Positions 1 through 64,000 of a DNA stretch of 64,000 nt are shown here, in pieces (within the stretch, counting starts at the first letter, position 1; every line of letters begins with the position of its first letter). The DNA lies in contig CAYVDJ010000100.1 of the NCBI GenBank assembly GCA_964450755.1, positions 1,665-65,664 of the forward strand, read 5' to 3'. Made by a program: the position numbers and the translations under genes. The stretch is from an uncultured Campylobacterales bacterium. GTDB taxonomy: Bacteria > Campylobacterota > Campylobacteria > Campylobacterales > JAADDG01. The notes under the pieces are model-generated. The model did no database searches, was not told the DNA's origin, and was given only the letters and a program-made list of their open reading frames with translations.

Positions 1-2022
1 GCAATATCTCTAAATCCCGATGAAGAGTATATTTTGAGTGATGAGGGATATATCGTGGCAAAAGCGTTGTTTGAATCTCTAAAAGAGCAGGGTATCCTAA
101 AAGGGGATATCAAAAAAACTTTTCCCTCCGCACTCTTGGAGAACAAAACGGCTATCAATCCGCTAAACGGCAGAAAAAGCAGAATCGTACTTGGTGATCA
201 TGTTTTGATGGACGGCGGAACGGGATGTGTTCATACAGCACCCGGACACGGAGAGGATGATTACAGAGTAGGACTTAAATACAATCTTGAAGTGATTATG
301 CCTGTGGATGAAGAGGGAAAATTTGATGAAACCATCATAAGAGAGGGACTTCTTCCAAATCCGAAAGAGTTTGTCGGAGAGCATATATTTAAAACAAATG
401 ATAAAATAGTGCAAATGCTCGGAGACTCTTTGCTTCATGTCTCAAAATTTACCCACTCATATCCTTTTTGCTGGAGAACCCACAAACCGGTTATTTACAG
501 GGCCACAAAACAGTGGTTTATCTCTATCGATGAAAAACCAAAAGGGAGTGATAAAACTCTAAGAGAGATGGCGCTTGAGGAGTTGGAGAGGATCGGCTTT
601 TATCCCCAATGGGCGGTAAACAGAATAAAAAGCATGATAGAAAACCGTCCTGACTGGTGTATCTCAAGGCAGAGAGACTGGGGAGTTCCGATAGCCTTTT
701 TCAGAGAGAAAAAGACAGGCAGAGTGATCCTTGATGAGAAGGTTTTGAACTTTATAGCGATGATTTTTGAGCAAAAAGGGGCTGATGCGTGGTGGAGTAT
801 GGAGACAAAAGACCTTCTCTATCCCGGAAGCGGTTACAATCCCGATGATCTTGAAAAGGTGATGGATATTTTAGATGTCTGGTTTGACAGCGGAAGCACA
901 TGGAATGCGGTTTTAAAATCAAGAAGATACGACAGTGGAGAGTATCCCTCTTCTATGTACTGCGAAGGAAGTGATCAACACAGAGGCTGGTTTCAAAGCT
1001 CTCTTCTTCTAAGCTGTGCCTGTGAAAACAAAGCTCCTTACAAAACGGTAGTAACTCACGGTTTTACAGTCGATGAGAAGGGTGAGAAGATGAGCAAGTC
1101 CAAAGGAAATGTCGTAGCTCCACAGGATATCATGAAAAAATACGGCAGTGAGATTTTGAGACTTTGGGTTGCCATGAGCGATTATACAAGCGATCTAAAA
1201 ATCAGCGACAATATCCTGACACAGATGAGCGAACAGTACAGAAAGATAAGAAATACTTTCAGATTTTTACTTGCCAATGCAAATGATCTTCAAAATCCTA
1301 TTCCGATAGAGGAGATGGGAGAGATTGACAGATGGATCGTAAAAAAAGCAAAGAGAGTGTTTGATGAGATAGAGGAGAATTTCAGAAAATATGATTTTGC
1401 AAAAGCTCTTTCACTTTTAAACAATTTTATCTCTTTTTATCTAAGCGGTATCTATCTGGATATCTCAAAAGACAGGCTTTATTGTGATAAAAAAGATGAC
1501 AAAAGCAGAGTTTCAGCCCAAAGCGCAATGGCTTTGATGGCAAACAGGATGCTCTCTTTGACAGCTCCGATTTTGACCTATACGGCTGATGAGATCATAG
1601 AACATGCTCCCGAAGCGATCAAAGAGGATGCCAAAACGGTGGCTGATCTTCTATACAGACCGATAGAAGAGGTTAAAAGCGATTTTGACGAAGAGTATAT
1701 GATCAGTGCCAGAGAGAAGTTTTTTGAGATTGTTGATAAATTGAAAAAAGAGAAGAAGATAAAATCAACTCTGGAACTTGTGATAAAGACCGGTTCCAAA
1801 GAGATAGCGAAACTAGATTCAACCGATGCCGAAGACTGGTTTACCGTAAGTAAAATCATCTTTGATAAAGAAGAGGGTGAACTTCTTGATCGCTTTGAAG
1901 TGGAAAAAGATGAATTTGGGATATATTACAGCACTCATCACAAATGTCCTAGATGTTGGAAATATAAGGCAAAAGAAGAAAACAGTTTGTGTAAAAGATG
2001 TAAAAAGGTTATAGATGGTTGA
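1..2022 (+). CDS. ileS: Isoleucine--tRNA ligase, C-terminal ~673 codons (5' end lies upstream of the window)
   Basis: Frame 1 is open from nt 1; the track ORF at 34 is only the first in-frame Met. Class-I KMSKS signature (KMSKSKGN), WCISRQR motif, and a C-terminal Zn ribbon CPRCWKY...CKRCKK. Confidence 0.95.
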   Translation, partial: AISLNPDEEYILSDEGYIVAKALFESLKEQGILKGDIKKTFPSALLENKTAINPLNGRKSRIVLGDHVLMDGGTGCVHTAPGHGEDDYRVGLKYNLEVIMPVDEEGKFDETIIREGLLPNPKEFVGEHIFKTNDKIVQMLGDSLLHVSKFTHSYPFCWRTHKPVIYRATKQWFISIDEKPKGSDKTLREMALEELERIGFYPQWAVNRIKSMIENRPDWCISRQRDWGVPIAFFREKKTGRVILDEKVLNFIAMIFEQKGADAWWSMETKDLLYPGSGYNPDDLEKVMDILDVWFDSGSTWNAVLKSRRYDSGEYPSSMYCEGSDQHRGWFQSSLLLSCACENKAPYKTVVTHGFTVDEKGEKMSKSKGNVVAPQDIMKKYGSEILRLWVAMSDYTSDLKISDNILTQMSEQYRKIRNTFRFLLANANDLQNPIPIEEMGEIDRWIVKKAKRVFDEIEENFRKYDFAKALSLLNNFISFYLSGIYLDISKDRLYCDKKDDKSRVSAQSAMALMANRMLSLTAPILTYTADEIIEHAPEAIKEDAKTVADLLYRPIEEVKSDFDEEYMISAREKFFEIVDKLKKEKKIKSTLELVIKTGSKEIAKLDSTDAEDWFTVSKIIFDKEEGELLDRFEVEKDEFGIYYSTHHKCPRCWKYKAKEENSLCKRCKKVIDG

Positions 2023-2133
2023 TCTCTCACAGCCGGTTGAGATGAGTTTTATCATAGAGACGATAGTTTTTTTACTCGCTGTTACGGGTGTGGGAATATT
2101 TTTTGTAAATTATAAAACGAAGAAGGAGAACAG

Positions 2134-3489
2134 GTGATTACGCTAAAAGAGGCTCTATCGCTTCCAAAAGAGGAGATAGCCGAGTTTAGAAAAGATTTGG
2201 CAAAAAAGATAAAAGAGAAAAAAGAGTTGGGCGGTTATGTCGAACAGCTCACGGGTGAGGAGATCAATGTTTACGGAGAAGGGATTCCCATTGCGATAAA
2301 AGACAATATTCAGGTAAAAGGGTGGAATGTAACCTGCTCTTCCAAAATCCTTCAAGGATACACAGCTCCTTACAATGCGACCGTGATCGATAATATGCTC
2401 TCTTATGGGCTTTCTCCTTTTGGCAGATGCAATATGGATGAGTTTGCGATGGGAAGTTCCACCGAAACCAGCTGTTACGGAAATACTTTGAATCCTCATG
2501 ATCCAAACAGAGTTCCCGGAGGAAGCAGCGGAGGAAGTGCGGCGGTAGTCGGCGGAGGTATAGCGATAGCCGCTCTTGGAAGCGATACTGGAGGAAGTAT
2601 CAGACAACCTGCGGCATTTTGCGGATGTGTAGGGATGAAACCGACATACTCCACTGTCAGCAGATACGGTTTGACCGCTTTTTCAAGCTCTTTGGATCAG
2701 ATAGGACCTTTGAGTCAAAATGTAGAAGATGCGGCTATCTTGTTTGATATCATAAAAGGGCATGAGCCAAAAGACTCTACAAGCGCAGATATCAAATATG
2801 AAAAAGTATCCGATAAACTGAACAGAGACAGAAAATTGACAATAGCCGTTATAGAAAACTATCTTGAGGAGTCTTCGCCTGTTATACAAAAAAGCTGTAA
2901 TGAAGCGATCAAAGCTCTAAAAGAGGCAGGACATAAGATAGTCTATAAAAATCTGATAGATTCAAAATATGACATAGCGACATATTATATCGTGGCAACT
3001 GCGGAAGCAAGTGCAAATCTAAGCCGTTTTGACGGTGTCAGATACGGCAACAGAGTGGAGAGTCCAAATCTGAAAGAGATGTATAGAAAAACAAGAGGGG
3101 AGGGGTTTGGCGAAGAGGTCAAAAGAAGAATCCTTCTTGGAACTTTTGTTTTGAGCAGCGGTTATTATGATGCCTACTACATAAAAGCGCAAAAAGCAAG
3201 ACATCTTATAAAAGAGCAGTATGAAAATATCTTTAAAGAGGCCGATCTCATCTTCACTCCCGTAACTCCGAGTGTGGCATTTGAGTTTGGAAGCAAAAAA
3301 GATCCTCTTGAGATGTATCTTAGCGATATCTATACAATAGCGGTAAATTTGGCGGGTCTTCCTGCAATCTCACTTCCGATAGGCAAAAATGACGACGGAC
3401 TCCCGATAGGAGGACAGTTTATAGCAAAAGCTTTTGATGAGCAGACACTTTTTGACGGCGCTCTTGGTTTGGAGAGTATATTGTCTTGA
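2134..3489 (+). CDS. gatA: Glu-tRNA(Gln)/Asp-tRNA(Asn) amidotransferase subunit A
   Basis: 451 aa with amidase signature [11 protein letters not shown]...[15 protein letters not shown] start preceded by AAGGAG at 2123-2128. Confidence 0.93.
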
Positions 3490-3530
3490 AATTATACTCT
3501 CATGACTGTATGTGAAACAAGCGGGTTAAA

Positions 3531-4733
3531 ATGAAAATTTTAACTGTAAACTGCGGGAGTTCCTCTTTGAAATTTTCTCTTTATGAGATGAAAGATGAGA
3601 GATTGTTGGCAGGAGGAGTTATCGAAAAGATAGGAGAGGAACTCTCAACGGTTACTTTGACAAAAGAGAATAAAAAAAGCACTTTTGAAAAGAGGATAAA
3701 AGATCACCACAAAGCGGTAGAAGTACTTGAAGAGATACTTCAATCCTATGATATTTTAAGAGATTTAAACGATTTGGATGTTGTGGGTCACAGAGTGGTT
3801 CACGGGGGTGAGGAGTTTACAAAACCGACTCTTATAGATAAGAATGTCATAGAGAAAATCCGCTCTTTGTTTCATCTTGCTCCTCTTCACAATCCTGCCA
3901 ATTTGGAGGGAATAGAGGCTGTTTTGAAAAAAGCTCCCTTTTTAAAACAGGTAGCGGTATTTGATACGGCATTTCATCAGAGTATGCCAAAATATGCATC
4001 CATGTATGCAATAGATAGAAAATTTTATAAAGATTTTTATATAAGAAGATACGGTTTTCACGGTACCTCCCACCACTATGTAGCAAAAGAGAGTGCAAAA
4101 TATCTAAAAAAAGAATTTAAAAGTATAAATCTTATAACTTTACATATCGGAAACGGAGCAAGTGCCTGTGCGGTTCAAGAGGGAAAAAGTATCGATACTT
4201 CGATGGGTTTTACACCTCTTGAGGGGCTCGTTATGGGAACTCGAAGCGGAGATATTGATGCAGGAGTGATATTTTATCTCTCAAGGCAGATGAAAATGAG
4301 TATAGATGAGATAGATACTCTTTTGAATAAAAAGAGCGGTTTAAAAGGTCTGTGCGGTAAAAATGATCTAAGAGAGATAGAGAAATCTATAAAAGAGGGC
4401 GATAAAGATGCTCTTTTGGCCTTTGAGATATTTTGTTACAGGATAAAAAAATATATAGGTGCATATTTTGCCGTTATGGGAAGAGTGGACGCCGTCGTTT
4501 TTACGGCAGGTATAGGAGAAAACAGTAAAAAGGTAAGAGAGAAAGTCTGTAAAGGTTTACAGAACATGGGAATAGTTCTTGATAAAGAGGCGAATGAGAA
4601 AAATTTGAAAGAGATAAGCAAAAAAGAGAGCAGAACAAAGATCCTTGTTATCCCTACAAATGAGGAGATAGAGATAGCAAGGCAGAGTATGTTATGTTTT
4701 AAAGATAACTCTTTTGGCTTTCATGCCGAGTAA
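3531..4733 (+). CDS. ackA: Acetate kinase
   Basis: 400 aa. N-terminal ILTVNCGSSSLKFSLY, plus HGTSHHYV and IPTNEEIEIA motifs typical of AckA. Confidence 0.93.
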   Translation: MKILTVNCGSSSLKFSLYEMKDERLLAGGVIEKIGEELSTVTLTKENKKSTFEKRIKDHHKAVEVLEEILQSYDILRDLNDLDVVGHRVVHGGEEFTKPTLIDKNVIEKIRSLFHLAPLHNPANLEGIEAVLKKAPFLKQVAVFDTAFHQSMPKYASMYAIDRKFYKDFYIRRYGFHGTSHHYVAKESAKYLKKEFKSINLITLHIGNGASACAVQEGKSIDTSMGFTPLEGLVMGTRSGDIDAGVIFYLSRQMKMSIDEIDTLLNKKSGLKGLCGKNDLREIEKSIKEGDKDALLAFEIFCYRIKKYIGAYFAVMGRVDAVVFTAGIGENSKKVREKVCKGLQNMGIVLDKEANEKNLKEISKKESRTKILVIPTNEEIEIARQSMLCFKDNSFGFHAE

Positions 4734-5990
4734 AATTCCTCTTGCCATCATCAAAACGATCATTGAGATCCAAAGAGCGTGATTGTGTAAAATATCCCTT
4801 GTTAGATAGTAGGTTGGCAGATAGATTAAAAATACTGCTGTTAGCATACTGTTTCTCAGGCTTTTTGATGCGGTAGCTCCAAGATAGATTCCATCCCACA
4901 GATAACAAAAGCTGTTGACAAGAGGTGCTATGATCGTATAACCGATATAAACAAGAGCTATATCTATCACAGTCTGGTTATTTGTAAAGAGAGAGATTAT
5001 ATCTTTTGGAAAGAGAAAAAATACAAAAGAGAAAACAGCTCCCAAACCAAATCCCCAGATAAAAATTCTTTTTATTACCTTTTTTAAAGTTTTTTTATCT
5101 TTTGTTATATATTTTCCAATCAGACTCTCCGAAGCAAAAGCAAATCCGTCTATTCCGTAGGCAAATACAGTCCAAAGCTGCATAAGGATAGTATTTGCCG
5201 CAAGAATGTCATCTCCATAGAGTGCAGATTGTGCTGTAAAGAAGGAAAAGGCAAAAATCAAAGAGATCGTTCTTATAAAGATATCCATATTCAATTTAAA
5301 AAACTCTATAATCTCCTCTATATGAAAAATCTCTTTCAGATTTATCCTAAAGAGTCTGTTTTTGTACTCTTTTTTTATAAGATAAAGGGCTAAAAAGACA
5401 CCTGCATACTGGGATAAAACTGTTCCCAAAGCCACGCCTTTTACATCCATGTTCAAACCGTAGATAAATATAAAATCCAAAATGATATTCAAAAAATTTG
5501 TAAAAACAACGATAAACATTGTATATCTGGCATTTTGCATACCCATCAACCAACCGTTTAAAGCATACAGAGACAAAACGGCAAAAACATCAAAGATTCT
5601 GATGGAAAAGTAATTTTTTGCCAAAATTTCCACCTCTTTTGATGCATCAACCAAAGAGAAAGCAGTATCTTTTATAAAGCTTTGCAATATAAAAATAGCA
5701 AAAGCGATAACAAAAGAGGCAAACAAAGAGCGATAGAGGGTAACGGAGAGTTTATATCGGTCATCTCTTCCATACGCCTGGGCAGTAACTCCTGTGGTTC
5801 CCATTCTCAAAAAACCAAAACTCCAGTACAAAAAACCAAATATCATCCCTCCTATCGCAACAGCTCCGATATATGAGCTTTTGTTTAGGTGTCCTATCAA
5901 CATCAGATCAACAGAAGAGAGAAGAGGAACACTGAGATTGCTTAGAATATTTGGAATGGAAAGTTTTAAAATTTCTTTGTTTAACTGCAA
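4692..5990 (-). CDS. MATE family efflux transporter (DinF/NorM-like)
   Basis: 432 aa and strongly hydrophobic throughout (about 12 helices by eye). N-terminus LSIPNILSNLSVPLLSSVDLMLIGHL is typical of MATE. Its 3' end overlaps ackA convergently by 42 nt. Confidence 0.85.
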   Translation of the reverse strand: MQLNKEILKLSIPNILSNLSVPLLSSVDLMLIGHLNKSSYIGAVAIGGMIFGFLYWSFGFLRMGTTGVTAQAYGRDDRYKLSVTLYRSLFASFVIAFAIFILQSFIKDTAFSLVDASKEVEILAKNYFSIRIFDVFAVLSLYALNGWLMGMQNARYTMFIVVFTNFLNIILDFIFIYGLNMDVKGVALGTVLSQYAGVFLALYLIKKEYKNRLFRINLKEIFHIEEIIEFFKLNMDIFIRTISLIFAFSFFTAQSALYGDDILAANTILMQLWTVFAYGIDGFAFASESLIGKYITKDKKTLKKVIKRIFIWGFGLGAVFSFVFFLFPKDIISLFTNNQTVIDIALVYIGYTIIAPLVNSFCYLWDGIYLGATASKSLRNSMLTAVFLIYLPTYYLTRDILHNHALWISMIVLMMARGILLGMKAKRVIFKT

Positions 5991-5993
5991 CTT

Positions 5994-6434
5994 TTAAACA
6001 ACACCTTCAAATTCATCTGTAATATTTTTCAGCTTTGTTTTGAACTTTTCCGCTTTTTGAATCATCTCATCAAATATCTCATCGGATGAAAAATTATCCG
6101 CCAACTCTTTGTAAATATCGGTTTTGTGATCGATTTGGGATGTGAATATATCAAAAAGTCTTTGCATATCCTCTTTTGAAAAAACCGCTTTTAAAAGATC
6201 GGTTAACATCCTCTTTCTCTCTCTCAACTGAATGGATTCACCGTAAAATTCGGCTGCCGATTTGATATCGAGTCTTGAGAAATATACTCCGCACATCTGG
6301 GGTGCCAACATATATTTTTTTAAAATCTCCATGAAGCCTTCACCCTCATCAAAATTCTCCTCTTTTTCCCGGGTGATAAAACACTCTTTCTCAAAGTTTT
6401 CAAATTCTTTTTTCAGATTGTCAAATTCCTGCAT
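5994..6434 (-). CDS. Hypothetical acidic helical protein (146 aa)
   Basis: ORF is 3 nt upstream of the MATE start and overlaps the preceding ORF by 14 nt, which suggests operon membership. I recognise no motif. Confidence 0.5.
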   Translation of the reverse strand: MQEFDNLKKEFENFEKECFITREKEENFDEGEGFMEILKKYMLAPQMCGVYFSRLDIKSAAEFYGESIQLRERKRMLTDLLKAVFSKEDMQRLFDIFTSQIDHKTDIYKELADNFSSDEIFDEMIQKAEKFKTKLKNITDEFEGVV

Positions 6435-6813
6435 CTCTTTCCTTAACTATTTTATTTATGATCTGTATTATCTTTTTGTCATCCATCATGAGCATTTCTC
6501 TCTCTTCTACCAGGATAAAATCCTCTTCTTTTTTAAAAGCTGCTATTAAAAAGCCGTTGAGATTGTAAAAATCTGCCGCTTTTTTTTGAAACTCTTCGGC
6601 AAAAACCGTAACCTCCACTTTTGATTTTTTCAGATTTGAGATAAAAAATTTAAAATCATCTTCATTGATAGCTATACCTATCAGATGGGCTTTTATATTG
6701 TTTGTTGCAAGATAGTCGTTTATTACCGGAGGAAGTTTGGAGTTTGCAGCATCCGCTCCGGCATAGGCGATAATAGTCATCTCTTTTTTCAGTAAATCTC
6801 TTTCTGTTTGCAC
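6421..6813 (-). CDS. Hypothetical protein (130 aa)
   Basis: ORF lies in the same operon chain. It faintly resembles a shikimate-dehydrogenase N-terminal substrate-binding fold (KVEVTVFAEEF...). That resemblance is weak and unverified. Confidence 0.5.
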   Translation of the reverse strand: MQTERDLLKKEMTIIAYAGADAANSKLPPVINDYLATNNIKAHLIGIAINEDDFKFFISNLKKSKVEVTVFAEEFQKKAADFYNLNGFLIAAFKKEEDFILVEEREMLMMDDKKIIQIINKIVKERDAGI

Positions 6814-6828
6814 TTTCTCTCCTTAATA

Positions 6829-7902
6829 TTAAGTTCCCCAAAGATTCAAGGCTTCATCTTCTTCTATCTTGCATCTTTTGCAGATCTTCTCTCCTCCTTC
6901 ACAGGTGAAAAGATTACCGCATTCATTGCATCTTGTGATATTAAATCTCTTAAGAGGGGTTTGGGTCGGTTCAAAAAACTCTTTTGTATCAAAAAACTCT
7001 CTGATCTTTATGGACTCTTTTTCACATACATCATGACAGAGTTTGCATTTCAGACAGAGCATATCATCAAAAAATATGACGCTTCCCTTAAAATCGCTGC
7101 TTAAAGCTCCGCTTGGGCAGATTCTGTAACAGACAGAGCAGTTGTCGCAGCTGTCGTCTATCTCTTTGGAAGAACAAAAAGAGATCTTATCACTTTTAAT
7201 CTTTTGATACTCTTTTGGTTTTTGTACTCTTTTTAGAACACTGTAAAGCAGTTTTCTTTTATCGGGAATGATTTTTTCTCTCTTTTTTAAACTCTCTTTG
7301 GCACTTATGGAGATGGAGGAAGTTTGCATACTCAAAGCTTTCTCTTTCATTTTTTGGGCATTTTGTGAGATACCTTCTGGAGTGAAAAGCCTGAATATAT
7401 CTCTTCGGGAATTTTTTTGTTCCTTTTTGCAGGAATTCTTTTTTACAAACTCTCTTTTGATTCTTTTATCACCTGTTTTGGAGAGTATAAGATTTGCTTC
7501 GTCTATGGTATCTTCTATCTTTTGAAACAGAGGTTCTTTTAAACTGCACTCTTCACAGTGTCCCAGATCCAAAACCGTATCTTTGATAAGTGCCAGTGAG
7601 ATAAGATATTCCACATTGAATGCACTCAGACAGATAAAATTGCTTTTGCAGCTTATAACTTTTTCATCACTTTTGATAAAATTGAAAAAAAATTCTTTTA
7701 CACTAAAAGAGTTTAGTTTTAAAGCTTCCGTAGGACAAGCACCGATACATGCTCCGCAGGAAATACAGTTTTCTTGAAAGATACCAAGAGAGCCTTCGTT
7801 ACATTTTATCGCATCTGTAAAGCAGATATCTTCACACTCTTTGCATTGGGATAATTTTGAAGAGTATCTGACACAAAAGGAGGGTTCAAGTTTCAGTTTC
7901 AC
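6829..7902 (-). CDS. Multi-cluster 4Fe-4S ferredoxin-domain protein with C-terminal Cys ribbon
   Basis: 357 aa. Motifs: CISCGACIGACP, CDNCSVCYRICP, CLKCKLCHDVC, an N-terminal C-x10-CxxCxxxC, and C-terminal CNECG...CKRCK. GTG start shares 1 nt with the upstream stop. Confidence 0.75.
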   Translation of the reverse strand: MKLKLEPSFCVRYSSKLSQCKECEDICFTDAIKCNEGSLGIFQENCISCGACIGACPTEALKLNSFSVKEFFFNFIKSDEKVISCKSNFICLSAFNVEYLISLALIKDTVLDLGHCEECSLKEPLFQKIEDTIDEANLILSKTGDKRIKREFVKKNSCKKEQKNSRRDIFRLFTPEGISQNAQKMKEKALSMQTSSISISAKESLKKREKIIPDKRKLLYSVLKRVQKPKEYQKIKSDKISFCSSKEIDDSCDNCSVCYRICPSGALSSDFKGSVIFFDDMLCLKCKLCHDVCEKESIKIREFFDTKEFFEPTQTPLKRFNITRCNECGNLFTCEGGEKICKRCKIEEDEALNLWGT

Positions 7903-8513
7903 TAAACCGTTTCCTTCACATAGGCATAATCTTCTAGTAAAAATTCCAAAAGAGCTTTTGCAGCATCTTTGTAAAAAGGAGTTCTTGCCTCCTCATAGAC
8001 ATTTATAAGATACATTGGAGAAAATTTCAAAAGATGTTTTTGTAAAAACTCCTTTTGAAGTTTTTTCAATTCTCCCGCCGCTTTTTGATCATTGTCATCT
8101 AAAGCTTTTATCTCCCTTTTTGTCAAAAGGTGCATAAATTCGAGTTCTATTCCTATATGATCGGGAGATACGGCTCTCGCTTTGTCAAGATCTACTCTAA
8201 AGCCGTAATCGTTGTAAAAGGAGATGACACGATTATCTCCCCCACTCTCTATCATGCCGTCTTCTCTTGTATAAAAACTCTCATAGGGAATAAGATGAAG
8301 TATGGTAATGTCCGTGAAATCGACATTCAGATTCTCTTCTATAAGCTTTTGTATGCTTTTTGTATCTTTTTTTTCCCATTTGGAATAGTTTTGAAAAATA
8401 TTTTCAAAATCATGACTTTTTTGCATATTTCTTAGAGTTTCTTCATCCATCTCTTGAAGAAAGAGTCTGGAAAAAAGAGCATAATAGGCATTTCTGTTTT
8501 TTGTAATAGTCAA
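7902..8513 (-). CDS. TorD/DmsD/NarJ-family redox-enzyme maturation chaperone
   Basis: 203 aa with the SPDHIGIELEFMHLL core motif and the overall helical pattern of the TorD family. Confidence 0.75.
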   Translation of the reverse strand: MTITKNRNAYYALFSRLFLQEMDEETLRNMQKSHDFENIFQNYSKWEKKDTKSIQKLIEENLNVDFTDITILHLIPYESFYTREDGMIESGGDNRVISFYNDYGFRVDLDKARAVSPDHIGIELEFMHLLTKREIKALDDNDQKAAGELKKLQKEFLQKHLLKFSPMYLINVYEEARTPFYKDAAKALLEFLLEDYAYVKETV

Positions 8514-8583
8514 TTTGGAACCTTTTTTTAATCTGTTTTTTGGTATAGTAATATAAAAAATTATTATATCAAAGGCTCTCTGA

Positions 8584-8967
8584 ATGTTTACTTTTAATAA
8601 TAACTATATTTTAAAAAAAGTTCTGTTTTTATCTGTTTTAGCCATCTTTTCCCATGCCAAAGAGAGCGGTAAGACTCTCTATTCTACAAAAGGATGTTAT
8701 GCCTGTCACGGTGTGGATGCCAAAGGAAACAGCTCATATCCAAAACTTGCAAACAAACCGGAAAGTTATCTGATTTTGAGACTGAAAGCCTATAAAAAGG
8801 AGAAGATAAGATCAAAAAGAAGTGATATAATGACATCTTATGCCAAAAACCTTAGTGAAAAAGAGATAAAAGAGATTGCTTCGTTTTTAAGCGCTCTAAA
8901 GTCTGATACTACAAAAAAAGAGGAGTATTATGACGATGATTTTTTAACTAACGGTGAGGCGGATTAA
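8584..8967 (+). CDS. Class I c-type cytochrome (c553/c6-like), exported
   Basis: 127 aa. N-terminal signal-like hydrophobic segment, a single CYACH haem-binding motif, and a distal Met (IMTSY). Confidence 0.8.
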   Translation: MFTFNNNYILKKVLFLSVLAIFSHAKESGKTLYSTKGCYACHGVDAKGNSSYPKLANKPESYLILRLKAYKKEKIRSKRSDIMTSYAKNLSEKEIKEIASFLSALKSDTTKKEEYYDDDFLTNGEAD

Positions 8968-10088
8968 TTGCGTATTTTAAATGAATTTTTATATTTTTCT
9001 TTCAAAAAGATGATTCTCTTATTGGCTTTTATGATATTTTGGAGTAATTTTTTATCGGTTTTTGTCTCTTGATAGATGAGATTGATAAGTTTTTGGATAT
9101 TTATCTCTTTATCGAGCTGATTTGCAAAAAGTAACAGATCCGCTCCCGCATTTATGGCAAGTTTGACACTCTCTTTTAAAGAGTAGTGTTTTGTAATGGC
9201 TCTCATCTGAAGGTCATCTGTTATAACAACACCTTTGTAACCGAGTTTTTTTCTCAAAAGTTCTGTGGTAATAGAGTAAGAGAGAGTTGCGGGATATCTC
9301 TCATCAAGGTTTTTGTTAAAAACATGTGCCGTCATGATCATATCTGCCATATCTGCTTTTATCAGTTCTTTATATGGGATCAATTCTTTTTTTTGCCATT
9401 TTTTTGAGATATCTACAAAGCCTTTATGGGAATCTTTCAAAGAGGAACCGTGTCCGGGAAAATGTTTCAAGACACTGATAACTCCCTCTTGTTTCAGTTC
9501 TTTGATAAAAATCTTTGCATATTTGGTTGCCTTTTTTGGAGATTTTCCAAAAGATCTGCCTGTTTTTACAATTACCGTGTTGTCTGGATTTAGTGAGAGA
9601 TCAACAACAGGGGCAAAATCGCAGTTGATACCGTAGTTTTTCAGTTCCAAAGCCAACTGATGATAAATTTTTTTTGCATTTTTTATCCCTTTTTCCCCCA
9701 CTTTTTTTGCAGAAGGAATTTTTAAAAAGCCTTCTGTTTTACCGAGCCTTGAAACCAATCCCCCCTCTTCATCCACAGCTATCAAAATATGATGTTTTGT
9801 AAGAGATTGCAGTTGATATGTCAATCTTTTTAGCTGAAAAGGGTTTTGTATATTTTTGGCTCTTTTTCTGTTTTTGGGATCTTTGTCAAAGAGTATAACT
9901 CCGCAGATGTGGTATTTGTTGATATTTTTGATGATTTTGCTCTCCTTGTTGACAGATGTGGCATAAAATCCGACTATCAGCATATTTCCTATCATTTTTT
10001 TGATATTTTTTTCATTCAACCACATATTTGAAGCAAAGGAGTTTAAAGCAAACAAAAAGATGATAAAAAACAGGATATACTTTTTCAT
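8964..10088 (-). CDS. nagZ: Beta-N-acetylhexosaminidase (GH3, NagZ-like) with N-terminal signal peptide
   Basis: KHFPGHG and VITDDLQM GH3 motifs. I prefer the start at Met22 (10088, MKKYILFFIIFLFALNSFAS) because the upstream gene ends at 10090. Confidence 0.85.
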   Translation of the reverse strand: MKKYILFFIIFLFALNSFASNMWLNEKNIKKMIGNMLIVGFYATSVNKESKIIKNINKYHICGVILFDKDPKNRKRAKNIQNPFQLKRLTYQLQSLTKHHILIAVDEEGGLVSRLGKTEGFLKIPSAKKVGEKGIKNAKKIYHQLALELKNYGINCDFAPVVDLSLNPDNTVIVKTGRSFGKSPKKATKYAKIFIKELKQEGVISVLKHFPGHGSSLKDSHKGFVDISKKWQKKELIPYKELIKADMADMIMTAHVFNKNLDERYPATLSYSITTELLRKKLGYKGVVITDDLQMRAITKHYSLKESVKLAINAGADLLLFANQLDKEINIQKLINLIYQETKTDKKLLQNIIKANKRIIFLKEKYKNSFKIRN

Positions 10089-10089
10089 T

Positions 10090-10839
10090 TTATATTTCCA
10101 CCCTTTCAAAATCTCCGATTTCCAAAATATATCTGCCAAAAGCAAAAACAAAGAGATAATTTCCTATCAAAAAAAAGAGCCAGATAAAAATTTTCAGGTA
10201 GTGATTTATATCCAAAACAGATAATTTTAGCATAATCCACCACTTAAAAGCCTCCGCCTCTTTGATCAAAACTATGAACGGATTGATATATTTGCATTGT
10301 GAAAAACTCTCTTTGGAGTGGAGTTGTATCGTTTCAAACAGATCGTTTTGTATATAATCGGGGGGAGTTTGATAAAGAGCGATTATAAGAAGTATAAAAG
10401 TTATGATGGTTGCATTTATCCATGAGGTTATATTTTTTGTGATTGGATATTTGATATTTTTGTTTAATACTCTCTTTTTTAAAAGAAAGTTATACAAAAA
10501 AACAAGCACAAAAACATCTCCTCCAAAGAGTATAAAATCTGTTGTATTGAAATTCACAAGAGCCGCAAAAAGTGAAAGAGAGAGGATGATACCGCTAAAG
10601 AGCGAAAAAACAAAAAGAAAGACTTTTTTGGTAAAAAAGAGATAAAAAAGAGAGTTTTTTTCAAAATAGCATTTTGCCAGACAGATTCTTTTTGCAACAA
10701 CAAACTCATAAGTGCTTTTGAAGATCACGATTCCTGCAAAAAGAGGGAAAAACAGAGATATACAGCTATACTCATATAGCTTTTGCCACAAAAGAAGAGC
10801 GATAAAACCTAAAAAAGAGAAAAGTAACTGTTTTTGCAT
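10090..10839 (-). CDS. Polytopic inner-membrane protein, unknown function
   Basis: 249 aa with at least 6 hydrophobic segments. It ends 1 nt before the nagZ start. Confidence 0.6.
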   Translation of the reverse strand: MQKQLLFSFLGFIALLLWQKLYEYSCISLFFPLFAGIVIFKSTYEFVVAKRICLAKCYFEKNSLFYLFFTKKVFLFVFSLFSGIILSLSLFAALVNFNTTDFILFGGDVFVLVFLYNFLLKKRVLNKNIKYPITKNITSWINATIITFILLIIALYQTPPDYIQNDLFETIQLHSKESFSQCKYINPFIVLIKEAEAFKWWIMLKLSVLDINHYLKIFIWLFFLIGNYLFVFAFGRYILEIGDFERVEI

Positions 10840-10952
10840 AATTTTATATTTTCAATTCCTGAATTTATATTAAGGGCATCTTCAATGCTCTTAAGATTAT
10901 AACATTTTAAAACTATTTTTGATACAATCTTGCAAAAACTAAAGGCGGTTCA

Positions 10953-12218
10953 ATGGGACAGACAATTACTGAAAAAATCTTTAGCGAACATGTAAAAAGA
11001 GATGTAAAAGCCGGAGAGATTATCAGATGTGATATTGATATGATCATAGGAAACGATATTACTACGCCGATTTCGATAAGGGCGTTTAGAGAGAGCGGAG
11101 CCAAAAAACTTGCAAAACCGGATAATTTTTCAATCGTATTGGATCATTTTATCCCTGCAAAAGATATCGCAAGTGCAAATCAGGCGAAAATAAGCAGAGA
11201 GTTTGCTTATGAACATAACCTAAAACACTTTTTTGATGAGAAAGATATGGGGATAGAACATGCTCTTTTGCCTGAAAAAGGGCTTATCGTTCCCGGTGAT
11301 GTTATCATCGGAGCTGATTCTCATACCTGTACCCACGGAGCGCTTGGGGCATTTGCTACCGGAATGGGTTCAACCGATTTGGCATTTGCAATGATAACGG
11401 GCAGTAACTGGTTTAAAGTACCCGAAGCTATCAGGGTTGTTTTCAAAGGGAAGCCAAAAGAGTTTGTTTACGGAAAAGATCTGATACTAGAGATTATCAG
11501 GATGATAGGCGTTGACGGAGCGCTGTATAAAACTTTGGAGTTTACGGGGGATACGATAAAATATCTTTCGATGGATGACAGATTCAGCCTTTGCAATATG
11601 GCGATAGAAGCGGGTGCCAAAAACGGTATTGTTGCTGTTGATGAGATAACAAAAGAGTTTTTAAAAGATAAAAATCTCTCAAGAGAGACAAAATATCACT
11701 ATTCGGACGAAGATGCCGACTATGTGCAGACTATCGAGGTTGATGTCTCCTCTCTTGAGCCGGTTATCGCATATCCGCATCTTCCCTCAAACGGTAAACC
11801 TCTAAGCAGGGCTGTAAAAGATGATCTGGCAGTTGATCAGGTTTTTATAGGAAGCTGCACCAACGGCAGACTTGAGGATCTAAGGATTGCCGCTAAGATA
11901 CTAAAAGGTAAAAGAGTTGCAAAAAAGACCAGAATGATCGTAACTCCTGCCACCCAAAAGATCCTAAAACAGGCTGAAAAAGAGGGGCTTGTCGATATCT
12001 TTATCGATGCAGGGGCAGTTGTGAGCAATCCTACCTGCGGAGCCTGTCTTGGCGGTTATATGGGAATTTTGGGAGATGATGAGAGATGTATCTCGACCAC
12101 AAACAGAAATTTTGTGGGAAGAATGGGTGCTAGAAGCAGTGAAATATATCTTGCAAACAGTGCCGTAGCGGCGGCAAGTGCCGTAAAAGGCAAGATAGCC
12201 GATCCAAGAGATTTGTAG
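10953..12218 (+). CDS. leuC: 3-isopropylmalate (or homoaconitate) dehydratase large subunit, short archaeal-type
   Basis: 421 aa. Aconitase-family motifs DSHTCTHGALGAFATG and GSCTNGRLEDL, plus Cys ligands CGACLG. Confidence 0.9.
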   Translation: MGQTITEKIFSEHVKRDVKAGEIIRCDIDMIIGNDITTPISIRAFRESGAKKLAKPDNFSIVLDHFIPAKDIASANQAKISREFAYEHNLKHFFDEKDMGIEHALLPEKGLIVPGDVIIGADSHTCTHGALGAFATGMGSTDLAFAMITGSNWFKVPEAIRVVFKGKPKEFVYGKDLILEIIRMIGVDGALYKTLEFTGDTIKYLSMDDRFSLCNMAIEAGAKNGIVAVDEITKEFLKDKNLSRETKYHYSDEDADYVQTIEVDVSSLEPVIAYPHLPSNGKPLSRAVKDDLAVDQVFIGSCTNGRLEDLRIAAKILKGKRVAKKTRMIVTPATQKILKQAEKEGLVDIFIDAGAVVSNPTCGACLGGYMGILGDDERCISTTNRNFVGRMGARSSEIYLANSAVAAASAVKGKIADPRDL

Positions 12219-12800
12219 ATGATAAAAACTATCCCCTGCGTTATCTTTGCGGGAGGAAAAAGCAAAAGGATGGGGAGGGATAAGTCCCTTCTTCCTTTTG
12301 GAGGATTTGAGAGTCTGACTCTCTATCAGATGATGAGGTTCAAACCCTGCTTTGAGAATGTGTTTATCAGTTGCAAAGATAAAAACAAGTTTGATTTTGA
12401 GGGAAATTTTATAGAAGATATAAAAGATTTCAAAGATCACTCCCCTCTTATCGCTCTTGTATCTGTGTTTGAACAGTTAAAACACAATCATATCTTTGTT
12501 TTGAGTGTGGATTCTCCATTTTTTGGAATGGATGATTTTTACAGGCTTTATGAAAATATCGATAAGGGTTTTGATGCCGTTGTTGCAAAGCAGGGAGGCA
12601 AAATTCACCCTCTTTGTGCCATCTATTCAAAAAATATTCTCCTAAAAGCCAAAGAGTTTTTAAAAAACAAAAAACACAGACTGCAAACTCTTTTAGAGGA
12701 GTCAAAAACAGAATATGTCTGTTTTGACAAAGAGATGAGTTTTGCAAATCTAAACTATCAAAAAGATTATGAAAATGCAAAAAGGATTTCAAAATGGTAA
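12219..12800 (+). CDS. mobA: Molybdenum cofactor guanylyltransferase
   Basis: 193 aa. N-terminal VIFAGGKSKRMGRDKSLLPF is typical of MobA. The ATG directly abuts the leuC stop (TAGATG). Confidence 0.85.
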   Translation: MIKTIPCVIFAGGKSKRMGRDKSLLPFGGFESLTLYQMMRFKPCFENVFISCKDKNKFDFEGNFIEDIKDFKDHSPLIALVSVFEQLKHNHIFVLSVDSPFFGMDDFYRLYENIDKGFDAVVAKQGGKIHPLCAIYSKNILLKAKEFLKNKKHRLQTLLEESKTEYVCFDKEMSFANLNYQKDYENAKRISKW

Positions 12801-13081
12801 GACATATAGTATTTTTTAAACTGCCGGACAACTCTTCTGAAAAAATCAAAGAGCTTAAAGATATGCTTTTGGGGATGAAAGGCAAAGTGGAAGTTTTGGC
12901 AGATCTGGAAGTGGGAGTAAATTTCAGCCAGTCGCCAAGAGCGTATGATCTGGCTTTGATTACTGACTTTAAAAGCAGGGATGATTTAAAAACCTACTCC
13001 ACACACCCCAAACATCTGCCTATCGTAGAATTTATAAAAAAGAGTTCCATTGAAACGAAAGTGGTGGACTTTGAGAGGTAA
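12794..13081 (+). CDS. Dabb (stress-responsive A/B barrel) family protein
   Basis: 95 aa with the MVRHIVFFKL...HPKH pattern. Overlaps mobA by 7 nt. Confidence 0.75.
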   Translation: MVRHIVFFKLPDNSSEKIKELKDMLLGMKGKVEVLADLEVGVNFSQSPRAYDLALITDFKSRDDLKTYSTHPKHLPIVEFIKKSSIETKVVDFER

Positions 13082-13137
13082 AGTATAAATTATCCTGATT
13101 TTTGGATATACTAAGTAAAATTTTGAAAGTATAAAAT

Positions 13138-13641
13138 ATGAATTTTAATGAGCTGGAAACGGATAAAAAAGAGAAACTTCACCAGATGATACTCAAAGCT
13201 GCAATGAGTGTCGGAGGCAAAAACTTTTTTCTTAAAATGATAGAAGATATCAAAAAAGAGACAAAACATCCTCTTTTAAACAAAAGTATGGCTTTTAGGT
13301 GGACAATGGGTAGAATGAGCTGGAACAAACCTGTTTACAAAGATACGCTTACACTCCTGTTTGAGGGAATGAAAAATGAGGAAAAAAACGGCAGTATCCT
13401 TGCCTCTTTGGCACCTCGAAAGCACAAAACAACCTCAAATATGATGAGAGCTTTAAAGCCTTTGAAATTTACTGCAATGCCAAAAAACCAAAAAGAGGGA
13501 GAGGGATTTTCTTTTGCGGTTTTTGATGTGATAGAGGGTGAAAATACGAAAGTATCGGATATGTTTAAGACAATATTTTTTTATAATATTGATTTTGCAA
13601 AAAAAGCGTTAAATTATGAAGAGAAACAAAATGGACGGTAA
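13138..13641 (+). CDS. Hypothetical protein (167 aa)
   Basis: ORF only; I recognise no motif. Confidence 0.45.
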   Translation: MNFNELETDKKEKLHQMILKAAMSVGGKNFFLKMIEDIKKETKHPLLNKSMAFRWTMGRMSWNKPVYKDTLTLLFEGMKNEEKNGSILASLAPRKHKTTSNMMRALKPLKFTAMPKNQKEGEGFSFAVFDVIEGENTKVSDMFKTIFFYNIDFAKKALNYEEKQNGR

Positions 13642-13698
13642 AACAAGGTCAGATTGCAAAGCGGTGAGGTGGGACGGGTTGCCAAAATATGCTGATGG

Positions 13699-16041
13699 CT
13701 ACTCTCTGTTACAGAGAATGATATAGGGGCAGTATCTGCATTTTGAGAAATCTTCCGTTTTTGTAAAATTTATCTCTCTCTCTTTGAGATTTTGCAGTTT
13801 TTGATCAAAAAGAGCCAGTTTTTCATCAAAAAAGGGATCTTCTATCCACTCGCCGCTGTTTAGATCGCAGTAAAAAAGCTTTTCTATCTCTGCCTTGTTT
13901 TCCAAAAGGCGATAATAGATTGGAAGTTGAAAGTCGGTTGTTTTTGGAAGTGAGTTTTTGGTGCTTTTTGGTATTTTTCCGCTTTTGTAATCAATGATAA
14001 AAAGTTTTCCCTCCTTTTCATCGACTCTGTCAATTTTACCCCGAAATTTAAAACCGTTATAAATAATTTTAAATTCCTCCTCCAAAAATTTTATTCTAAA
14101 TCCCTCTTTAAATCTCTCAACCTCCTTTTTTGCAAAACTTTCCATTTTGGAAAGCCAGATATCGGCGGAGAGTTTTAACAATCCTTTATCCTCTGTCTCT
14201 TCATAAACGATCTCTTTGAGATTTTTCAGCAGTTTTTTTTCATCAAAAAATATCTCTTTTTTATAGAGTCTGTTCAGTGCTTTGTGTAAAATTATCCCGA
14301 TCTCTCTCTCGTCCATCTCATCTTTTGGAATCTGAAAATCCTCTAAAGCTCTTATATATTTTAGATAATATTTTCTTTTACAGTCCAAAAATGTTTTTAG
14401 TTTTGTAGGAGATAAAACCGTATTTCTGAAATCATACTCAATCTTTAGATCATGAAGCAAAAATCTCTCTTTTTGGGGAGTTGAGTTAAAAAGGATTTCA
14501 TTGAGTTTATCTTCATCCATCTCGTTTTTTTTGATGTCTGTAAGTTCATACAAAAATTTTGAAGGTCTGTGAAGATCGCTTTTTATATAGCTTACGGCAC
14601 TTTGTTTTGCATTTTGAAAAAGACGAAGATATTGGGATTTTTGTATGTTTTGGATATCTTTTGACGAGAGAAGTCCGACTTTGTGCCTAAGAGAGCTTGA
14701 TAGGAAAAAGTCGTTTGAAGGTGTTGTAAAAGTTTTTCCCTCATTGAAATCAACTGCGATTACTCCCTCAAAACTCAAACCTTTTGCATCTAAAAGTTTC
14801 ATAACAGCTATTTTGCCGCCTCTTTGATCATCTGTTTTTCTTTTTTTAAGCCGTTGTATAAAAAGATGAAAGATTTTATTGAAAGGGTAGTTTGAAAGAT
14901 AATTTGACAATCTCAAAAATTTATAAAGCTCTTCCTCATAGATCAGATTCTCTTTTTGATCAGAACTTTTAAACTCCTCAAAAAGGTTTTTCAGACTCTC
15001 TTTTGGGATCTTTTTCTCCCAGACGGCTTCAAAACTATTCTTGATTTTCTCTTCCTGATAACCGAGTCTGGTAATTCTGTGCAGACTTTCAAAATTTTTT
15101 TGGCTAAAATAGTCATATACGCTTTGGAGTTTTTTATATATTTGGGAATTTTCAAAAGTGAAATTGTTGATGAAGTAAAAATTTTTCTCCTCATCAAAAA
15201 GATGAAGCAGTTTGAAAAAATCCTCACTGTTTGAGATCACGACGATATTTTCCGGTTTTATAGAGCTTTTGATAAAATCATAAACCTTTTTTTTCATATA
15301 GGCGATTTGCGTAAGAGCATTGGAGGCTTCAAAAACTTCATACTCTTTTGGTTTTTTCTCCAGAGGCGTTTTTTTTAGAATCTTTTTGGATGAGAGGTTG
15401 ATCTCATATTCATATCCTTTTTCCAAAAAGATGCCCAAACCCTCATATTTTGAAGCTACTTTAGAGTTGAAATCATCAATCTTTATCTTTATAAAAACAG
15501 ATACCGTTTTACTTGCCTCATCGAGAAGTTTCAACTCAAAAGAGCTTATGTAATCTTCCTGATAAAAGATTATTTTTTGAAATGATTTGATAAAAGAGAG
15601 ATTTAGTCTGTACTCTTTGGGAGTAAAAATTCCGTCTCCGTAACCTTTTTTATCCAAAAGCTTTTTATATCTTTTTTTAAGCTCTCTCAAGATATCTATC
15701 CGCTCTTCAAATTCGGCATAGGGATCGGAACTTTTCAGCTTTTTCAGATCAACAAATTCATCTGCGCACTCTTGAAGGAAACTGAAAATATAAGAGCTGC
15801 TTTCCAAAAAAGAGATAAAATCAAGTTTGAATTTTAACTTTTCAAACCCCTCAAAATCGGCAGCCTCTCTTAGAAGAAGAACTCTTGTATCCGGATCCGG
15901 AAATATTTTGTCATCTATCAGCAAAGAGCGCTGTTTAAAATCCTCAAAAGAGATCATCTTATCGATAAAACCGTTTGAAGAGATATATCTTTGGTATTCG
16001 TTTTGAATAAGATTTGCGTTGTGAAATATTTTTAGTGTCAT
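13699..16041 (-). CDS. addB: PD-(D/E)XK nuclease, AddB-like (helicase-nuclease subunit B type)
   Basis: 780 aa. RecB-family nuclease motif GKIDRVD...FIIDYKSGK and a terminal Cys cluster CRYCPYIILC, as in AddB Fe-S nuclease domains. Confidence 0.65.
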   Translation of the reverse strand: MTLKIFHNANLIQNEYQRYISSNGFIDKMISFEDFKQRSLLIDDKIFPDPDTRVLLLREAADFEGFEKLKFKLDFISFLESSSYIFSFLQECADEFVDLKKLKSSDPYAEFEERIDILRELKKRYKKLLDKKGYGDGIFTPKEYRLNLSFIKSFQKIIFYQEDYISSFELKLLDEASKTVSVFIKIKIDDFNSKVASKYEGLGIFLEKGYEYEINLSSKKILKKTPLEKKPKEYEVFEASNALTQIAYMKKKVYDFIKSSIKPENIVVISNSEDFFKLLHLFDEEKNFYFINNFTFENSQIYKKLQSVYDYFSQKNFESLHRITRLGYQEEKIKNSFEAVWEKKIPKESLKNLFEEFKSSDQKENLIYEEELYKFLRLSNYLSNYPFNKIFHLFIQRLKKRKTDDQRGGKIAVMKLLDAKGLSFEGVIAVDFNEGKTFTTPSNDFFLSSSLRHKVGLLSSKDIQNIQKSQYLRLFQNAKQSAVSYIKSDLHRPSKFLYELTDIKKNEMDEDKLNEILFNSTPQKERFLLHDLKIEYDFRNTVLSPTKLKTFLDCKRKYYLKYIRALEDFQIPKDEMDEREIGIILHKALNRLYKKEIFFDEKKLLKNLKEIVYEETEDKGLLKLSADIWLSKMESFAKKEVERFKEGFRIKFLEEEFKIIYNGFKFRGKIDRVDEKEGKLFIIDYKSGKIPKSTKNSLPKTTDFQLPIYYRLLENKAEIEKLFYCDLNSGEWIEDPFFDEKLALFDQKLQNLKEREINFTKTEDFSKCRYCPYIILCNRE

Positions 16042-16154
16042 TTTTTTATTTTACACTTTTATTATTTTTTAGGACTTAAAAGCAGATTTTAGTTGTGTCT
16101 CTTTGACCTAATCGCCCGGGCATAGAGTCCAGGCGATATAGGAAATCACCATAT

Positions 16155-16814
16155 TTAGCCGACAGTTACATCATCGCACCGTTTTTTGAAATACTCTTTG
16201 TCAGCTTTGCACAAAGGACATTTGTTTGGCGCTTTTTTGCCTCTGTGAATATGTCCGCATATTTCGCATACCCACTCTTCTTCTTCATCGGAGTTGAAAA
16301 ATCCCTCATTTTCCAATGCTGTTATGAGTTCAAGATACTCTTTTTCATGTTCTACTTCAACCTTTCCGATAGCTCCAAAGAGTCTTGCTATCTCTTTAAA
16401 ACCCTCTTCTTTTGCGATTTGTGCGAAATTTGGATACATCTCTTCATGCTCGTATCTCTCTCCGTCAGCCGCATATTTTAGATTTTTTGCCGTTGTATCA
16501 AGATCCATATCGTTGATTAGTCTGTTATATGCTTTATATTCTGCCATTGCATGATATTTTTCATTGTCTGCAGCTTCCTGAAAAAATCTTGCTATTTTGT
16601 GATAGCCCTCTTTTTGTGCGATTTCGGCAAAAAATTCATATTTGTTTCTAGCCTGACTCTCTCCTGCAAAAGCTTTCATCAAATTTACAGCCGTCAGATT
16701 TTCTGTTATACACTCCATCTCTTCACCACAGCAGACAAGTGTTCCGCCCCCTACTTTTTGTACCTCTACCTCATTTTTGCAAATATTACATCTGTATGTT
16801 TCGTACTGTCTCAC
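16155..16814 (-). CDS. rbr: Desulforubrerythrin-type rubrerythrin (desulforedoxin-like N-domain, diiron four-helix bundle, C-terminal rubredoxin)
   Basis: N-terminal CNICK...CCGEEM, two ExxH diiron motifs (NEKYHA, EVEHEKE), and C-terminal CEICG...CPLC. Confidence 0.85.
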   Translation of the reverse strand: MRQYETYRCNICKNEVEVQKVGGGTLVCCGEEMECITENLTAVNLMKAFAGESQARNKYEFFAEIAQKEGYHKIARFFQEAADNEKYHAMAEYKAYNRLINDMDLDTTAKNLKYAADGERYEHEEMYPNFAQIAKEEGFKEIARLFGAIGKVEVEHEKEYLELITALENEGFFNSDEEEEWVCEICGHIHRGKKAPNKCPLCKADKEYFKKRCDDVTVG

Positions 16815-17326
16815 TTTATGTTTCCTTTTATACTTTCTAAAAATTCCGTTATATCATCGTAAAGTGCCTGAAGATCCTCTTCATGCTCCACCTCATCCGC
16901 CAAAATCCGACTGACCATATCGTAGGTAACGATATCCTTGTTTCTTGTTAAATCGGCAATTTCACTGTAAACTGTTATTGCACACTGTTCGCCTTTTATC
17001 GCATCTTCCAAAATTTGTGCAACATCAAAATCTTTTGGCTCTTCATATCCGCAGTTGCTATGACTCATCCACTCTTTTGGACTAAGAAGAGGAGTTCCTC
17101 CAAGTTGCAGGATTCTGTCTGCAACCATTGTGGCATGACGCAATTCATCGGCGGCATGTTGATCAAGCTCTGCAATAGCCGCATCTTTCATCAACCCTTT
17201 TACCACTTTGCTCTCTATATAATATTGATAATATGCAAGCCACTCATCTGCATAAGCTCTGTTTAAAAGCTTTGTAACCTCCTGTATCTCTATTCCTTTG
17301 ATAATAGAATTTCCTCTTTTTGCCAT
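16811..17326 (-). CDS. Ferritin-like diiron protein (bacterioferritin/DPS-like family)
   Basis: 171 aa with ADEWLAYYQY...DELRHA...EVEHEED ferritin-like ligand spacing. Overlaps rbr by 4 nt. Confidence 0.7.
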   Translation of the reverse strand: MAKRGNSIIKGIEIQEVTKLLNRAYADEWLAYYQYYIESKVVKGLMKDAAIAELDQHAADELRHATMVADRILQLGGTPLLSPKEWMSHSNCGYEEPKDFDVAQILEDAIKGEQCAITVYSEIADLTRNKDIVTYDMVSRILADEVEHEEDLQALYDDITEFLESIKGNIK

Positions 17327-17370
17327 TACAGCCTCCTTTTTTTATCAGAAAATATTTTTCCTAAGAAAAT

Positions 17371-17384
17371 TATATTCTAATATA
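17371..17384. promoter_or_regulatory. 14-bp palindrome TATATTCTAATATA upstream of the ferritin-like/rubrerythrin operon (candidate metalloregulator box)
   Basis: Perfect 6+2+6 palindrome about 45 nt upstream of the ATG at 17326. It overlaps a TATAAT-like element on the minus strand. The background is AT-rich, so chance occurrence is plausible. Confidence 0.25.
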
Positions 17385-17487
17385 GCTTAAACAGTAATAA
17401 ATTACAGAAGAAAAAAATTTTCCTGTATGATTTTATGTTAAAAAACGATTTTTTATATGAAAATGGCAGATAATTTTGAAAGATGAT

Positions 17488-17513
17488 TTACCGCCGTTTG
17501 AAAACGACGGTAA
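17488..17513 (-). terminator. Hairpin downstream of the small secreted-protein gene
   Basis: TTACCGCCGTT-tgaa-AACGACGGTAA: 11-bp arms with one mismatch and a 4-nt loop. It lies 28 nt beyond the stop at 17541, followed by only a modest U-rich tail. Confidence 0.45.
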
Positions 17514-17540
17514 TTATGTTTGAGAAGGGATTGTATTTTT

Positions 17541-17741
17541 TTATTTGTCTTTTAGAATTTTTTCAGCTTTTTCTTGAACTGTTTTATTGGCGTCAGCTTT
17601 TGTCTCTTCAACTTTTTTTGCAACTTCCTGCTTGACAGCCTCTACAGCCTCTTTTTTCATCTCAGCCGCTGCTTCTGAAGCAAATGCAGTAGCGCTTAAA
17701 AATGCAACTGCCAAAAGTGATGATATAATTTTCTTTGTCAT
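17541..17741 (-). CDS. Small exported Lys/Glu/Ala-rich helical protein (66 aa)
   Basis: Internal ATG at 17741 preceded by GGAGAAAT. Signal peptide MTKKIISSLLAVAFLSATAFA/SE. The longer track ORF start is unsupported. Confidence 0.55.
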   Translation of the reverse strand: MTKKIISSLLAVAFLSATAFASEAAAEMKKEAVEAVKQEVAKKVEETKADANKTVQEKAEKILKDK

Positions 17742-17809
17742 AATTTCTCCTTGTTTGTATTGAAATGACGGGGTAATTGTAAAAAAAAATTGTGTAATAA
17801 TTGTGTAAT

Positions 17810-18487
17810 TTAAAATATACCGTAACCCAATGCGGGAAAATTTTTGATAATTTCTTTTGAAGTTTTTTGTCTTACCCTTTTGACAAGTGTTCTCAATGCT
17901 GTGGGAGTAAATGTTCCCTCTTCCCATATCATATTTTTTATCTCTTCTATTCTGACTGCTCTGTTTCTGTTCTTTATGAGAAGCTCTAAAAAAGCCAACT
18001 CTTTTTTTGTTAAATTGATAAGAACTCCGTTTTTACTGAAAATTGCTCTTTTGTTTTTGTCATAATAAAAATCACCGTCGAGTTCTATCTTAAAAGAGCC
18101 AAATTTTTTTGCTATTTCACATATAGTCTCTAAAAGTTTTTCGGGGGTAAAAGGTTTTACGAGATATTTGTTTACTCCTATATCTATCGCTTCAAAAAGA
18201 GTCTTTTTTTCACTGTAAGCCGTCAGTAGTAAAACGGGGGTATTGGGGGAGATATTTTTTATCTCTTTTGCAAATTCCATACCGTTTATTACAGGCATTT
18301 CAATATCTGTAATAACTATATCAAAACTCTTTTTTTGAAAGATATCCAATGCCTCTTTTCCGTTTTTTGCCGTATCGAATCTGTTAAATTCATCTTCCAA
18401 AACATCTTTGAGAGTCTCTCTAATCCCCTCTTCATCTTCTGCATAAAGGATATTCAGTGTTTTAAGCAACTCTTTGCACTTCATCAT
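17810..18487 (-). CDS. OmpR-family response regulator (REC + winged-helix)
   Basis: 225 aa with YAEDEE, the phospho-acceptor context DIVITDIEMP, KPF, and a C-terminal wHTH (LTKKELAFLELL...GYGI). Confidence 0.88.
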   Translation of the reverse strand: MMKCKELLKTLNILYAEDEEGIRETLKDVLEDEFNRFDTAKNGKEALDIFQKKSFDIVITDIEMPVINGMEFAKEIKNISPNTPVLLLTAYSEKKTLFEAIDIGVNKYLVKPFTPEKLLETICEIAKKFGSFKIELDGDFYYDKNKRAIFSKNGVLINLTKKELAFLELLIKNRNRAVRIEEIKNMIWEEGTFTPTALRTLVKRVRQKTSKEIIKNFPALGYGIF

Positions 18488-20135
18488 CTCCCTTTTCTAT
18501 TATAGGTAGTTTGATGGTAAATAAAGCTCCATCTTCTAAATTTTTCGCCTCTAAAAGTCCTTTCATACTCTGTTCTATAATCATTTTGGACATATAAAGT
18601 CCAAGACCGGTTCCCTGGGAACTGTGTTTTGTAGTAAAATAGGGTTCAAATATCTTGTCTATGATTTTGTTATCTATTCCGCCTCCGTTATCTTTGATTG
18701 TGATAACAGCTGTTTTGTCGCTTCTTGTTTCTCCAAACAAAAAACAGCTCTCCTCTTTTTGGATTTCGATCTCTATCTTTCTTTTGCATTTCATTTTTTT
18801 TATTAAAGCATCTTTTGCATTGTTGATGATATTGACTATTACCTGTGAAAACTCATTTTGAAAACCTTTGACTATTATATCACTTTTGCTCTTTATCTTT
18901 ATAGATATGTTTTCTCTTTTTAAACTTCCTTTTACGATTGCCAAAGAGTAATTCAGTGCCTCTTTGATACTGAAATATTCATACTTTTTATCCGGTTTGA
19001 AGAAATTTTGAAAATCAATAATTGTCTGAGACATTCTCTCTATGATAAAATTGCTTTTTTCATAGAGTTTTTGCATTTTCATATCATCCAGATTATCGGC
19101 TTTGAAACTCTTTTTTATTTGATAGATCAAAAGACCGAGTTCCATCAGAGGTTGCCTCCACTGATGTGCAATGTTTCCCAACATCTCTCCCAAAGATGCC
19201 AAACGGGCTTGTTGGAACATCAGCCTGTCTTTTTCTCTGTTTTTTTTGACCTCTTCTTTTATCTTTTTTTCAAGGTTGATATTTAATTCTCTTAGTTTTT
19301 TTGTCTGCTCCTGTACCTTTTTTTCAAGATTTATATTCAGTCTTTTTAACTCTTCCTCTTTTTTCTTCAATCTTTCTTGAAGTTTGATATTTTTTGTTAC
19401 ATCATATCTTATTGCGACAAATTCCACAATTTCCGATCTTGAATCCAGTATCGGGATAACGGTCGTATTTAGATAAAATGTCTCTCCGTCTTTTGCTCTG
19501 TTTTTTACAGTTCCTTTCCAAATCTGCTTACTTAAAATTACTTTCCAGAATTTTTCAAAAGTCTCTTTTGGAACATCGGGATGTCTTACGATATTGTGGT
19601 TTTGACCGATCAGATTTTCTCTTTGGTATTTTGAGATTTTACAAAATTCGTTATTGGCATAGGTGATAATTCCGTTTATATCTGTTTTTGAAACGATATT
19701 ACTGCTGTCTATGGCAGCTTTGTACTGATGCAGCAAAAAAGTATTGTACTCTTTTGCTTTTTGCAGAAAAATTTTGGTTTCCAGTTTTTGAAGAGATGTT
19801 TTTAAATCATTCAGATTTAGAGGTAAAGTGAGGTATTTATAAACATTTATATTGACAGCTTTTAAAAGTTCATCACTGTTTTTTGAACCTATTATAATAA
19901 TTTCGATATTGGGATTTATCTCTTTTAGTTTTTCTATATCATCTAAACGATCAGAACCGCTTAAAATAATATCAAAGTTTTCACTTTTAAATATTTTTAT
20001 GAAATTTATATCTATATCAACAGATACTATTTTTGAGAAAAATGGTTTTAGAAACTCTTTTAGGATATTTTTATCAATATATGAAGATTTTAATAGAAGA
20101 AGGTTGAATTTTTTTATAGGTTTTGTGGTAGTCAT
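18462..20135 (-). CDS. Cytoplasmic sensor histidine kinase (degenerate REC-like N-domain, PAS, HisKA, HATPase)
   Basis: 557 aa with no hydrophobic segments. PAS motif NNEFCKISKY...RHPD, H-box NIAHQWRQPL, and G-boxes DNGGGI and GTGLGLY. Overlaps the RR gene by 26 nt. Confidence 0.88.
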   Translation of the reverse strand: MTTTKPIKKFNLLLLKSSYIDKNILKEFLKPFFSKIVSVDIDINFIKIFKSENFDIILSGSDRLDDIEKLKEINPNIEIIIIGSKNSDELLKAVNINVYKYLTLPLNLNDLKTSLQKLETKIFLQKAKEYNTFLLHQYKAAIDSSNIVSKTDINGIITYANNEFCKISKYQRENLIGQNHNIVRHPDVPKETFEKFWKVILSKQIWKGTVKNRAKDGETFYLNTTVIPILDSRSEIVEFVAIRYDVTKNIKLQERLKKKEEELKRLNINLEKKVQEQTKKLRELNINLEKKIKEEVKKNREKDRLMFQQARLASLGEMLGNIAHQWRQPLMELGLLIYQIKKSFKADNLDDMKMQKLYEKSNFIIERMSQTIIDFQNFFKPDKKYEYFSIKEALNYSLAIVKGSLKRENISIKIKSKSDIIVKGFQNEFSQVIVNIINNAKDALIKKMKCKRKIEIEIQKEESCFLFGETRSDKTAVITIKDNGGGIDNKIIDKIFEPYFTTKHSSQGTGLGLYMSKMIIEQSMKGLLEAKNLEDGALFTIKLPIIEKGDDEVQRVA

Positions 20136-20222
20136 AAATTTTTACCGATACTCCAAAAAATTGATCAGGATAATGTTGTTGAAGAAAATTATATCGAAAT
20201 TTTTGAAGGAATTTATAAAATG

Positions 20223-20297
20223 TGGCTCCGGATGCAGGATTCGAACCTGCGACCAAGTGGTTAACAGCCACCTACTCTACCGCTGAGCTAATCCGGA
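20223..20297 (-). tRNA. tRNA-Asn (GTT), CCA encoded
   Basis: Folded by hand. Acceptor TCCGGAT/ATCCGGA, anticodon loop CTGTTAA, T-loop GGTTCGAATCC. Confidence 0.95.
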
Positions 20298-20318
20298 ATG
20301 TTTCAAAATTGAGTCGAA

Positions 20319-20347
20319 ATTATACTCAAAAAATTTCATGTTGTCAA
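20319..20347 (-). promoter_or_regulatory. Consensus sigma70-type promoter for tRNA-Asn
   Basis: Minus strand reads TTGACA-N17-TATAAT (-35 at 20342-20347, -10 at 20319-20324). It ends 21 nt upstream of the tRNA 5' end. Confidence 0.6.
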
Positions 20348-20412
20348 GAGTATTTTTGAAATTTGTTGAAATATTGTTTTTTTTAAGAGGCGGAAGGGAT
20401 CCGCCGTTAGAA

Positions 20413-20616
20413 TCAGCTTAGGAAAGTATTAAAAACTCTTTCCAGTTCCGTATAAGGAATATCGCTGTTTTCTGTTATAAATGTTATAGCCTCATAAGGA
20501 TCTCCTTCTGTAATCTCCAAAGCATCCTCTAATAGACTAGCCAAAACATCATCATCTAAATTATCAAGATCTATTTCGCTAAGCATTCCTAAAAGTTCCA
20601 ACTCTTCAACGGTCAT
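20413..20616 (-). CDS. Very acidic small protein (67 aa)
   Basis: Start moved to the ATG at 20616 (MTVEELE...), which is preceded by AGGAGGT. The track TTG start lies inside that RBS. About 20 Asp/Glu versus 1-2 basic residues. Confidence 0.55.
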   Translation of the reverse strand: MTVEELELLGMLSEIDLDNLDDDVLASLLEDALEITEGDPYEAITFITENSDIPYTELERVFNTFLS

Positions 20617-20924
20617 ATATACCTCCTTCAAGTAAAGTAAAACTTACTTTATAAAAATTAATGATAAAATCATACTCTATATAAGTTGAATATTTTACCT
20701 ATTTGCAGTATGAAAAAAATTTTTTAAGCTAATAAAAAGTTTTTCCCTTTTTGTCAGCTTATTGTAGTATCGGAAAAAAAATATTTTTTTAAAGCATGTT
20801 TTGAGCTTTAATTGTATATGATCACCATAAATAAAAGCATTATATTAAACATTTTCAAGGTGATGCTTTTATTATATCGATAATATAATATTATTTTTTT
20901 ATATTTATTTTAAAAGAGTGGAAT

Positions 20925-21911
20925 ATGATTTTAAGTATAGAGAGCAGTTGTGATGACAGTTCCATAGCCGTAACCGATATAGAGACAAAAAAGCTTCTGT
21001 TTCACAAAAAAATATCTCAAGAGTTGGAACACTCAAAATACGGTGGTGTGGTTCCCGAACTTGCTGCAAGACTTCATGCCGTAACACTTCCCAAAATTTT
21101 GGAAGATGCGAAAGCCTATTTTGATGATTTAAAGGCGATAGCGGTTACAAATGAACCCGGTCTTTCGGTAACGCTGATGGAGGGAGTTACTATGGCAAAG
21201 GCTCTTGGTATCTCTTTGAAACTTCCTTTGATAGCGGTCAATCATCTAAAAGGACATATCTATTCTCTGTTTATAGAAAAAGAAGTCCTTTTTCCTCAAA
21301 CGATACTTTTGATCTCCGGAGGACATACGGCTATCATAGAAGCCGACTCATTTCATGATATAAAGGTTATCGCTTCATCTTTGGATGACAGTTTCGGAGA
21401 GAGTTTTGACAAAGTGGCAAAAATGCTCTCTTTGGAGTATCCCGGAGGACCGATAGTGGAAAAATTGGCAAGAGAGGGAGATGAAAACCGGTTTGCTTTT
21501 ACGATACCTCTCTCCAACTCTCCAAAACTTGCCTTTAGCTATTCGGGTATAAAAAATCAGGTAAGATTGCAGATAGAGAAAATTGACAGAAATTCCAAAA
21601 AAGATATTGCAGATGTTTGTGCCTCTTTTCAAAAGACGGCAACCGCCCATCTTTTACAGAAGTGTAAAAAGTATTTCAGACAAAAAAATATAAAAGACTT
21701 TGCACTGGTGGGAGGTGCAAGTGCAAATCTGTATGTAAGAGAGAAGTTTCAAAATCTTTGCAGAGAGTTTGATATAACAATGCATACGGCAAAGTTGCGG
21801 TACTGTTCCGATAATGCCGCTATGATAGGAAGATATGCCTGTGAAGCCTATGAAAAGGCGGTTTTTACACCTTTGGAAGAGTTAAAAGCAAATCCGAGAT
21901 CAACATTTTGA
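20925..21911 (+). CDS. tsaD: tRNA N6-adenosine threonylcarbamoyltransferase
   Basis: 328 aa. [22 protein letters not shown] and the GGASAN pattern of Kae1/TsaD. Confidence 0.92.
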
Positions 21912-21984
21912 ACTCTTTAAGCAAATTTTTGGTATATTCATCTCTTTTATTTTATAAACAACTATTTAAAAAGGACAAGTATAT

Positions 21985-23310
21985 ATGCAAGTTAATGTAG
22001 AAAAAATTGACGGAGCAAATGCGTCGGCAAAAGGTACTATTCCAAAAGAGATTTTGGCAAAACAAGAGGATCAAATATCCAAAGAGATAGCAAAAAGTGC
22101 TGATATTCCGGGTTTTAGAAAGGGAAAAGTTCCCCCACAAATCATAAAAAACAGATACAAAGATAAAATTGCCCAGGATGCAAAATCACAAAGTATTCAG
22201 GATTTCTTTGACAAAGCTCTTAGAGATTTGGAAATTGAGAGAGAAAGTGTTATAGGTGAGCCTTTTTTTGATAAATTTGAAGAGGGAGAAAACGGTATCG
22301 AAGTAGAGATGACAATCTCTTACAGACCCAAAATCGAACTTGGAAACTACAAAGAGTTGATCTCTGATTTTGAAGAGCCGCAAGTAAGTGAAGAGGAGAT
22401 AAACGAGAGAATCAACCAGATGTTAAAAACATCTGCTCCTTTGAAAAAGGTGGAAGAGGAGAGAGAACTTCAAAACGGCGATTTTGCTTTGATAGATTTT
22501 GAAGGATTTCTTGACGGAGAGCCTTTTGAAGGCGGAAAAGCGGAAGGACATCTTTTGGAGATAGGAAGCGGAAGTTTTATTCCGGGTTTTGAAGAACAGC
22601 TTACAGGTATGAAAGCGGGAGAGACAAGAGAGATAAAAGTTACTTTTCCCGAAAATTACGGTTCCAAAAATCTTGCAGGAAAAGAGACAACTTTTAAAGT
22701 AACTCTTCATGAGATTCAACAAAAAGATATCCCTTCTTTGGACAATATAGACGAAGAGACTTTGAAAAAACTTCTTATGGGAGCCGAGAATCCGACGGTT
22801 GATACATTGAAAGAGAGAGTAAAAGATCAGCTTGTTTCCGAGAAGATGGGAAAACTTTACAATGAAGAGCTAAAACCGGCGCTTGTGGAGAAATTTATAG
22901 AGAATATCTCTTTTGACCTTCCCAAAAATATCGTAGAGCAAGAGATAGATATGGCATTTAGAAACGCTTATGCCACAATGAGTGAAGAGGAACAAAAAGA
23001 GTATCAAGAAGATGTTGAAAAAGTAAAACAAAAAAGAGAAGAGCTTAAAAAAGATGCAAGTAACAGTGTAAAACTTACTTTTATAGTAGATGAACTTGCA
23101 AAAATAGAAAATGTAACTGTAAATGATCAAGAACTCTCACAAACCATCTATTTTGAGGCTTTGCAAACAGGAAAAAATCCTCAGGAACTTCTTGATTATT
23201 ACAAAAAACAAAATCTGCTACCAGCTCTTAAAATGGCAATGGTAGAGGATAAACTTTTCTCAAAACTGTTCGATAATAAACTCAAAGAGAGTAAAGGAGA
23301 AGAGAGTTAA
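21985..23310 (+). CDS. tig: Trigger factor
   Basis: 441 aa. FKBP-type PPIase core [20 protein letters not shown]...FIPGFEEQL. Sits in the canonical tig-clpP order. Confidence 0.92.
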
Positions 23311-23897
23311 TGAGTTATGTTCCTATCGTCGTAGAAAAAACAGGACGGGGAGAGAGAAGTTATGATATCTATTCACGACTTCTAAAAGACAGAATTATCA
23401 TGTTAAGCGGCGAAATCAATGATGCGGTAGCTTCAACGATAGTCGCACAGCTTCTCTTTTTGGAAGCTGAAGATCCCGATAAAGATATCTATCTTTATAT
23501 CAACTCTCCGGGGGGAGTTATCACCAGCGGATTTAGCATATATGATACGATGAATTATATAAAACCTCAAGTCAGCACTATCTGTATAGGTCAGGCTGCC
23601 TCTATGGGGGCTTTTTTGTTAAGTTGCGGTGAGAAAGGCAAAAGATATGCTCTTCCAAACTCAAGAATAATGATCCATCAGCCTTTGGGAGGCGCACAGG
23701 GTCAGGCAACCGATATCGAAATACAGGCAAAAGAGATATTGAGACTAAAACATATCATCAATGAGATACTTGCGGAAAATACCTCTCAGAGTATCAAAAA
23801 GATAGCAAAAGATACAGAAAGAGACTTTTTTATGAGTGCCAAAGAGGCGGCGGCATACGGTTTGGTAGATAAAGTACTGGAAAAAAGTTTTAAATAG
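23310..23897 (+). CDS. clpP: ATP-dependent Clp protease proteolytic subunit
   Basis: 195 aa with [15 protein letters not shown] (Ser) and MIHQP (His) motifs. Confidence 0.96.
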
Positions 23898-23905
23898 GAA
23901 AAGAG

Positions 23906-24421
23906 TTGATAAGAGAAATTGTTACCTATCCTGATAAAATATTGAAAAAAAAATCAAAAGATGTGGAGAGATTTGATAAAGAGCTTCACACTCTTTTGGA
24001 TGACATGTATGAGACGATGATAGAAAAAAAGGGGATCGGTTTGGCTGCAATCCAGATAGCCGTACCCCTGAATGCTCTTATCATAAATCTCTCAGACGAA
24101 GAGGGAAACCAGTCAAAAGATGATCTCATAGAAGTTATCAATCCCAAAATCCTTTTGCAGGAGGGGATAACAACCTATACCGAAGGCTGTCTCAGTGTCC
24201 CTGAATATTATGATGATGTGGAACGCTCCAAATGGATAAAAGTAGAGTATTTTGACAGATTTGGCAATAAAATAGAAAAAGAGTATGATGATCTGATGGC
24301 GATTGCTTTTCAGCATGAGACAGATCACCTAAAAGGTCATCTTTTTATTGAGAAGCTGTCTTTTTTGAAAAGAAAAAAATTTGAAAAAGAGTGGAAAAAG
24401 AGAAACAAGAGGAAAAAGTAG
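23906..24421 (+). CDS. def: Peptide deformylase
   Basis: 171 aa with GIGLAAIQ, EGCLSVP and QHETDHL motifs. TTG start. Confidence 0.92.
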   Translation: MIREIVTYPDKILKKKSKDVERFDKELHTLLDDMYETMIEKKGIGLAAIQIAVPLNALIINLSDEEGNQSKDDLIEVINPKILLQEGITTYTEGCLSVPEYYDDVERSKWIKVEYFDRFGNKIEKEYDDLMAIAFQHETDHLKGHLFIEKLSFLKRKKFEKEWKKRNKRKK

Positions 24422-25933
24422 TTGAAAAAGCTTCATTGTGCCACTTTGGAGGCGATAGAAGCTAAAATCGTAGATGTTGAGGCGGCGTTTGTCAGAGGTC
24501 TGCCCGGATTTTCCATCGTAGGTCTTGCCCAGACATCCATTCAGGAATCAAAAGAGAGGATAAAATCGGCTCTTAGTTCCATCGGATACTCATTTGCACC
24601 TTTAAAAATAACCATCAACCTCTCTCCTTCCGATCTGAAAAAAGAGGGAAGCCATTTTGATCTGCCTATCTCCCTTTTGATAGCTCTCCAGCAGGAAGAT
24701 GATATAAATTTTGATGAATTTTTTGTTTTTGGAGAGTTGGGACTTGACGGAAAAGTAAAAGACACCTCTTCTTTGTTCGCTCTTATCCTCTCTCTGGCAA
24801 AAAACAGAGAGATAAAAAAGGTGCTTGTTCCAAAAGAGAGTATAGAGAAGATATCGAAAATCATCGGTATAGAGGTTTATGCGGTGGATACTCTTGAGGA
24901 GGCGATAGCGTTTTTTACCGATCCCTCTTTGCAAAAAAAAGTTCAGACAAAAGATTTTGATTTTGACTATATAAAAGATCAGGATAAAAGATACTATTTT
25001 CTTGATGAATTTCCTCTTGATTTCAAAGATGTAAAAGGTCAGGAGATAGCAAAAAGAGCCTCTTTGATAGCAGCAGCCGGAATGCACAACATACTTTTGG
25101 AAGGAAGTCCGGGATGTGGCAAAAGTATGTGTGCCAAAAGGCTTAGATATATCCTCCCTCCACTCTCTTTGGAAGAGATTTTGGAAAATGCGAAACTCTC
25201 CTCCATCGATCAAAAAGAGATAAGTTTCAAACCGATAAGAAACTTCAGATCTCCTCATCACAGCTCTTCAAGAGCAAGTGTTTTCGGAGGCGGAGCAAGA
25301 AGCGCAAAGATAGGAGAGGTGGCTTTGGCAAATAACGGCATACTCTTTTTTGACGAATTTCCACATTTTCCAAAAGCGCTTTTGGAGAGTTTGAGAGAGC
25401 CTTTGGAAGATCACAAAGTTCTCATCTCAAGAGTCAATTCAAAAGTGGAGTATCAGACAAAATTTCTTTTTATAGCGGCGATGAATCCCTGCCCCTGCGG
25501 CAATCTTCTAAGCTCCTCAAAAGAGTGCAGATGCAGTGAACTTGAGATCAAAAGATACAAAAACAGACTCTCTTCACCTCTTCTTGACAGGATAGATATC
25601 TTTGTGCAGATGGAGGAGTTAAAAGAGGATGACAAAGCGACAATCTCTTCCAAAGAGATGTTTGAGAGGGTTAAAAAAGCCTTCTTGATGCAAAAAAGAA
25701 GAGAGCAAAAAGAGTTTAACGGCAAACTGAGCGACGAAGAGATAGTAAAACAGTGCAAAATCTCAAATGAAAGCGAAAAGATCCTCTTACAGGCGGTTAA
25801 AAGATTTGCTTTAAGCAGACGGGGAATCAATAAAGTTTTAAAAGTATCAAGAACAATAGCTGATCTTGATGAAAGAGAAGCTATAGAGAAAAAAGATATC
25901 TTGGAGGCTTTAAGTTACAGGATGAGGGAGTAA
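24422..25933 (+). CDS. comM: YifB/ComM-family Mg-chelatase-like AAA+ ATPase
   Basis: 503 aa with Walker A EGSPGCGKSM, Walker B ILFFDEF, and a Cys cluster NPCPCG...CRC. Confidence 0.9.
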   Translation: MKKLHCATLEAIEAKIVDVEAAFVRGLPGFSIVGLAQTSIQESKERIKSALSSIGYSFAPLKITINLSPSDLKKEGSHFDLPISLLIALQQEDDINFDEFFVFGELGLDGKVKDTSSLFALILSLAKNREIKKVLVPKESIEKISKIIGIEVYAVDTLEEAIAFFTDPSLQKKVQTKDFDFDYIKDQDKRYYFLDEFPLDFKDVKGQEIAKRASLIAAAGMHNILLEGSPGCGKSMCAKRLRYILPPLSLEEILENAKLSSIDQKEISFKPIRNFRSPHHSSSRASVFGGGARSAKIGEVALANNGILFFDEFPHFPKALLESLREPLEDHKVLISRVNSKVEYQTKFLFIAAMNPCPCGNLLSSSKECRCSELEIKRYKNRLSSPLLDRIDIFVQMEELKEDDKATISSKEMFERVKKAFLMQKRREQKEFNGKLSDEEIVKQCKISNESEKILLQAVKRFALSRRGINKVLKVSRTIADLDEREAIEKKDILEALSYRMRE

Positions 25934-25938
25934 ATGAG
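25920..25938 (+). repeat. Direct repeat, left copy (GGATGAGGGAGTAAATGAG) spanning the comM stop codon
   Basis: Read directly. 18/19 identical to 27686-27704, with an exact 14-nt core AGGGAGTAAATGAG. Confidence 0.85.
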
Positions 25939-26036
25939 AAAGTATGATTGAAATTAAGAAATAATTTGATTTTTGTTTGATATTTATATCGTTGTCTTAA
26001 AAATAGAAAAAATCTCTTTTTTATCTACAAATATTT

Positions 26037-27254
26037 TCAATCTTTTATTGTATTTTGAATACTTTTATCAATTAGATTTGTCATATTTTTACTGACACCG
26101 GTTTCTTTTGCAAAAATTTTCCATCTATTAACCGTATCTTTTATTTTATCGATTATAACTTTGTAGTTTTTTATAAGATATTTTTTTGCCAACTCTTCAA
26201 GATGTTTGATAGTCGGATTTTTACCTTCACCAAGATAAAGAGTGCTGTGTTCACCTCCCGGTCCGTAAGAGAAAGTCAAATCATAAACCGGTGATAATCT
26301 CCATTCACCTTTTTCATTCATCAAAAATGAAAAGTTTTTTGCATGGTCATCTCTGTTATGAGCAAAAAGATTGAAACAGGCAAGTTTGAACATTTTTTCC
26401 TGCTCTTTAAAACTTTTAGTCAGATGCAAAGTAAGTTTTAACAAGTCGTCATAATCCAAAATCGGATATCTAAAATCGCTATGAATGAGTCCTGCAACGG
26501 AGTGCATATGAACTCTTTTATTTTTTATCCTGTCAAACCTCTGTGTGCCGAAATATAGAGTTTTTTTGCCTTTAAACAGTGTGAAATTCGGTGTTTTTAA
26601 TCCTGCTGATTTTGCCATTTGGTTATAAGTATATTCAATGGAAGCTATATCATCACTGTCATATCTTGAAGCAAATTTTATAATCCAGTGAGAAAATCCA
26701 TCATCCAAAGATTCTTTTGCATCAACAATACTTTTTAAATCATCACTGACTTGTACTAAAATTTTGGGTCTTGCTCCTGCCGATGAACCACCTAACATAA
26801 AAAGTTCATCTATTAACTCTTCACTACTGCCTTTTAAAATTTCTTTGGAACCGTTTGCCAAATCATCTAAAATAATATCTTCTACAATAGTTTTATATTC
26901 TTTTGTTGGTTCATAGCTCAAAGCTCCCATACCGTTTTTACCGACAAGTGCCAATCTGTCAAGCGGTGATACATCTTTTAGAGCAATTCCTCTTTTTAAA
27001 AATTCCCTGTCTGTCAAAAGTCTGCCCCACCCGTCAGGTAAACTATCTGCAAATACACCCCAAAGACCATCGAATGTATCATCATCACAACGAAAAACTT
27101 CGGATTTTAATGGTAATTTGTAAGGTGATATTTCTATACCTGTTTTTAAAAATTTTTTATCGTATTCAAAATAAATTTTATTATTTTTGATGGCAAGGGT
27201 ACCGAGTTTTTGAGGTTTTTTTGTATAAAAACAGACATTTAATTTAGTTGTCAT
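26037..27254 (-). CDS. hipA: HipA-family Ser/Thr kinase toxin (type II TA)
   Basis: 405 aa. N-terminal HipA coupling domain, SSAGARPK, and catalytic loop HNRDDHAKNFSFL. Confidence 0.9.
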   Translation of the reverse strand: MTTKLNVCFYTKKPQKLGTLAIKNNKIYFEYDKKFLKTGIEISPYKLPLKSEVFRCDDDTFDGLWGVFADSLPDGWGRLLTDREFLKRGIALKDVSPLDRLALVGKNGMGALSYEPTKEYKTIVEDIILDDLANGSKEILKGSSEELIDELFMLGGSSAGARPKILVQVSDDLKSIVDAKESLDDGFSHWIIKFASRYDSDDIASIEYTYNQMAKSAGLKTPNFTLFKGKKTLYFGTQRFDRIKNKRVHMHSVAGLIHSDFRYPILDYDDLLKLTLHLTKSFKEQEKMFKLACFNLFAHNRDDHAKNFSFLMNEKGEWRLSPVYDLTFSYGPGGEHSTLYLGEGKNPTIKHLEELAKKYLIKNYKVIIDKIKDTVNRWKIFAKETGVSKNMTNLIDKSIQNTIKD

Positions 27255-27525
27255 TTATAACCTCGTCTATACTTTTAAAGTTGTACACATCTTTGTTGCA
27301 TATCTTTTCAAAATCTCCCGAACATTCCAAAATAAAGGCGATTTTCAGTAGTGATTCAAGTGATATTTGTCCGCTTTGTTCAAATCTTTTGACAGAACCT
27401 AAGCTCACATTTGATTTTAGAGCTAGATTTTGTTGTGTGAGTTTTAAAGATTTTCTTCTGTTTTTGAACTTCAGTTTTAGCTCTTGCATGAGCTCATTTG
27501 GAGTTTTTGGAAGAAAAGATAACAT
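27244..27525 (-). CDS. hipB: HipB-like XRE-family HTH antitoxin
   Basis: 93 aa with HTH LTQQNLALKSNVSLGSVKRFEQSG. Overlaps hipA by 11 nt. Confidence 0.8.
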   Translation of the reverse strand: MLSFLPKTPNELMQELKLKFKNRRKSLKLTQQNLALKSNVSLGSVKRFEQSGQISLESLLKIAFILECSGDFEKICNKDVYNFKSIDEVINDN

Positions 27526-27566
27526 ATTGGCTAAAACTCCTCTTTTTTAGTAATTATAGCCAATAT
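27524..27566. promoter_or_regulatory. Perfect 10-bp inverted repeat ATATTGGCTA-N23-TAGCCAATAT (candidate HipB operator)
   Basis: One arm (27524-27533) covers the hipB start codon. The other (27557-27566) covers the -10/spacer edge of the hipBA promoter. Confidence 0.4.
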
Positions 27567-27581
27567 ATTATCCCTTGTCAA
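27553..27581 (-). promoter_or_regulatory. Consensus sigma70-type promoter of hipBA
   Basis: Minus strand reads TTGACA (27576-27581), 17-nt spacer, TATAAT (27553-27558). This is followed by AGAGGAG and the hipB ATG at 27525. Confidence 0.6.
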
Positions 27582-27685
27582 TTTTTTATAGTTTGATTTC
27601 TTCCTTGTCAATACTTTTTTATCAGATTCTTTATTATGTGCTATATAGGTTTTTAGAGATACCCTTATATGTTATACTAGTAGTG

Positions 27686-27704
27686 GGATAAGGGAGTAAA
27701 TGAG
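27686..27704 (+). repeat. Direct repeat, right copy (GGATAAGGGAGTAAATGAG)
   Basis: Read directly. It is 1,766 bp downstream of the left copy and 76 nt upstream of the nnr start. Confidence 0.85.
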
Positions 27705-27779
27705 TTTGGAGTGTAAATTTCTCATTTAGGATTTTTAAAAAAATTTTGCTATTATCTCAAATAAAAACAGGGTGAGAAG

Positions 27780-29174
27780 ATGAAAAGAGTATTCAAAGAG
27801 GTATCTACACTAGATAGAAAATGTTACGAAAAGTTTGATCTGAGTGAAGATCTGTTGATGGAGCATGCGGCAGAGGCTATAAAGAGGGTTGTAGAGAGGT
27901 TTGACAAAGATAAAAAGGTTTTGATAGTTTCAGGTCCCGGTAACAACGGAGCTGATGGGATAACTCTGGCAAGACTGCTTCAGAAAGATTACGAAGTAAA
28001 ACTTTTACTCCCTTACGGGGCAAAATCAAAAATGGCAAAACTTCAACTCCAAAGAGCCAAAAAAGTGGAAGTACAGGAGGTGGATAAGGTAGAAGATGCC
28101 GATATCGTAGTGGATGCTGTTTTTGGATCGGGGATGAACAGAGAGCTTGATGAAAAATGCGTAAAAATCATAGAAGAGTTAAATTCTCTTGATGCCTGTA
28201 AGATAGCCTGTGATATCCCAACCGGTATCGATATAAACGGCAATATCTCAAAAAATGCTTTCAATGCCGATATCACCGTTACAATGGGAGCTTTGAAAGA
28301 GGCTCTTTTTAGCGATTTTGCAAAAGACAGAGTAGGAGAGATAGAGATAGCCGATCTGGGAGTGAGTTCAAAGCTTTATGAAGATGAAAGCGATGTTTTT
28401 TTGCTCGAAAAATCGGATCTGAAACTTCCTCTCAGAGAGAAAAAAAGTTCCCACAAAGGAGATTTTGGTCATCTTGGCGTGGTATGCGGCAGAAAGCACG
28501 GAGCGGGGATCATAGCCTCAAAGGCGGCTTTTGTTTTTGGTGCGGGTTTGGTTACGATCATCAGTAACGACTCTTTGGAAGTGCCTTATGAGATCATGCA
28601 CAGCAGCACTTTGCCAAAAAGATGTAACGGAGTCTGTATCGGAATGGGACTTGGATATCAGTATGATGATGAACTGTTGCATGATTTTGTGATAAATCAT
28701 CCTCATCCGGTTGTTATAGATGCTGATATATTTTATCACGAATTTATAGTTGAGATTTTACAAAAAAAGAGAAATATCATCCTGACTCCTCATCCAAAGG
28801 AGTTCTCTTCACTTTTGAAACTGACTTGTATTGCAGATTTGGGTGTTGATGAGATACAAAAAAGGCGTTTTGAACTGGTTAGAGAGTTTTGTTCCAAATT
28901 CAAAGATGTTGTACTGCTTTTGAAAGGTTCAAATACGCTTATCGGGCAGAATGAAAAAATTTTTATCAATCCCCACGGTACAAATGCCCTCAGCAAAGGG
29001 GGAAGCGGAGATGTTTTAAGCGGGATGATAGGCTCTTTGAGTGTTCAGGGATACTCCACTCTTCAAGCGGCGATAAACGGCTCTTTGGCTCATGCTTTGA
29101 GTGCCAAAAGTTACGCTGAAAACAACTACTCTTTGACTCCTTTTGATATCATAGAGGGTTTGAAATGTCTTTAA
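27780..29174 (+). CDS. nnr: Bifunctional NAD(P)H-hydrate repair enzyme (epimerase + ADP-dependent dehydratase)
   Basis: 464 aa. YjeF-N motif SGPGNNGADG and C-terminal carbohydrate-kinase motif GGSGDVLSG. Confidence 0.9.
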   Translation: MKRVFKEVSTLDRKCYEKFDLSEDLLMEHAAEAIKRVVERFDKDKKVLIVSGPGNNGADGITLARLLQKDYEVKLLLPYGAKSKMAKLQLQRAKKVEVQEVDKVEDADIVVDAVFGSGMNRELDEKCVKIIEELNSLDACKIACDIPTGIDINGNISKNAFNADITVTMGALKEALFSDFAKDRVGEIEIADLGVSSKLYEDESDVFLLEKSDLKLPLREKKSSHKGDFGHLGVVCGRKHGAGIIASKAAFVFGAGLVTIISNDSLEVPYEIMHSSTLPKRCNGVCIGMGLGYQYDDELLHDFVINHPHPVVIDADIFYHEFIVEILQKKRNIILTPHPKEFSSLLKLTCIADLGVDEIQKRRFELVREFCSKFKDVVLLLKGSNTLIGQNEKIFINPHGTNALSKGGSGDVLSGMIGSLSVQGYSTLQAAINGSLAHALSAKSYAENNYSLTPFDIIEGLKCL

Positions 29175-29743
29175 AAAAGGTAGCGGTTTTATTCAGCGGT
29201 GAGGGAACAAATCTGGAAAATCTCATCAAAAAACTGCATCTGAAAAGTTTTGATGATCTAAAAGTTGAGATTGTGGCTGCCGTTACAAACAACCCCGAAG
29301 CAAACGGTATCAAAAGGGCTGAAAAATACGGTATAAAAACCGTTATCTTGGATCATAAAAAATATAAAAACAGAGAGAGTTTTGATAAAGCTCTTGTTGA
29401 AAAGATTTTTTCACTCGATGTTGATCTTTGCATTTTAGCCGGTTTTATGCGTATTCTCACTCCAATATTTACAAAAAATATAAAAGCAGTCAATATCCAT
29501 CCCTCCCTTTTGCCGCTTTTTAGAGGAGCGGGAGCGATAGAGAAAAGCTTTGAGTCTGATATGAAAGTAGCCGGTGTTACGGTTCATCTTGTCAGTGAAG
29601 AGCTTGACGGGGGAGAGATCATCGATCAGGAGTGTTTTAAAAAAGATGAAAAGATGAGTCTGGAAGAGTTTGAGATGAAAATACACTCCATAGAGTATGA
29701 GCTTTTTCCAAAAGCCGTTTTAAAAGTTTTAAGAGATTTTTAG
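29165..29743 (+). CDS. purN: Phosphoribosylglycinamide formyltransferase
   Basis: 192 aa with VLFSGEGTNL, LAGFMRIL, NIHPSLLP and TVHLV motifs. Confidence 0.9.
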   Translation: MSLKKVAVLFSGEGTNLENLIKKLHLKSFDDLKVEIVAAVTNNPEANGIKRAEKYGIKTVILDHKKYKNRESFDKALVEKIFSLDVDLCILAGFMRILTPIFTKNIKAVNIHPSLLPLFRGAGAIEKSFESDMKVAGVTVHLVSEELDGGEIIDQECFKKDEKMSLEEFEMKIHSIEYELFPKAVLKVLRDF

Positions 29744-29745
29744 TT

Positions 29746-29777
29746 GTTTGGTGTGTAAATAAAGTTACACACCAAAC
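29746..29777. terminator. Perfect 13-bp hairpin between convergent purN and the MCP gene
   Basis: GTTTGGTGTGTAA-ataaag-TTACACACCAAAC. There is no flanking U/A tract on either side, so any terminator function is inferred from position only. Confidence 0.5.
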
Positions 29778-29787
29778 AGGAGTAAAT

Positions 29788-31455
29788 CTATCTTTTAAGT
29801 ATTTCAAATCCTGTGCTTAATGTCTGAAGTTTTTCACTCTCTATACTAATGTTTTCCATAATATCCTTAATATTTTTACTGTTTTTTTCTATAACTTTAC
29901 CTTTTTGATCAGTTAAGTCTATTTTTGAACTGATATTTTGGAGATATGTGGATTGAGAGTTAAATTCATCTTCAAAACGGTTGATGGTTATAATTGTATC
30001 ATTTAGTAATTTTTCCGTATCAGAAAAATTTTTATTGATATTTTTACCGCTGTTTAAAAAAGTTTCAAAACTCTCTCTTGTCGCATTTGCATTTTTGGTA
30101 ACAGTCTGGATATTATTTTGCATTGTTTCTACAATTTGAGAGATATTGTTTGCATTGGTTTGGGATATTTCTGCAAGTTCTCTGACTTTATCGGCAACGA
30201 CTGCAAAACTTCTGCCGTGTTTACCGGCTCTTGCTGCTTCAATGGCGGCATTCAAAGCGATAAGATTTGTCTCTTCTGCTATACTCCCTATGATATCTAT
30301 CGTTTGGTCTATATTTTTGGAGTGTTTTTTCAACTCATCTATAGCCTCTATTGTTTCATCCAAAGCTTTATAGGTACTGTTTGCCTCTTTATTGTTTTTT
30401 TCCAGAATTGTTCTTGTTTTTTTGATGTCTTTTATCGTATTGTTTGATTCTTCTCCCATTTTTGAGAGTACTTCTTTTAATGTACGGTTTTTCTCCCATA
30501 CTTTGGCAGTGAATTCTTTTATCTGTTTTAACTGTTTGCTTTGTTCATTTACTCTTTGATAATTTTCACTCATTTTGGATATGCCGTAAGAGCTTTTATC
30601 AACTACACTGTTTGCCTGTTCTACAACATGGTCTATAACCGGTTTTATGGAATGAGACATGTCATTTAAAGAATAAAAAAGTTTGTCTATCTCGTTTTTG
30701 TTATTTTTATTGACCCTCTCTTCTTTCATGATATCATCTATCTTAAAATTACCATTTTCTATTCTTTTCATTGCTTTTGTAAGTTTTGTCAGTCTTGCAG
30801 CCACCTCTTTATGAAAAAGGAGTAAGACTACAGCCATAACAAAGATAATGTTAAAAGACCAGCCGGTTATTATTGTTAAAAAAGATTTTTGTAAATCCGT
30901 TAAAAAATTTTTCAAATCTATCTTAACATTTTCTATTGCGATTATTTCTCCCTCTTTCCATGAAGGATGGCACATTTTGCATTCTTTTTCGGCTGTTATA
31001 GGGCGGGATACCATAAAATAACTTTTATTATTAAATTCTATATTTGTAGAATGCTCTTTTATTTTTCTATTTTTTTTGAAATATTCTATTTCGTTTATCT
31101 CAAACGGCAGTGCTTTGTTTTTTGGGTTGGTAGGGTTTATGGAAGCCTCTTTAAAAAATACTTCTCCTTTGGAAATATCAGTGAATTTATCGAAAATTTC
31201 ATTTTGAATCTGCTGGGGAATTTCACTGCTCTGACCGGAAAAAAATTTTTCATTTCTACTTTCCAACAATACATCTGCAAAATTTAATATGGATTTTGCT
31301 TTTGAATAAAGTTTCTCCTCCAACGCCGTTTTGTTTTGAGTATATAGATAGTAATAGGAAACAGATGTTATAGATACTATAACTCCCAAAAGAATTATAG
31401 CAAACATGAGTCCTAGTTTTATACTTCTCAGGCGATACATTATAAATCCAAACAT
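29788..31455 (-). CDS. Methyl-accepting chemotaxis protein with periplasmic CxxCH (haem-c) sensor domain
   Basis: 555 aa with two TM segments (about aa 14-37 and 184-206). The periplasmic domain ends ...[17 protein letters not shown]-like linker, then MCP signalling core [18 protein letters not shown]. Confidence 0.85.
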
Positions 31456-31612
31456 TTATAGTCCTTAAAATTAGGTTTTTTAATTTTCCTCCACGGTGTT
31501 AAATCGGATAATTTACTAAATAAATTTAATAATCAGTATTTTTCTATAATCCATAAGATAAAAAAAAGAAAAAATCTGATATAAAGTTTGAGTACTTATA
31601 AAAGGAGATATT

Positions 31613-32404
31613 ATGTCTGATATATTGAAAATAGGAAAGTATGAGTTTACAAGCAGATTGATAGTGGGAAGCGGGAAATATCCTGATTTCAGAACAACGG
31701 CAGATGCCACTTTTGCAAGTGGTTCGCAGATGATAACCGTAGCGGTAAGAAGAGTAAATATAACAAATCCCGATGAAGAAAATCTGATGGACTATTTCAA
31801 AGACTCTGATGTGCAGATATTGCCAAATTCCGCAGGATGTACGACTGCTGATGACGCAATTACGCTTTTTAGGATGGTAAAAGAGGCTGTCGGAATAGAT
31901 ATTATAAAGATGGAAGTTATAGGAGATACGGCAAAAACTCTATATCCCGATGTTATAGAAACACTAAAAGCCACTGAAGTTTTGGCAAAAGAGGGCTTTA
32001 CCGTTTTGGCTTATACAAATGATGATCCTATAATGGCAAAGAGGCTTGAGAGTGCGGGAGCAGCAGCCGTTATGCCTTTGGCAGCCCCGATAGGAAGCGG
32101 TCTTGGGATACAAAACAGATACAATGTGCTTTTTATCAAAGAGGCGGTTAAAGTTCCTGTTATCGTTGATGCCGGTATAGGATGCGCAAGTGATGCCTCT
32201 ATCGCTATGGAGATAGGAGCGGATGCCGTTTTGACAAATACCGCCATAGCACAGGCAAAAAATCCTGTAATGATGGCAGAAGCGATGAAACATGCCGTGA
32301 TTGCGGGGAGAATGAGTTATCTTGCAGGAAGAATTTCCAAAAAACCTTTTGCTACGGCAAGTTCTCCGACGGAAGGATTGATAGAATTTAATCCAAATGA
32401 ATAA
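31613..32404 (+). CDS. thiG: Thiazole synthase
   Basis: 263 aa with [26 protein letters not shown] and VDAGIG motifs. Confidence 0.93.
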
Positions 32405-32430
32405 AAAAAGAGAAATTTTTCTCTTTTTTT
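32405..32430 (+). terminator. AT-rich hairpin plus T-tract after thiG
   Basis: AAAAAGAGAAA-tt-TTTCTCTTTTT followed by TT. Only 2 G:C pairs, so the stem is weak. Confidence 0.4.
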
Positions 32431-32431
32431 A

Positions 32432-32460
32432 TTGACAAAAGAGAGAAATTGATGTAAAAT
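32432..32460 (+). promoter_or_regulatory. Sigma70-type promoter of the six-tRNA cluster
   Basis: TTGACA (32432-32437), 17-nt spacer, TAAAAT (32455-32460). It lies 24 nt upstream of tRNA-Pro. Confidence 0.55.
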
Positions 32461-32483
32461 CACAACCTCAAAACTAAATTATT

Positions 32484-32561
32484 CGGGGTGTAGCGCAGCC
32501 TGGTTAGCGCACCTGGTTTGGGACCAGGGGGTCGAAGGTTCGAATCCTTTCACCCCGACCA
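32484..32561 (+). tRNA. tRNA-Pro (TGG), CCA encoded
   Basis: Folded by hand. Acceptor CGGGGTG/CACCCCG, anticodon loop TTTGGGA. Confidence 0.93.
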
Positions 32562-32590
32562 TTAAAAATTGAATTTGGTTTTGAAAAGAC

Positions 32591-32668
32591 GGTGGGTGTA
32601 GCTCAGTTGGTTAGAGCATCAGGTTGTGGCTCTGAGGGTCGTGGGTTCGATTCCCATCACTCACCCCA
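32591..32668 (+). tRNA. tRNA-His (GTG) with G-1, CCA encoded
   Basis: Extra 5' G pairs with C73. Anticodon loop TTGTGGC. Confidence 0.93.
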
Positions 32669-32698
32669 TTGATATGAGCCGTTGAGTTATTTTCCTAT

Positions 32699-32771
32699 GG
32701 ATCATTAGCTCAGTTGGTAGAGCAACGGATTCTTAATCCGTGGGCCGTAGGTTCAAACCCTACATGATCCA
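32699..32771 (+). tRNA. tRNA-Lys (CTT), CCA not encoded
   Basis: Acceptor GGATCAT/ATGATCC, anticodon loop TTCTTAA. The 3' flank is CAG. Confidence 0.92.
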
Positions 32772-32782
32772 CAGTTTAAGAT

Positions 32783-32856
32783 GCGCCCGTAGCTCAATTG
32801 GATAGAGCAACGGACTTCGGATCCGTAGGTTATAGGTTCGACTCCTATCGGGCGTG
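32783..32856 (+). tRNA. tRNA-Arg (TCG), CCA not encoded
   Basis: Acceptor GCGCCCG/CGGGCGT (G1:U72), anticodon loop CTTCGGA. Confidence 0.92.
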
Positions 32857-32883
32857 CTTGTTAACGCCTTTGATTTTGATTAT

Positions 32884-32960
32884 GCGCTCGTAGCTCAGCT
32901 GGATAGAGCAACGGCCTTCTAAGCCGTAGGTCTCAGGTTCGAATCCTGACGGGCGTACCA
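32884..32960 (+). tRNA. tRNA-Arg (TCT), CCA encoded
   Basis: Acceptor GCGCTCG/CGGGCGT, anticodon loop CTTCTAA. Confidence 0.92.
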
Positions 32961-32968
32961 TTTTTTTA

Positions 32969-33053
32969 GCGGATGTGGTGAAATTGGTAGACACGCCAGA
33001 CTTAGGATCTGGTGCCGCAAGGTGTGGAGGTTCGAGTCCTCTCATCCGCACCA
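32969..33053 (+). tRNA. tRNA-Leu (TAG), long variable arm, CCA encoded
   Basis: Acceptor GCGGATG/CATCCGC, anticodon loop CTTAGGA, 13-nt variable arm. Confidence 0.93.
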
Positions 33054-33072
33054 TTTCTAACTATATGATGAT

Positions 33073-34533
33073 TTACAGTCTGACTACCCTTTTTTCATCC
33101 TCTTTGATAAATTCCAAAAGCTCTTTGCAAAAATCAGAATAGCATACGATATTTTTTCTGCCTATATGATCACTGTGTTTGTATTGTAGTCTTAAATAGT
33201 CCTGATTTTTATGTTTCAAAAAGAGTATTCCGCTGAAATAAAATTTTTTACTGTTTAAAAAATCCACTATTTCGTCTATACACTCGATCATTTCCATATT
33301 TATATCGGCATAAATCATATCGCTGTGTTTTGCTCTTGCATGATCCAACAAAAGAGAGAATTTTTTCTCAAACTGATCTCCTGTCCTGTCGATAACCAAA
33401 ACCGCTGTATTTGAGAGAGGATCATTAAAATAGGCGAATTTTGAATATTTGTCTCTTTTTGGAGAGCATACAAGCTGTTTATATGAGATGTTTTTACATT
33501 TTTTGTAAATAGATTTTATTTTCTCCTCATAGATTTTAGGAATATGGATTCTTTTTTCTATAGGTTTGAAAATCCTGTATCCTATCAAAACAGAACCCCT
33601 TTGTGATACAAAAGAGAGAGGATTGTTTTTTAGTCTTGTATCTTCATTTACTCTTCCCATAACCAAAGCACTTTCGCAAAATCCGTGAGAGAGATTGCTT
33701 TTTTGGCTGTAAATATGAACCATAATCGCTTCTCCGAAAATCGCATCAAATTCCAATTTTTCAGCCCATTTTATCAAAGCATCAAACATTTTGTTCATAA
33801 TGCCTCTTCCCTTGTACAGAGGATCAACTACAACTATACCGACTTCGGCAATATTTGAATCATAAGATTTTACAAGTGCAAAATGACCTACAATTTTGCT
33901 GTTTGTCTGAGCGACGATGGAGAAAAATTTTTTGCCTTCGTTTTGAGCTATTTTTTTGGGATAATAGAAAAGATCTTTTAGATATGTATATCCGTAATTT
34001 CGGTAAATCAGTCTTGATATACTCTCTTCGTCCCCCTTTTTATACTCTCTTATTACTATATTTTCATCACCTGTTGTTATATCCTTTTTTTGATGCTCTT
34101 TATTCTCCTCTTTTAACTTTTCTCCTGTGTGAGGATGAGATAAAAATTTTATAATAGAAAATTTTTTTCCCTCTTTTCCGAGATTGAAATAGTCAAACTG
34201 GTCTGTCAGTTTATAGATTCTGTTAAAACCTTTGTCCTCTTTTAGATTGATAGGAACGGCTCTTGGTTTTATATGGGATATCGGTTCTCCCCAGTCTCTG
34301 ACATCCACTCTGATACCGTTGTCAAAAGAGGTGATGTCAATCTCTATCAGACCTTCTTGCATTTTATATGCGTGTATGATGGAGTTTTCTACAAGTTCTT
34401 TTACCGCCTCTATAATCTTTTTTCGCTCTTTTTTTGAAAAACCGATTTTTGAGGAGATATCCTCAATAGCCATATTTACGATAGAAAAATATTCTCTTTG
34501 GCTTGGTATTTTGATCATAACGCTCTTTTTCAT
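33073..34533 (-). CDS. Fusion protein: RsbW/SpoIIAB-like GHKL (HATPase) domain, GNAT acetyltransferase, and an uncharacterised C-terminal domain
   Basis: 486 aa. N-box-like AVKELVENSIIHAY and IRVDVRDWGEPI (about aa 1-135). GNAT core IVGHFALV...VVVDPLYKGRGIMNKMF (about aa 160-300). The last 190 aa or so are unassigned. Confidence 0.7.
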   Translation of the reverse strand: MKKSVMIKIPSQREYFSIVNMAIEDISSKIGFSKKERKKIIEAVKELVENSIIHAYKMQEGLIEIDITSFDNGIRVDVRDWGEPISHIKPRAVPINLKEDKGFNRIYKLTDQFDYFNLGKEGKKFSIIKFLSHPHTGEKLKEENKEHQKKDITTGDENIVIREYKKGDEESISRLIYRNYGYTYLKDLFYYPKKIAQNEGKKFFSIVAQTNSKIVGHFALVKSYDSNIAEVGIVVVDPLYKGRGIMNKMFDALIKWAEKLEFDAIFGEAIMVHIYSQKSNLSHGFCESALVMGRVNEDTRLKNNPLSFVSQRGSVLIGYRIFKPIEKRIHIPKIYEEKIKSIYKKCKNISYKQLVCSPKRDKYSKFAYFNDPLSNTAVLVIDRTGDQFEKKFSLLLDHARAKHSDMIYADINMEMIECIDEIVDFLNSKKFYFSGILFLKHKNQDYLRLQYKHSDHIGRKNIVCYSDFCKELLEFIKEDEKRVVRL

Positions 34534-34536
34534 TTT

Positions 34537-35730
34537 TTATCCCTTCTTTAATGCTTCCAAAGCAGCAGAAGCCATTATTTTCATGCCGATTTTTAAAGCC
34601 TCGTCATCAACATCAAAGCGGCTGTTGTGTTGGGATTCACAGGTTTTTTTATCTTTGTTGCAGGTACCGAGTCTGAAAAATGCTCCTTTGACTGTTTGCA
34701 GATACTCTGAAAAATCCTCTCCTCCCATTACAGGATCAATCAAATCTATACAGTTTTCCTCTCCTATGATTTTTTTTGCCTCATTTACCAGGATATCCAC
34801 CGCTTCTTTATCATTTATCAGTTCCGGCTGTCCGTAAATATAGTCAAAATTATATTTGGCTCCCATCGATTTGCAGATGCCTTTTATCGACTCTTCCATC
34901 ATAAGAGGTATGGCTTTTCTTATTTTTTCATTGACAGTTCTTACGGTTCCTTTCAGGATAACATGATCACAGATGATATTGGGCGCTCTTCCTCCCTCTA
35001 CTGTTCCGAGGGTAATAACAGCCGGATGAAGAGGATCTATCCTTCTTGATACGATATGATTTAAAGAATTTACGATGATAGAAGTAACAAGTATCGCATC
35101 TACTCCCTCATGAGGTCTTGCTCCATGTGCCGATTTGCCGAAAATCTCTATCGTAAAAACATCTGCAGATGCCATCATTACACCGTATTTGTAGCCTATC
35201 TGACCTGTTTTTAGATAGGGGTATGCGTGAAGAGCAAAGATCATCTCTACGCCCTCAAGTGCTTTGTCTTCTATCATTTGCAAACTTCCTCCCTCCTTGC
35301 TCTCTTCGGAAGGTTGAAAGATAAATCTGATATTTCCCTCTATCTTGTCTCTAAAAGGGGCTATTGCCATTGCTGTACCAAGCGCAATGGCTGTATGGCT
35401 GTCGTGTCCACAGGCGTGCATAACGCCTTTGACCTGGGAGGTATAGGGTTTTCCTGTCCTCTCTTCGATAGGAAGAGCGTCCATATCGGCTCTTAATGCA
35501 ACTGTTTTTTCTCCCTCTTTATGCGGTTTGAGATCTGCTATGAGACCAAAATGTCTGTCTGATTCTTTTATCTGATAGCCGTTTGCTTCAAGTATTCCTT
35601 TTACAAGATACTTTGTATGCTCTTCATGACCTGAAAGTTCGGGATGTCTGTGAAGATCATGCCTTATCTCCACAACTGCATGATCTATCTTTTCTATCAT
35701 TTCAAAAATCTCTTTTTTTATCTTTTGCAT
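34537..35730 (-). CDS. M20D-family amidohydrolase (N-acyl-amino-acid deacylase / hippuricase-like)
   Basis: 397 aa with HRHPELSGHE, ALRADMDALP, HACGHD and FQPSEE metal-ligand motifs. It ends 3 nt before the GNAT-fusion start. Confidence 0.85.
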   Translation of the reverse strand: MQKIKKEIFEMIEKIDHAVVEIRHDLHRHPELSGHEEHTKYLVKGILEANGYQIKESDRHFGLIADLKPHKEGEKTVALRADMDALPIEERTGKPYTSQVKGVMHACGHDSHTAIALGTAMAIAPFRDKIEGNIRFIFQPSEESKEGGSLQMIEDKALEGVEMIFALHAYPYLKTGQIGYKYGVMMASADVFTIEIFGKSAHGARPHEGVDAILVTSIIVNSLNHIVSRRIDPLHPAVITLGTVEGGRAPNIICDHVILKGTVRTVNEKIRKAIPLMMEESIKGICKSMGAKYNFDYIYGQPELINDKEAVDILVNEAKKIIGEENCIDLIDPVMGGEDFSEYLQTVKGAFFRLGTCNKDKKTCESQHNSRFDVDDEALKIGMKIMASAALEALKKG

Positions 35731-35775
35731 CTTCTCTCTCCTTCATGAAATTCTAAATATATTATACTCCATATA

Positions 35776-35784
35776 TGCTATAAT
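35776..35784 (+). promoter_or_regulatory. Extended -10 element TGCTATAAT upstream of ridA
   Basis: Read directly. It ends 1 nt before the track's TTG start (35785), which argues for the ATG at 35818 as the true ridA start. Confidence 0.4.
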
Positions 35785-35817
35785 TTGAAAATTCAATTTT
35801 TAATAAAAGGGCAGATT

Positions 35818-36192
35818 ATGGAATATATTTCAACACAAAAAGCGCCAGAAGCGATAGGTCCCTACTCTCAAGCCGTAAAGATAGGAGAGATGATCTATAC
35901 TTCGGGACAGATTGCTTTGATCCCCCACGGCGAATTTCTGGAAAGCGGTATAGAAGAGCAGACGGTTCAGGTTTTGACAAATCTGCAAAATGTTCTAAAG
36001 GCTGCCGGAAGTGATCTAAACCATGTGATAAAAACCACCATTTTTTTAGCCCATATGGCTGATTTTGAGGTTGTAAATGAAGTTTATGCAAATTTTTTCA
36101 AAGATCACAAACCGGCAAGAAGTACGGTTGCAGTCAGAACTCTTCCGAAAAATGCGTTGATTGAGATAGAGGCGATAGCGATAGCAAAATAG
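35818..36192 (+). CDS. ridA: RidA/YjgF-family reactive-intermediate deaminase
   Basis: 124 aa starting at the ATG. APEAIGPYSQA, PARSTV and IEIEAIA motifs. Confidence 0.9.
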   Translation: MEYISTQKAPEAIGPYSQAVKIGEMIYTSGQIALIPHGEFLESGIEEQTVQVLTNLQNVLKAAGSDLNHVIKTTIFLAHMADFEVVNEVYANFFKDHKPARSTVAVRTLPKNALIEIEAIAIAK

Positions 36193-36879
36193 ATGAATGC
36201 ACTTGAACTTTATGCCAAAATAGAGCCGATGATAGGGTTTTATGAGGAGTATGAAAAACTTTATGACATCTATATAGATATCTTGAAATCTTTAAAAATC
36301 AAAAAAGTTTTGGATATCGGTTGCGGTAACGGCAGGATGCTTGTAAAGCTGAAAAATGAAAAATTTGAAGCTTTGGGGATAGAGAGAAGTTCTAAAATGG
36401 TAAAGAACTCTTTGGAAAAAGGGGTCAATGCCAAAAAGATTGATCTTTGTGATGTAAAAGGCGAATTTGACGCTCTTATAGGGGTGGGAGATGTTTTTAA
36501 CTATATGGATGAAAAAGAGTTGAAAAGTTTTTTTGAGTGTTCAAAAAGAGTGCTTAAAAAGGGCGGATTTTTTATAGGAGATATCAATACTCTTTTTGGT
36601 TTTGAAGAGATAACCCAGGGAGTTATGATAAAAGAGCAGAAGGAGAGATTTTTAGCGATAGAGGCTCTTTTTGAAGATGAAAAACTATATACCGATATAT
36701 TTTTGTTTGAAAAAAACAATAATTGTTACAAAAAAGAGTATGCCCGTATCGTACAGTACTTTTATAGTTCAAAAAGGATAGAAAAACTAAGCAGATATAC
36801 TCTTTGGAACAAAAAAGAGATTAAACTCTTCAGCGATATAAAATCGGATAAAGAGATACTTATATTAAAAAATGTATAA
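36193..36879 (+). CDS. Class I SAM-dependent methyltransferase
   Basis: 228 aa with motif I VLDIGCGNGRM. The start abuts the ridA stop. Confidence 0.75.
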   Translation: MNALELYAKIEPMIGFYEEYEKLYDIYIDILKSLKIKKVLDIGCGNGRMLVKLKNEKFEALGIERSSKMVKNSLEKGVNAKKIDLCDVKGEFDALIGVGDVFNYMDEKELKSFFECSKRVLKKGGFFIGDINTLFGFEEITQGVMIKEQKERFLAIEALFEDEKLYTDIFLFEKNNNCYKKEYARIVQYFYSSKRIEKLSRYTLWNKKEIKLFSDIKSDKEILILKNV

Positions 36880-36924
36880 TAGCGGCAATTTTTTAACCAT
36901 ATTTTTGAGACGGGAATAAAAAAG

Positions 36925-38031
36925 TTGAATATTAAAACAAAAAAAGAGGTTTTCACAACACCTCTTTATCTTGAGAGCGGTCGTATTTTAGAACCTTATG
37001 AGATAGTTTATGAAACATACGGTCATCTGAATAAAGATAAAAGCAATGTAGTAGTCGTATGTCATGCCCTTACCGGAAGTCATCATGCCGCAGGTCTGTA
37101 TGAGGGAGAGAGAAAACCGGGGTGGTGGAATTCCCTTATAGGAAAAGGCAAAGCCATCGATACGGAGAAATATTTTGTTATCTGCTCAAATGTGATAGGA
37201 AGCTGTTTTGGTTCGACAGGACCTATGAGTGAGATGTATCCCTCCTTAAAGCCTTACAGATTGAAATTTCCTGTTATTACGATAAAAGATATGGTCAAAG
37301 CTCAGAGAATTTTATTTGATCGCCTTGGTATTTATGAAGCCCATGCCGTTATCGGAGGTTCCATGGGAGGTATGCAGGCTCTTACCTTTGCTGTCGAATA
37401 TCCCAATTTTGCCAAAAAAGCTATCGTTTTGGCAGCGACTTATGCTACACAGCCTTGGGCTATAGCTTTTAACAAGGTGGCAAGAGAGGCTATCATCAAA
37501 GATCCTCTCTTTGAAGAAGGCAGATATGATCCAAACGAGATAAAAGAGAAGATGATGGCAGGTTTGGCAGTAGGAAGGATGAGTGGATATATAAGCTATT
37601 TAAGTCCCGATTCTATGCAGAAAAAATTTGGCAGAAATTATGTTGATACGGACGGTCTGTATGAACTTTACGGAAGATTTCAGGTAGAGAGGTATCTTGA
37701 TTATAACGGATACAATTTTATATCATGGTTTGACCCTTTAAGTTATCTTTATATTACAAAAGCCATCAATATCTTTGATATAAGCAGAAACTACGACTCT
37801 TTGGAGGAGGCGTTGGGAAGGATAAAAAACCATCTTCATCTTATATCTTTTAAAAGTGATCTGCTCTTTTTGCCCTCCGAGATGGAGATGATTGAAAAGA
37901 CTATGAGTCAAATCGGTAAAGAAAATATTTGCAGTTACCGTTGTATTGACAGTGATTACGGTCATGATGCCTTTTTGGTAGAGGTTGAAAAGTTTGATTT
38001 TTATATAAAAGAGATTTTGGAGAAGATATGA
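36925..38031 (+). CDS. metX: Homoserine O-acetyltransferase
   Basis: 368 aa. Alpha/beta-hydrolase nucleophile elbow GGSMGGMQAL, CHALTGSHH and SDYGHDAFL. TTG start. Confidence 0.9.
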   Translation: MNIKTKKEVFTTPLYLESGRILEPYEIVYETYGHLNKDKSNVVVVCHALTGSHHAAGLYEGERKPGWWNSLIGKGKAIDTEKYFVICSNVIGSCFGSTGPMSEMYPSLKPYRLKFPVITIKDMVKAQRILFDRLGIYEAHAVIGGSMGGMQALTFAVEYPNFAKKAIVLAATYATQPWAIAFNKVAREAIIKDPLFEEGRYDPNEIKEKMMAGLAVGRMSGYISYLSPDSMQKKFGRNYVDTDGLYELYGRFQVERYLDYNGYNFISWFDPLSYLYITKAINIFDISRNYDSLEEALGRIKNHLHLISFKSDLLFLPSEMEMIEKTMSQIGKENICSYRCIDSDYGHDAFLVEVEKFDFYIKEILEKI

Positions 38032-38219
38032 AAAACGGAGATTTTGAGAAAAAGATAGAAAAGGCGAAAGAAATTTTAAATTCTCTTATGGATCCTGAAA
38101 TTACTTTGAATGAGAGTATGAAAAAGTATAAAGAGGGGATAAAAGAGCTAAAAGAGGCAAACAAAATGCTTGAGAAGGCAAAGCTTGAATTTGAAGAGCT
38201 GAAGGAGGCAAAAGAGTGA
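38028..38219 (+). CDS. xseB: Exodeoxyribonuclease VII small subunit
   Basis: 63 aa with FEKKIEKAKEILNSL...LNESMKKYKEGIKEL, typical of XseB. 4-nt overlap with metX. Confidence 0.75.
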   Translation: MKNGDFEKKIEKAKEILNSLMDPEITLNESMKKYKEGIKELKEANKMLEKAKLEFEELKEAKE

Positions 38220-39016
38220 TACAGGTTGCCGCTCTTCAGCTTCCAACTCTTCCGATGAGCAAATCAAAGCTTGATTATTATCTTAGAGTCTGTAAAAGAA
38301 AAGATATTAAAATAGTTGTTTTGGGAGAGTATGTATTAAACAGTTTTTTTAAAGAGATAGAGAAAATGACTCTCTCTATGGTAAAAGAGCAGTCCAAACA
38401 TAAATTGGAAATATTAAAAGAACTCTCTTTTCAATATAAAATTACGATTATAGCTCCCTTTATTCTCTTTAAAAACGGCAAAAAATACAAAACTGTTATA
38501 AAAGTATCTCCAAATTCCATTCGTTACTATTATCAAAATTTTCTGATTAATTATAAACACTGGAATGAAGAGGAATTTTTTGATAATGAAATAAACGATA
38601 AACTTCATATGATGACTTTTACATTTGAGGGTGTCAGATTGGGAGTTATAGCCGGTTTTGAGGTTCATTTTGATCCCATTTGGATAAATCTTTTCAAAAA
38701 AAAGGTGGATGCTGTTTTGATTCCTTCTGTTTCCACATTTGATTCTTTGAATAAATGGAACGAGATACTAAAAACAAGGGCTTTTTTAAACGGAATGTAT
38801 ATCATAAGGGTCAATAGAATAGGCGAATATAAAGAGAACAATACAAAATGGGAATTTTACGGAAACAGCTCTTTTATATGCCCCGACGGACATATGGAAG
38901 CTTATCTTGGGGATAAAGAAGAGATGCTTATAGCCGATATAAGCAAGAAAAATGCGCAATATGCAAAAAAAATATGGGGTTTTAGAAACCATTTGGAAAA
39001 AAGGAATTTATTATGA
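38216..39016 (+). CDS. Carbon-nitrogen hydrolase (nitrilase-superfamily)-like protein, possibly lacking the nucleophile Cys
   Basis: 266 aa. The VVLGEY (Glu) and YKHW (Lys) regions fit the family. The expected ..ICYD.. strand reads VIAGFEVHF. GTG start in a GTGA overlap with xseB. Confidence 0.6.
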   Translation: MIQVAALQLPTLPMSKSKLDYYLRVCKRKDIKIVVLGEYVLNSFFKEIEKMTLSMVKEQSKHKLEILKELSFQYKITIIAPFILFKNGKKYKTVIKVSPNSIRYYYQNFLINYKHWNEEEFFDNEINDKLHMMTFTFEGVRLGVIAGFEVHFDPIWINLFKKKVDAVLIPSVSTFDSLNKWNEILKTRAFLNGMYIIRVNRIGEYKENNTKWEFYGNSSFICPDGHMEAYLGDKEEMLIADISKKNAQYAKKIWGFRNHLEKRNLL

Positions 39017-39720
39017 TAGATACGGAAGGGACTTTTTTAGAACCCTCTTACAAAGAGTATTTTTACAAGCAGATAGAGCTTTGGGGGGAAGAGACGCAAA
39101 ATTCTCTCCAATCCAAAAAAGTTGCCATTATAGGGTGTGGGGGGCTTGGCTGTTCTCTTGGGGTATCGCTTGGATCAAGCGGTATAGGAGAATTTCATAT
39201 TGTGGATTTTGATAAGGTAAGCGCTTACAATATTCACAGACAGATAGCTTTCAAAGAGGGAGATGAAGGGAGATTTAAAGCTCATCTTTTAAGTGAGATA
39301 ATAGAAGACAGATGTTCTTATACAAAAGTTTATCCCCACTGTAAGGATTTTGAATCCTTTTGTGAACTTGACAATATGGAACTTGATTTGATCATAGATG
39401 CTACGGATAATCTGGAAGTAAGAGCAAAAATAGACAAATATGCCAAAGAGAAAAATATTCCGTGGATTTACGGATCTGTGGAGGAGTTTCACGGTCATGT
39501 CTGTTTTTTTGACAAAAGTGGTTTTGATGCCTTTAAGATAAATGACAGAAAGCCAAAAGGCATAGCAGCTCCGATAGTTATGCATATAGCATCTTTACAG
39601 GCAAATCTGGCTCTTAGATATCTTGCAAATCTTCCCGTGGTAAAAGATTTGCTCTATTATATAAGCTTTGACGAAAATGGGCAGATGGTTACAGAAAAGT
39701 TTAAAATGCCTTTGGTTTAA
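39013..39720 (+). CDS. ThiF/MoeB/HesA-family E1-like adenylyltransferase
   Basis: 235 aa with IIGCGGLGCSLG (GxGxxG), NIHRQ and IIDATDN motifs. ATGA overlap with the upstream gene. Confidence 0.8.
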   Translation: MIDTEGTFLEPSYKEYFYKQIELWGEETQNSLQSKKVAIIGCGGLGCSLGVSLGSSGIGEFHIVDFDKVSAYNIHRQIAFKEGDEGRFKAHLLSEIIEDRCSYTKVYPHCKDFESFCELDNMELDLIIDATDNLEVRAKIDKYAKEKNIPWIYGSVEEFHGHVCFFDKSGFDAFKINDRKPKGIAAPIVMHIASLQANLALRYLANLPVVKDLLYYISFDENGQMVTEKFKMPLV

Positions 39721-39813
39721 GAAAAGGTTAATTTTTCTTATAAATATATTTTTTTATATACCAATTTAACAAATTATCTTATAATAGATAAAATTTTTTA
39801 TAAAGGATGGTAA

Positions 39814-40257
39814 ATGGGACTTTTTGATTTTGCAAAAGAGATAGGACATAAACTTTTTGGTTCCAAAGATGAGGCACCTCAAAAGATTCAAGAGCATATA
39901 CAAGAGGATAATCCCGGAATCGAGAATCTTGAAGTAAAGATGGATGAAAACGGTACGGTTTCACTCTCAGGAGATGCCTCTTCACAAGAAGCAATGGAAA
40001 AAGCGGTTTTAATGGCAGGAAATATAGAAGGTGTTTCCAATGTTGATGTCAGTGCTTTAAATACGCCAGAAGAAGAGAATGAAATAAAGGTTGAATATTA
40101 TACTATCCAAAAGGGTGATACTCTGTGGAAAATAGCTGCAAAATTTTACGGAAACGGCGCCAAATATACCAAGATAGTAGAAGATAACAAAGAGGTTATA
40201 AAAGATGCCGATAAAATTTTCCCGGGACAGAAGATAAGAATAGTTTTGGAAGTATGA
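39814..40257 (+). CDS. ygaU: BON + LysM domain protein (YgaU/Kbp-like)
   Basis: 147 aa. N-terminus MGLFDFAKEIGHKLFG and C-terminal LysM YTIQKGDTLWKIAAKFYGNG...IFPGQKIRI closely resemble E. coli YgaU. Confidence 0.8.
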   Translation: MGLFDFAKEIGHKLFGSKDEAPQKIQEHIQEDNPGIENLEVKMDENGTVSLSGDASSQEAMEKAVLMAGNIEGVSNVDVSALNTPEEENEIKVEYYTIQKGDTLWKIAAKFYGNGAKYTKIVEDNKEVIKDADKIFPGQKIRIVLEV

Positions 40258-40304
40258 GGTAATTATAAATTATCTCATACTTTAGCATAAAAGGAGAGAA
40301 AAAG

Positions 40305-40856
40305 GTGGGGAAAATTAAAATAGTTTTTTTATTGTCTCTTATTCCGTTTGTTTTACAAGCGGGATGGGACCCTTACAGAGCTAAAAAAACAGATTTTATT
40401 GGTGTTAAAGATTATAAAATTAATCGAACAATAAGACTTTTTTTAAAAAAACAGCCCAGGTTAAAACTTTTCTTCCAAAAAGCGTACGGATATGTAGTTT
40501 TTCCTATGATAGGAAAAGGTGGAATGGGATTTGGTGTTGCTTATGGAGAAGGTAAGGTTTACAGAAAAAACTCCCTTATAGGAAAAAGTACTTTAACTCA
40601 GGTTTCAGTTGGTTTTCAGCTTGGAGGACAAGGTTATAGTGAAATAATATTTTTTAAAGATAAAAAAGCATTGGACAGACTTAAAAAAGGCGATTTTACT
40701 TTAAGCGCACAAGCTTCGGCAGTTGTGGTAAAAACGGGAATCTCGGTAGATATTGATTACAGTGACGGAGTTGCTGTTTTTACTCTGCCTAAAGTCGGTC
40801 TTATGTATGAAGCAAGTGTAGGCGGACAGAAGTTTAGTTTTACTCCATATTATTAG
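40305..40856 (+). CDS. Exported SYLF (Ysc84/DUF500)-domain protein
   Basis: 183 aa with a signal-like N-terminus and a VGFQLGGQGYSEIIFF...ASAVVVKTG pattern. GTG start. Confidence 0.55.
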   Translation: MGKIKIVFLLSLIPFVLQAGWDPYRAKKTDFIGVKDYKINRTIRLFLKKQPRLKLFFQKAYGYVVFPMIGKGGMGFGVAYGEGKVYRKNSLIGKSTLTQVSVGFQLGGQGYSEIIFFKDKKALDRLKKGDFTLSAQASAVVVKTGISVDIDYSDGVAVFTLPKVGLMYEASVGGQKFSFTPYY

Positions 40857-40863
40857 GAACAGT

Positions 40864-41991
40864 ATGTATTTTGAAAAGTATCCTTTTGAAAAATTGAATG
40901 AGTTGTTAAAAGATGTTATACCCTCAAACAGATATGAACCTATGACTCTTACTATCGGAGAACCTCAGTTTGAAACTCCTTCTTTTATCCAAGATGAACT
41001 TAAAAAGACAATTCCTCTTTTAAACAAATATCCAAAAAGCGGTGGAGAAGAATTTTTAAAAAAAGCTCAAAGAGATTTTGTTGAAAGAAGATTTGGAATA
41101 AAATTGAGAAAAGATGAACTTTTGCCGACTTTTGGAACAAGAGAACTTCTTTTTAACTTTCCCCAGTTTTTTCTTTTTGACAAAGAAGAGCCTGTTATGG
41201 CTTTTACAAATCCTTTTTATCAGATATATGAAGGAGCTGCGATTGCCTCAAGAGCCAAAATAGTTTATTTAGATCTCTCTAAAGAAAATAATTTTTTACC
41301 CGATATAAATAATGAAAGCTTAAAAGAGTGCGATCTTGTTATTTTAAATTTTCCGAACAATCCGACAGCAGGTGTTTTGTCATTGGAAGAACTCTCCTTG
41401 TGGGTTAAAAAAGCTTTGGAATTTGATTTTGTGTTAATGAATGATGAGTGTTACAGTGAGATTTATATCAACAAGCCGCACTCTTTGCTTGAAGCTTCAA
41501 AGCTTGTAGGCAATAGTGATTTTAAAAATATTTTGGTATTAAATTCCATATCCAAAAGAAGTTCCGCACCCGGACTCAGATCGGGCTTTATAGCGGGAGA
41601 CAGAAAGATTTTAAAAGAGTATTTAAGATACAGAACATATACAGGGTGTGCTTCTCCTTTGCCTCTTCAGTATGCTGCTGCGGCTGCATGGGAAGATGAA
41701 GAGCATGTAAAAAAAAGCAAAGAAGGATATAAAAAGAATTTTCTTATTGCAAAGGAAATTTTGGATATCAAAATTCCCGATGCCACTTTTTATATCTGGA
41801 TGGAGGTAAAAGATGATATCTCTTTTACAAAAAAACTTTATGAAAAGAAAAATCTAAAAGTGCTTCCGGGGTCTTATCTTGGAAGAGAGGGAGCGGGAGA
41901 GGGCTATATCCGTATCGCTCTTGTAGAGAATGAAAAAAGAACGAAAGAGGCTATGGAGAGAATCAGAGATTTTATCAAGGAGGAGTCGTGA
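40864..41991 (+). CDS. Class I/II PLP-dependent aminotransferase (DapC/AspC-like)
   Basis: 375 aa with NFPNNPTA and the PLP-lysine motif NSISKRSSAPGLRSGF. Confidence 0.8.
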   Translation: MYFEKYPFEKLNELLKDVIPSNRYEPMTLTIGEPQFETPSFIQDELKKTIPLLNKYPKSGGEEFLKKAQRDFVERRFGIKLRKDELLPTFGTRELLFNFPQFFLFDKEEPVMAFTNPFYQIYEGAAIASRAKIVYLDLSKENNFLPDINNESLKECDLVILNFPNNPTAGVLSLEELSLWVKKALEFDFVLMNDECYSEIYINKPHSLLEASKLVGNSDFKNILVLNSISKRSSAPGLRSGFIAGDRKILKEYLRYRTYTGCASPLPLQYAAAAAWEDEEHVKKSKEGYKKNFLIAKEILDIKIPDATFYIWMEVKDDISFTKKLYEKKNLKVLPGSYLGREGAGEGYIRIALVENEKRTKEAMERIRDFIKEES

Positions 41992-43301
41992 GCAAAAAGG
42001 TTCATTTTATAGGGATAGGCGGAATAGGGCTTTCTGCACTTGCAAGATATCTGAAAAAGAACGGATATGTCATCAGCGGTTCGGATATAAAAGAGACACC
42101 CATAACAAGAAGTCTCAGAAAAGAGGGGATAAAAGTCAGTGTTCCCCATTCTAAAGAGGCGATAGAAGATCAAGATATCGTTATCTATTCTGCCGTTATC
42201 AAAGATGATAATGTCGAAATGAGAGAGGCAAGGAAAAAAGGTGCATTGGTGCTTTCGAGAAAAGATGCTCTTCCTTGGATTTTGGCAAACAAGAAGGTTT
42301 TTGCCGTTGGGGGCGCCCACGGAAAAAGCACTACAAGCGCAATGCTCGCTTCCATCATAGACGGATCGGTTATCATCGGTGCCGAAAGCAAACAGTTTGG
42401 ATCAAATATGCACTATAAAAAGAGCGATTATATCGTCTTTGAGGCAGATGAGAGTGATGAGAGTTTTTTAAATTCAAATCCTTACATAGCCATCATAACA
42501 AATGCAGAGCCAGAACACATGGAGCATTATGGTTATGATTATGAAAAATTTTACAATGCTTATGAAGAGTTTATAAGAAAAGCGAAAATCAGAGTTTTTA
42601 ACGCCGAAGATGATTTTCTATCCACACTTGATGATATAGAAGCGATAAGACTCTATCCGAGCAGAGATATAAAAGAGATCAAAACAGTGATCATCGACAA
42701 AGAGCCTTATACCTCGTTCATTTTAAAAGATTTGGGAACTTTTGAGGTATGGGGGATAGGAGAACATATAGCTATCGATGCTTCATTGAGTATCCTTGCG
42801 GCTCTTAATGAAAAAAATCTTGAAGATGTAAAAAGAGAGATTAGAAATTACAGAGGTATCAAAAAAAGATTTGATATTTTAGCCCAGACAGATGATTATA
42901 TACTCATAGATGATTACGGACACCATCCGACAGAGATAAAAGCCACGATCAGATCGGCAAGTGAATACGCAAAACTGATGAATATCAAAAAGATTGTAGC
43001 TATCTGGCAGCCACACAAATATTCAAGAACCGTTGATAATCTTGACAAGTTTGTAGAGTGTTTTGAAGGGGTGGACGAGCTTATCATACTTCCTGTCTGG
43101 AATGTCGGAGAAAAAGAGATTGAGATCGATTTTGAGAGATATTTTAAAAAATATAATCCCAAATTTGCCGATAAAATAAGAAGAGACAGTGATAAAATAA
43201 AGCTTTTAAAGAGTCAGACAAGCATAGAGGAAGTAAGAGACGGTTTGATTATCGGATTTGGTGCCGGAGATATCACATATCAGTTAAGGGGTGCCTTGTA
43301 A
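41988..43301 (+). CDS. murC: UDP-N-acetylmuramate--L-alanine ligase
   Basis: 437 aa with HFIGIGGIGLSALA, GAHGKSTT and DDYGHHPTE motifs. GTG start overlaps the upstream stop. Confidence 0.93.
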   Translation: MSKKVHFIGIGGIGLSALARYLKKNGYVISGSDIKETPITRSLRKEGIKVSVPHSKEAIEDQDIVIYSAVIKDDNVEMREARKKGALVLSRKDALPWILANKKVFAVGGAHGKSTTSAMLASIIDGSVIIGAESKQFGSNMHYKKSDYIVFEADESDESFLNSNPYIAIITNAEPEHMEHYGYDYEKFYNAYEEFIRKAKIRVFNAEDDFLSTLDDIEAIRLYPSRDIKEIKTVIIDKEPYTSFILKDLGTFEVWGIGEHIAIDASLSILAALNEKNLEDVKREIRNYRGIKKRFDILAQTDDYILIDDYGHHPTEIKATIRSASEYAKLMNIKKIVAIWQPHKYSRTVDNLDKFVECFEGVDELIILPVWNVGEKEIEIDFERYFKKYNPKFADKIRRDSDKIKLLKSQTSIEEVRDGLIIGFGAGDITYQLRGAL

Positions 43302-43302
43302 A

Positions 43303-43650
43303 ATGCAAATCATACTCTTTTTTATCGTAGTTGTTTTAATCATCATACTTTTTGCTATTATAAAAAGCAATTTTTCTTTAAAAAACAAACTGGTATTTTT
43401 CTTTATTCTGTTCTCTTTGATACTGAGTGCTTTTGTTTATGAAGCTAAACTTTCGGACAAAGAGGATAGAAACAGAGTGGTAATTAATGCTTTTAATCAG
43501 GGAAAATCGATATATTGTGAAAATAATGAAGTAAACAGTTCCTATTTTTTGTTAAATTTTGGTACACTCTCTTTTGTTCCCAAAGAGGATAAAACTGAAT
43601 TTAAAGGAGTTGTCTATCCTGTTGAAAAATGTAGTAAAATCCATAAATAG
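43303..43650 (+). CDS. Small membrane-anchored hypothetical protein
   Basis: The ATG at 43303, directly after the murC stop, gives MQIILFFIVVVLIIILFAII... with two N-terminal hydrophobic helices. Confidence 0.5.
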   Translation: MQIILFFIVVVLIIILFAIIKSNFSLKNKLVFFFILFSLILSAFVYEAKLSDKEDRNRVVINAFNQGKSIYCENNEVNSSYFLLNFGTLSFVPKEDKTEFKGVVYPVEKCSKIHK

Positions 43651-43662
43651 TACCCTTTTTAG

Positions 43663-45867
43663 ATGAAATCTTTGTTGTCAAAACTGGATCTGTCCGATTT
43701 TATAGACTATTTTTATGTTTTTCTCTCACGCAAAAAACCTCTTTTTATAGAGGGAGATGTAAATCTGCATCATAAATTTATAAAAGAGATCTCAAAACTT
43801 GACTTTACGCCTCCAAAAAAAGTGCAAAATTTGGATACCCAGCTTATGCATTTAAAAAAATTCGGTGTTTTAAAGATATATGAGATCTATGAGTTTGTAA
43901 AAATAATAAATTATTTCAGATACTTAAAAACTCTCTCTTTTGAGGGCAGTGTTTCCAACTGGCTTGAGAAAATAATCATACCCGAAGAGGTGATAAAAAT
44001 ATGCGGATATTTTAACCAAAAAGGCGAATTAAAAGAGGATGTGGATGATCAAATGTACTCCATATCCGTAAATCTGGAGAGAAACAAAGACAAGATAAGA
44101 ACTACGCTAAAGCGTCTTCTCTCTTCAAACAAATTATCAGCGTATCTGGTTGACAGGCAGATACACTATATCAATGAGGTTGAGTCGATTTTGGTAAGAG
44201 GCGGTTTTAACCATGTTCTAAAAGCTACCGTTGCGGGAAGAAGCAGCGGAGGATTTTTCTATGTGGTACCAAACAGTATAGAATCTTTGAAAAAAGAGGA
44301 AGCTGCACTTTTGAGTAAAAAAGATGAGATGATCTTTTCGTATGAAAAAAGCATCTCTTCCACATTTACAAAATTTTTAAAGTTTTTAAGTTATATCAAT
44401 AAAGAGTTTGACAGATTTGATCACTATCAGGCAAGAGTTCAGTTTGCAAAAGAGAAAGATCTTGAATTTATTCTTCCCTCTTCCTCTTCCAAAATCATAT
44501 TAAAAGATTTTGTTCATCCTGCTTTACATGATCCAAAACCGGTCAGTGTCAATTTTGAAAAAAAGATTTTGATGATAACCGGAGTCAATGCCGGTGGAAA
44601 AACGATGCTTTTAAAATCCATTTTATCAAGTGTGTTTTTGGCAAAATATCTTCTTCCCATGCAAATAGACAAACATCATTCCAAAATAGGACATTTCAAA
44701 GATATTGTAGCCGTTGTGGATGATCCCCAGAATGTCAAAAACGATATCTCAACATTTGCCGGAAGAATGGTGGAGTTTAGCAAACTGTTTGGTAAAAATC
44801 ATTTCATAACCGGAATAGACGAGATAGAGCTTGGAACGGATTCTGACGAAGCGGCATCTCTTTTTAAGGTTATTTTGGAAAAACTGCTTCATAAAAATAT
44901 AAAAATAGTTATCACCACCCATCATAAAAGACTTGCTTCAATGATGGCGACAAATGATGAAGTGGAACTAATGGCGGCTTTATATGATGAAGTAAACAGA
45001 AAACCAACTTATGAGTTTTTACAAGGAACGATAGGAAAAAGTTATGCCTTTGAAACGGCTGTGAGATATGGTATCCCCTCTTCTGTCGTAGCGGAAGCAA
45101 AAGAGGTTTACGGAAAAGACAAAGAGAAGCTAAACGAACTTATCCAAAAAAATATAGAGCTTGAACTCTCCATGAGAGAGAAAAAAAGAGAACTTGAAAA
45201 AGAGCTTTTAAAAGTGCAAAAGCAAAAAAGAAAGCTTGAAGAGGAGAAAGAGAGTTTTGACAGAGAGTTTTATACTCTAAAAAGCAGATATGAAAAAAGC
45301 TATCAAGAAGCGGTGGAAGAGGCAAAAAAAGCTGCAAAAGAGCAGAGCGTTCCTGATATCCACAAAGCTTTGAACAGAGCATACAAAAAGAAACAGGCGG
45401 TTTTTGAGGTTAAAAAAGAGCAGAAAAAACAGAAGATTCAAAAAGGGGATCGGGTAAAATACGGCAAAAACAGAGGTGTTGTACTCTCTTTGAAAAAAGA
45501 TGAAGCGATGATAGAGACAGATGAGGGTATAAAACTGAGAGTTCCTCTCTCAACTTTGAAAAGAAGCGGAAACATTCCGAAAATAAAACCAAAAACAACA
45601 GATATAAAAGTGGAAAAACCACAAAAAAGTTCTGTCACTTTAGACCTTCACGGTCTAAGAAGCCAAGAGGCGGTGGAGAAACTAGATAAATTTATATCTG
45701 ATGCTTTGATCAACGGCTTTGACGAAGTTCTTGTCTATCACGGAATCGGTACCGGAAAACTGGCATATGCCGTAAAAGAGTTTTTAAAAATTCATCCAAA
45801 AATAAAATCATTCGGCGATGCTCCCATAAAAATGGGAGGTTACGGGGCTACGGTGGTTGAGTTATAG
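43663..45867 (+). CDS. mutS2: Endonuclease MutS2 (MutS-II ATPase + C-terminal Smr domain)
   Basis: 734 aa with Walker A GVNAGGKTMLLK, DEIELGTD and Smr motif LDLHGLRSQEA...YHGIGTG. Confidence 0.92.
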   Translation: MKSLLSKLDLSDFIDYFYVFLSRKKPLFIEGDVNLHHKFIKEISKLDFTPPKKVQNLDTQLMHLKKFGVLKIYEIYEFVKIINYFRYLKTLSFEGSVSNWLEKIIIPEEVIKICGYFNQKGELKEDVDDQMYSISVNLERNKDKIRTTLKRLLSSNKLSAYLVDRQIHYINEVESILVRGGFNHVLKATVAGRSSGGFFYVVPNSIESLKKEEAALLSKKDEMIFSYEKSISSTFTKFLKFLSYINKEFDRFDHYQARVQFAKEKDLEFILPSSSSKIILKDFVHPALHDPKPVSVNFEKKILMITGVNAGGKTMLLKSILSSVFLAKYLLPMQIDKHHSKIGHFKDIVAVVDDPQNVKNDISTFAGRMVEFSKLFGKNHFITGIDEIELGTDSDEAASLFKVILEKLLHKNIKIVITTHHKRLASMMATNDEVELMAALYDEVNRKPTYEFLQGTIGKSYAFETAVRYGIPSSVVAEAKEVYGKDKEKLNELIQKNIELELSMREKKRELEKELLKVQKQKRKLEEEKESFDREFYTLKSRYEKSYQEAVEEAKKAAKEQSVPDIHKALNRAYKKKQAVFEVKKEQKKQKIQKGDRVKYGKNRGVVLSLKKDEAMIETDEGIKLRVPLSTLKRSGNIPKIKPKTTDIKVEKPQKSSVTLDLHGLRSQEAVEKLDKFISDALINGFDEVLVYHGIGTGKLAYAVKEFLKIHPKIKSFGDAPIKMGGYGATVVEL

Positions 45868-45886
45868 TCAAAAGAGAGTGAAGATA

Positions 45887-46348
45887 TTAAAAAGACTTGC
45901 TAAACACAGCCGGATTTCCTACATAAACCCCCTCTTTGTCTATATCTTTTGTTACAACCGCCCCTGCGCCTATGATGACATTATCGCAGATTTTAACAGG
46001 CAGGATTGTGGCGTTTGAGCCTATGTGGACATTGTTTCCTATAACTGTTTTTTGCCACTTTGTCGGATCTTTTGAGGGAGAGCCGGATGAGAATTTGTCA
46101 TTTATAAACATTACTCCGTGTCCTATGAAGCAGTTTTTACCGATACTGACCAGTTCACAGATAAAAGAGTGAGATTGTATGCGGCTGTTTTCTCCTATCG
46201 TTACGCCTCTTTGTATTTCACAAAAAGGTCCTACAAAAACATTGTTTTTCAGAGTGCATTCATAGAGATTTACCGGCTCTACGATCACAACATCTTTTCC
46301 CGTTTTTACATCTCTTATTGATACCTGATATCTCATCTTAAAACTCAT
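45887..46348 (-). CDS. Hexapeptide-repeat sugar N-acetyltransferase (WbpD/WlbB-like)
   Basis: 153 aa. Left-handed beta-helix repeats ([27 protein letters not shown]...). Last gene of the operon. Confidence 0.75.
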
Positions 46349-47426
46349 TTATTGCCTTTGCCACTTTCTCTATCTCCTCATTTTCCAAATGTTCTCCAAT
46401 AGGGATTGACAGAAGTTCTTTGTCACTTTTACAGGCGAAAAAGTCGGAAGTATCCTGTGTCAGATAGCTGTAGGCTTGAAGTTTCGGCAAAGCGGTGGGA
46501 TAGTGCATACCTGTTTGAATATCATTTTTGTTTAGATGCTCTATCAGTTTCTCTCTTTGTTTTACCCTCAAAACAAAAAGATGCCATACCGATTCTCTGT
46601 TTTTGTGAACAAAGGGGAGTGTAATTTTTTGGTTTTTTATATTTTGAAGATAAAAATTTGCTATCTTTTGTCTTTTTTTAATCCATCTTTTTAAATATTT
46701 TAGTTTTACATTCAAAACGGCTGCCTGTAAACCGTCAAGTCTGCTGTTTCTTCCCTCTATCTCATGAGAATATTTCTTTTTGCTTCCGTGGTTTGCATAA
46801 AGTCTTGATCTTTTTGCCAACTCTTCGTCATTTGTTACAACAGCTCCTGCGTCTCCGTAGGCTCCTAGATTTTTGCCCGGATAAAAGCTGAAAGTTGCCA
46901 TATCACCAAAATTTCCGACTTTCTTGCCTTTATAGACGGCTCCGTGAGCCTGAGCGCAGTCCTCTATCACTTTTAGGTTATATGCTTTTGCTATCTTGTT
47001 TATCTCGTCCATATCTGCCGGTTGACCGTAAAGATGAACGGCTATAATGGCTTTTGTCTTTTTGGTTATGAGTTTTTCTATGCTTTTTGGATCGATTAGG
47101 TAGTCATCTTTGACATCGGCAAATATGACTTTGTGAGAGTTTGTTGTTACACTCTCGCTTGTTGCTATGTAGCTGTTTGCAGGAACGATAACCTCGCTTT
47201 TTGGATCAAGTCTCAAAGAGTGCAGAGCTATCTCCAAAGCGTCCGTTCCGTTTCCGACTCCGATACAGTGTTTTACCTCATGAAAAGATGCAAAACTGTT
47301 TTCAAACTCTTTTAAAAATCTCCCCTCGATAAAAGCGTTCTCTTTTATCACGGTTTTTATCGCCTGATCAATCTCTTCTTGAATTGATTGATACTGTTTG
47401 TACAGATCCAAAAATTTTATACTCAT
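46338..47426 (-). CDS. DegT/DnrJ/EryC1/StrS-family sugar aminotransferase (WbpE/GnnB-like)
   Basis: 362 aa with [28 protein letters not shown] (PLP-Lys) and HGS motifs. Confidence 0.88.
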
Positions 47427-48412
47427 ATTCTCTCTTTTTTTACTCTTTGAAGTATTTGTGCTGATTTTAGGATGATATCTTCAGAGCTTAAAGTTTTTCT
47501 GCTATAAAGGATATAGTCTCTAAAAGCCTCTATTGCATTGTTTAAAGCCATCGAATCATCAAGTTTCGGTATGAAAATTTCATTCTCGGGATAGGAAATA
47601 TTGTTGTTATAAAGTTCGTTGTTTTTAAATTTTTCCTCAAGATAACTGCCGGTGGAGTATATCTTTATCTTGTTTTGGATTGTATCGTCATAAACTGCCG
47701 TTTTGTTTTCTCCCACTATTATCATCGATCTTACTTTGGATGGATTTATCCATGAGACATTGATATTTATATGGATATTTGAGATTGTATCTATCAGTAT
47801 ATTGGCTATTGCTTCTTTATTATTTGAATAATTTTTATATTTTTGGGTTGTTGTGCAACATCTTTTGATATTTAAATCTATCAAGTGGTCGATGATATAA
47901 AGATCATGAATAGCAAGATCATCTATCACTCCGTCATCATCCCTAAAAAGTCCGAAATTGAGTCTTTGTGAGTTTATATACAAAATTTTTCCAAAACTCT
48001 CTATCTCTCTTTTTAGATATTTGACGGCATTTGAGTATAAAAAGACAAAATCCACAAACAGTTTTTTATCCACTTTTTTGGCAAGTTCTATCAGCTCTTT
48101 TGTTTGCAAAAGAGTCTGAGCAAACGGTTTTTCCACAAAGATATGTTTTTTTGCTTTTAAAGATTTTTTTATCAATTCATAGTGTGTTTTTAGAGGTGTG
48201 GCTATAAAAACCGCCTCTATTTCGCTCTCCAAAAAGCTTTCTATAGTATCAAAAATTTTAAAATCATACTCCTCAGCGGCGCTTTTGATACTCTTTTGGT
48301 TTAGATCAAAGATCGAAAAAAGCTCCAGATTATCGGTGGCTTTAATCGTTCTTGCTATATTTCTGCCCCAATAACCGTATCCTATCAATCCTACTTTTAA
48401 ATGTTTCATCAT
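47423..48412 (-). CDS. Gfo/Idh/MocA-family sugar oxidoreductase (WbpB/GnnA-like)
   Basis: 329 aa with the N-terminal Rossmann motif [15 protein letters not shown] and EKPF. Confidence 0.85.
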
Positions 48413-48417
48413 TTTCC

Positions 48418-49488
48418 TTAAAGAAGCCTCTCTATCTCTTTTGTTATTTTTTCAAATTCGCACTTATCTTGGCAAAAAAATCTTTTGTTGTCAAATCTTT
48501 TGCCAATCATCTCTTTTGCAAACAAAAGACCTTTATTTGCATCATCAGTCCATTTTATCAGATTGTTATCGATGAGATATTTATCGTGAAAGAGCAGAAA
48601 TGACCTTGTCGATATCGTCGGGATTCCCATATAGGCGGCTTCAAGATTCATCGTTCCTCCTCCCCCTATCAAAAGATCGATAAAGGGATAAAACTCTTCT
48701 GGCATTATCTTCTCTTCCAAAATAGTTATATTTTTATCCTTTCCAAAAAGATGATAGAGGTGATCGCTTTCATATCTTGGCATGATGACGATATTTGCAT
48801 CTATGTTTTTGCTTATCTTTTTTGTCAGATCATACAGGATATCAAGTTTCTCTTTTACATAATTTGCTTTAAACTCCTCTTCTCTTACCAAAACGGTATA
48901 TCTGTTTTTGTCCAGATCAAATCTGTCTCTGAAATCTTTTGTTTTGTCTTTTTTTATCTCTTTCATCCACAGACAAATATCGATGAAACCGTACTCTTTG
49001 ATCTTTTTGGGATCGACTCCCGCCTTTACATAAATCTCCTGAGGTATGACAAACGGTCTGAAAATCAGAGTGGAAAGAGCAAAAGTGAGCCGTGAAACAA
49101 AAGTGATGTCGTCATAATTGAAGATATAATTTCTAAGAGGAGTATCGGCGAAATTGACTGAAGCTATTCCAAGAGCCGATGCTGTTTGTATCCCCTCCAC
49201 ACTTGCGCCGCTTAGATGGATTTTGGGGTATCCCTCCTTTTCAAAAAGCTCTGTAAAACCTTTTTGTCTCTCAATCCTTGATAAAAATTTGTCTCTTTTT
49301 GATATACCACCGTATTTTCCGATTATTTTGTGTTTTATGCCGTTTAAAGTCAGTATTTTTGAAGGCTCCTTATAATCCTCACTGTATCTTGTTGTGATGA
49401 GAGTTTTGTATCCCTTTTTGTGCCATAACGGAACCATTTTTGAGAAAAATACCGCATATTTTGGATCTGTGATATCTATCCAGATCAT
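48418..49488 (-). CDS. DUF354-family protein (GT-B/epimerase-like fold, uncharacterised)
   Basis: 356 aa. [15 protein letters not shown]...GYKTLITTR...IIGKYGG...[15 protein letters not shown] matches my recollection of the DUF354 consensus. Confidence 0.6.
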
Positions 49489-50435
49489 AAAGACTCCTCT
49501 TTTAGATATTTTTCAAAGTATTTTATCGTTTTTTCCAATCCCTCTTTTATATTGACTTTCGGTTTCCATTTTAATCTCTCTTTTGCCAAAGATATATCGG
49601 GTTTTCTCATCACCGGATCATCCTGCGGAAGGGGCAGATAGACAATCTTGCTTTTGGAGTTTGTCATCTCTATAACCATATCCGCCAACTCTTTTACGGT
49701 AAATTCCTGCGGATTGCCGATATTAACGGGACCTGTAAAATCATCTTTTGTATTCATCATTTTTACAAGAGCATCTATCAAATCCGCCTGATAGCAGAAA
49801 CTTCTTGTTTGAGAGCCGTCTCCGTAGATCGTGATATCTTCATCTTTTAGAGCCTGAACGATAAAATTGCTTACGACTCTGCCGTCTTTTGGGTGCATAT
49901 TTTCTCCGTAGGTATTGAAAATCCTTACGACTTTTATCTTTAGATTCAGTTGTCTTTGATAGTCGAAAAAGAGAGTTTCTGCGCATCTTTTGCCCTCGTC
50001 ATAACATGCCCTTATGCCGATTGGATTGACCGAGCCGTTATAGTGTTCTGGTTGCGGATGTATCTTCGGATCTCCGTAAACTTCGCTTGTACTTGCCTGT
50101 AAAATTTTGATATTGAGTCTTTTTGCAAGTCCGAGCATATTGATAGCGCCCATAACGGATGTTTTGGTGGTTTGAATCGGATCTTTTTGGTAATGAATCG
50201 GACTTGCCGGACAGGCGAGATTGTAAACCTCGTCAACTTCCGCATAATAGGGAAAACTGATATCGTGTCTTATCAGTTCAAAATATCTGTTATCCATCAG
50301 TTTTTCTATATTTCTTTTTGAACCGGTTATGAAATTGTCCAGACAAAGCACCTCATTGCCTTCATCCAAAAGCCTTTTGCAAAGATGGCTTCCGATAAAT
50401 CCTGCTCCGCCTGTTATCAGAATCCTCTTTTTCAT
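49485..50435 (-). CDS. UDP-glucuronate decarboxylase-type SDR (UXS-like)
   Basis: The ATG at 50435 sits in an ATGA overlap with the upstream stop; the track's GTG at 50456 is less likely. [30 protein letters not shown] and YDEGKR (YxxxK). Confidence 0.85.
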
Positions 50436-51520
50436 ATCTTCTCCATTTCTTTGCACGAGTGTTTTAATCTTTTCATGACGGCTTCTCTTGAGTAGCTTTG
50501 CAAAAACGAATCTTTGATATTTAGATCTATTCTGTTTTCAAGCAAAGAGATGATGATATTTAAAAGTTCTTTTTTGTTGTTATAGTAGATCGCTATCTCG
50601 TCAAACTCTTTGCTTTTGCAGGAGAATTTCGGAACGATGACTTTTCTCTTTAGAAAAATGGCATCGCCGTAAGTTGCCGATTCCATCGTTTTGCCGTAGC
50701 CAAAACTTTTTCTAAGAGGAGTCAAAAATATATCGCACTCGTTTGATAAAGAGATAAACTCTTCATCATTCAAAATTTTTGGGATATATTTTACTTTTAC
50801 AATTCTCTCAAACATTTTTGCAACGCCTTTGCATATCCTGCTCTCACAGTTTCCCACAAGCACAACGGTTATCTTTTCTCTTTGATCCTCATTCAAAGAG
50901 TGCAAAATATCGTAAAAGAGATCATAATCCTTTCTTCTTGGATCGATACTGATAAGACCTATCTCAATCCCGCTTTTGTCAATTCTTGGTTTTACGCTTG
51001 ATTTGATATCGCTAAAATAGCAGGGAATAACGGCTGTTGAAAAATTTTTTGCATTTTTACAGCTTTTTTTGAAATTGTTTTCTATCTGAATACTGTCAAA
51101 GGTGAGGCATTTTACATTTTTCAAAGCAAGGTGTCTTAAAAAATATCCCGTACTAAAACCTTTTATCTGATATCTGTCTATATTTCTTATATGCAAAATG
51201 ATCTTCTTTTTATAAAAAAGAGTAAAAAGATAGAAACCAAAAGTTATAGCTATGTTGCTAAACCAGTCTCTCCATTCGGGTCCTGTTTGTATAAAAACAA
51301 GATCATATTTTCGTGCGCGAAAAAGAAGTTTCCAGTAGATCGTGTTTTGGTTTTTTATATTTTCTTTACGGTTGCTTGGAACCTGCTCGACAAGTTCTCT
51401 GTTTTTGTAGATGATCGTATCTACCTCATCAAACTCTTTTTTAAAAAAAGAGTAGATATGAGAGAGGATTCTGTAATGAAAACTAAACTCGACTATCAGA
51501 GCTTTTTTAAATGGTTTCAT
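50432..51520 (-). CDS. Uncharacterised GT-B-like glycosyltransferase
   Basis: 362 aa. The C-terminal half (VLVGN...CDIFLTPL...[17 protein letters not shown]) resembles GT1/GT4 C-domains. The assignment is weak. Confidence 0.45.
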
Positions 51521-52571
51521 ATATATTCATCCTCTCAAATATCTGTAACAAAATATCGTTGATATCATATTTGTAATCCCACTCTTTATAGTGTGATCTA
51601 AATTTACCCACATCGCTTATCCACCAGATATGATCTCCTATACGGTTTGTTTTGCTGTATATATAGTTCATCTTCTTTCCGGTTATCTCTTCGCATATAG
51701 ATATGGCTTCCATGATGGAGCAGTTACTGTGTCTGCTTCCTCCCACATTATAGACCTCCGCATTTTTTGGATTTTTATAAAAGTGCCAAAACATATTGAT
51801 TAGATCAAAAGAGTGGATATTGTCTCTGACCTGTTTTCCTTTGTATCCGAGTATCGTATAGGTTTCACCGCTTATGGCGCATTTCATCAGATAACTTAAA
51901 AAGCCGTGAAGTTTTGTTCCGCTGTGGTTTGGTCCCGTCAGACATCCTCCTCTGAAAATTCCTGTTTTCATACCAAAATATCTGCCGTACTCCTGTACCA
52001 AAATATCTGCCGAAACTTTACTTGCGCCAAAAAGAGAGTGTTTTGTGTTGTCTATGCTCATTGACTCGTCTATACCGTTGAAATAGGGATGACTCTCTTC
52101 TATCTCCCATCTTGTTTCAAGCTCTTTCAGCGGTAAAAAGTTCGGTCTCTCTCCGTAAACCTTGTTTGTGGAGGTAAATATAAAAACACTTTCAAAAGAG
52201 TGCTTTCTCGCAGCTTCCAAAAGATTTAGAGTGCCTGTTGCATTGATGGAAAAATCTTTGAAAGGATCTTTTACCGCCCAGTCATGGCTTGGTTGTGCGG
52301 CTGTGTGGATTATCAGTTTGATATCTTTGTTGTACTCTTTGAAAATCTTTTCTATTGCGTTTTGTTCTCTTATATCCACATCATAATGGATATAGTTTGG
52401 TATTTTGTTTTTCAAATCTCTTTTGTTTTGGAGATTTGAAGCCTCTTTGCCAAAAAGCTCCTCTCTCATGTTGTTGTCTATCCCTATGACATAATCAAAT
52501 CTTTCTGCGAAAAATTCCACACTCTCTCTTCCGATAAGTCCGGCACTTCCCGTTATCAGACAAATATCCAT
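51507..52571 (-). CDS. NAD-dependent sugar epimerase/dehydratase (CDP-paratose-2-epimerase-like SDR)
   Basis: 354 aa with [20 protein letters not shown] (YxxxK variant region) and [11 protein letters not shown]. Confidence 0.8.
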
Positions 52572-53593
52572 TTCAACTCCTCCTGATTATCCTCGATCCA
52601 CTCCAAAGTTTCCATAATCGTATCTTTTATATCTCTTTTGGGTTTCCAGCCTGATTTTGAAATTTTGCCGTTATCGGTTATGTAGTATTTTATATCAAGC
52701 TCTCTGTTTTCTTTGAACAAAACGCTTTTGTCTTTTATAACCTTTTTGCAAAATCTATCCAGCTCTATCAGTGACAAAGAGGAGTTTAAACCTCCCCCCA
52801 CATTGAAAGTCTCTTTGTTAAAAAGAGTGAAATTGTGAATTTGAAGGTCGATAAGATCAAAAAGATCGTTTATATTCAAGATATCTCTTACCTGTTTGCC
52901 GTTGCCGAAAATCGTCAAAGGTTTGTCAAAAAAGTAACTTGCCACCCAAAACGCCACTATCCCCTGATCTGCTTTTCCAAACTGTCCGGCTCCCGCGATA
53001 ACACCGCATCTGTTGATAACGGCATCCAGTGAAAACATATTTACATATTCGTTTATGATAAGTTCGCTTGAGAGTTTTGTCGCTCCATAGAGTGTTCTGT
53101 ATCCTTTTAACGGCAGGTTTTCGCTAAAACCCTCTTTTGTAACTCCCTCTGTATCGTTTTGTCCCATCTCATATCTTGTATCGCTCTCTTTGTAATCAAG
53201 TGAGTTTATCAGATCAACGGGATAGACTCTGCTTGTAGATAAAAAGATGATTTTTGCCCTGTTTTTAAGAGAGATTTCCAAAGAGTTTATCAAGCCGCCC
53301 AGATTTGTGTCGATAAGATATTTTCTATCTCCGTCCATTCCCGCCAATACCGACGCTTCGGCACTTGCCTCTATCAGAAGATCAAAAGAGAGAGTGTTTA
53401 AATCGTCCATGTTTCTTATATCGCCGTGGATAAATTCTATATCATATTTTTTAAATTCTTTGAGGTTTAGTTCGCTTCCTCTTCTTCTTAGATTGTCAAA
53501 TACGACTATCTGATAATTTGGATATTTTGTTTTCAACTTTACAGCGATAGAACTTCCTACAAATCCCGCTCCACCCGTTATCAATATCTTCAA
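52556..53593 (-). CDS. NAD-dependent sugar epimerase/dehydratase (second SDR paralogue)
   Basis: 345 aa with [13 protein letters not shown] and YGATKLSSE (YxxxK). Confidence 0.8.
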
Positions 53594-53602
53594 TCACTCT
53601 CC

Positions 53603-54967
53603 TTAGGATTCTTGGAGTTGTTCAACAACTCTTTGCCATTTTCTGTTTCCGTCTGTTTCTCTGTTATAGTTTTCATCTATTTTTGCCTCTTCAAAATTTT
53701 TCAACTCCCCTTTTTGAGAAAGTGTGGAGAGAGGAGTTCCGTCCATCTCCGCACAGCCTGATGTCTGATAGCTGTCAAACTCCGCCTCTTCTATAAATCT
53801 CATAGTCATTCTCATCTGTTCGTAACTCTCTCCGGGCAGTCCGAAAGTAAAAGAGCCGTGAATACTCATACCGAGATTTTTGATATGTTTTATTACTTTT
53901 TTGGCATATTTTAGATCAAGATGTTTGTTTACAATTTTATCCACAACAAACTGGCTTCCGCTCTCAAATCCCAGACTTACACCAAAACATCCCGATTTTT
54001 TCATGATATCCCAAGTTTCCATCTTGATGGTATCTGCTCTGCACATGGCAGACCATGCAATATCATATTTTGCCAAAACCTCACACATCTCTTTTGTGTG
54101 CCTGTCTCCGAGGTTGAAAGTATCATCATCAAACCACAGTGATTTGAATTTCAGATCATTTACCAGATAATCCACATACTTTTCCATATACTCTTTGTTG
54201 TAGTATCTTACTTTTCTTATCTTTGTGCCGTCTGGATCATCTCCGCTCATCGTCGCAGGCCAGACGCAGAAGATACATTTAAAAGGACATCCTCTACTCG
54301 CCCAGACATGGGCATGGGGGAAGATCTGCCCAAGCGGTCTGTTGTTGTAGTAGTTATACAAGACATCTTTTTCAAAAAGCGGAAAAGGGGCATTGTTCAT
54401 CTCCTCTTCACTCAAAAGGTCATACTCTATAACTCCGCTCTCTCCTTTTAGAACTTTTACGCTTCCTTTCTCATATTCCCCTTTGATAACGGCATAGATA
54501 TCAAGCTCTTTTATGATCTCTTCTCCCCTTACACTGACGGGTCCTGTTATGATTATCTTGCTTTTTGGAGATATTTTTCGTATCTTTTTTATAAGAGTTT
54601 TGTCATGCTCAAAACTTGGGGTGGAGGACTCGAAAAATATATAATCAAAAAGCTCCTTTTTCAGATAGGAAAGATAACTCTCATAGGACTCTTTTCTTGC
54701 GATACTGTCTCTTAAGATGATCTTACAAGAGGTGTGTCTCTTTGCATAAGAGGCGGCATAAGCCATAAAATAGGGAAAAGGTATATAATCTTTATAGACA
54801 AAATTGTCAGGGCTTGACTGACCGAGATAGAGATACGGCCATCTGCTTCCGGCTCTTACTCCCTGATAGTATCTGTATTCTCTTTTTAACTCTCCCGTAT
54901 TCCAGTCTTTAAACTCCTGCCAGTTTTGTTCTCCCCACCATGGGGCGTTACAAAAGAGCGCTTTCAT
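53603..54967 (-). CDS. B12-binding-domain radical SAM enzyme (class B type)
   Basis: 454 aa. CxxxCxxC cluster motif RGCPFKCIFC is encoded at 54266-54289. The N-terminal 200 aa or so have a Rossmann-like cobalamin-domain pattern (KIIITGP...). Confidence 0.8.
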   Translation of the reverse strand: MKALFCNAPWWGEQNWQEFKDWNTGELKREYRYYQGVRAGSRWPYLYLGQSSPDNFVYKDYIPFPYFMAYAASYAKRHTSCKIILRDSIARKESYESYLSYLKKELFDYIFFESSTPSFEHDKTLIKKIRKISPKSKIIITGPVSVRGEEIIKELDIYAVIKGEYEKGSVKVLKGESGVIEYDLLSEEEMNNAPFPLFEKDVLYNYYNNRPLGQIFPHAHVWASRGCPFKCIFCVWPATMSGDDPDGTKIRKVRYYNKEYMEKYVDYLVNDLKFKSLWFDDDTFNLGDRHTKEMCEVLAKYDIAWSAMCRADTIKMETWDIMKKSGCFGVSLGFESGSQFVVDKIVNKHLDLKYAKKVIKHIKNLGMSIHGSFTFGLPGESYEQMRMTMRFIEEAEFDSYQTSGCAEMDGTPLSTLSQKGELKNFEEAKIDENYNRETDGNRKWQRVVEQLQES

Positions 54968-56985
54968 CTTTGCCCCGTGATGAGCTTTTGAAACTCTTTT
55001 GTATTTACATTGTTTAAAAACAGTTCCATATCTTTTTGGTTCGCTTTTGCAAGTTTTTTTCTCATATCTTTGTCTTTTATAAGAAGATTGCAGTTTTTTA
55101 TATAATCCTCTTTTGATTTTGAATAAGTTGTATGAAAAAGATCCAAATCGCCATAACAGCTCTCTATCGCTTTTTCATCTCTGTCCAAAGAGTATTTAAA
55201 ATACCAGTCGGCTGTCAAAGTGGCGCCAAAACCTTTGCTCATATATTCGTCTCTTGATGTGCCTTGGGGCATGGGGAAGGTATCCAAAAAGATATCGATA
55301 ACATATCCGTAGATGTTTGCATTTACCATCCACTCAAAGACAAATCTCTCTTTATCGATTTTCAGATCGCTCAATTTTGCCTCTATCGAATCGATATTGC
55401 CTACTCCACACGCCAAAAAGATGGCATCTTTGTTTTTATCAAGTATCTCTTTTACTGTTTTTAGATATTCGATACTGTCTAATTTTACATATCTGGTTAT
55501 AACGCCAAGAACCGTTTTGTTTTTAAAACGGTTCTCTTTTATCCTTTTTGCTTCCTGCTGTTCTTTGTTTGAACCCATCATGAATGAGGTATCTATCGAT
55601 ATATTAAATCTTTTGTATTCAAAAGTGGGAGAGTTTGGCATAAAATGGGAAATTCTCTCATCAATGCCTTCAACATCATATTCAAAATTTCCATGACACC
55701 AAAATATCTGTTTTGGTGCGGTTCGTGTGGCAAAGAGAAAATCCATGATGTCATAATTGTTCAAAGAACCTATCATGATATCTGTCTCTTTGTCTATCAA
55801 TATCTCTCTTATCTTTAAAGCTTTGCTTAAGTGATCATAAAAGAGTCCCTGCTCCTGGTTGATATCAAGTCCGGCTCTTATCACTTCGATACCGAGATCA
55901 TAAAGCTTTTCAAGTTCGTTTTGCTGATCTTCTGCTTTGTCTATATAGGTCAAAGAGACAAAAGAGATCTCATAATGTTTTTTGAACTCTTCATCTTTTA
56001 AGAGAGATTTTATCAGTGAATACTCTATCTTAAAAGGAGAGTTTTCCACTATTCTGTCTTTTATAAAAGCTATTTTTATTTTGCTGTTTGGATTTATCTT
56101 TTTGCATGGTTTGAGATTGTGTTTTTTTGCAAACTCTTTGTATGCCAAAGAGGCGGGTTTGTCAATCTTGCTGTTAAAAAGCCTCCACTCTTTTGGGCTT
56201 TGGTAGTTGTTACCGCATACACTGTATATAAAAAAATGAAGATACATCTGTGTTTGGATATCATCTCTTTTTATGGCTTCGTTGCAAAGGTCTGCAAAAG
56301 GATCAAAGAGTTTCAACCAGCTTTTATGATTGTGATAGGCGGGAATATTCCATGTAATGTGCAAAAGCCAGATAACAAGAGACCTTTGAGCTGCTCTTGA
56401 GGAGTTGAAAAAATTTTTTGCTTTGGCAAGTTGTAAAACGATATCGATAATCATCTCAAAATCCGGTTCATTATCATTTAAAAAACCTCTGAATGTCTCC
56501 ACCCCCAAAACAGCTCCGCTGCTGATAGCGGCGTTTATCTCCAAAGAGAAATTTCTTTTTATATACTCCCTGACACCTTTTTCAAAATCACCGTTTAGAA
56601 AGTCGCAGACGGCTACAAGGTGGTTAAAGATATATTTTTCACTTTTGTTTGGATCTGTTTGCAGAAAATTTTGTAAAAGATACTCTCTTAGAGCTTTTAT
56701 CGTGGGATCGGGTTGAAAAGAGACGATATCATGAAATGTTTTGTAAAGATTCAGCAGTTTGACAGAGGGCATCTCACCTTTTAAAAGAACATCATCTCTT
56801 ATTCTCTTTCTGAGAATTTCAAAATATTTTAGATAATACTCTTTGTACTCCTCTTTTTCTCTTATATCATATCTGCAAAAAGCTGCTATGGAGTCTTGGA
56901 GCAGATTTATATCCTGAATAGTTTGTAGTTTTTCAATCTCTTTCCCAAAAAGAGTGTTTTTGCCATTTTGTAAAGTATCTAACAT
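54964..56985 (-). CDS. GT41 (SPINDLY/O-GlcNAc-transferase/HMW1C-like) glycosyltransferase with helical-repeat N-terminal domain
   Basis: 673 aa. The C-terminal half follows the GT41 pattern as I recall it: KIKIAFIKDRIVENSP..., FATRTAPKQIFWCHGNFEYDVEGIDERIS, LGVITRYVKL..., IDIFLDTFPMPQGTSRDEYMSKG. First gene of the operon. Confidence 0.6.
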   Translation of the reverse strand: MLDTLQNGKNTLFGKEIEKLQTIQDINLLQDSIAAFCRYDIREKEEYKEYYLKYFEILRKRIRDDVLLKGEMPSVKLLNLYKTFHDIVSFQPDPTIKALREYLLQNFLQTDPNKSEKYIFNHLVAVCDFLNGDFEKGVREYIKRNFSLEINAAISSGAVLGVETFRGFLNDNEPDFEMIIDIVLQLAKAKNFFNSSRAAQRSLVIWLLHITWNIPAYHNHKSWLKLFDPFADLCNEAIKRDDIQTQMYLHFFIYSVCGNNYQSPKEWRLFNSKIDKPASLAYKEFAKKHNLKPCKKINPNSKIKIAFIKDRIVENSPFKIEYSLIKSLLKDEEFKKHYEISFVSLTYIDKAEDQQNELEKLYDLGIEVIRAGLDINQEQGLFYDHLSKALKIREILIDKETDIMIGSLNNYDIMDFLFATRTAPKQIFWCHGNFEYDVEGIDERISHFMPNSPTFEYKRFNISIDTSFMMGSNKEQQEAKRIKENRFKNKTVLGVITRYVKLDSIEYLKTVKEILDKNKDAIFLACGVGNIDSIEAKLSDLKIDKERFVFEWMVNANIYGYVIDIFLDTFPMPQGTSRDEYMSKGFGATLTADWYFKYSLDRDEKAIESCYGDLDLFHTTYSKSKEDYIKNCNLLIKDKDMRKKLAKANQKDMELFLNNVNTKEFQKLITGQR

Positions 56986-57085
56986 AATTTTACCGACTTT
57001 CCAAATATTTTAAAGTCTTAGAAAGCAAAAAACATTCCAAAAAGCCGACGGAAAGATGAATTTTAAAATTATCAAATATTTTATT

Positions 57086-57844
57086 TTATATTTCTATCAT
57101 ATCTTTTTCATAACATTGTGGATCAAATCGGCAGACTGTTTTGTTATCAAAATCTAAAAGTTCTTCTCTTTTGTCAGGATAATAAACACTGTTTAAAAAG
57201 TGTTTTATTGTATTGATACGGGCTGTTTTTTTGTCATCTGTGTGGATGATATTCCACGGGGCAAAATCAAAAGATGTTTTTGCAAACATTTCATCTCTTG
57301 CTTTTGAATATTCATCCCAAAGTTCCTGGGCTTTTGCGTCTATCGGGCTTAGTTTCCACTGTTTTAGGGGGTTTGTTCTTCTCTCTTCAAGCCTTTTTTT
57401 CTGCTCCTTTTTGGAGATGTCAAGATAGTATTTCAAAAAGATCATTTTGGAGTGAACCAAAAGCCTCTCATAGTTTCCAACTTCCTCTATGAAATCTTTA
57501 TACTCCTCATCTGTGCAAAATCCCATAACTCTCTCAACTCCGGCGCGGTTGTACCAGCTTCGGTTAAAAAATGCTATTTCTCCACCGCTTGGAAGATAGA
57601 TCGTGTATCTTTGAAAATACCATGAGATTTTATCTTTGTCGGAAGGTTTGCCAAGAGCCACGACTCTGGCTTCTCTGGGGCTTAGATGTTGTGTAAATCT
57701 TTTGATGGTTCCGTCTTTTCCCGCTGTATCTCTCCCCTCAAAGATGATACATACGGCGATTTTTTTTTCTATCACATATCTTTGAAATTTGACAAGTTCC
57801 ACCTGTAAGTCATAAAGTGTTTTTTTATACTCTTTTTTATCCAT
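57086..57844 (-). CDS. ppk2: Polyphosphate kinase 2
   Basis: 252 aa with FEGRDTAGKDGTIKR (Walker A), FNRSWYNRAGVERVMG and the lid motif. Confidence 0.92.
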   Translation of the reverse strand: MDKKEYKKTLYDLQVELVKFQRYVIEKKIAVCIIFEGRDTAGKDGTIKRFTQHLSPREARVVALGKPSDKDKISWYFQRYTIYLPSGGEIAFFNRSWYNRAGVERVMGFCTDEEYKDFIEEVGNYERLLVHSKMIFLKYYLDISKKEQKKRLEERRTNPLKQWKLSPIDAKAQELWDEYSKARDEMFAKTSFDFAPWNIIHTDDKKTARINTIKHFLNSVYYPDKREELLDFDNKTVCRFDPQCYEKDMIEI

Positions 57845-57899
57845 TTCCTATCTCCTTTTGGATATTATAACTCTTTGAGATAAAAATTAAGGTAAAAAG

Positions 57900-58826
57900 A
57901 TGAAAAAAGTTTACTTTCATAAGAAAGAGAAATATCCTTGGCAAAAGCCTAAACTCAAAGAAGAAGACCCAAAAGCACTAGCTCTTGTTGAAAAGATCAT
58001 GAACTCTCCTACCTATAAACTGGCGCAGGAGGATTGGGAATTTATAAATTCCGATGAGGCAAGGGCGATAAGGCTTCAGCTTGATTATCTAAAACCCGAA
58101 ATTCAGATGAGAAAATACGGAATCAAATATACTATCGTGGTTTTTGGAAGTTCGAGAATAAGAGAACGCAAAACGGCAATGAAAAAACTAAAGACGATTC
58201 AGAGAGAACTTGATAAAAATCCCGATTCAAAAGAGCTTTTAAGAGAGCTTGACATAGCCAAAAGAATGCTGAAAAAGAGTGTCTATTACGAAGATGCGCG
58301 ACATTTTGGAAGGCTGGTGGGCAAAAGCGGAAAAGGTCCCAATGACTGTAAAGTTACTGTTATGACAGGAGGCGGACCCGGTATCATGGAGGCAGCAAAC
58401 AGAGGGGCTTATGATGTGGGAGCCAAAACGATAGGACTAAACATCTCTCTTCCCCATGAGCAGTATCCAAATCCCTATATAACTCCTGATCTGTGTTTTT
58501 TGTTTCACTATTTTGCCATAAGAAAACTTCATTTTCTAAATCGTGCGAAAGCGTTGGTGATATATCCGGGCGGATTTGGTACTCTTGATGAACTTTTTGA
58601 GACTCTGACTCTCATTCAGACACAAAAAAATCAGGCTATTCCTGTTGTAATGATAGATAAATCATACTGGAGCAGGGCGATTGATTTTGATTTTTTAAAA
58701 GAGGAGGGAGTGATAAGCGGGGAAGATTTGGATATATTTACATTTGCCAAAAATGCTGTGGAGGCGTGGGAATATATTTTGGAGTGGTACAAAAAAAGGG
58801 ATATAGAGCTTTTCAATCACTTTTAG
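57900..58826 (+). CDS. LOG/TIGR00730-family nucleotide 5'-monophosphate nucleosidase-like protein (long form)
   Basis: 308 aa with GGGPGIMEAANRGA and PGGFGTLDELFE signatures, plus N- and C-terminal extensions. Confidence 0.85.
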   Translation: MKKVYFHKKEKYPWQKPKLKEEDPKALALVEKIMNSPTYKLAQEDWEFINSDEARAIRLQLDYLKPEIQMRKYGIKYTIVVFGSSRIRERKTAMKKLKTIQRELDKNPDSKELLRELDIAKRMLKKSVYYEDARHFGRLVGKSGKGPNDCKVTVMTGGGPGIMEAANRGAYDVGAKTIGLNISLPHEQYPNPYITPDLCFLFHYFAIRKLHFLNRAKALVIYPGGFGTLDELFETLTLIQTQKNQAIPVVMIDKSYWSRAIDFDFLKEEGVISGEDLDIFTFAKNAVEAWEYILEWYKKRDIELFNHF

Positions 58827-58854
58827 ATATAATAACGATAAAAGGAGAGAAACC

Positions 58855-59064
58855 ATGGATGCGGAAAAAAAAGAGTTACAATCAAGAAAAAGCGAGATAA
58901 AAAAGGAATTGAAACTTCTTTTTAAAGCAAATATGAAGATAACTGATTGGGATATTCCCGAAGCTGATGATAAAAAAAGTGCGGAGATTTTGGTACAGAT
59001 ATTCCAAGAAGGTCTTGATGAGATCAAAAGGGATATAGAAGAGGGAAAATATAATAATTATTAA
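58855..59064 (+). CDS. Small Lys/Glu-rich hypothetical protein (69 aa)
   Basis: ORF preceded by AAGGAGAGA. No recognisable motif. Confidence 0.45.
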   Translation: MDAEKKELQSRKSEIKKELKLLFKANMKITDWDIPEADDKKSAEILVQIFQEGLDEIKRDIEEGKYNNY

Positions 59065-59104
59065 CCGACTGCCTGTATATTTTAAAAAATAAAAAGGATA
59101 AAAA

Positions 59105-59299
59105 ATGCAAGAGAAGATAGAAAAAGTAAAAGAAGCCGTTAAAAAATCGCAAGAGATAGAAGATATGAAAAAGAGTTTGATTTTGGAAAAGATAGAGGAG
59201 TGGAAACACGAAGATGAGGCGATGAGCTTGATCCCTGAAAAACTGATGGAACTTGCAGCGGAGATCAAGCCTATTTTAAAAGAGATAGGGTTGATATAG
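59105..59299 (+). CDS. Small Lys/Glu-rich hypothetical protein (64 aa)
   Basis: ORF preceded by AAAGGATAAAAA. It ends 2 nt before the rraA start. Confidence 0.45.
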   Translation: MQEKIEKVKEAVKKSQEIEDMKKSLILEKIEEWKHEDEAMSLIPEKLMELAAEIKPILKEIGLI

Positions 59300-59301
59300 T
59301 C

Positions 59302-59778
59302 ATGGGTTTTTTTACAGCAGATCTTTGTGATGAATTTTTTGATTCTGTGAGAGTTTTGGAGCCGATTTTCAGATCTTACGGCGGTCTTTTGAAGTGTGAA
59401 GGAGAGATAGCGACAGTCAAACTTGACGAAGACAACAGTGAACTTATCTCTTTGTTAAAAGAAGAAGGCAGAGGAAGAGTTGTTGTTGCCGATGCAAACG
59501 GGGATTATTGTGCGATAGTCGGAGACAAACTGATGGGTATTGCCAAAAAAAACGGTTGGAGCGGTATCGTTGTAAACGGTTATGTCAGAGATATTGTAAA
59601 TACCCAAAATATCGAAGTGGCTCTTTTTGCTCTTGGAACATATCCGAAAAAGAGTACAAAAAAGGCAAAAGGTCAAAAAGGTGTTGATCTCAATTTCGCC
59701 GGAGTTTTGTTTAAAGAGGGTGATTATCTTTATGCCGATGAGGATGGAATCGTTTTGAGTGATAAAAAACTTTTGTAA
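59302..59778 (+). CDS. rraA: RraA-family protein (RNase E regulator / HMG-type aldolase fold)
   Basis: 158 aa. TADLCDEF..., GDKLMGIAKKNGWSGIVVNGYVRD and ADEDGIV are typical of RraA/MenG. Confidence 0.88.
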   Translation: MGFFTADLCDEFFDSVRVLEPIFRSYGGLLKCEGEIATVKLDEDNSELISLLKEEGRGRVVVADANGDYCAIVGDKLMGIAKKNGWSGIVVNGYVRDIVNTQNIEVALFALGTYPKKSTKKAKGQKGVDLNFAGVLFKEGDYLYADEDGIVLSDKKLL

Positions 59779-59789
59779 TCTTCAAGGGG

Positions 59790-59824
59790 AGGTGATATCA
59801 AAAAGAGGAAATCTGATATCACCT
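59790..59824. terminator. Perfect 11-bp hairpin between convergent rraA and nusA
   Basis: AGGTGATATCA-N13-TGATATCACCT. No U-tract, so function is inferred from position. Confidence 0.45.
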
Positions 59825-59837
59825 AAAACCCTTTCGG

Positions 59838-60962
59838 TCAGTCTCCAAAAAGATCTTTAAGTGCATTTATATTTTTTATTACCTCTTCATTCTTTGTTGA
59901 AGATACGGCAGGTTGTGGTGATGACTGTTTTATCTCTTTTAACTCTATCTGATGTCCTGTAAGCATAGATGCCAAACGGATATTGATACCGCTTTTTCCG
60001 ATAGCTTTTGATTTTTGATCGCTTGGTACCGTAACGACCGCTTTGTCTCCCTCCATCTTAACGCTTGATATGATAGCCGGAGCCATTGCTCTTGATACGA
60101 ATATTTCCGGAACGGATGAGTACTCTATACAGTCTATATTTTCCCCGTCAAGCTCTTTGCTGACAGAGTTGATTCTGACCCCTTTTACTCCAACTGTTGC
60201 CCCTACCGGATCGATTTTTGAATCCAGTGAAGTCAAAGCCACCTTGGCTCTCTCCCCCGGTATTCTTGCCGCTTTTTGGATAAGTATCAGTTCATCTTTT
60301 ATTTCGGGAACGGCGGTTTTTAGAAGCTCTTCCAAAAATTTGGGTGTTGTTCTTGAAAGCTCTACGGTCATACCGTCCACCCTGTCGATATTGACTTTTC
60401 TTATAACGCTTTTTACGACATCTCCGGGTTTGAACTTTTCACCTTTAATACGGTTTCTTTTTGGCAGGATTGCCTGAACTTCATCTATCTCTATATAGGT
60501 GTTGTCATTTGGATCCACTCTTGTTACGGTTCCAAATACGATTTTTCCTATTTTATTTTTATATTTTTCAAAGATAACTCTCTCCAATGCCCTTTGGATG
60601 TGATATTCAAGTTCTCTGTGCAGGGTGGCTGCCGCGGTTCTTCCAAGATTGTCCAACGGAAGTTCGTAGGTAAGTTCGTCTCCGGCCTCGACATTTGGAT
60701 CTATCTCTTTTGCCTCTTTTAAAGTTATAAATTTTTCGTGATCAAGCTCTTCTTTGTCATCTTCGTCCGGTATAACAACCACTTTTTGGAAAAGTTTGAG
60801 TTTTTTGTTTTTTTCATCGATTTCAACATCATAATCATACTCTTCTCCATAGATTTTTTTTGCGGTTCTTATCATGGCAATCTTTAGAGCTTCTTTGACA
60901 TTTTCTATTTTAAGCCCTTTTTCATGCGCAATAGACTCTATAATATTTACTATTTTTTCCAA
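59838..60962 (-). CDS. nusA: Transcription termination/antitermination factor NusA
   Basis: 374 aa. N-terminal domain, S1 (GTVTRVDPN..), and two KH domains (RAKVAL...GVKGVRI, GKSGINIRLA). Confidence 0.93.
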   Translation of the reverse strand: MEKIVNIIESIAHEKGLKIENVKEALKIAMIRTAKKIYGEEYDYDVEIDEKNKKLKLFQKVVVIPDEDDKEELDHEKFITLKEAKEIDPNVEAGDELTYELPLDNLGRTAAATLHRELEYHIQRALERVIFEKYKNKIGKIVFGTVTRVDPNDNTYIEIDEVQAILPKRNRIKGEKFKPGDVVKSVIRKVNIDRVDGMTVELSRTTPKFLEELLKTAVPEIKDELILIQKAARIPGERAKVALTSLDSKIDPVGATVGVKGVRINSVSKELDGENIDCIEYSSVPEIFVSRAMAPAIISSVKMEGDKAVVTVPSDQKSKAIGKSGINIRLASMLTGHQIELKEIKQSSPQPAVSSTKNEEVIKNINALKDLFGD

Positions 60963-61154
60963 ATTATTATTCCTTTGATTTGTTTGAATGATTTTTTAAT
61001 TTAAATGCAGAAGGCTAAATTCTATCTAAAACGCGCTTTTATTAACATTAAGATAGAGTGATTAATAAGTAATTTATACAAAAATTGGTATACTCCCGCT
61101 ACTTTTTAATATAGTAATGTAGCGAAAATATTTTAAAATGTAAAGGGACATTTG

Positions 61155-61397
61155 ATGAAAATAAAATTGGCAAGAGCTGATCTGAGTGCAAAACCAAAAG
61201 AGATGGATTTGGAGGAGATTGATAAAATAATAGAAAAAGAGGCTCAAAAGATTTTTTATTTCGATAAAGAAAATGAGCATAAACAGCTTGTTAAGATGGT
61301 AGAACATTTTGAAGACAAGGGAAAAAGTATCTATCTTCGGGAGGTTAGATACGGTTTGGATGAGGGAGATTATATTTACGAAGTGCATATTTTATAA
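61155..61397 (+). CDS. Hypothetical protein (80 aa)
   Basis: ORF from the ATG at 61155, ending 11 nt before miaB. No recognisable motif. Confidence 0.4.
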
Positions 61398-61408
61398 AAG
61401 AGACAAAA

Positions 61409-62713
61409 ATGTCAAATAAACTTTTTATAGAGACTTTAGGTTGTGCTATGAATGTGAGGGATTCTGAACATATCATAGCCGAACTTACCAAAAAAGAGAA
61501 CTATACTTTAACCGGCAGGATAGAAGAAGCCGATCTTATTATCATAAATACATGCAGTGTCAGAGAGAAACCTGTCCATAAACTATTTTCAGAAATAGGT
61601 CAGTTTAAGAAGAAAAAGAGAAAAGACGCAAAAATAGGTGTATGCGGTTGTACGGCAAGTCATCTAGGAGAAGAGATTATCAAAAAAGCTCCTTTTGTGA
61701 ATTTTGTTTTAGGAGCGCGAAATGTCTCTAAAATATCAAAAGCTATAAAAGAGGACAAATATGTAGATGTGGATATAGATTATGATGAGAGCGGTTATGC
61801 TTTTAGTGATTTTAGAAGCAACCCTTATAAAGCTCTTATCAATATCTCCATAGGGTGTGATAAAAGCTGCACCTATTGTATCGTGCCAAATACAAGAGGA
61901 GATGAGATATCAATTCCATCGGAACTTATTTTACAGGAAGCAAAAAAAGCTGCAAAAGCAGGAGCAAAAGAGATCTTTTTGCTTGGACAAAATGTTAATA
62001 ATTACGGTAAAAGATTCAGTGACCCAAATGCCAAAAAGGTTGATTTTTCCGATCTTTTGGAGATGGTCTCAGCAATAGACGAGGTTAAGAGAATCCGTTT
62101 CACATCACCGCATCCTCTCCATATGGATGATCATTTTTTGGAAGTTTTTGCCAAAAACAGAAAAATATGCAAATCAATGCATATGCCCTTACAAAGCGGT
62201 TCTACCAAAATTTTACAGGATATGAAAAGAGGATATACAAAAGAGTGGTTTTTAAACAGAGCATTGAAATTGCGGCAAATGATACCCGATGTTCATATAA
62301 GTACCGATATTATCGTTGCATTTCCGGGTGAAGATGAAAAGGATTTTGAAGATACTCTTGATGTGATGAGAAAAGTGAGATTTGATCAGATATTCAGTTT
62401 TAAATACTCTCCAAGACCATTGACAAAAGCCGCTGAATTTTCAAATCAGATAGATTCCAAAACAGCTTCAAAAAGACTCAACAGAGTGCAGGAACTTCAT
62501 AATGAGATACTAGATGATAAAATATCCAAAGAGGAGGGTAAGATTTATGAAGTCTATTTTGAAGAGTTAAGAAGTGATAATCAGGTAGCCGGAAGAAGCG
62601 ATAACAACTATCTTGTTTGTGTCAAAGGAAGTGAGGAACTTTTGGGTAAATTTGCCAAAGTCAAGATTACAAATCCGAGGAGACTGACTCTTTTTGGGGA
62701 AGTGATTGAGTAA
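61409..62713 (+). CDS. miaB: tRNA-2-methylthio-N6-dimethylallyladenosine synthase
   Basis: 434 aa. UPF0004 Cys triad (C..C..C), radical [15 protein letters not shown], and a C-terminal TRAM domain. Confidence 0.93.
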
Positions 62714-63329
62714 AAAAGTAACAAGAAAACTTCTTCTTTATATAGGTCCTTTTCTGGGCTATGCTATTATTCGTTTAATCTACTTAACTTGTAAAAAAGA
62801 ATTTCATATATCTTCCAATATTCCCAAAGAACCGTTTGTGGGTGTGCTTTGGCACGGTGAGATGCTAATGCAGCTTTTTATGTATAAAAAATTCAGAAAA
62901 AAGGTAAAAACCGTTATAATGATCAGTGAACACTTTGACGGAGAAGTGATCTCAAAGATATTGAAACTTTACGGTTTTGGGTCTGTCAGAGGAAGCAGCA
63001 GCAAAGGTTCTATAAAAGTTTTAAAAGAGGCTTTCAGTGCGATAGACAATGGCTATGATCTGGCTATAACTCCAGATGGTCCAAGAGGTCCTTATCACTC
63101 TTTGGCAGATGGAGTGGTTTTGATAGCACAAAGGAAAAATATGAAAATAATTGCAACAAGATATAAAGCTTCAAAATATTGGCAATTAAATTCATGGGAT
63201 AAGTTTATCATTCCCAAACCTTTTTCAACACTCTGTTTTTATGCAAGTGAGCCTTTTGCCATAGACGGACTTTCCAAAGATGAAGCCAAAGAGCTTATTA
63301 AAAAGACATTGGATAAATTTGATGCGTAA
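62706..63329 (+). CDS. DUF374 (lysophospholipid-acyltransferase-like) protein
   Basis: 207 aa. WHGEMLM...SEHFDGE...[10 protein letters not shown]...ITPDGPRGP matches the DUF374 pattern. TTG start overlaps miaB. Confidence 0.7.
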
Positions 63330-63771
63330 AATAGGACTTTTTCTTTTTTTTCTTCTGATAATGGGGGCAATTGCTCTTTATTTTTATACGAATGAATCCT
63401 ATAAAAAATCTATTGAAGCCAAATATTTTTATATGAAAGAGGATTATAAAAAAGCCTATCTTCTCTCAAGAGAAGCTTTTGGAGATGATCCTTATAACAA
63501 AATGGCATTTTCCGTTATGACTCAAAGTAAAATTGCTTTTAAATTTCAAGATTATATCAATGACGGTAAAAAATACCTTTTAGATATAAAAAGTATCAGT
63601 GAGAAAAAGAGTATCAGCAAAGCCGATAAGGTGAGAATAAAAATGATGTGTGAAACTATGATGCAAAAATATCAAAATATAAGTCCCACCGTTTTAACCA
63701 ACAAGGAGCTTTTTAAAGAGGCTACAAAGATATATAAACAGTTTAAACAGATATATGAAGACCTTTTTTGA
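63322..63771 (+). CDS. Membrane-anchored hypothetical protein
   Basis: The ATG at 63322 ([22 protein letters not shown]...) overlaps the upstream stop. The longer track start at 63280 is unsupported. Confidence 0.5.
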   Translation: MRKIGLFLFFLLIMGAIALYFYTNESYKKSIEAKYFYMKEDYKKAYLLSREAFGDDPYNKMAFSVMTQSKIAFKFQDYINDGKKYLLDIKSISEKKSISKADKVRIKMMCETMMQKYQNISPTVLTNKELFKEATKIYKQFKQIYEDLF

Positions 63772-64000
63772 AAACAAAATTGATGATTTTATAGATTATC
63801 TTCAAAATGTAAGGGGCTATACCCTTTTGACCGCTTCTACTTACAGTTTAAACCTCAAAGAAGCTTTTGAGTTTATAGATATAGAGAGTAGAGATGACGG
63901 TTTTTATGAATGGAATCTAACTCCCTACAGAACTTATCTGAAACAGAAGAGTAAAAAAACCGTTTCTAAAAAGATAAGCATTATAAGGAGTTTTGTCAAA
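63755..64000 (+). CDS. Tyrosine recombinase (XerC/XerD/XerH-like), N-terminal 82 codons; continues beyond the window
   Basis: Not in the ORF track because it has no stop. I translated it as MKTFFENKIDDFIDYLQNVRGYTLLTASTYSLNLKEAFEFI...SIIRSFVK. This is the SAM-like core-binding domain pattern of Xer recombinases. Confidence 0.55.
   Translation, partial: MKTFFENKIDDFIDYLQNVRGYTLLTASTYSLNLKEAFEFIDIESRDDGFYEWNLTPYRTYLKQKSKKTVSKKISIIRSFVK

Follow-up and report, generated by a model that had tools for sequence, protein, structure and literature searches.

How does a toxin-antitoxin operon with no recombinase of its own come to lie between two housekeeping genes, bracketed by two copies of the end of one of them? 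Chromosomal toxin-antitoxin operons are notoriously patchy, and the integration mechanism of toxin-antitoxin islets has been called 'unelucidated' in a review (PMC7167474). We examined this question at the comM-nnr junction of an uncultured Campylobacterales bacterium, in a stretch of 64,000 nucleotides (64 kb) that we refer to as the window. The features of the locus, in window coordinates, are the following:

24422-25933, plus strand: comM, the target gene, 503 aa (Pfam Mg_chelatase/ChlI/Mg_chelatase_C).
25920-25938, plus strand: left 19-bp repeat (attL-like), GGATGAGGGAGTAAATGAG, which includes the comM stop codon TAA at 25931-25933.
25939-26036, no strand assigned: 98-nt spacer separating the left repeat from the hipA stop (hipA 3' untranslated region); homology to the relative L112 ends earlier, at 25933.
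26037-27254, minus strand: hipA, which encodes the toxin kinase (405 aa) and appears to be intact.
27244-27525, minus strand: hipB, which encodes the antitoxin/repressor (93 aa, HTH_3) and shares 11 nt with the start of hipA.
27518-27572, no strand assigned: 24-nt inverted repeat with 83% complementarity, extending across the -10 box and the hipB start codon.
27553-27581, minus strand: hipBA promoter with a perfect sigma-70 consensus (TTGACA, 17 nt, TATAAT; 12/12).
27686-27704, plus strand: right 19-bp repeat (attR-like), GGATAAGGGAGTAAATGAG, the part in common with the 53-nt copy of contigs L120 and L121 described below.
27705-27779, plus strand: 75-nt spacer separating the right repeat from nnr, common to both haplotypes described below.
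27780-29174, plus strand: nnr, bifunctional NAD(P)H-hydrate repair enzyme, 464 aa (Pfam YjeF_N and Carb_kinase).

A first-pass annotation of this DNA had described a hipBA cassette, free of recombinases and flanked by housekeeping genes, between two copies of a 19-bp repeat of the comM end. All of this was borne out. The two copies match at 18 of 19 positions and start 1,766 bp apart, and the islet, counting one repeat copy, measures 1,766 bp (about 1.8 kb). Because the comM TAA lies at 25931-25933, the left copy comprises the last 11 coding nucleotides of comM, the stop codon and 5 nt beyond. ORFs and Pfam gave hipA and hipB, both on the minus strand, as the only genes between the copies, and assigned the flanking genes to the Mg_chelatase/ChlI family (comM) and to YjeF_N plus Carb_kinase (nnr). 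Allowing up to three mismatches, we found two matches to the 19-mer in the whole window, with 0 expected (100 shuffles), and in a comparison of the two flanks it scored 16, against a null mean of 9.1 and a null maximum of 14 (200 shuffles). No homology continues past the 19 nt, upstream or downstream of either copy, in the window. The single mismatch is a G/A at 27690; in the sister strain L082, which has G there, the right copy is perfect (19/19), so the A is a strain SNP.

Regarding the cargo, HipA matched HipA_C over the full profile (PF07804, 7.2e-48) and Couple_hipA (PF13657, 2.4e-16). In a PDB alignment its segments NRDDHAKNFS and SPVYDL fall on GNEDMHLKNFS and SPAYDL of HipT (8ezr); we take the catalytic and Mg-binding roles of the D-x-H-x-K-N loop and the Y-D-L aspartate from established HipA structures. 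As in E. coli HipA/HipB and Legionella HipBST, the toxin joins an N-terminal coupling domain to a HipA_C kinase in which the catalytic motifs are conserved, and its gene is preceded by an overlapping HTH antitoxin gene and by a strong promoter overlapped by a palindrome, although in sequence the window HipA is a distant relative of the solved HipA/HipT proteins (E about 1e-8). The inverted repeat is a candidate HipB operator, and hipBA, intact and with its consensus promoter in place, appears to be an autoregulated and functional type II toxin-antitoxin operon. Homologous hipBA cassettes (69-73% identity) occupy other intergenic sites, which are empty in this window; around those of L115, L117 and L119 we found no flanking repeats, with scores within the null range. 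A HipA homologue at 56% identity is plasmid-borne in Sulfurimonas, and both this homologue and the cassettes at other sites speak for hipBA being of foreign origin.

The operon is inserted at a junction that is otherwise conserved. By synteny nnr is the usual downstream neighbour of comM, and the two are at most 70 nt apart in 51 of the 59 Campylobacterota loci with both genes, none of which contains hipA or hipB. hipBA was absent from all 79 distant Campylobacterota loci and from all three closer relatives. These three, the closest found (L112, L113 and L114; Nnr identities of 88%, 77% and 77%), have a single comM end followed directly by nnr, with a 31-nt gap, a 4-nt overlap and a 2-nt gap, respectively; given the overlap, the nnr ribosome-binding site of L113 lies inside comM. 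The window's own Nnr and PurN have no exact sequence match on record and were reached via cluster members. In L112, 85% nucleotide homology runs up to the comM stop (25933) and no further; it picks up again just ahead of nnr, where the last ~36 nt of the 75-nt spacer are homologous to its 31-nt comM-nnr spacer. The comM C-terminus (...LSYRMRE) is identical to that of the hipBA-free relatives. These comparisons show hipBA to be a lineage-specific insertion at the conserved comM-nnr junction. The empty site expected from the first-pass annotation was thus found in L112-L114 and in 51 of the 59 distant loci, but not within the species, among whose contigs no empty site was recovered; the hipA-bearing contigs (5/5) all have the same occupied site.

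Within the species we identified a second haplotype, which has a longer copy of the comM end at its right junction, a deletion of hipA and an extra membrane-protein gene. Three segments are needed to describe it:

25886-25938, plus strand: 53-nt comM 3'-end segment (last 15 codons, stop and 5 nt), copied at the right junction of the variant haplotype.
25944-27242, no strand assigned: segment deleted in variant contig L087 (nearly all of hipA and its 3' spacer), with the first 4 hipA codons left.
27588-27685, no strand assigned: 98 nt present in the window haplotype only; the variant diverges at 27587/27588 and rejoins at 27686.

The 53-nt copy was seen in two independent contigs of this haplotype, from two samples (L120:331-383 and L121:652-704), each time with 52/53 identities and sharp borders. 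It shows that the right repeat genuinely derives from a duplication of the comM 3' end. The variant island was read from L087, L120 and L121, with a gap between L087 and L121. The L087 deletion junction has 1 nt of microhomology, and the membrane-protein ORF adjoins the right repeat. For this extra gene Pfam and PADLOC gave no match, a protein search gave no homologue and its partial products are absent from the cluster table; a viral-contig scan with the variant contig-end sequence was empty. In the window haplotype, 27588-27685 holds the second unit of a 30-nt tandem duplication, with a second TTGACA. With its 53-nt copy, hipA deletion and extra gene, the second haplotype marks the islet as polymorphic and decaying. 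Both haplotypes have the same left junction (...ATGAG followed by AAAGT) and the same spacer downstream of the right copy, which points to a single ancestral insertion. Divergence is 1.3% among strains of the 53-nt form, versus 0.5-0.8% among those of the 19-nt form, suggesting that the long form is the older.

We found no recombinase gene to go with this duplication. None lies inside the islet; no integrase, excisionase or transposase had a Pfam match among the 46 ORFs scanned across the 64-kb window, and none was found beside comM in the relatives inspected. Exact-pattern scans for a circle or attP-like junction gave no extra copies. The proposal that the repeats are an attL/attR scar therefore holds as regards the duplication of the comM end, but the integrase half of it found no counterpart in the window ORFs or beside comM. 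A transposon, IS or MITE was rejected: transposase and terminal inverted repeats (at 25939 or 27685) are absent, and the repeat is 19-53 nt long, versus a target duplication of 2-14 bp.

The reading that we favour, with a probability of roughly 0.6, is that the islet is an immobile, CIME-like remnant of a circular element integrated at the comM 3' end. A circular element bearing a look-alike of the comM terminus would have entered the chromosome through one crossover, doubling that terminus and leaving comM intact. The duplicated segment would first have been at least 53 nt long, a length that survives in the sister haplotype, and subsequent rearrangement of the stretch from the hipB promoter to the right junction would, in the window strain, have spared only the last 19 nt. 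The enzyme would most likely have been a site-specific (tyrosine-type) integrase, lost since, and hipBA addiction may have slowed the loss of the islet. What remains is probably immobile in the window strain. Of the two origins offered by the first-pass annotation, the stripped remnant of a larger or variable island fits the population data, with one haplotype lacking hipA and carrying an extra gene by the right repeat.

Known elements offer partial precedents for such a remnant. In Streptococcus thermophilus, CIMEs lie at the 3' end of fda. ICEberg 2.0 defines CIMEs as decayed integrative elements that have kept attL and attR and lost their integration and transfer genes (PMC6323972). The islet resembles them in being small, cargo-only and recombinase-free, in having direct repeats that copy the 3' end of a housekeeping gene and in varying in content within the species. 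Unlike CIMEs, it has no known cognate ICE/IME or integrase that would use the comM 3' end in its lineage, none having been found (79 other Campylobacterota loci, and the loci inspected downstream of comM), and its att sites are doubtfully intact, since the right repeat has 19 nt as opposed to 53 nt in the sister haplotype. Phage 21 and e14 insert into the 3' end of a protein-coding gene, icd, and supply a replacement end. There too the target stays intact through near-identical terminal codons and the duplicated terminus flanks the insert, but these elements have their own integrase beside the att site and span tens of kilobases, in contrast to 1.8 kb with a toxin-antitoxin operon only. AbaR/Tn6022-type resistance islands, which are Tn7-like transposons with transposition genes and short target duplications, interrupt comM of Acinetobacter internally. 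The target family is the same, whereas here comM is intact, the 19-53-nt repeat sits at the very end of the gene, and transposition genes and inverted repeats are absent. Finally, the islet is like stand-alone chromosomal type II toxin-antitoxin islets in being a lone operon in the intergenic region of a conserved gene pair, patchy among strains and subject to decay (here the hipA deletion), with homologous cassettes at different loci. Most of those have no insertion signature, whereas the comM islet keeps a clear junction duplication. It is a clean case of how a stand-alone toxin-antitoxin module may enter a chromosome, and otherwise an ordinary decayed integrative islet; the junction duplication, together with natural variants in the same species, makes the insertion mechanism testable.

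The same single crossover of circular DNA could also have been made by host RecA (Campbell-type) recombination, with about 53 nt of comM sequence carried by a plasmid or an excised fragment and no dedicated integrase. A duplication of 53 nt at 98% identity, as is available here, is long enough for a RecA-dependent crossover; an integrase was found nowhere in the data examined, and related HipA proteins reside on Campylobacterota plasmids. Left unexplained is why a foreign circle should contain precisely the last 53 nt of comM, sharply bordered. Such a segment is usually explained as an attP mimic or as the product of an earlier imprecise excision. Moreover, our scans found no plasmid carrying the 53-nt comM segment. 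We consider this mechanism unlikely.

A second alternative takes the cassette for a still-active minimal unit, a true CIME or trans-mobilised element, whose excision and re-insertion depend on a recombinase with its gene at another place in the genome. The perfect direct repeats of L082 and the presence of two cargo arrangements at one junction core would agree with it, and cis-mobilizable elements are an accepted category (PMC6323972). Against it stand the occupied site in every hipA-bearing contig, with no empty site or circle junction found, the right repeat cut from 53 to 19 nt in the window strain, the lack of flanking repeats around hipBA homologues at other loci and the absence of the 19-mer elsewhere in the window and, except for the organism's own contig, in the JGI metagenomes. 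Mobilisation in trans of a minimal cassette, the other origin that the first-pass annotation had offered, is disfavoured on these grounds, and we judge an active unit to be quite improbable. A broader version, in which the comM 3' end of this lineage would be a landing pad where an unlinked, trans-acting site-specific recombinase both inserts and swaps very small, cargo-only cassettes (hipBA, the membrane-protein gene) at the 19-bp core, is likewise a long shot. If true, a trans-acting recombinase would render stand-alone toxin-antitoxin modules mobile without mobility genes of their own, and the movement of chromosomal toxin-antitoxin operons would have found a concrete explanation.

The duplication might instead be a by-product of illegitimate or transformation-associated insertion, for example if a small part of the comM-nnr junction had been duplicated in tandem before DNA was captured there; the duplication would have been kept since the comM end and the nnr translation signals were both needed. 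Immediately upstream of nnr, and also in L112, lies an older, decayed copy of the comM terminus, which outscores the upstream regions of any of 60 other genes; the terminus has thus been duplicated before. The nnr ribosome-binding site inside comM of L113 is in line with this scenario as well, as is the absence of repeats at other strain-variable genes nearby. It requires, however, two rare events, not one, and the spacer between comM and nnr was already there when hipBA inserted, so the selective filter no longer needed the duplication. Sharp-edged 53-nt repeats around the whole insert are, in turn, what one crossover would yield. We give this scenario a slim chance.

That the repeat arose by chance or serves as a functional motif, with hipBA ancestral at the site, is effectively refuted: the core AGGGAG-TAA-ATG does look like a ribosome-binding site plus start codon, and base pairing is possible between the right copy and CTCATTTA, which lies 16 nt downstream, as in a terminator, but no chance match is expected, the repeat reaches 53 nt in the sister haplotype, the hairpin is no more stable than shuffled sequence (z = -0.12) and hipBA is missing from all 79 distant loci and the three closer relatives. 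An Rfam scan of 25500-28000 gave no match.

Searches for further copies of the core in the window, the JGI metagenomes and viral contigs showed that the 19-mer is not a dispersed repeat. Beyond the two copies in the window, scanning the JGI metagenomes with GGATRAGGGAGTAAATGAG returned the organism's own contig and 22 unrelated chance matches, and the viral contigs had no match to the repeat. A general integration hot spot at the comM end was rejected too. Eight distant relatives have inserts of 0.3-3.3 kb between comM and nnr, with unrelated genes and flanking repeats that are not significant; the loci without nnr downstream of comM hold ordinary genes and, judged by eye, no obvious integrases. 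None of the 79 other Campylobacterota loci duplicates its own comM terminus, and hence there is no evidence for a comM-targeting integrase family.

Composition, a further check on foreign origin, deviates only mildly. In overall GC the islet lies just 1.1 SD under the mean, and some other genes that look native match it in AT-richness, but its tetranucleotide distance falls in the top 5% of windows and hipA has the lowest GC3 of the 61 genes (0.234, versus a mean of 0.338 and an SD of 0.042).

The islet has comM on one side and nnr on the other, and is laid out in the window as follows:

25920-25938: left repeat copy, GGATGAGGGAGTAAATGAG, made up of the final 11 coding nt of comM, its TAA stop and the next 5 nt
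25931-25933: comM stop codon, TAA
26037-27254, minus strand: hipA (HipA_C, 7e-48; Couple_hipA, 2e-16)
27244-27525, minus strand: hipB (HTH_3), overlapping hipA by 11 nt
27686-27704: right repeat copy, GGATAAGGGAGTAAATGAG, 1,766 bp from the left copy

These two copies are the only matches to the 19-mer in the window at up to 3 mismatches, where shuffled sequences gave an expectation of none, which confirms the recurrence of the comM end described in the first-pass annotation. ORF and Pfam annotation agreed with it too that hipB and hipA are the only genes between the copies. In the window comparison, similarity between the two copies was confined to these 19 nt. With two window copies only, and with searches beyond the window in agreement, a dispersed repeat family was rejected. 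A transposon was also rejected: there are no terminal inverted repeats and no transposase, and a repeat of this length does not suit a target-site duplication. The islet is unlike AbaR/Tn6022 of Acinetobacter, transposons that sit within comM itself. A hairpin involving the right copy did not outdo shuffled sequence and was discarded as not meaningful, and no known RNA family was found within 25500-28000.

Regarding the machinery, no recombinase Pfam match was found in the 46 window ORFs scanned, in line with the earlier claim that the islet holds none. Apart from 40305-40856, 33073-34533 (a 486-aa ORF with non-recombinase domains on record) and frames overlapping scanned genes, the scan covered all listed ORFs of 183 aa or more. 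It included leuS, gatA, ackA, rubrerythrin, a two-component system, tig, clpP, def, purN, the MCP gene, thiG, the polysaccharide-biosynthesis cluster, nusA and others, several ORFs having no Pfam match whatever. That sugar-modification/polysaccharide cluster (46338-56985, minus strand) encodes a DegT aminotransferase, a GFO/IDH oxidoreductase, a DUF354 protein, three epimerase/dehydratases and a radical SAM enzyme, with two large ORFs lacking a Pfam match (50432-51520 and 54964-56985). At 32484-33053 tRNA genes form a plus-strand cluster of six (Pro, His, Lys, Arg, Arg, Leu), and one for tRNA-Asn stands alone at 20223-20297; no integrase adjoins either site.

Scanning one genome per species gave 80 Campylobacterota loci, with a top ComM identity of only 70%, and showed the order tig-clpP-def-comM-nnr-purN to be widely conserved. 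In 51 of the 59 loci having both genes, comM and nnr are at most 70 nt apart; in the other eight, 0.3-3.3 kb with unrelated genes separates them, and hipA and hipB are absent from all 59. A search with the Nnr protein recovered nearer relatives without hipBA: L112 (Nnr 88% identical, 31-nt gap), L113 (77%, comM and nnr overlapping by 4 nt) and L114 (77%, 2-nt gap). The alignment between L112 and the window (nucleotide identity 85%) ends exactly at 25933, the comM stop, and picks up again at ~27744-27774, immediately before nnr. Because relatives lack hipBA and the L112 homology breaks at the comM stop, hipBA is not syntenic across the order and, from these comparisons, is an insertion between comM and nnr.

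The 15 nt upstream of nnr (27765-27779, ACAGGGTGAGAAG) also resemble the comM terminus (ACAGGATGAGGGAG), scoring above the upstream regions of all 60 other window genes, and L112 shows this resemblance too (3100-3115). In L113 the genes overlap, and therefore the nnr ribosome-binding site lies within comM. The 27765-27779 stretch seems to be what is left of an earlier comM-end duplication that uncoupled comM from nnr. In L002, the distant relative with the top ComM identity of the scan (70%), hydrogenase-maturation genes replace nnr downstream of comM, and a 114-aa ORF (10812-11156) appears PemK/MazF-like, as judged by eye from its N-terminal sequence.

Composition and homologues both point to a foreign origin of hipBA, the deviation in composition being mild. 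The GC3 of hipA (0.234) is the lowest among 61 genes (mean 0.338 ± 0.042) and the tetranucleotide distance of the interval is among the highest 5% for windows of its size, but its overall GC lies only ~1 SD below the mean, and the MCP gene is just as AT-rich. This methyl-accepting chemotaxis gene (29788-31455, GC 0.31) lies in a second strain-variable insert (29731-31502), 2 kb from hipBA, with no significant flanking direct repeats. It is missing at the same position in L112 and absent from the conspecific L121, where thiG follows purN almost directly.

The nearest HipA homologues (69-75% identity) likewise belong to solitary hipBA cassettes, each found between housekeeping genes but at another site. 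Two of these cassettes, in other Campylobacterota, carry HipA 69-73% identical to that of the window:

L115:5340-7364: homologous hipBA cassette between gatA and leuS
L119:5655-7328: homologous hipBA cassette after murC

The corresponding window sites (2022-2134 and 43291-43301) are empty. Between L115 and the window, nucleotide identity is 72% for hipA and only 64% for leuS and gatA. No significant flanking repeats were found at the homologous cassettes of other loci, and a Sulfurimonas plasmid carries a HipA homologue (56%). HigB, ParE, PemK and BrnT modules likewise separate housekeeping genes in the genomes of L115 and L119. In L117:2371-6851 and L118:781-5261, two large ORFs (521 and 488 aa) without Pfam match stand between an HTH gene resembling hipB and a HipA gene 72% identical to that of the window; the four genes overlap as one operon in the unusual order hipB-X-Y-hipA, adjoined by a PemK/RHH pair.

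Within the species, an identical HipA in the same context was found in four metagenomic or MAG contigs and in a fifth, L089. In one of the four, L082, the right copy is GGATGAGGGAGTAAATGAG, a 19/19 match to the left copy, so by this comparison the A at 27690 in the window is a strain SNP. A second haplotype is present in two samples. In its contig L087, four initial hipA codons and an intact hipB come straight after comM, the left repeat and AAAGT, with window positions 25944-27242 deleted; the contig then departs from the window at 27587/27588 into an ORF beginning MSFSDFS. Contig L120, which shares its sample with L087, and contig L121, which is from the other sample, contain the C-terminus of a multi-pass membrane ORF, 56 nt, and a 53-nt copy of the comM end matching window 25886-25938 at 52/53, with a different mismatch in each, followed by the same spacer and nnr as in the window. 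The pieces of this ORF, which adjoins the 53-nt right repeat, are:

L087:5434-5730
L120:2-274
L121:2-595

We infer that L087 and L120 represent a single strain, and the N- and C-terminal fragments a single gene, whose middle is not assembled in any contig found. Pfam, PADLOC and sequence searches with these partial pieces gave no homologues. Only the window haplotype has the 98 nt at 27588-27685, for which the visible parts of the variant gave no match.

The left junction and the sequence beyond the right copy are common to the two haplotypes, which speaks for a single ancestral insertion with internal rearrangements thereafter. Divergence in nnr-purN is 0.5-0.8% among strains with the 19-nt form, 1.3% between the two with the 53-nt form and 1.3-2.0% between the groups, a pattern which suggests, without proving, that the 53-nt form is older and the window 19-mer its truncated remnant.

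Single-crossover integration at the comM terminus is the best-supported reading. A circular element bearing a mimic of that terminus would have recombined once with the chromosome, duplicating the terminus on either side of the insert and leaving comM intact. A duplicated gene terminus is the classical result of tyrosine-integrase integration into a gene 3' end; that an integrase made this crossover is something we infer, because none was found. That same lack speaks for RecA-mediated Campbell integration, a less likely rival. An illegitimate insertion with a fortuitous junction duplication is another unlikely rival, set against the 52/53 match of the longer right copies. Of the first-pass interpretation, the insertion, the scar and the decayed remnant hold, while the integrase is unproven and a still active cassette mobilised in trans is disfavoured next to a right repeat that appears truncated. 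Finally, a chance match or functional motif at the gene end faces the shuffled expectation of none. Deletions after single-crossover integration would have removed the membrane-protein gene together with 34 nt from the right repeat in the window clade, and hipA in the variant haplotype.

We know of no cognate integrative element for the comM 3' end and the right repeat appears truncated, so membership of the islet among cis-mobilizable elements is not established. These elements, att-flanked and integrase-less (PMC6323972), are the category closest to it. The islet also fits the general picture of chromosomal toxin-antitoxin islets, whose integration mechanism has been called unelucidated (PMC7167474); here the junction signature survives, and the within-species haplotypes make the mechanism testable.

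The hipBA module looks functional from its sequence: the HipA kinase motifs are conserved, the promoter is a perfect TTGACA-17-TATAAT, and a 24-nt palindrome (27518-27572) covers the -10 box and the start codon. The module may have slowed the disappearance of the islet, although one lineage lost hipA and kept hipB. Upstream of hipB there is a tandem 30-nt duplication (27568-27627, 70% identity), each unit containing CCTTGTCAAT, which on the minus strand reads as a -35 box, TTGACA. The variant haplotype diverges 6 nt upstream of the -35 box, still within the first unit.

Follow-up and report, generated by a model that had tools for sequence, protein, structure and literature searches.

The radical SAM gene and its operon

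The window, a 64-kb stretch of DNA, carries on its minus strand (53603..54967) an ATG-start open reading frame for a 454-aa protein, which the reading frame itself, Pfam, NCBIfam, AF2 and Foldseek together identify as an HpnJ-like radical SAM enzyme of class-B architecture (hereafter rSAM). The plus-strand frame is stop-rich. Five other contigs carry proteins identical to rSAM, and with the many full-length homologues described below this excludes a chance reading frame. The interval is a real gene, and the radical SAM enzyme that it encodes has a Rossmann-type domain at its N-terminus.

Together with two SDR genes, rSAM makes up genes 2-4 of an operon of ten closely packed minus-strand genes, the first of which encodes a GT41-like glycosyltransferase. 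The GT41-like gene and rSAM overlap by 4 nt in an ATGA, where the former ends in ...CAA AGA TGA and the latter begins with ATG AAA..., and this overlap couples rSAM translationally to the sugar genes. A first-pass annotation of this DNA had described the 4-nt overlap, the two downstream SDRs and the embedding of the gene in a sugar operon; we read the overlap directly in the sequence and recovered both SDRs by Pfam and PDB matches, in full agreement.

The first operon gene (54964..56985, minus) encodes a protein of 673 aa, for which the AF2 model (pLDDT 84) and Foldseek indicate helices in the N-terminal half and a GT-B fold in the C-terminal half. Among PDB entries, the model matches SPY, XcOGT and human OGT best (E=4e-14 to 1e-10), and the top 38 Foldseek matches are all GT41 structures, with TM-scores of only 0.40-0.47 and 10-14% identity. 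Scans of the protein against Pfam and NCBIfam gave no match, including none to GT41 or TPR. The fold supports the earlier naming of this gene as GT41 only in the form GT41-like.

Among the 35 homologues of the GT41-like protein, the named taxa are only Helicobacter or Campylobacterales. In Helicobacter, these genes adjoin flagellin and Maf genes, and DUF354, GFO, hexapeptide and DegT genes come after them. A tblastn search of the 64-kb window found neither flagellin nor Maf, so the acceptor is a guess. Two diverged contigs, in which rSAM is 63-65% identical, preserve the order GT41-like, rSAM, SDR1, SDR2, and linkage of the GT41-like gene to rSAM was seen only in Campylobacterota-like low-GC contigs. 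Furthermore, tblastn found no GT41-like gene beside the rSAM homologues of 80 GTDB loci. The link between the two genes is lineage-specific.

Downstream of rSAM, SDR1 (52556..53593, minus; 345 aa) is an extended SDR closest to CDP-tyvelose 2-epimerase (PDB 9rl0, E=4.6e-43; 1orr, E=2.1e-40). It keeps the catalytic Tyr (YGATK), and its Ser/Thr-Tyr-Lys triad is complete. SDR2 (51507..52571, minus; 354 aa), which overlaps SDR1 by 16 nt, is likewise TyvE-like (PDB 9rl0, E=2e-38; 1orr) and carries Phe in place of the triad Tyr (FGASK). This difference is consistent across the alignments, with YG..K in 29 of 29 SDR1 sequences (the window SDR1 and 28 orthologues) and FG[AV]SK in 25 of 27 SDR2 sequences (the window included). 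SDR2 shares 52-62% identity with its homologues beside rSAM in other phyla, and a protein so consistently Tyr-less suggests an unusual SDR role, either as a pseudo-enzyme subunit or with a different catalytic base. No conserved cytidylyltransferase or 3,6-dideoxyhexose genes were found near SDR1 and SDR2, and the TaTyvE papers do not mention a radical SAM neighbour.

The operon continues on the minus strand with a probable GT-B glycosyltransferase of 362 aa (50432..51520), which shows a weak Glycos_transf_1 match (E=0.004; none at E<=0.001) and has a 39%-identical homologue placed after SDR2 in another locus. It is followed by a UDP-glucuronate decarboxylase-like SDR of UXS/ArnA type (49485..50456; Epimerase and GDP_Man_Dehyd at ~1e-48, NCBIfam UDP-xylose synthase at 1.8e-33, below cut-off), copies of which are 68-69% identical in three other loci. 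The remaining minus-strand genes encode a DUF354 protein (48418..49488; PF04007, E=1.6e-36) that is 47% identical to the DUF354 protein of the Helicobacter flagellin-linked cluster, a GFO/IDH/MocA oxidoreductase that is a candidate WbpB-type sugar 3-oxidase (47423..48412; PF01408, E=1.5e-26), a DegT/DnrJ/EryC1 sugar aminotransferase (46338..47426; PF01041, E=2.6e-115; 51% identical to its Helicobacter counterpart) and, as the last gene, a hexapeptide-repeat acyltransferase (45887..46348; PF00132, E=1.4e-21; 71% identical to its Helicobacter counterpart). A promoter and terminator scan of positions 45400-58200 gave counts equal to those in shuffled sequence (39 vs 34.9; 9 vs 9.0) and hence no usable evidence on the operon boundaries.

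Architecture of rSAM and the cobalamin question

The CxxxCxxC motif of rSAM (54266..54289, minus, as computed from the codons) lies in RGCPFKCIFC. Its cysteines C227, C231 and C234, the predicted ligands of the radical SAM [4Fe-4S] cluster, are invariant across 30 homologues. Radical_SAM (PF04055) matches the protein at E=1.1e-17 with 65.2 bits, above the gathering score of 29.5, and the AF2 model (pLDDT 88.4) shows an N-terminal Rossmann-type domain followed by a radical SAM barrel. The whole chain finds many solved radical SAM enzymes in Foldseek, including AprD4, MgmA, TsrM, MiaB, CysS, OxsB and TokK.

More specifically, the N-terminal domain (residues 1 to ~185; 54413..54967, minus) is B12-binding-like as judged by a sub-threshold PF02310 match and by AF2 secondary structure. 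Its five strands (beta1 2-7, beta2 82-87, beta3 109-113, beta4 137-141, beta5 159-161) are separated by helices, and a 58-residue beta-hairpin is inserted at residues 8-65. The homologue alignment shows invariant NPPWW and GVRAGSRWP motifs as well as an STPSF loop after beta3. B12-binding (PF02310) aligns with residues 70-167 at E=1.8e-5 and 25.0 bits, under the gathering score of 32.1, and is matched weakly by 27 of 30 homologues (E<=0.01; best 1e-8). A profile of the N-terminal domain (residues 1-200, 12 sequences) searched against all PDB sequences found no Cbl-binding domain and returned noise, with a DsbA-like match at E=0.003, so the sequence cannot confirm B12 binding. AprD4 and ArsL have a class-B-like fold and yet bind no cobalamin (PMC12931638), so that a class-B-like sequence does not by itself imply a cobalamin enzyme.

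These results bear on the first-pass annotation in different ways. The cysteine motif lies at exactly the eight codons where it had been placed, and the Rossmann-like domain said to precede it appears as the five-stranded domain in front of the barrel. Of the proposed class-B cobalamin-domain enzyme, the architecture is borne out by AF2 and Foldseek; cobalamin binding is not, with PF02310 below its threshold and a closest structure, AprD4, that lacks cobalamin. In the HMM assignment proposed at the same time, PF04055 holds, PF02310 is matched below threshold in rSAM and weakly in most homologues, and no NCBIfam subfamily cut-off is reached.

An Rfam scan of the 64-kb window found seven tRNAs only and no cobalamin riboswitch, which is weak evidence against cobalamin because its scope is 64 kb. 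Two other lines were dropped. The presence of the family in SAR11 does not argue against B12 dependence, as SAR11 is, according to the literature, auxotrophic for B12 and has B12-dependent enzymes, and a URO-D/MtaA-like neighbour considered as a corrinoid link is a single case in which the long reading frame is partly a high-GC artefact.

Relationship to HpnJ and to radical SAM methylases

Among the NCBIfam models, the best match of rSAM is HpnJ (TIGR03471), with 156.5 bits over residues 87-432 against a cut-off of 577.6. The P-methyltransferase PhpK (TIGR04479; 118 bits over the barrel only, cut-off 600) and a ladderane family (80 bits) come next, and the scan as a whole reached none of the curated family cut-offs. 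In BLASTP, rSAM is 27% identical to P. graminis HpnJ over 329 aa (E=4e-32). The two proteins have several signatures in common, namely LF..(A/P)P(S/W)(Y/W), G.AGSR(Y/W), STPSF..D, FC.WP.T, FDDDTF and GLPGE, which indicates kinship and not membership in the HpnJ family. Judged by sequence, HpnJ is the nearest named relative of the rSAM family.

HpnJ acts on a sugar residue (PMC13459092, PMC12583986). It is a putative ring-contraction enzyme on a glucosamine residue, a reaction inferred from a knockout only (PMC13459092). In a comparison locus, the GT2 gene hpnI comes directly after hpnJ and overlaps it by 4 nt. The GT2 genes downstream of the rSAM family were considered as hpnI orthologues and rejected, since pairwise identity to HpnI is only 24% over 128 aa; the common gene order is thus an analogy. 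Beside the rSAM-family genes, we found no hpnH/I/K and no squalene-hopene cyclase, and SDRs and glycosyltransferases take their place. A. brasilense Sp7 makes no cyclitol-ether hopanoid (PMC12583986), yet it carries an rSAM homologue in a glycan locus.

The first-pass annotation had suggested C-methylation, or another radical modification, of the sugar. GenK, Fom3 and MoeK5 are cobalamin-dependent radical SAM methylases, and an enzyme of this kind would transfer the methyl group of MeCbl onto a sugar carbon after H abstraction by 5'-dAdo, giving a C-methyl branched sugar. The class-B architecture and the PF02310 matches of the homologues are consistent with this, and the methylases PhpK, MgmA/MJ_0865 and Sden_1168 occur among the family matches. 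In addition, a profile alignment with MgmA (9ccb) extends into the N-terminal domain, where TGPVS...GEYE pairs with GGPVS...GEGE. However, every methylase model scores far under its own cut-off and below HpnJ; as for a phosphonate context, the ten operon genes gave no PEP mutase match in Pfam. Characterised class-B radical SAM enzymes are mostly methylases (PMC12931638), and one C-methyl sugar, 3-C-methyl-D-mannose, occurs in an O-antigen of Helicobacter pylori (PMC12961483); a 2-epimerase-like SDR would fit a gluco-to-manno step. Against this stand the lack in rSAM of the C-terminal domain of TokK, TsrM and OxsB, the failure of the N-terminal profile to find a Cbl-binding domain and, weakly, the missing riboswitch. 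C-methylation is not specifically indicated, with Fom3, GenK, TsrM and BchE distant and HpnJ closest; we give it less than even odds, only slightly below those of the rearrangement favoured below.

Distribution and genomic neighbourhood of the rSAM family

More than 100 full-length rSAM homologues of 51-66% identity were found among the matches listed, and the family, at 50-66% identity, spans Nitrospira, cyanobacteria, Verrucomicrobia, SAR11 and Azospirillum. Its genomic surroundings are nearly always glycan genes. The family search returned 2956 protein clusters at E<=1e-5, a count that includes other radical SAM families, and at least 570 matched stretches in species-representative genomes. 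A Pfam scan of 122 immediate neighbours identified 23 NAD-epimerase/dehydratases and 13 GT2 glycosyltransferases, as well as GT1/GT4, GT17, methyltransferases and Wzx. Annotated loci with glycan genes include those of Nitrospira lenta, a cyanobacterium, Skermanella and plasmid p5 of A. brasilense Sp7, where the homologue is AMK58_RS29225.

The trio of rSAM, SDR1 and SDR2 is present in half of the well-flanked GTDB loci (19/38), including those of SAR11, Azospirillum, Nitrospira and Magnetococcales. In 42% of the well-flanked loci, the gene directly downstream of rSAM encodes a GT2; in 22 loci of the family a GT2 gene starts <=854 nt past the rSAM stop, and in 19 of these 22 within ~40 nt. One third of the well-flanked loci have neither the SDR pair nor GT2, and many rSAM loci, those of cyanobacteria and Verrucomicrobia included, have no SDR nearby. 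Co-conservation with sugar genes, the lack of which the first-pass annotation had named as one outcome that would refute its reading, extends to unrelated phyla.

Since rSAM travels with sugar-modifying genes in many phyla, it very likely performs unusual radical chemistry on a surface or protein glycan. We put the probability that rSAM is a sugar-tailoring radical enzyme of a glycan pathway at about 0.8. There is a slim chance that rSAM instead modifies another molecule, such as the acceptor protein or a lipid carrier, and that the glycan genes are merely co-located. The relatives MgmA, Mmp10 and ApyD act on peptides, and the Foldseek matches place a protein-type glycosyltransferase at the head of the operon. 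In contrast, the association with SDRs and glycosyltransferases is kept across phyla while other neighbours change completely, and no conserved peptide or lipid-pathway gene accompanies the rSAM family.

The SDR pairing also bears on a possible likeness to AprD4, in which rSAM would catalyse a radical dehydration or dehydrogenation without cobalamin, turning a sugar diol or alcohol into a keto-deoxy or keto sugar. SDR1, perhaps as a heteromer with SDR2, would then reduce this product to a deoxy or epimerised sugar. Such chemistry would need a reductase and so explain the tight SDR pairing in half of the loci; the loci that have no SDR nearby speak against it. AprD4 (PDB 6fd2) is the closest solved structure to rSAM both by sequence (E=3.5e-11; profile E=1.1e-19) and by fold (Foldseek E=1.9e-18, TM 0.64-0.67, 17-18% identity), it acts on a sugar itself, and its Rossmann-like domain holds no cobalamin (PMC12931638). 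The sequence alignments, however, are confined to the barrel and leave the N-terminal domain uncovered, and the AprD4 family model (NF033070; cut-off 500) gives rSAM only 63.1 bits, far fewer than the HpnJ model. We consider this reading improbable.

Proposed chemistry and significance

Within the sugar-tailoring reading, we tentatively favour a specific reaction, at less than even odds: an HpnJ-type rearrangement that leaves the net mass unchanged, by contracting the ring or forming a carbocycle, and not methyl transfer. The [4Fe-4S] cluster would cleave SAM reductively, and an unactivated hexose carbon would lose H to the resulting 5'-deoxyadenosyl radical; the hexose could be the nucleotide sugar on which SDR1 and SDR2 act, or it could already have undergone glycosyl transfer. 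The sugar radical would then undergo a change of its carbon skeleton. Before or after this radical step, the SDR pair may set the configuration or oxidation state at C2/C4. The GFO, DegT and hexapeptide genes would supply a 3-acetamido sugar, and the GT41-like enzyme would attach both the tailored sugar and the 3-acetamido sugar to a protein, with flagellin or some other surface protein as the likeliest acceptor.

Several observations weigh against an HpnJ-type rearrangement. Radical SAM proteins of 27% identity need not share their chemistry, and PhpK, which ranks second among the NCBIfam matches, is a methylase. The ten-gene operon has no counterpart of HpnK, the deacetylase that partners HpnJ, and the SDR pair and GT2 are missing in one third of the well-flanked loci. 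The bacterial glycans known so far very rarely contain carbocyclic sugars.

As a whole, it is conceivable, with more doubt than conviction on our part, that rSAM, SDR1 and the Tyr-less SDR2 constitute a widespread mobile pathway to a non-canonical monosaccharide (carbocyclic/ring-contracted or C-branched). This pathway would serve surface polysaccharides in most phyla and, via the GT41-like enzyme, protein glycans of flagellin type in Campylobacterota.

In antibiotic pathways, GenK, AprD4, DesII and BtrN are established examples of sugar tailoring by radical SAM enzymes; outside antibiotics, such tailoring has been proposed for one lipid head group, that of HpnJ. In the full-text literature, we found no characterised member of the rSAM family and no characterised radical SAM tailoring of a bacterial surface polysaccharide or protein glycan. 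If the proposal is true, this would be the first case of a radical SAM enzyme making a building block for bacterial cell-surface or protein glycans, and the identity of the product would add a new monosaccharide-forming reaction to glycobiology. The product could also account for sugars that are still unassigned in LPS or in flagellin glycans. The family is strongly conserved, and its carriers include SAR11, which is ecologically dominant, and A. brasilense, a plant-associated model; furthermore, it would offer HpnJ a tractable relative with a soluble substrate.

Comparison with known systems

The GT41 enzymes OGT, SPY and XcOGT resemble the first operon protein in its predicted combination of a helical N-terminal half and a GT-B catalytic half. 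CDP-tyvelose 2-epimerase (1orr, 9rl0) is the best PDB match of both SDRs over their full length (E=1e-35 to 1e-43), and its STNKVYG region is conserved in SDR1 and SDR2.

Among the radical SAM enzymes, AprD4, the 1,2-diol dehydratase of apramycin biosynthesis, resembles rSAM in size, two-domain layout and the use of a sugar substrate. It belongs to an antibiotic pathway, whereas rSAM lies in a putative cell-surface glycan locus. MgmA/QCMT (9ccb) equals rSAM in length and likewise has a Rossmann-type domain N-terminal to the barrel. Identity of rSAM to the Cbl-dependent methylases MgmA, TsrM, TokK and CysS is 12-18%, and the chains of TokK, TsrM and OxsB, with their additional C-terminal domain, comprise 530-731 residues compared with 454 in rSAM. 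HpnJ is close in length (473 aa vs 454 aa), and a GT2 gene lies directly downstream both in the hpnJ locus and in many rSAM-family loci. In contrast to HpnJ, rSAM has an extra hairpin of ~30 residues between NPPWW and RAGSRWP, and its family occupies glycan loci, often partnered with two TyvE-like SDRs.

The radical SAM gene at 53603..54967

A single minus-strand open reading frame of 454 aa fills 53603..54967, and the plus-strand frame of the same interval is interrupted by stops. Five further contigs, among them the NCBI MAG GCA_054028935.1, encode a 100% identical protein, so the radical SAM (rSAM) reading frame is a real gene. The motif RGCPFKCIFC begins at residue 225, with the eight CxxxCxxC codons at 54266-54289, exactly where the first-pass annotation had placed them. 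Its observation on this interval stands in other respects as well: the start of rSAM and the stop of the upstream GT41-like gene share the four nucleotides ATGA, and both SDR genes described as lying just downstream were found, SDR1 (52556..53593, minus strand) beginning 9 nt after the end of rSAM and SDR2 (51507..52571, minus strand) overlapping SDR1 by 16 nt. Another radical SAM gene, of the MiaB/RimO type (UPF0004, Radical_SAM, and TRAM) and unrelated to rSAM, is located 6.4 kb away at 61409..62713 on the plus strand.

Conserved association with glycan genes

A protein search with rSAM returned 2956 matches, with at least 120 full-length homologues listed at 51-66% identity; their sources include Nitrospira lenta, cyanobacteria, Myxococcota, Phycisphaeraceae, Skermanella, and Rhodospirillaceae. 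Relatives of rSAM are encoded in at least 570 matched stretches of species-representative genomes. Of these loci, 80 were retrieved, including 16 from Pelagibacteraceae as well as Magnetococcales, Azospirillum, Paramagnetospirillum, Verrucomicrobiota, Geomonas, and Solidesulfovibrio.

With the window neighbors as tblastn queries, roughly every second locus proved to have SDR1 (about 40% identity) and SDR2 (52-62%) beside rSAM. Among the 38 well-flanked loci, each with at least 6 kb on either side, both SDRs occur in 19, a GT2 of roughly 285 aa lies directly downstream of rSAM in 16, and 13 have neither the SDR pair nor the GT2. Pfam assignment of 122 immediate neighbors yielded NAD-epimerase/dehydratases (23) and GT2 (13) most frequently, followed by GT1/GT4, methyltransferases, GT17, and Wzx. 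Annotated gene orders read GT1, rSAM, Wzx, GT2, methyltransferase, SDR, SDR in N. lenta; Wzx, rSAM, GT2 in a cyanobacterial locus; SDR then rSAM in Skermanella; and GT, SDR, SDR, rSAM, GT in A. brasilense. No nucleotidyltransferase conserved with the cassette of rSAM and the two SDR genes was found among the loci compared. With SDR and GT neighbors recurring across loci, rSAM is co-conserved with sugar genes in other genomes, contrary to the lack of co-conservation that the first-pass annotation had named as refuting its reading, and this association is the most robust result of the study. A substrate other than a sugar is improbable in this setting.

The nearest match for either SDR is CDP-tyvelose 2-epimerase (TyvE; 1orr, 9rl0; E=1e-35 to 1e-43). 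SDR1 retains YxxxK; SDR2 carries Phe at the Tyr position, with FGASK opposite YGCSK, and of the 27 SDR2 sequences aligned (51507..52571 of the window and orthologues in loci L001-L068), 25 have FG[AV]SK. The conserved Tyr-less SDR2 beside a canonical SDR1 suggests either that the two form a heteromer in which one subunit has no redox function or that another catalytic base is used; SDR2 may be a pseudo-enzyme subunit or follow an altered mechanism. The distinctive, recurrent wiring of rSAM is this TyvE-like pair with its Tyr-less member, together with GT2, and in the window it includes a GT41-like protein glycosyltransferase.

Individual loci show further features. In A. brasilense Sp7, a genetically tractable host of the cassette, plasmid p5 (L092, 7241-16147) encodes SDR1-like and SDR2-like proteins and a 577-aa rSAM with a C-terminal extension of roughly 125 aa, flanked by two ~798-aa GT-B glycosyltransferases and adjoined by a CBM60/beta-helix/RTX protein. 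Directly after the rSAM stop, three loci carry ORFs of 1277-1330 aa (L005, 11361-15194; L009, 11311-15303; L011, 11368-15321) with a C-terminal GT4 domain, and in L011 also a methyltransferase domain; Pfam matches nothing in their N-terminal 600-800 residues. One Verrucomicrobiales MAG encodes a URO-D (MtaA-like) protein just upstream of rSAM (L010, about 7500-8722). This is a single case, and the length of the ORF call is in part an artefact of high GC content. Corrinoid methyltransferases are among the proteins with a URO-D fold.

A ten-gene operon resembling flagellin-type glycosylation modules

The operon spans 56985 to 45887 and comprises ten minus-strand genes that overlap or are separated by no more than 25 nt. 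Its first gene (54964..56985, minus strand) encodes a 673-aa protein in which Pfam matched nothing and which has 35 database relatives, those with a taxon name being Helicobacter or Campylobacterales. The best matches to its predicted structure (pLDDT 84) are SPY, XcOGT, and human OGT, all GT41 enzymes, so the earlier GT41 label is reasonable at the fold level, with TM-scores of just 0.40-0.47.

In Helicobacter sp. CaF467b (L088, 4474-11049) and a metagenome contig (L089, 5286-11361), GT41-like homologues adjoin flagellin and Maf (MptE-like) genes. The Helicobacter locus continues with DUF354, GFO/IDH/MocA, hexapeptide, and DegT genes, 28-71% identical to the last four genes of the window operon; L089 has DegT and hexapeptide copies only, more distant from those of the window. 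The order GT41-like, rSAM, SDR1, SDR2 is kept in two contigs of low GC content that have diverged (rSAM 65% and 63% identical). On these grounds, the operon looks like a flagellin-type protein-glycosylation module in which a GT-B and a UXS-like decarboxylase have been inserted along with the rSAM/SDR cassette. We infer the glycan acceptor, since no flagellin or Maf gene lies within the 64-kb window.

A second assembly of the same taxon (L082), compared with 43663..46348 of the window, carries an identical ten-gene cluster but has PCMT, CN-hydrolase, and RNR-small genes beyond the last gene, where the window has a MutS2 gene. These differing genes suggest a variable island, with the cluster apparently in a variable or mobile position. 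In L091 (712-2365), the GT41-like/rSAM/SDR block is immediately preceded by a methyltransferase and by transketolase-like genes in split form (Transketolase_N, Transket_pyr); these genes might add a two-carbon branch to a sugar. A PPK2 (polyphosphate kinase 2) gene is located 100 nt upstream of the window operon on the same strand (57086..57844, minus). The window also contains six tRNA genes within about 570 nt (32484..33050, plus) and one at 20226..20297 (minus); beyond tRNAs, no Rfam family reached threshold.

Fold and cobalamin binding

An AlphaFold2 model of rSAM built from 30 homologues (mean pLDDT 88.4) places a five-stranded Rossmann-type domain at residues 1 to about 185 and the radical SAM barrel in the remainder of the chain. 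A beta-hairpin insertion of 58 residues follows strand 1 and interrupts the Rossmann-type domain; it contains the invariant motifs NPPWW and GVRAGSRWP. Whole-chain Foldseek searches of the PDB ranked AprD4 first (E=1.9e-18) and MgmA second (4e-16), followed by TsrM, MiaB, CysS, OxsB, and TokK, and thereby confirm the class-B architecture at the fold level.

The first-pass reading of a B12-type radical SAM enzyme holds for the fold, with cobalamin binding a putative feature. Pfam Radical_SAM scores above its cut-off (65 bits, E=1.1e-17), the PF02310 B12-binding match at residues 70-167 (25 bits, E=1.8e-5) falls below the 32.1-bit gathering score, and a profile restricted to the N-terminal domain found no solved Cbl-binding domain in the PDB. 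In MiaB, the equivalent domain serves a second Fe-S cluster. AprD4 has a Rossmann-like domain without cobalamin binding, according to a 2026 review (PMC12931638). PF02310 is matched at E<=0.01 by 27 of 30 rSAM homologues, and the alignment with MgmA, a Cbl-dependent methylase, extends into the N-terminal domain (TGPVS...GEYE opposite GGPVS...GEGE). On balance, rSAM is somewhat more likely than not to bind cobalamin.

Relationship to HpnJ and candidate reactions

No NCBIfam model reached its cut-off with rSAM. The top score was HpnJ (156.5 bits, cut-off 577.6), followed by PhpK (118), ladderane-type (80), ApyD (75), MJ_0865/MgmA (67), and AprD4 (63). Alignment with an authentic HpnJ, that of Paraburkholderia graminis, gives 27% identity over 329 residues (E=4e-32) and shows as common features the N-terminal signatures LF..(A/P)P(S/W)(Y/W) and G.AGSR(Y/W), the STPSF..D loop after Rossmann strand 3, FC.WP.T right after the cluster motif, FDDDTF, and GLPGE. 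This alignment demonstrates kinship to HpnJ. Identity with HpnJ was rejected because the score is low, hopanoid genes are absent nearby, and a 50%-identical homologue resides on plasmid p5 of A. brasilense Sp7, where adenosylhopane is the only hopanoid derivative detected (PMC12583986). The enzyme is a new, uncharacterised branch of class-B-type radical SAM enzymes.

Besides its kinship to HpnJ, rSAM demonstrably has the cluster site of radical SAM enzymes, a Rossmann-type domain, and a constant glycan context. The enzyme would generate a sugar radical through H-abstraction, leading to a change of the sugar skeleton. An HpnJ-type rearrangement ranks first, at a probability of roughly one in three, because HpnJ is the enzyme indicated by the sole family-specific signatures and by the order of rSAM and GT2. 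The C-methylation originally proposed, which would proceed through methylcobalamin with a putative cobalamin dependence, is one of several live options and draws on base rates and the similarity to MgmA and PhpK; it ranks below the rearrangement and is somewhat unlikely. An AprD4-like dehydration followed by SDR reduction, for which AprD4 provides the best fold match and a low family score, is rather doubtful, and all further outcomes together are improbable. The remark that such radical chemistry is rarely described for cell-surface or protein glycans agrees with our full-text literature searches, which found no report of it and no characterised member of the rSAM family.

HpnJ itself has been characterised by genetics alone; its proposed reaction turns bacteriohopanetetrol glucosamine into a cyclitol ether by contraction of the glucosamine ring (PMC13459092). 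A distant rSAM relative (25% identity) is encoded on an Eleftheria terrae plasmid (L094, 4570-12246) amid genes for a PIG-L deacetylase, an oxidoreductase, a WecB-type GT, an SDR, GT4s, and a second 'cobalamin-dependent protein'. This arrangement of GT, deacetylase, and rSAM recalls the logic of HpnI/HpnK/HpnJ.
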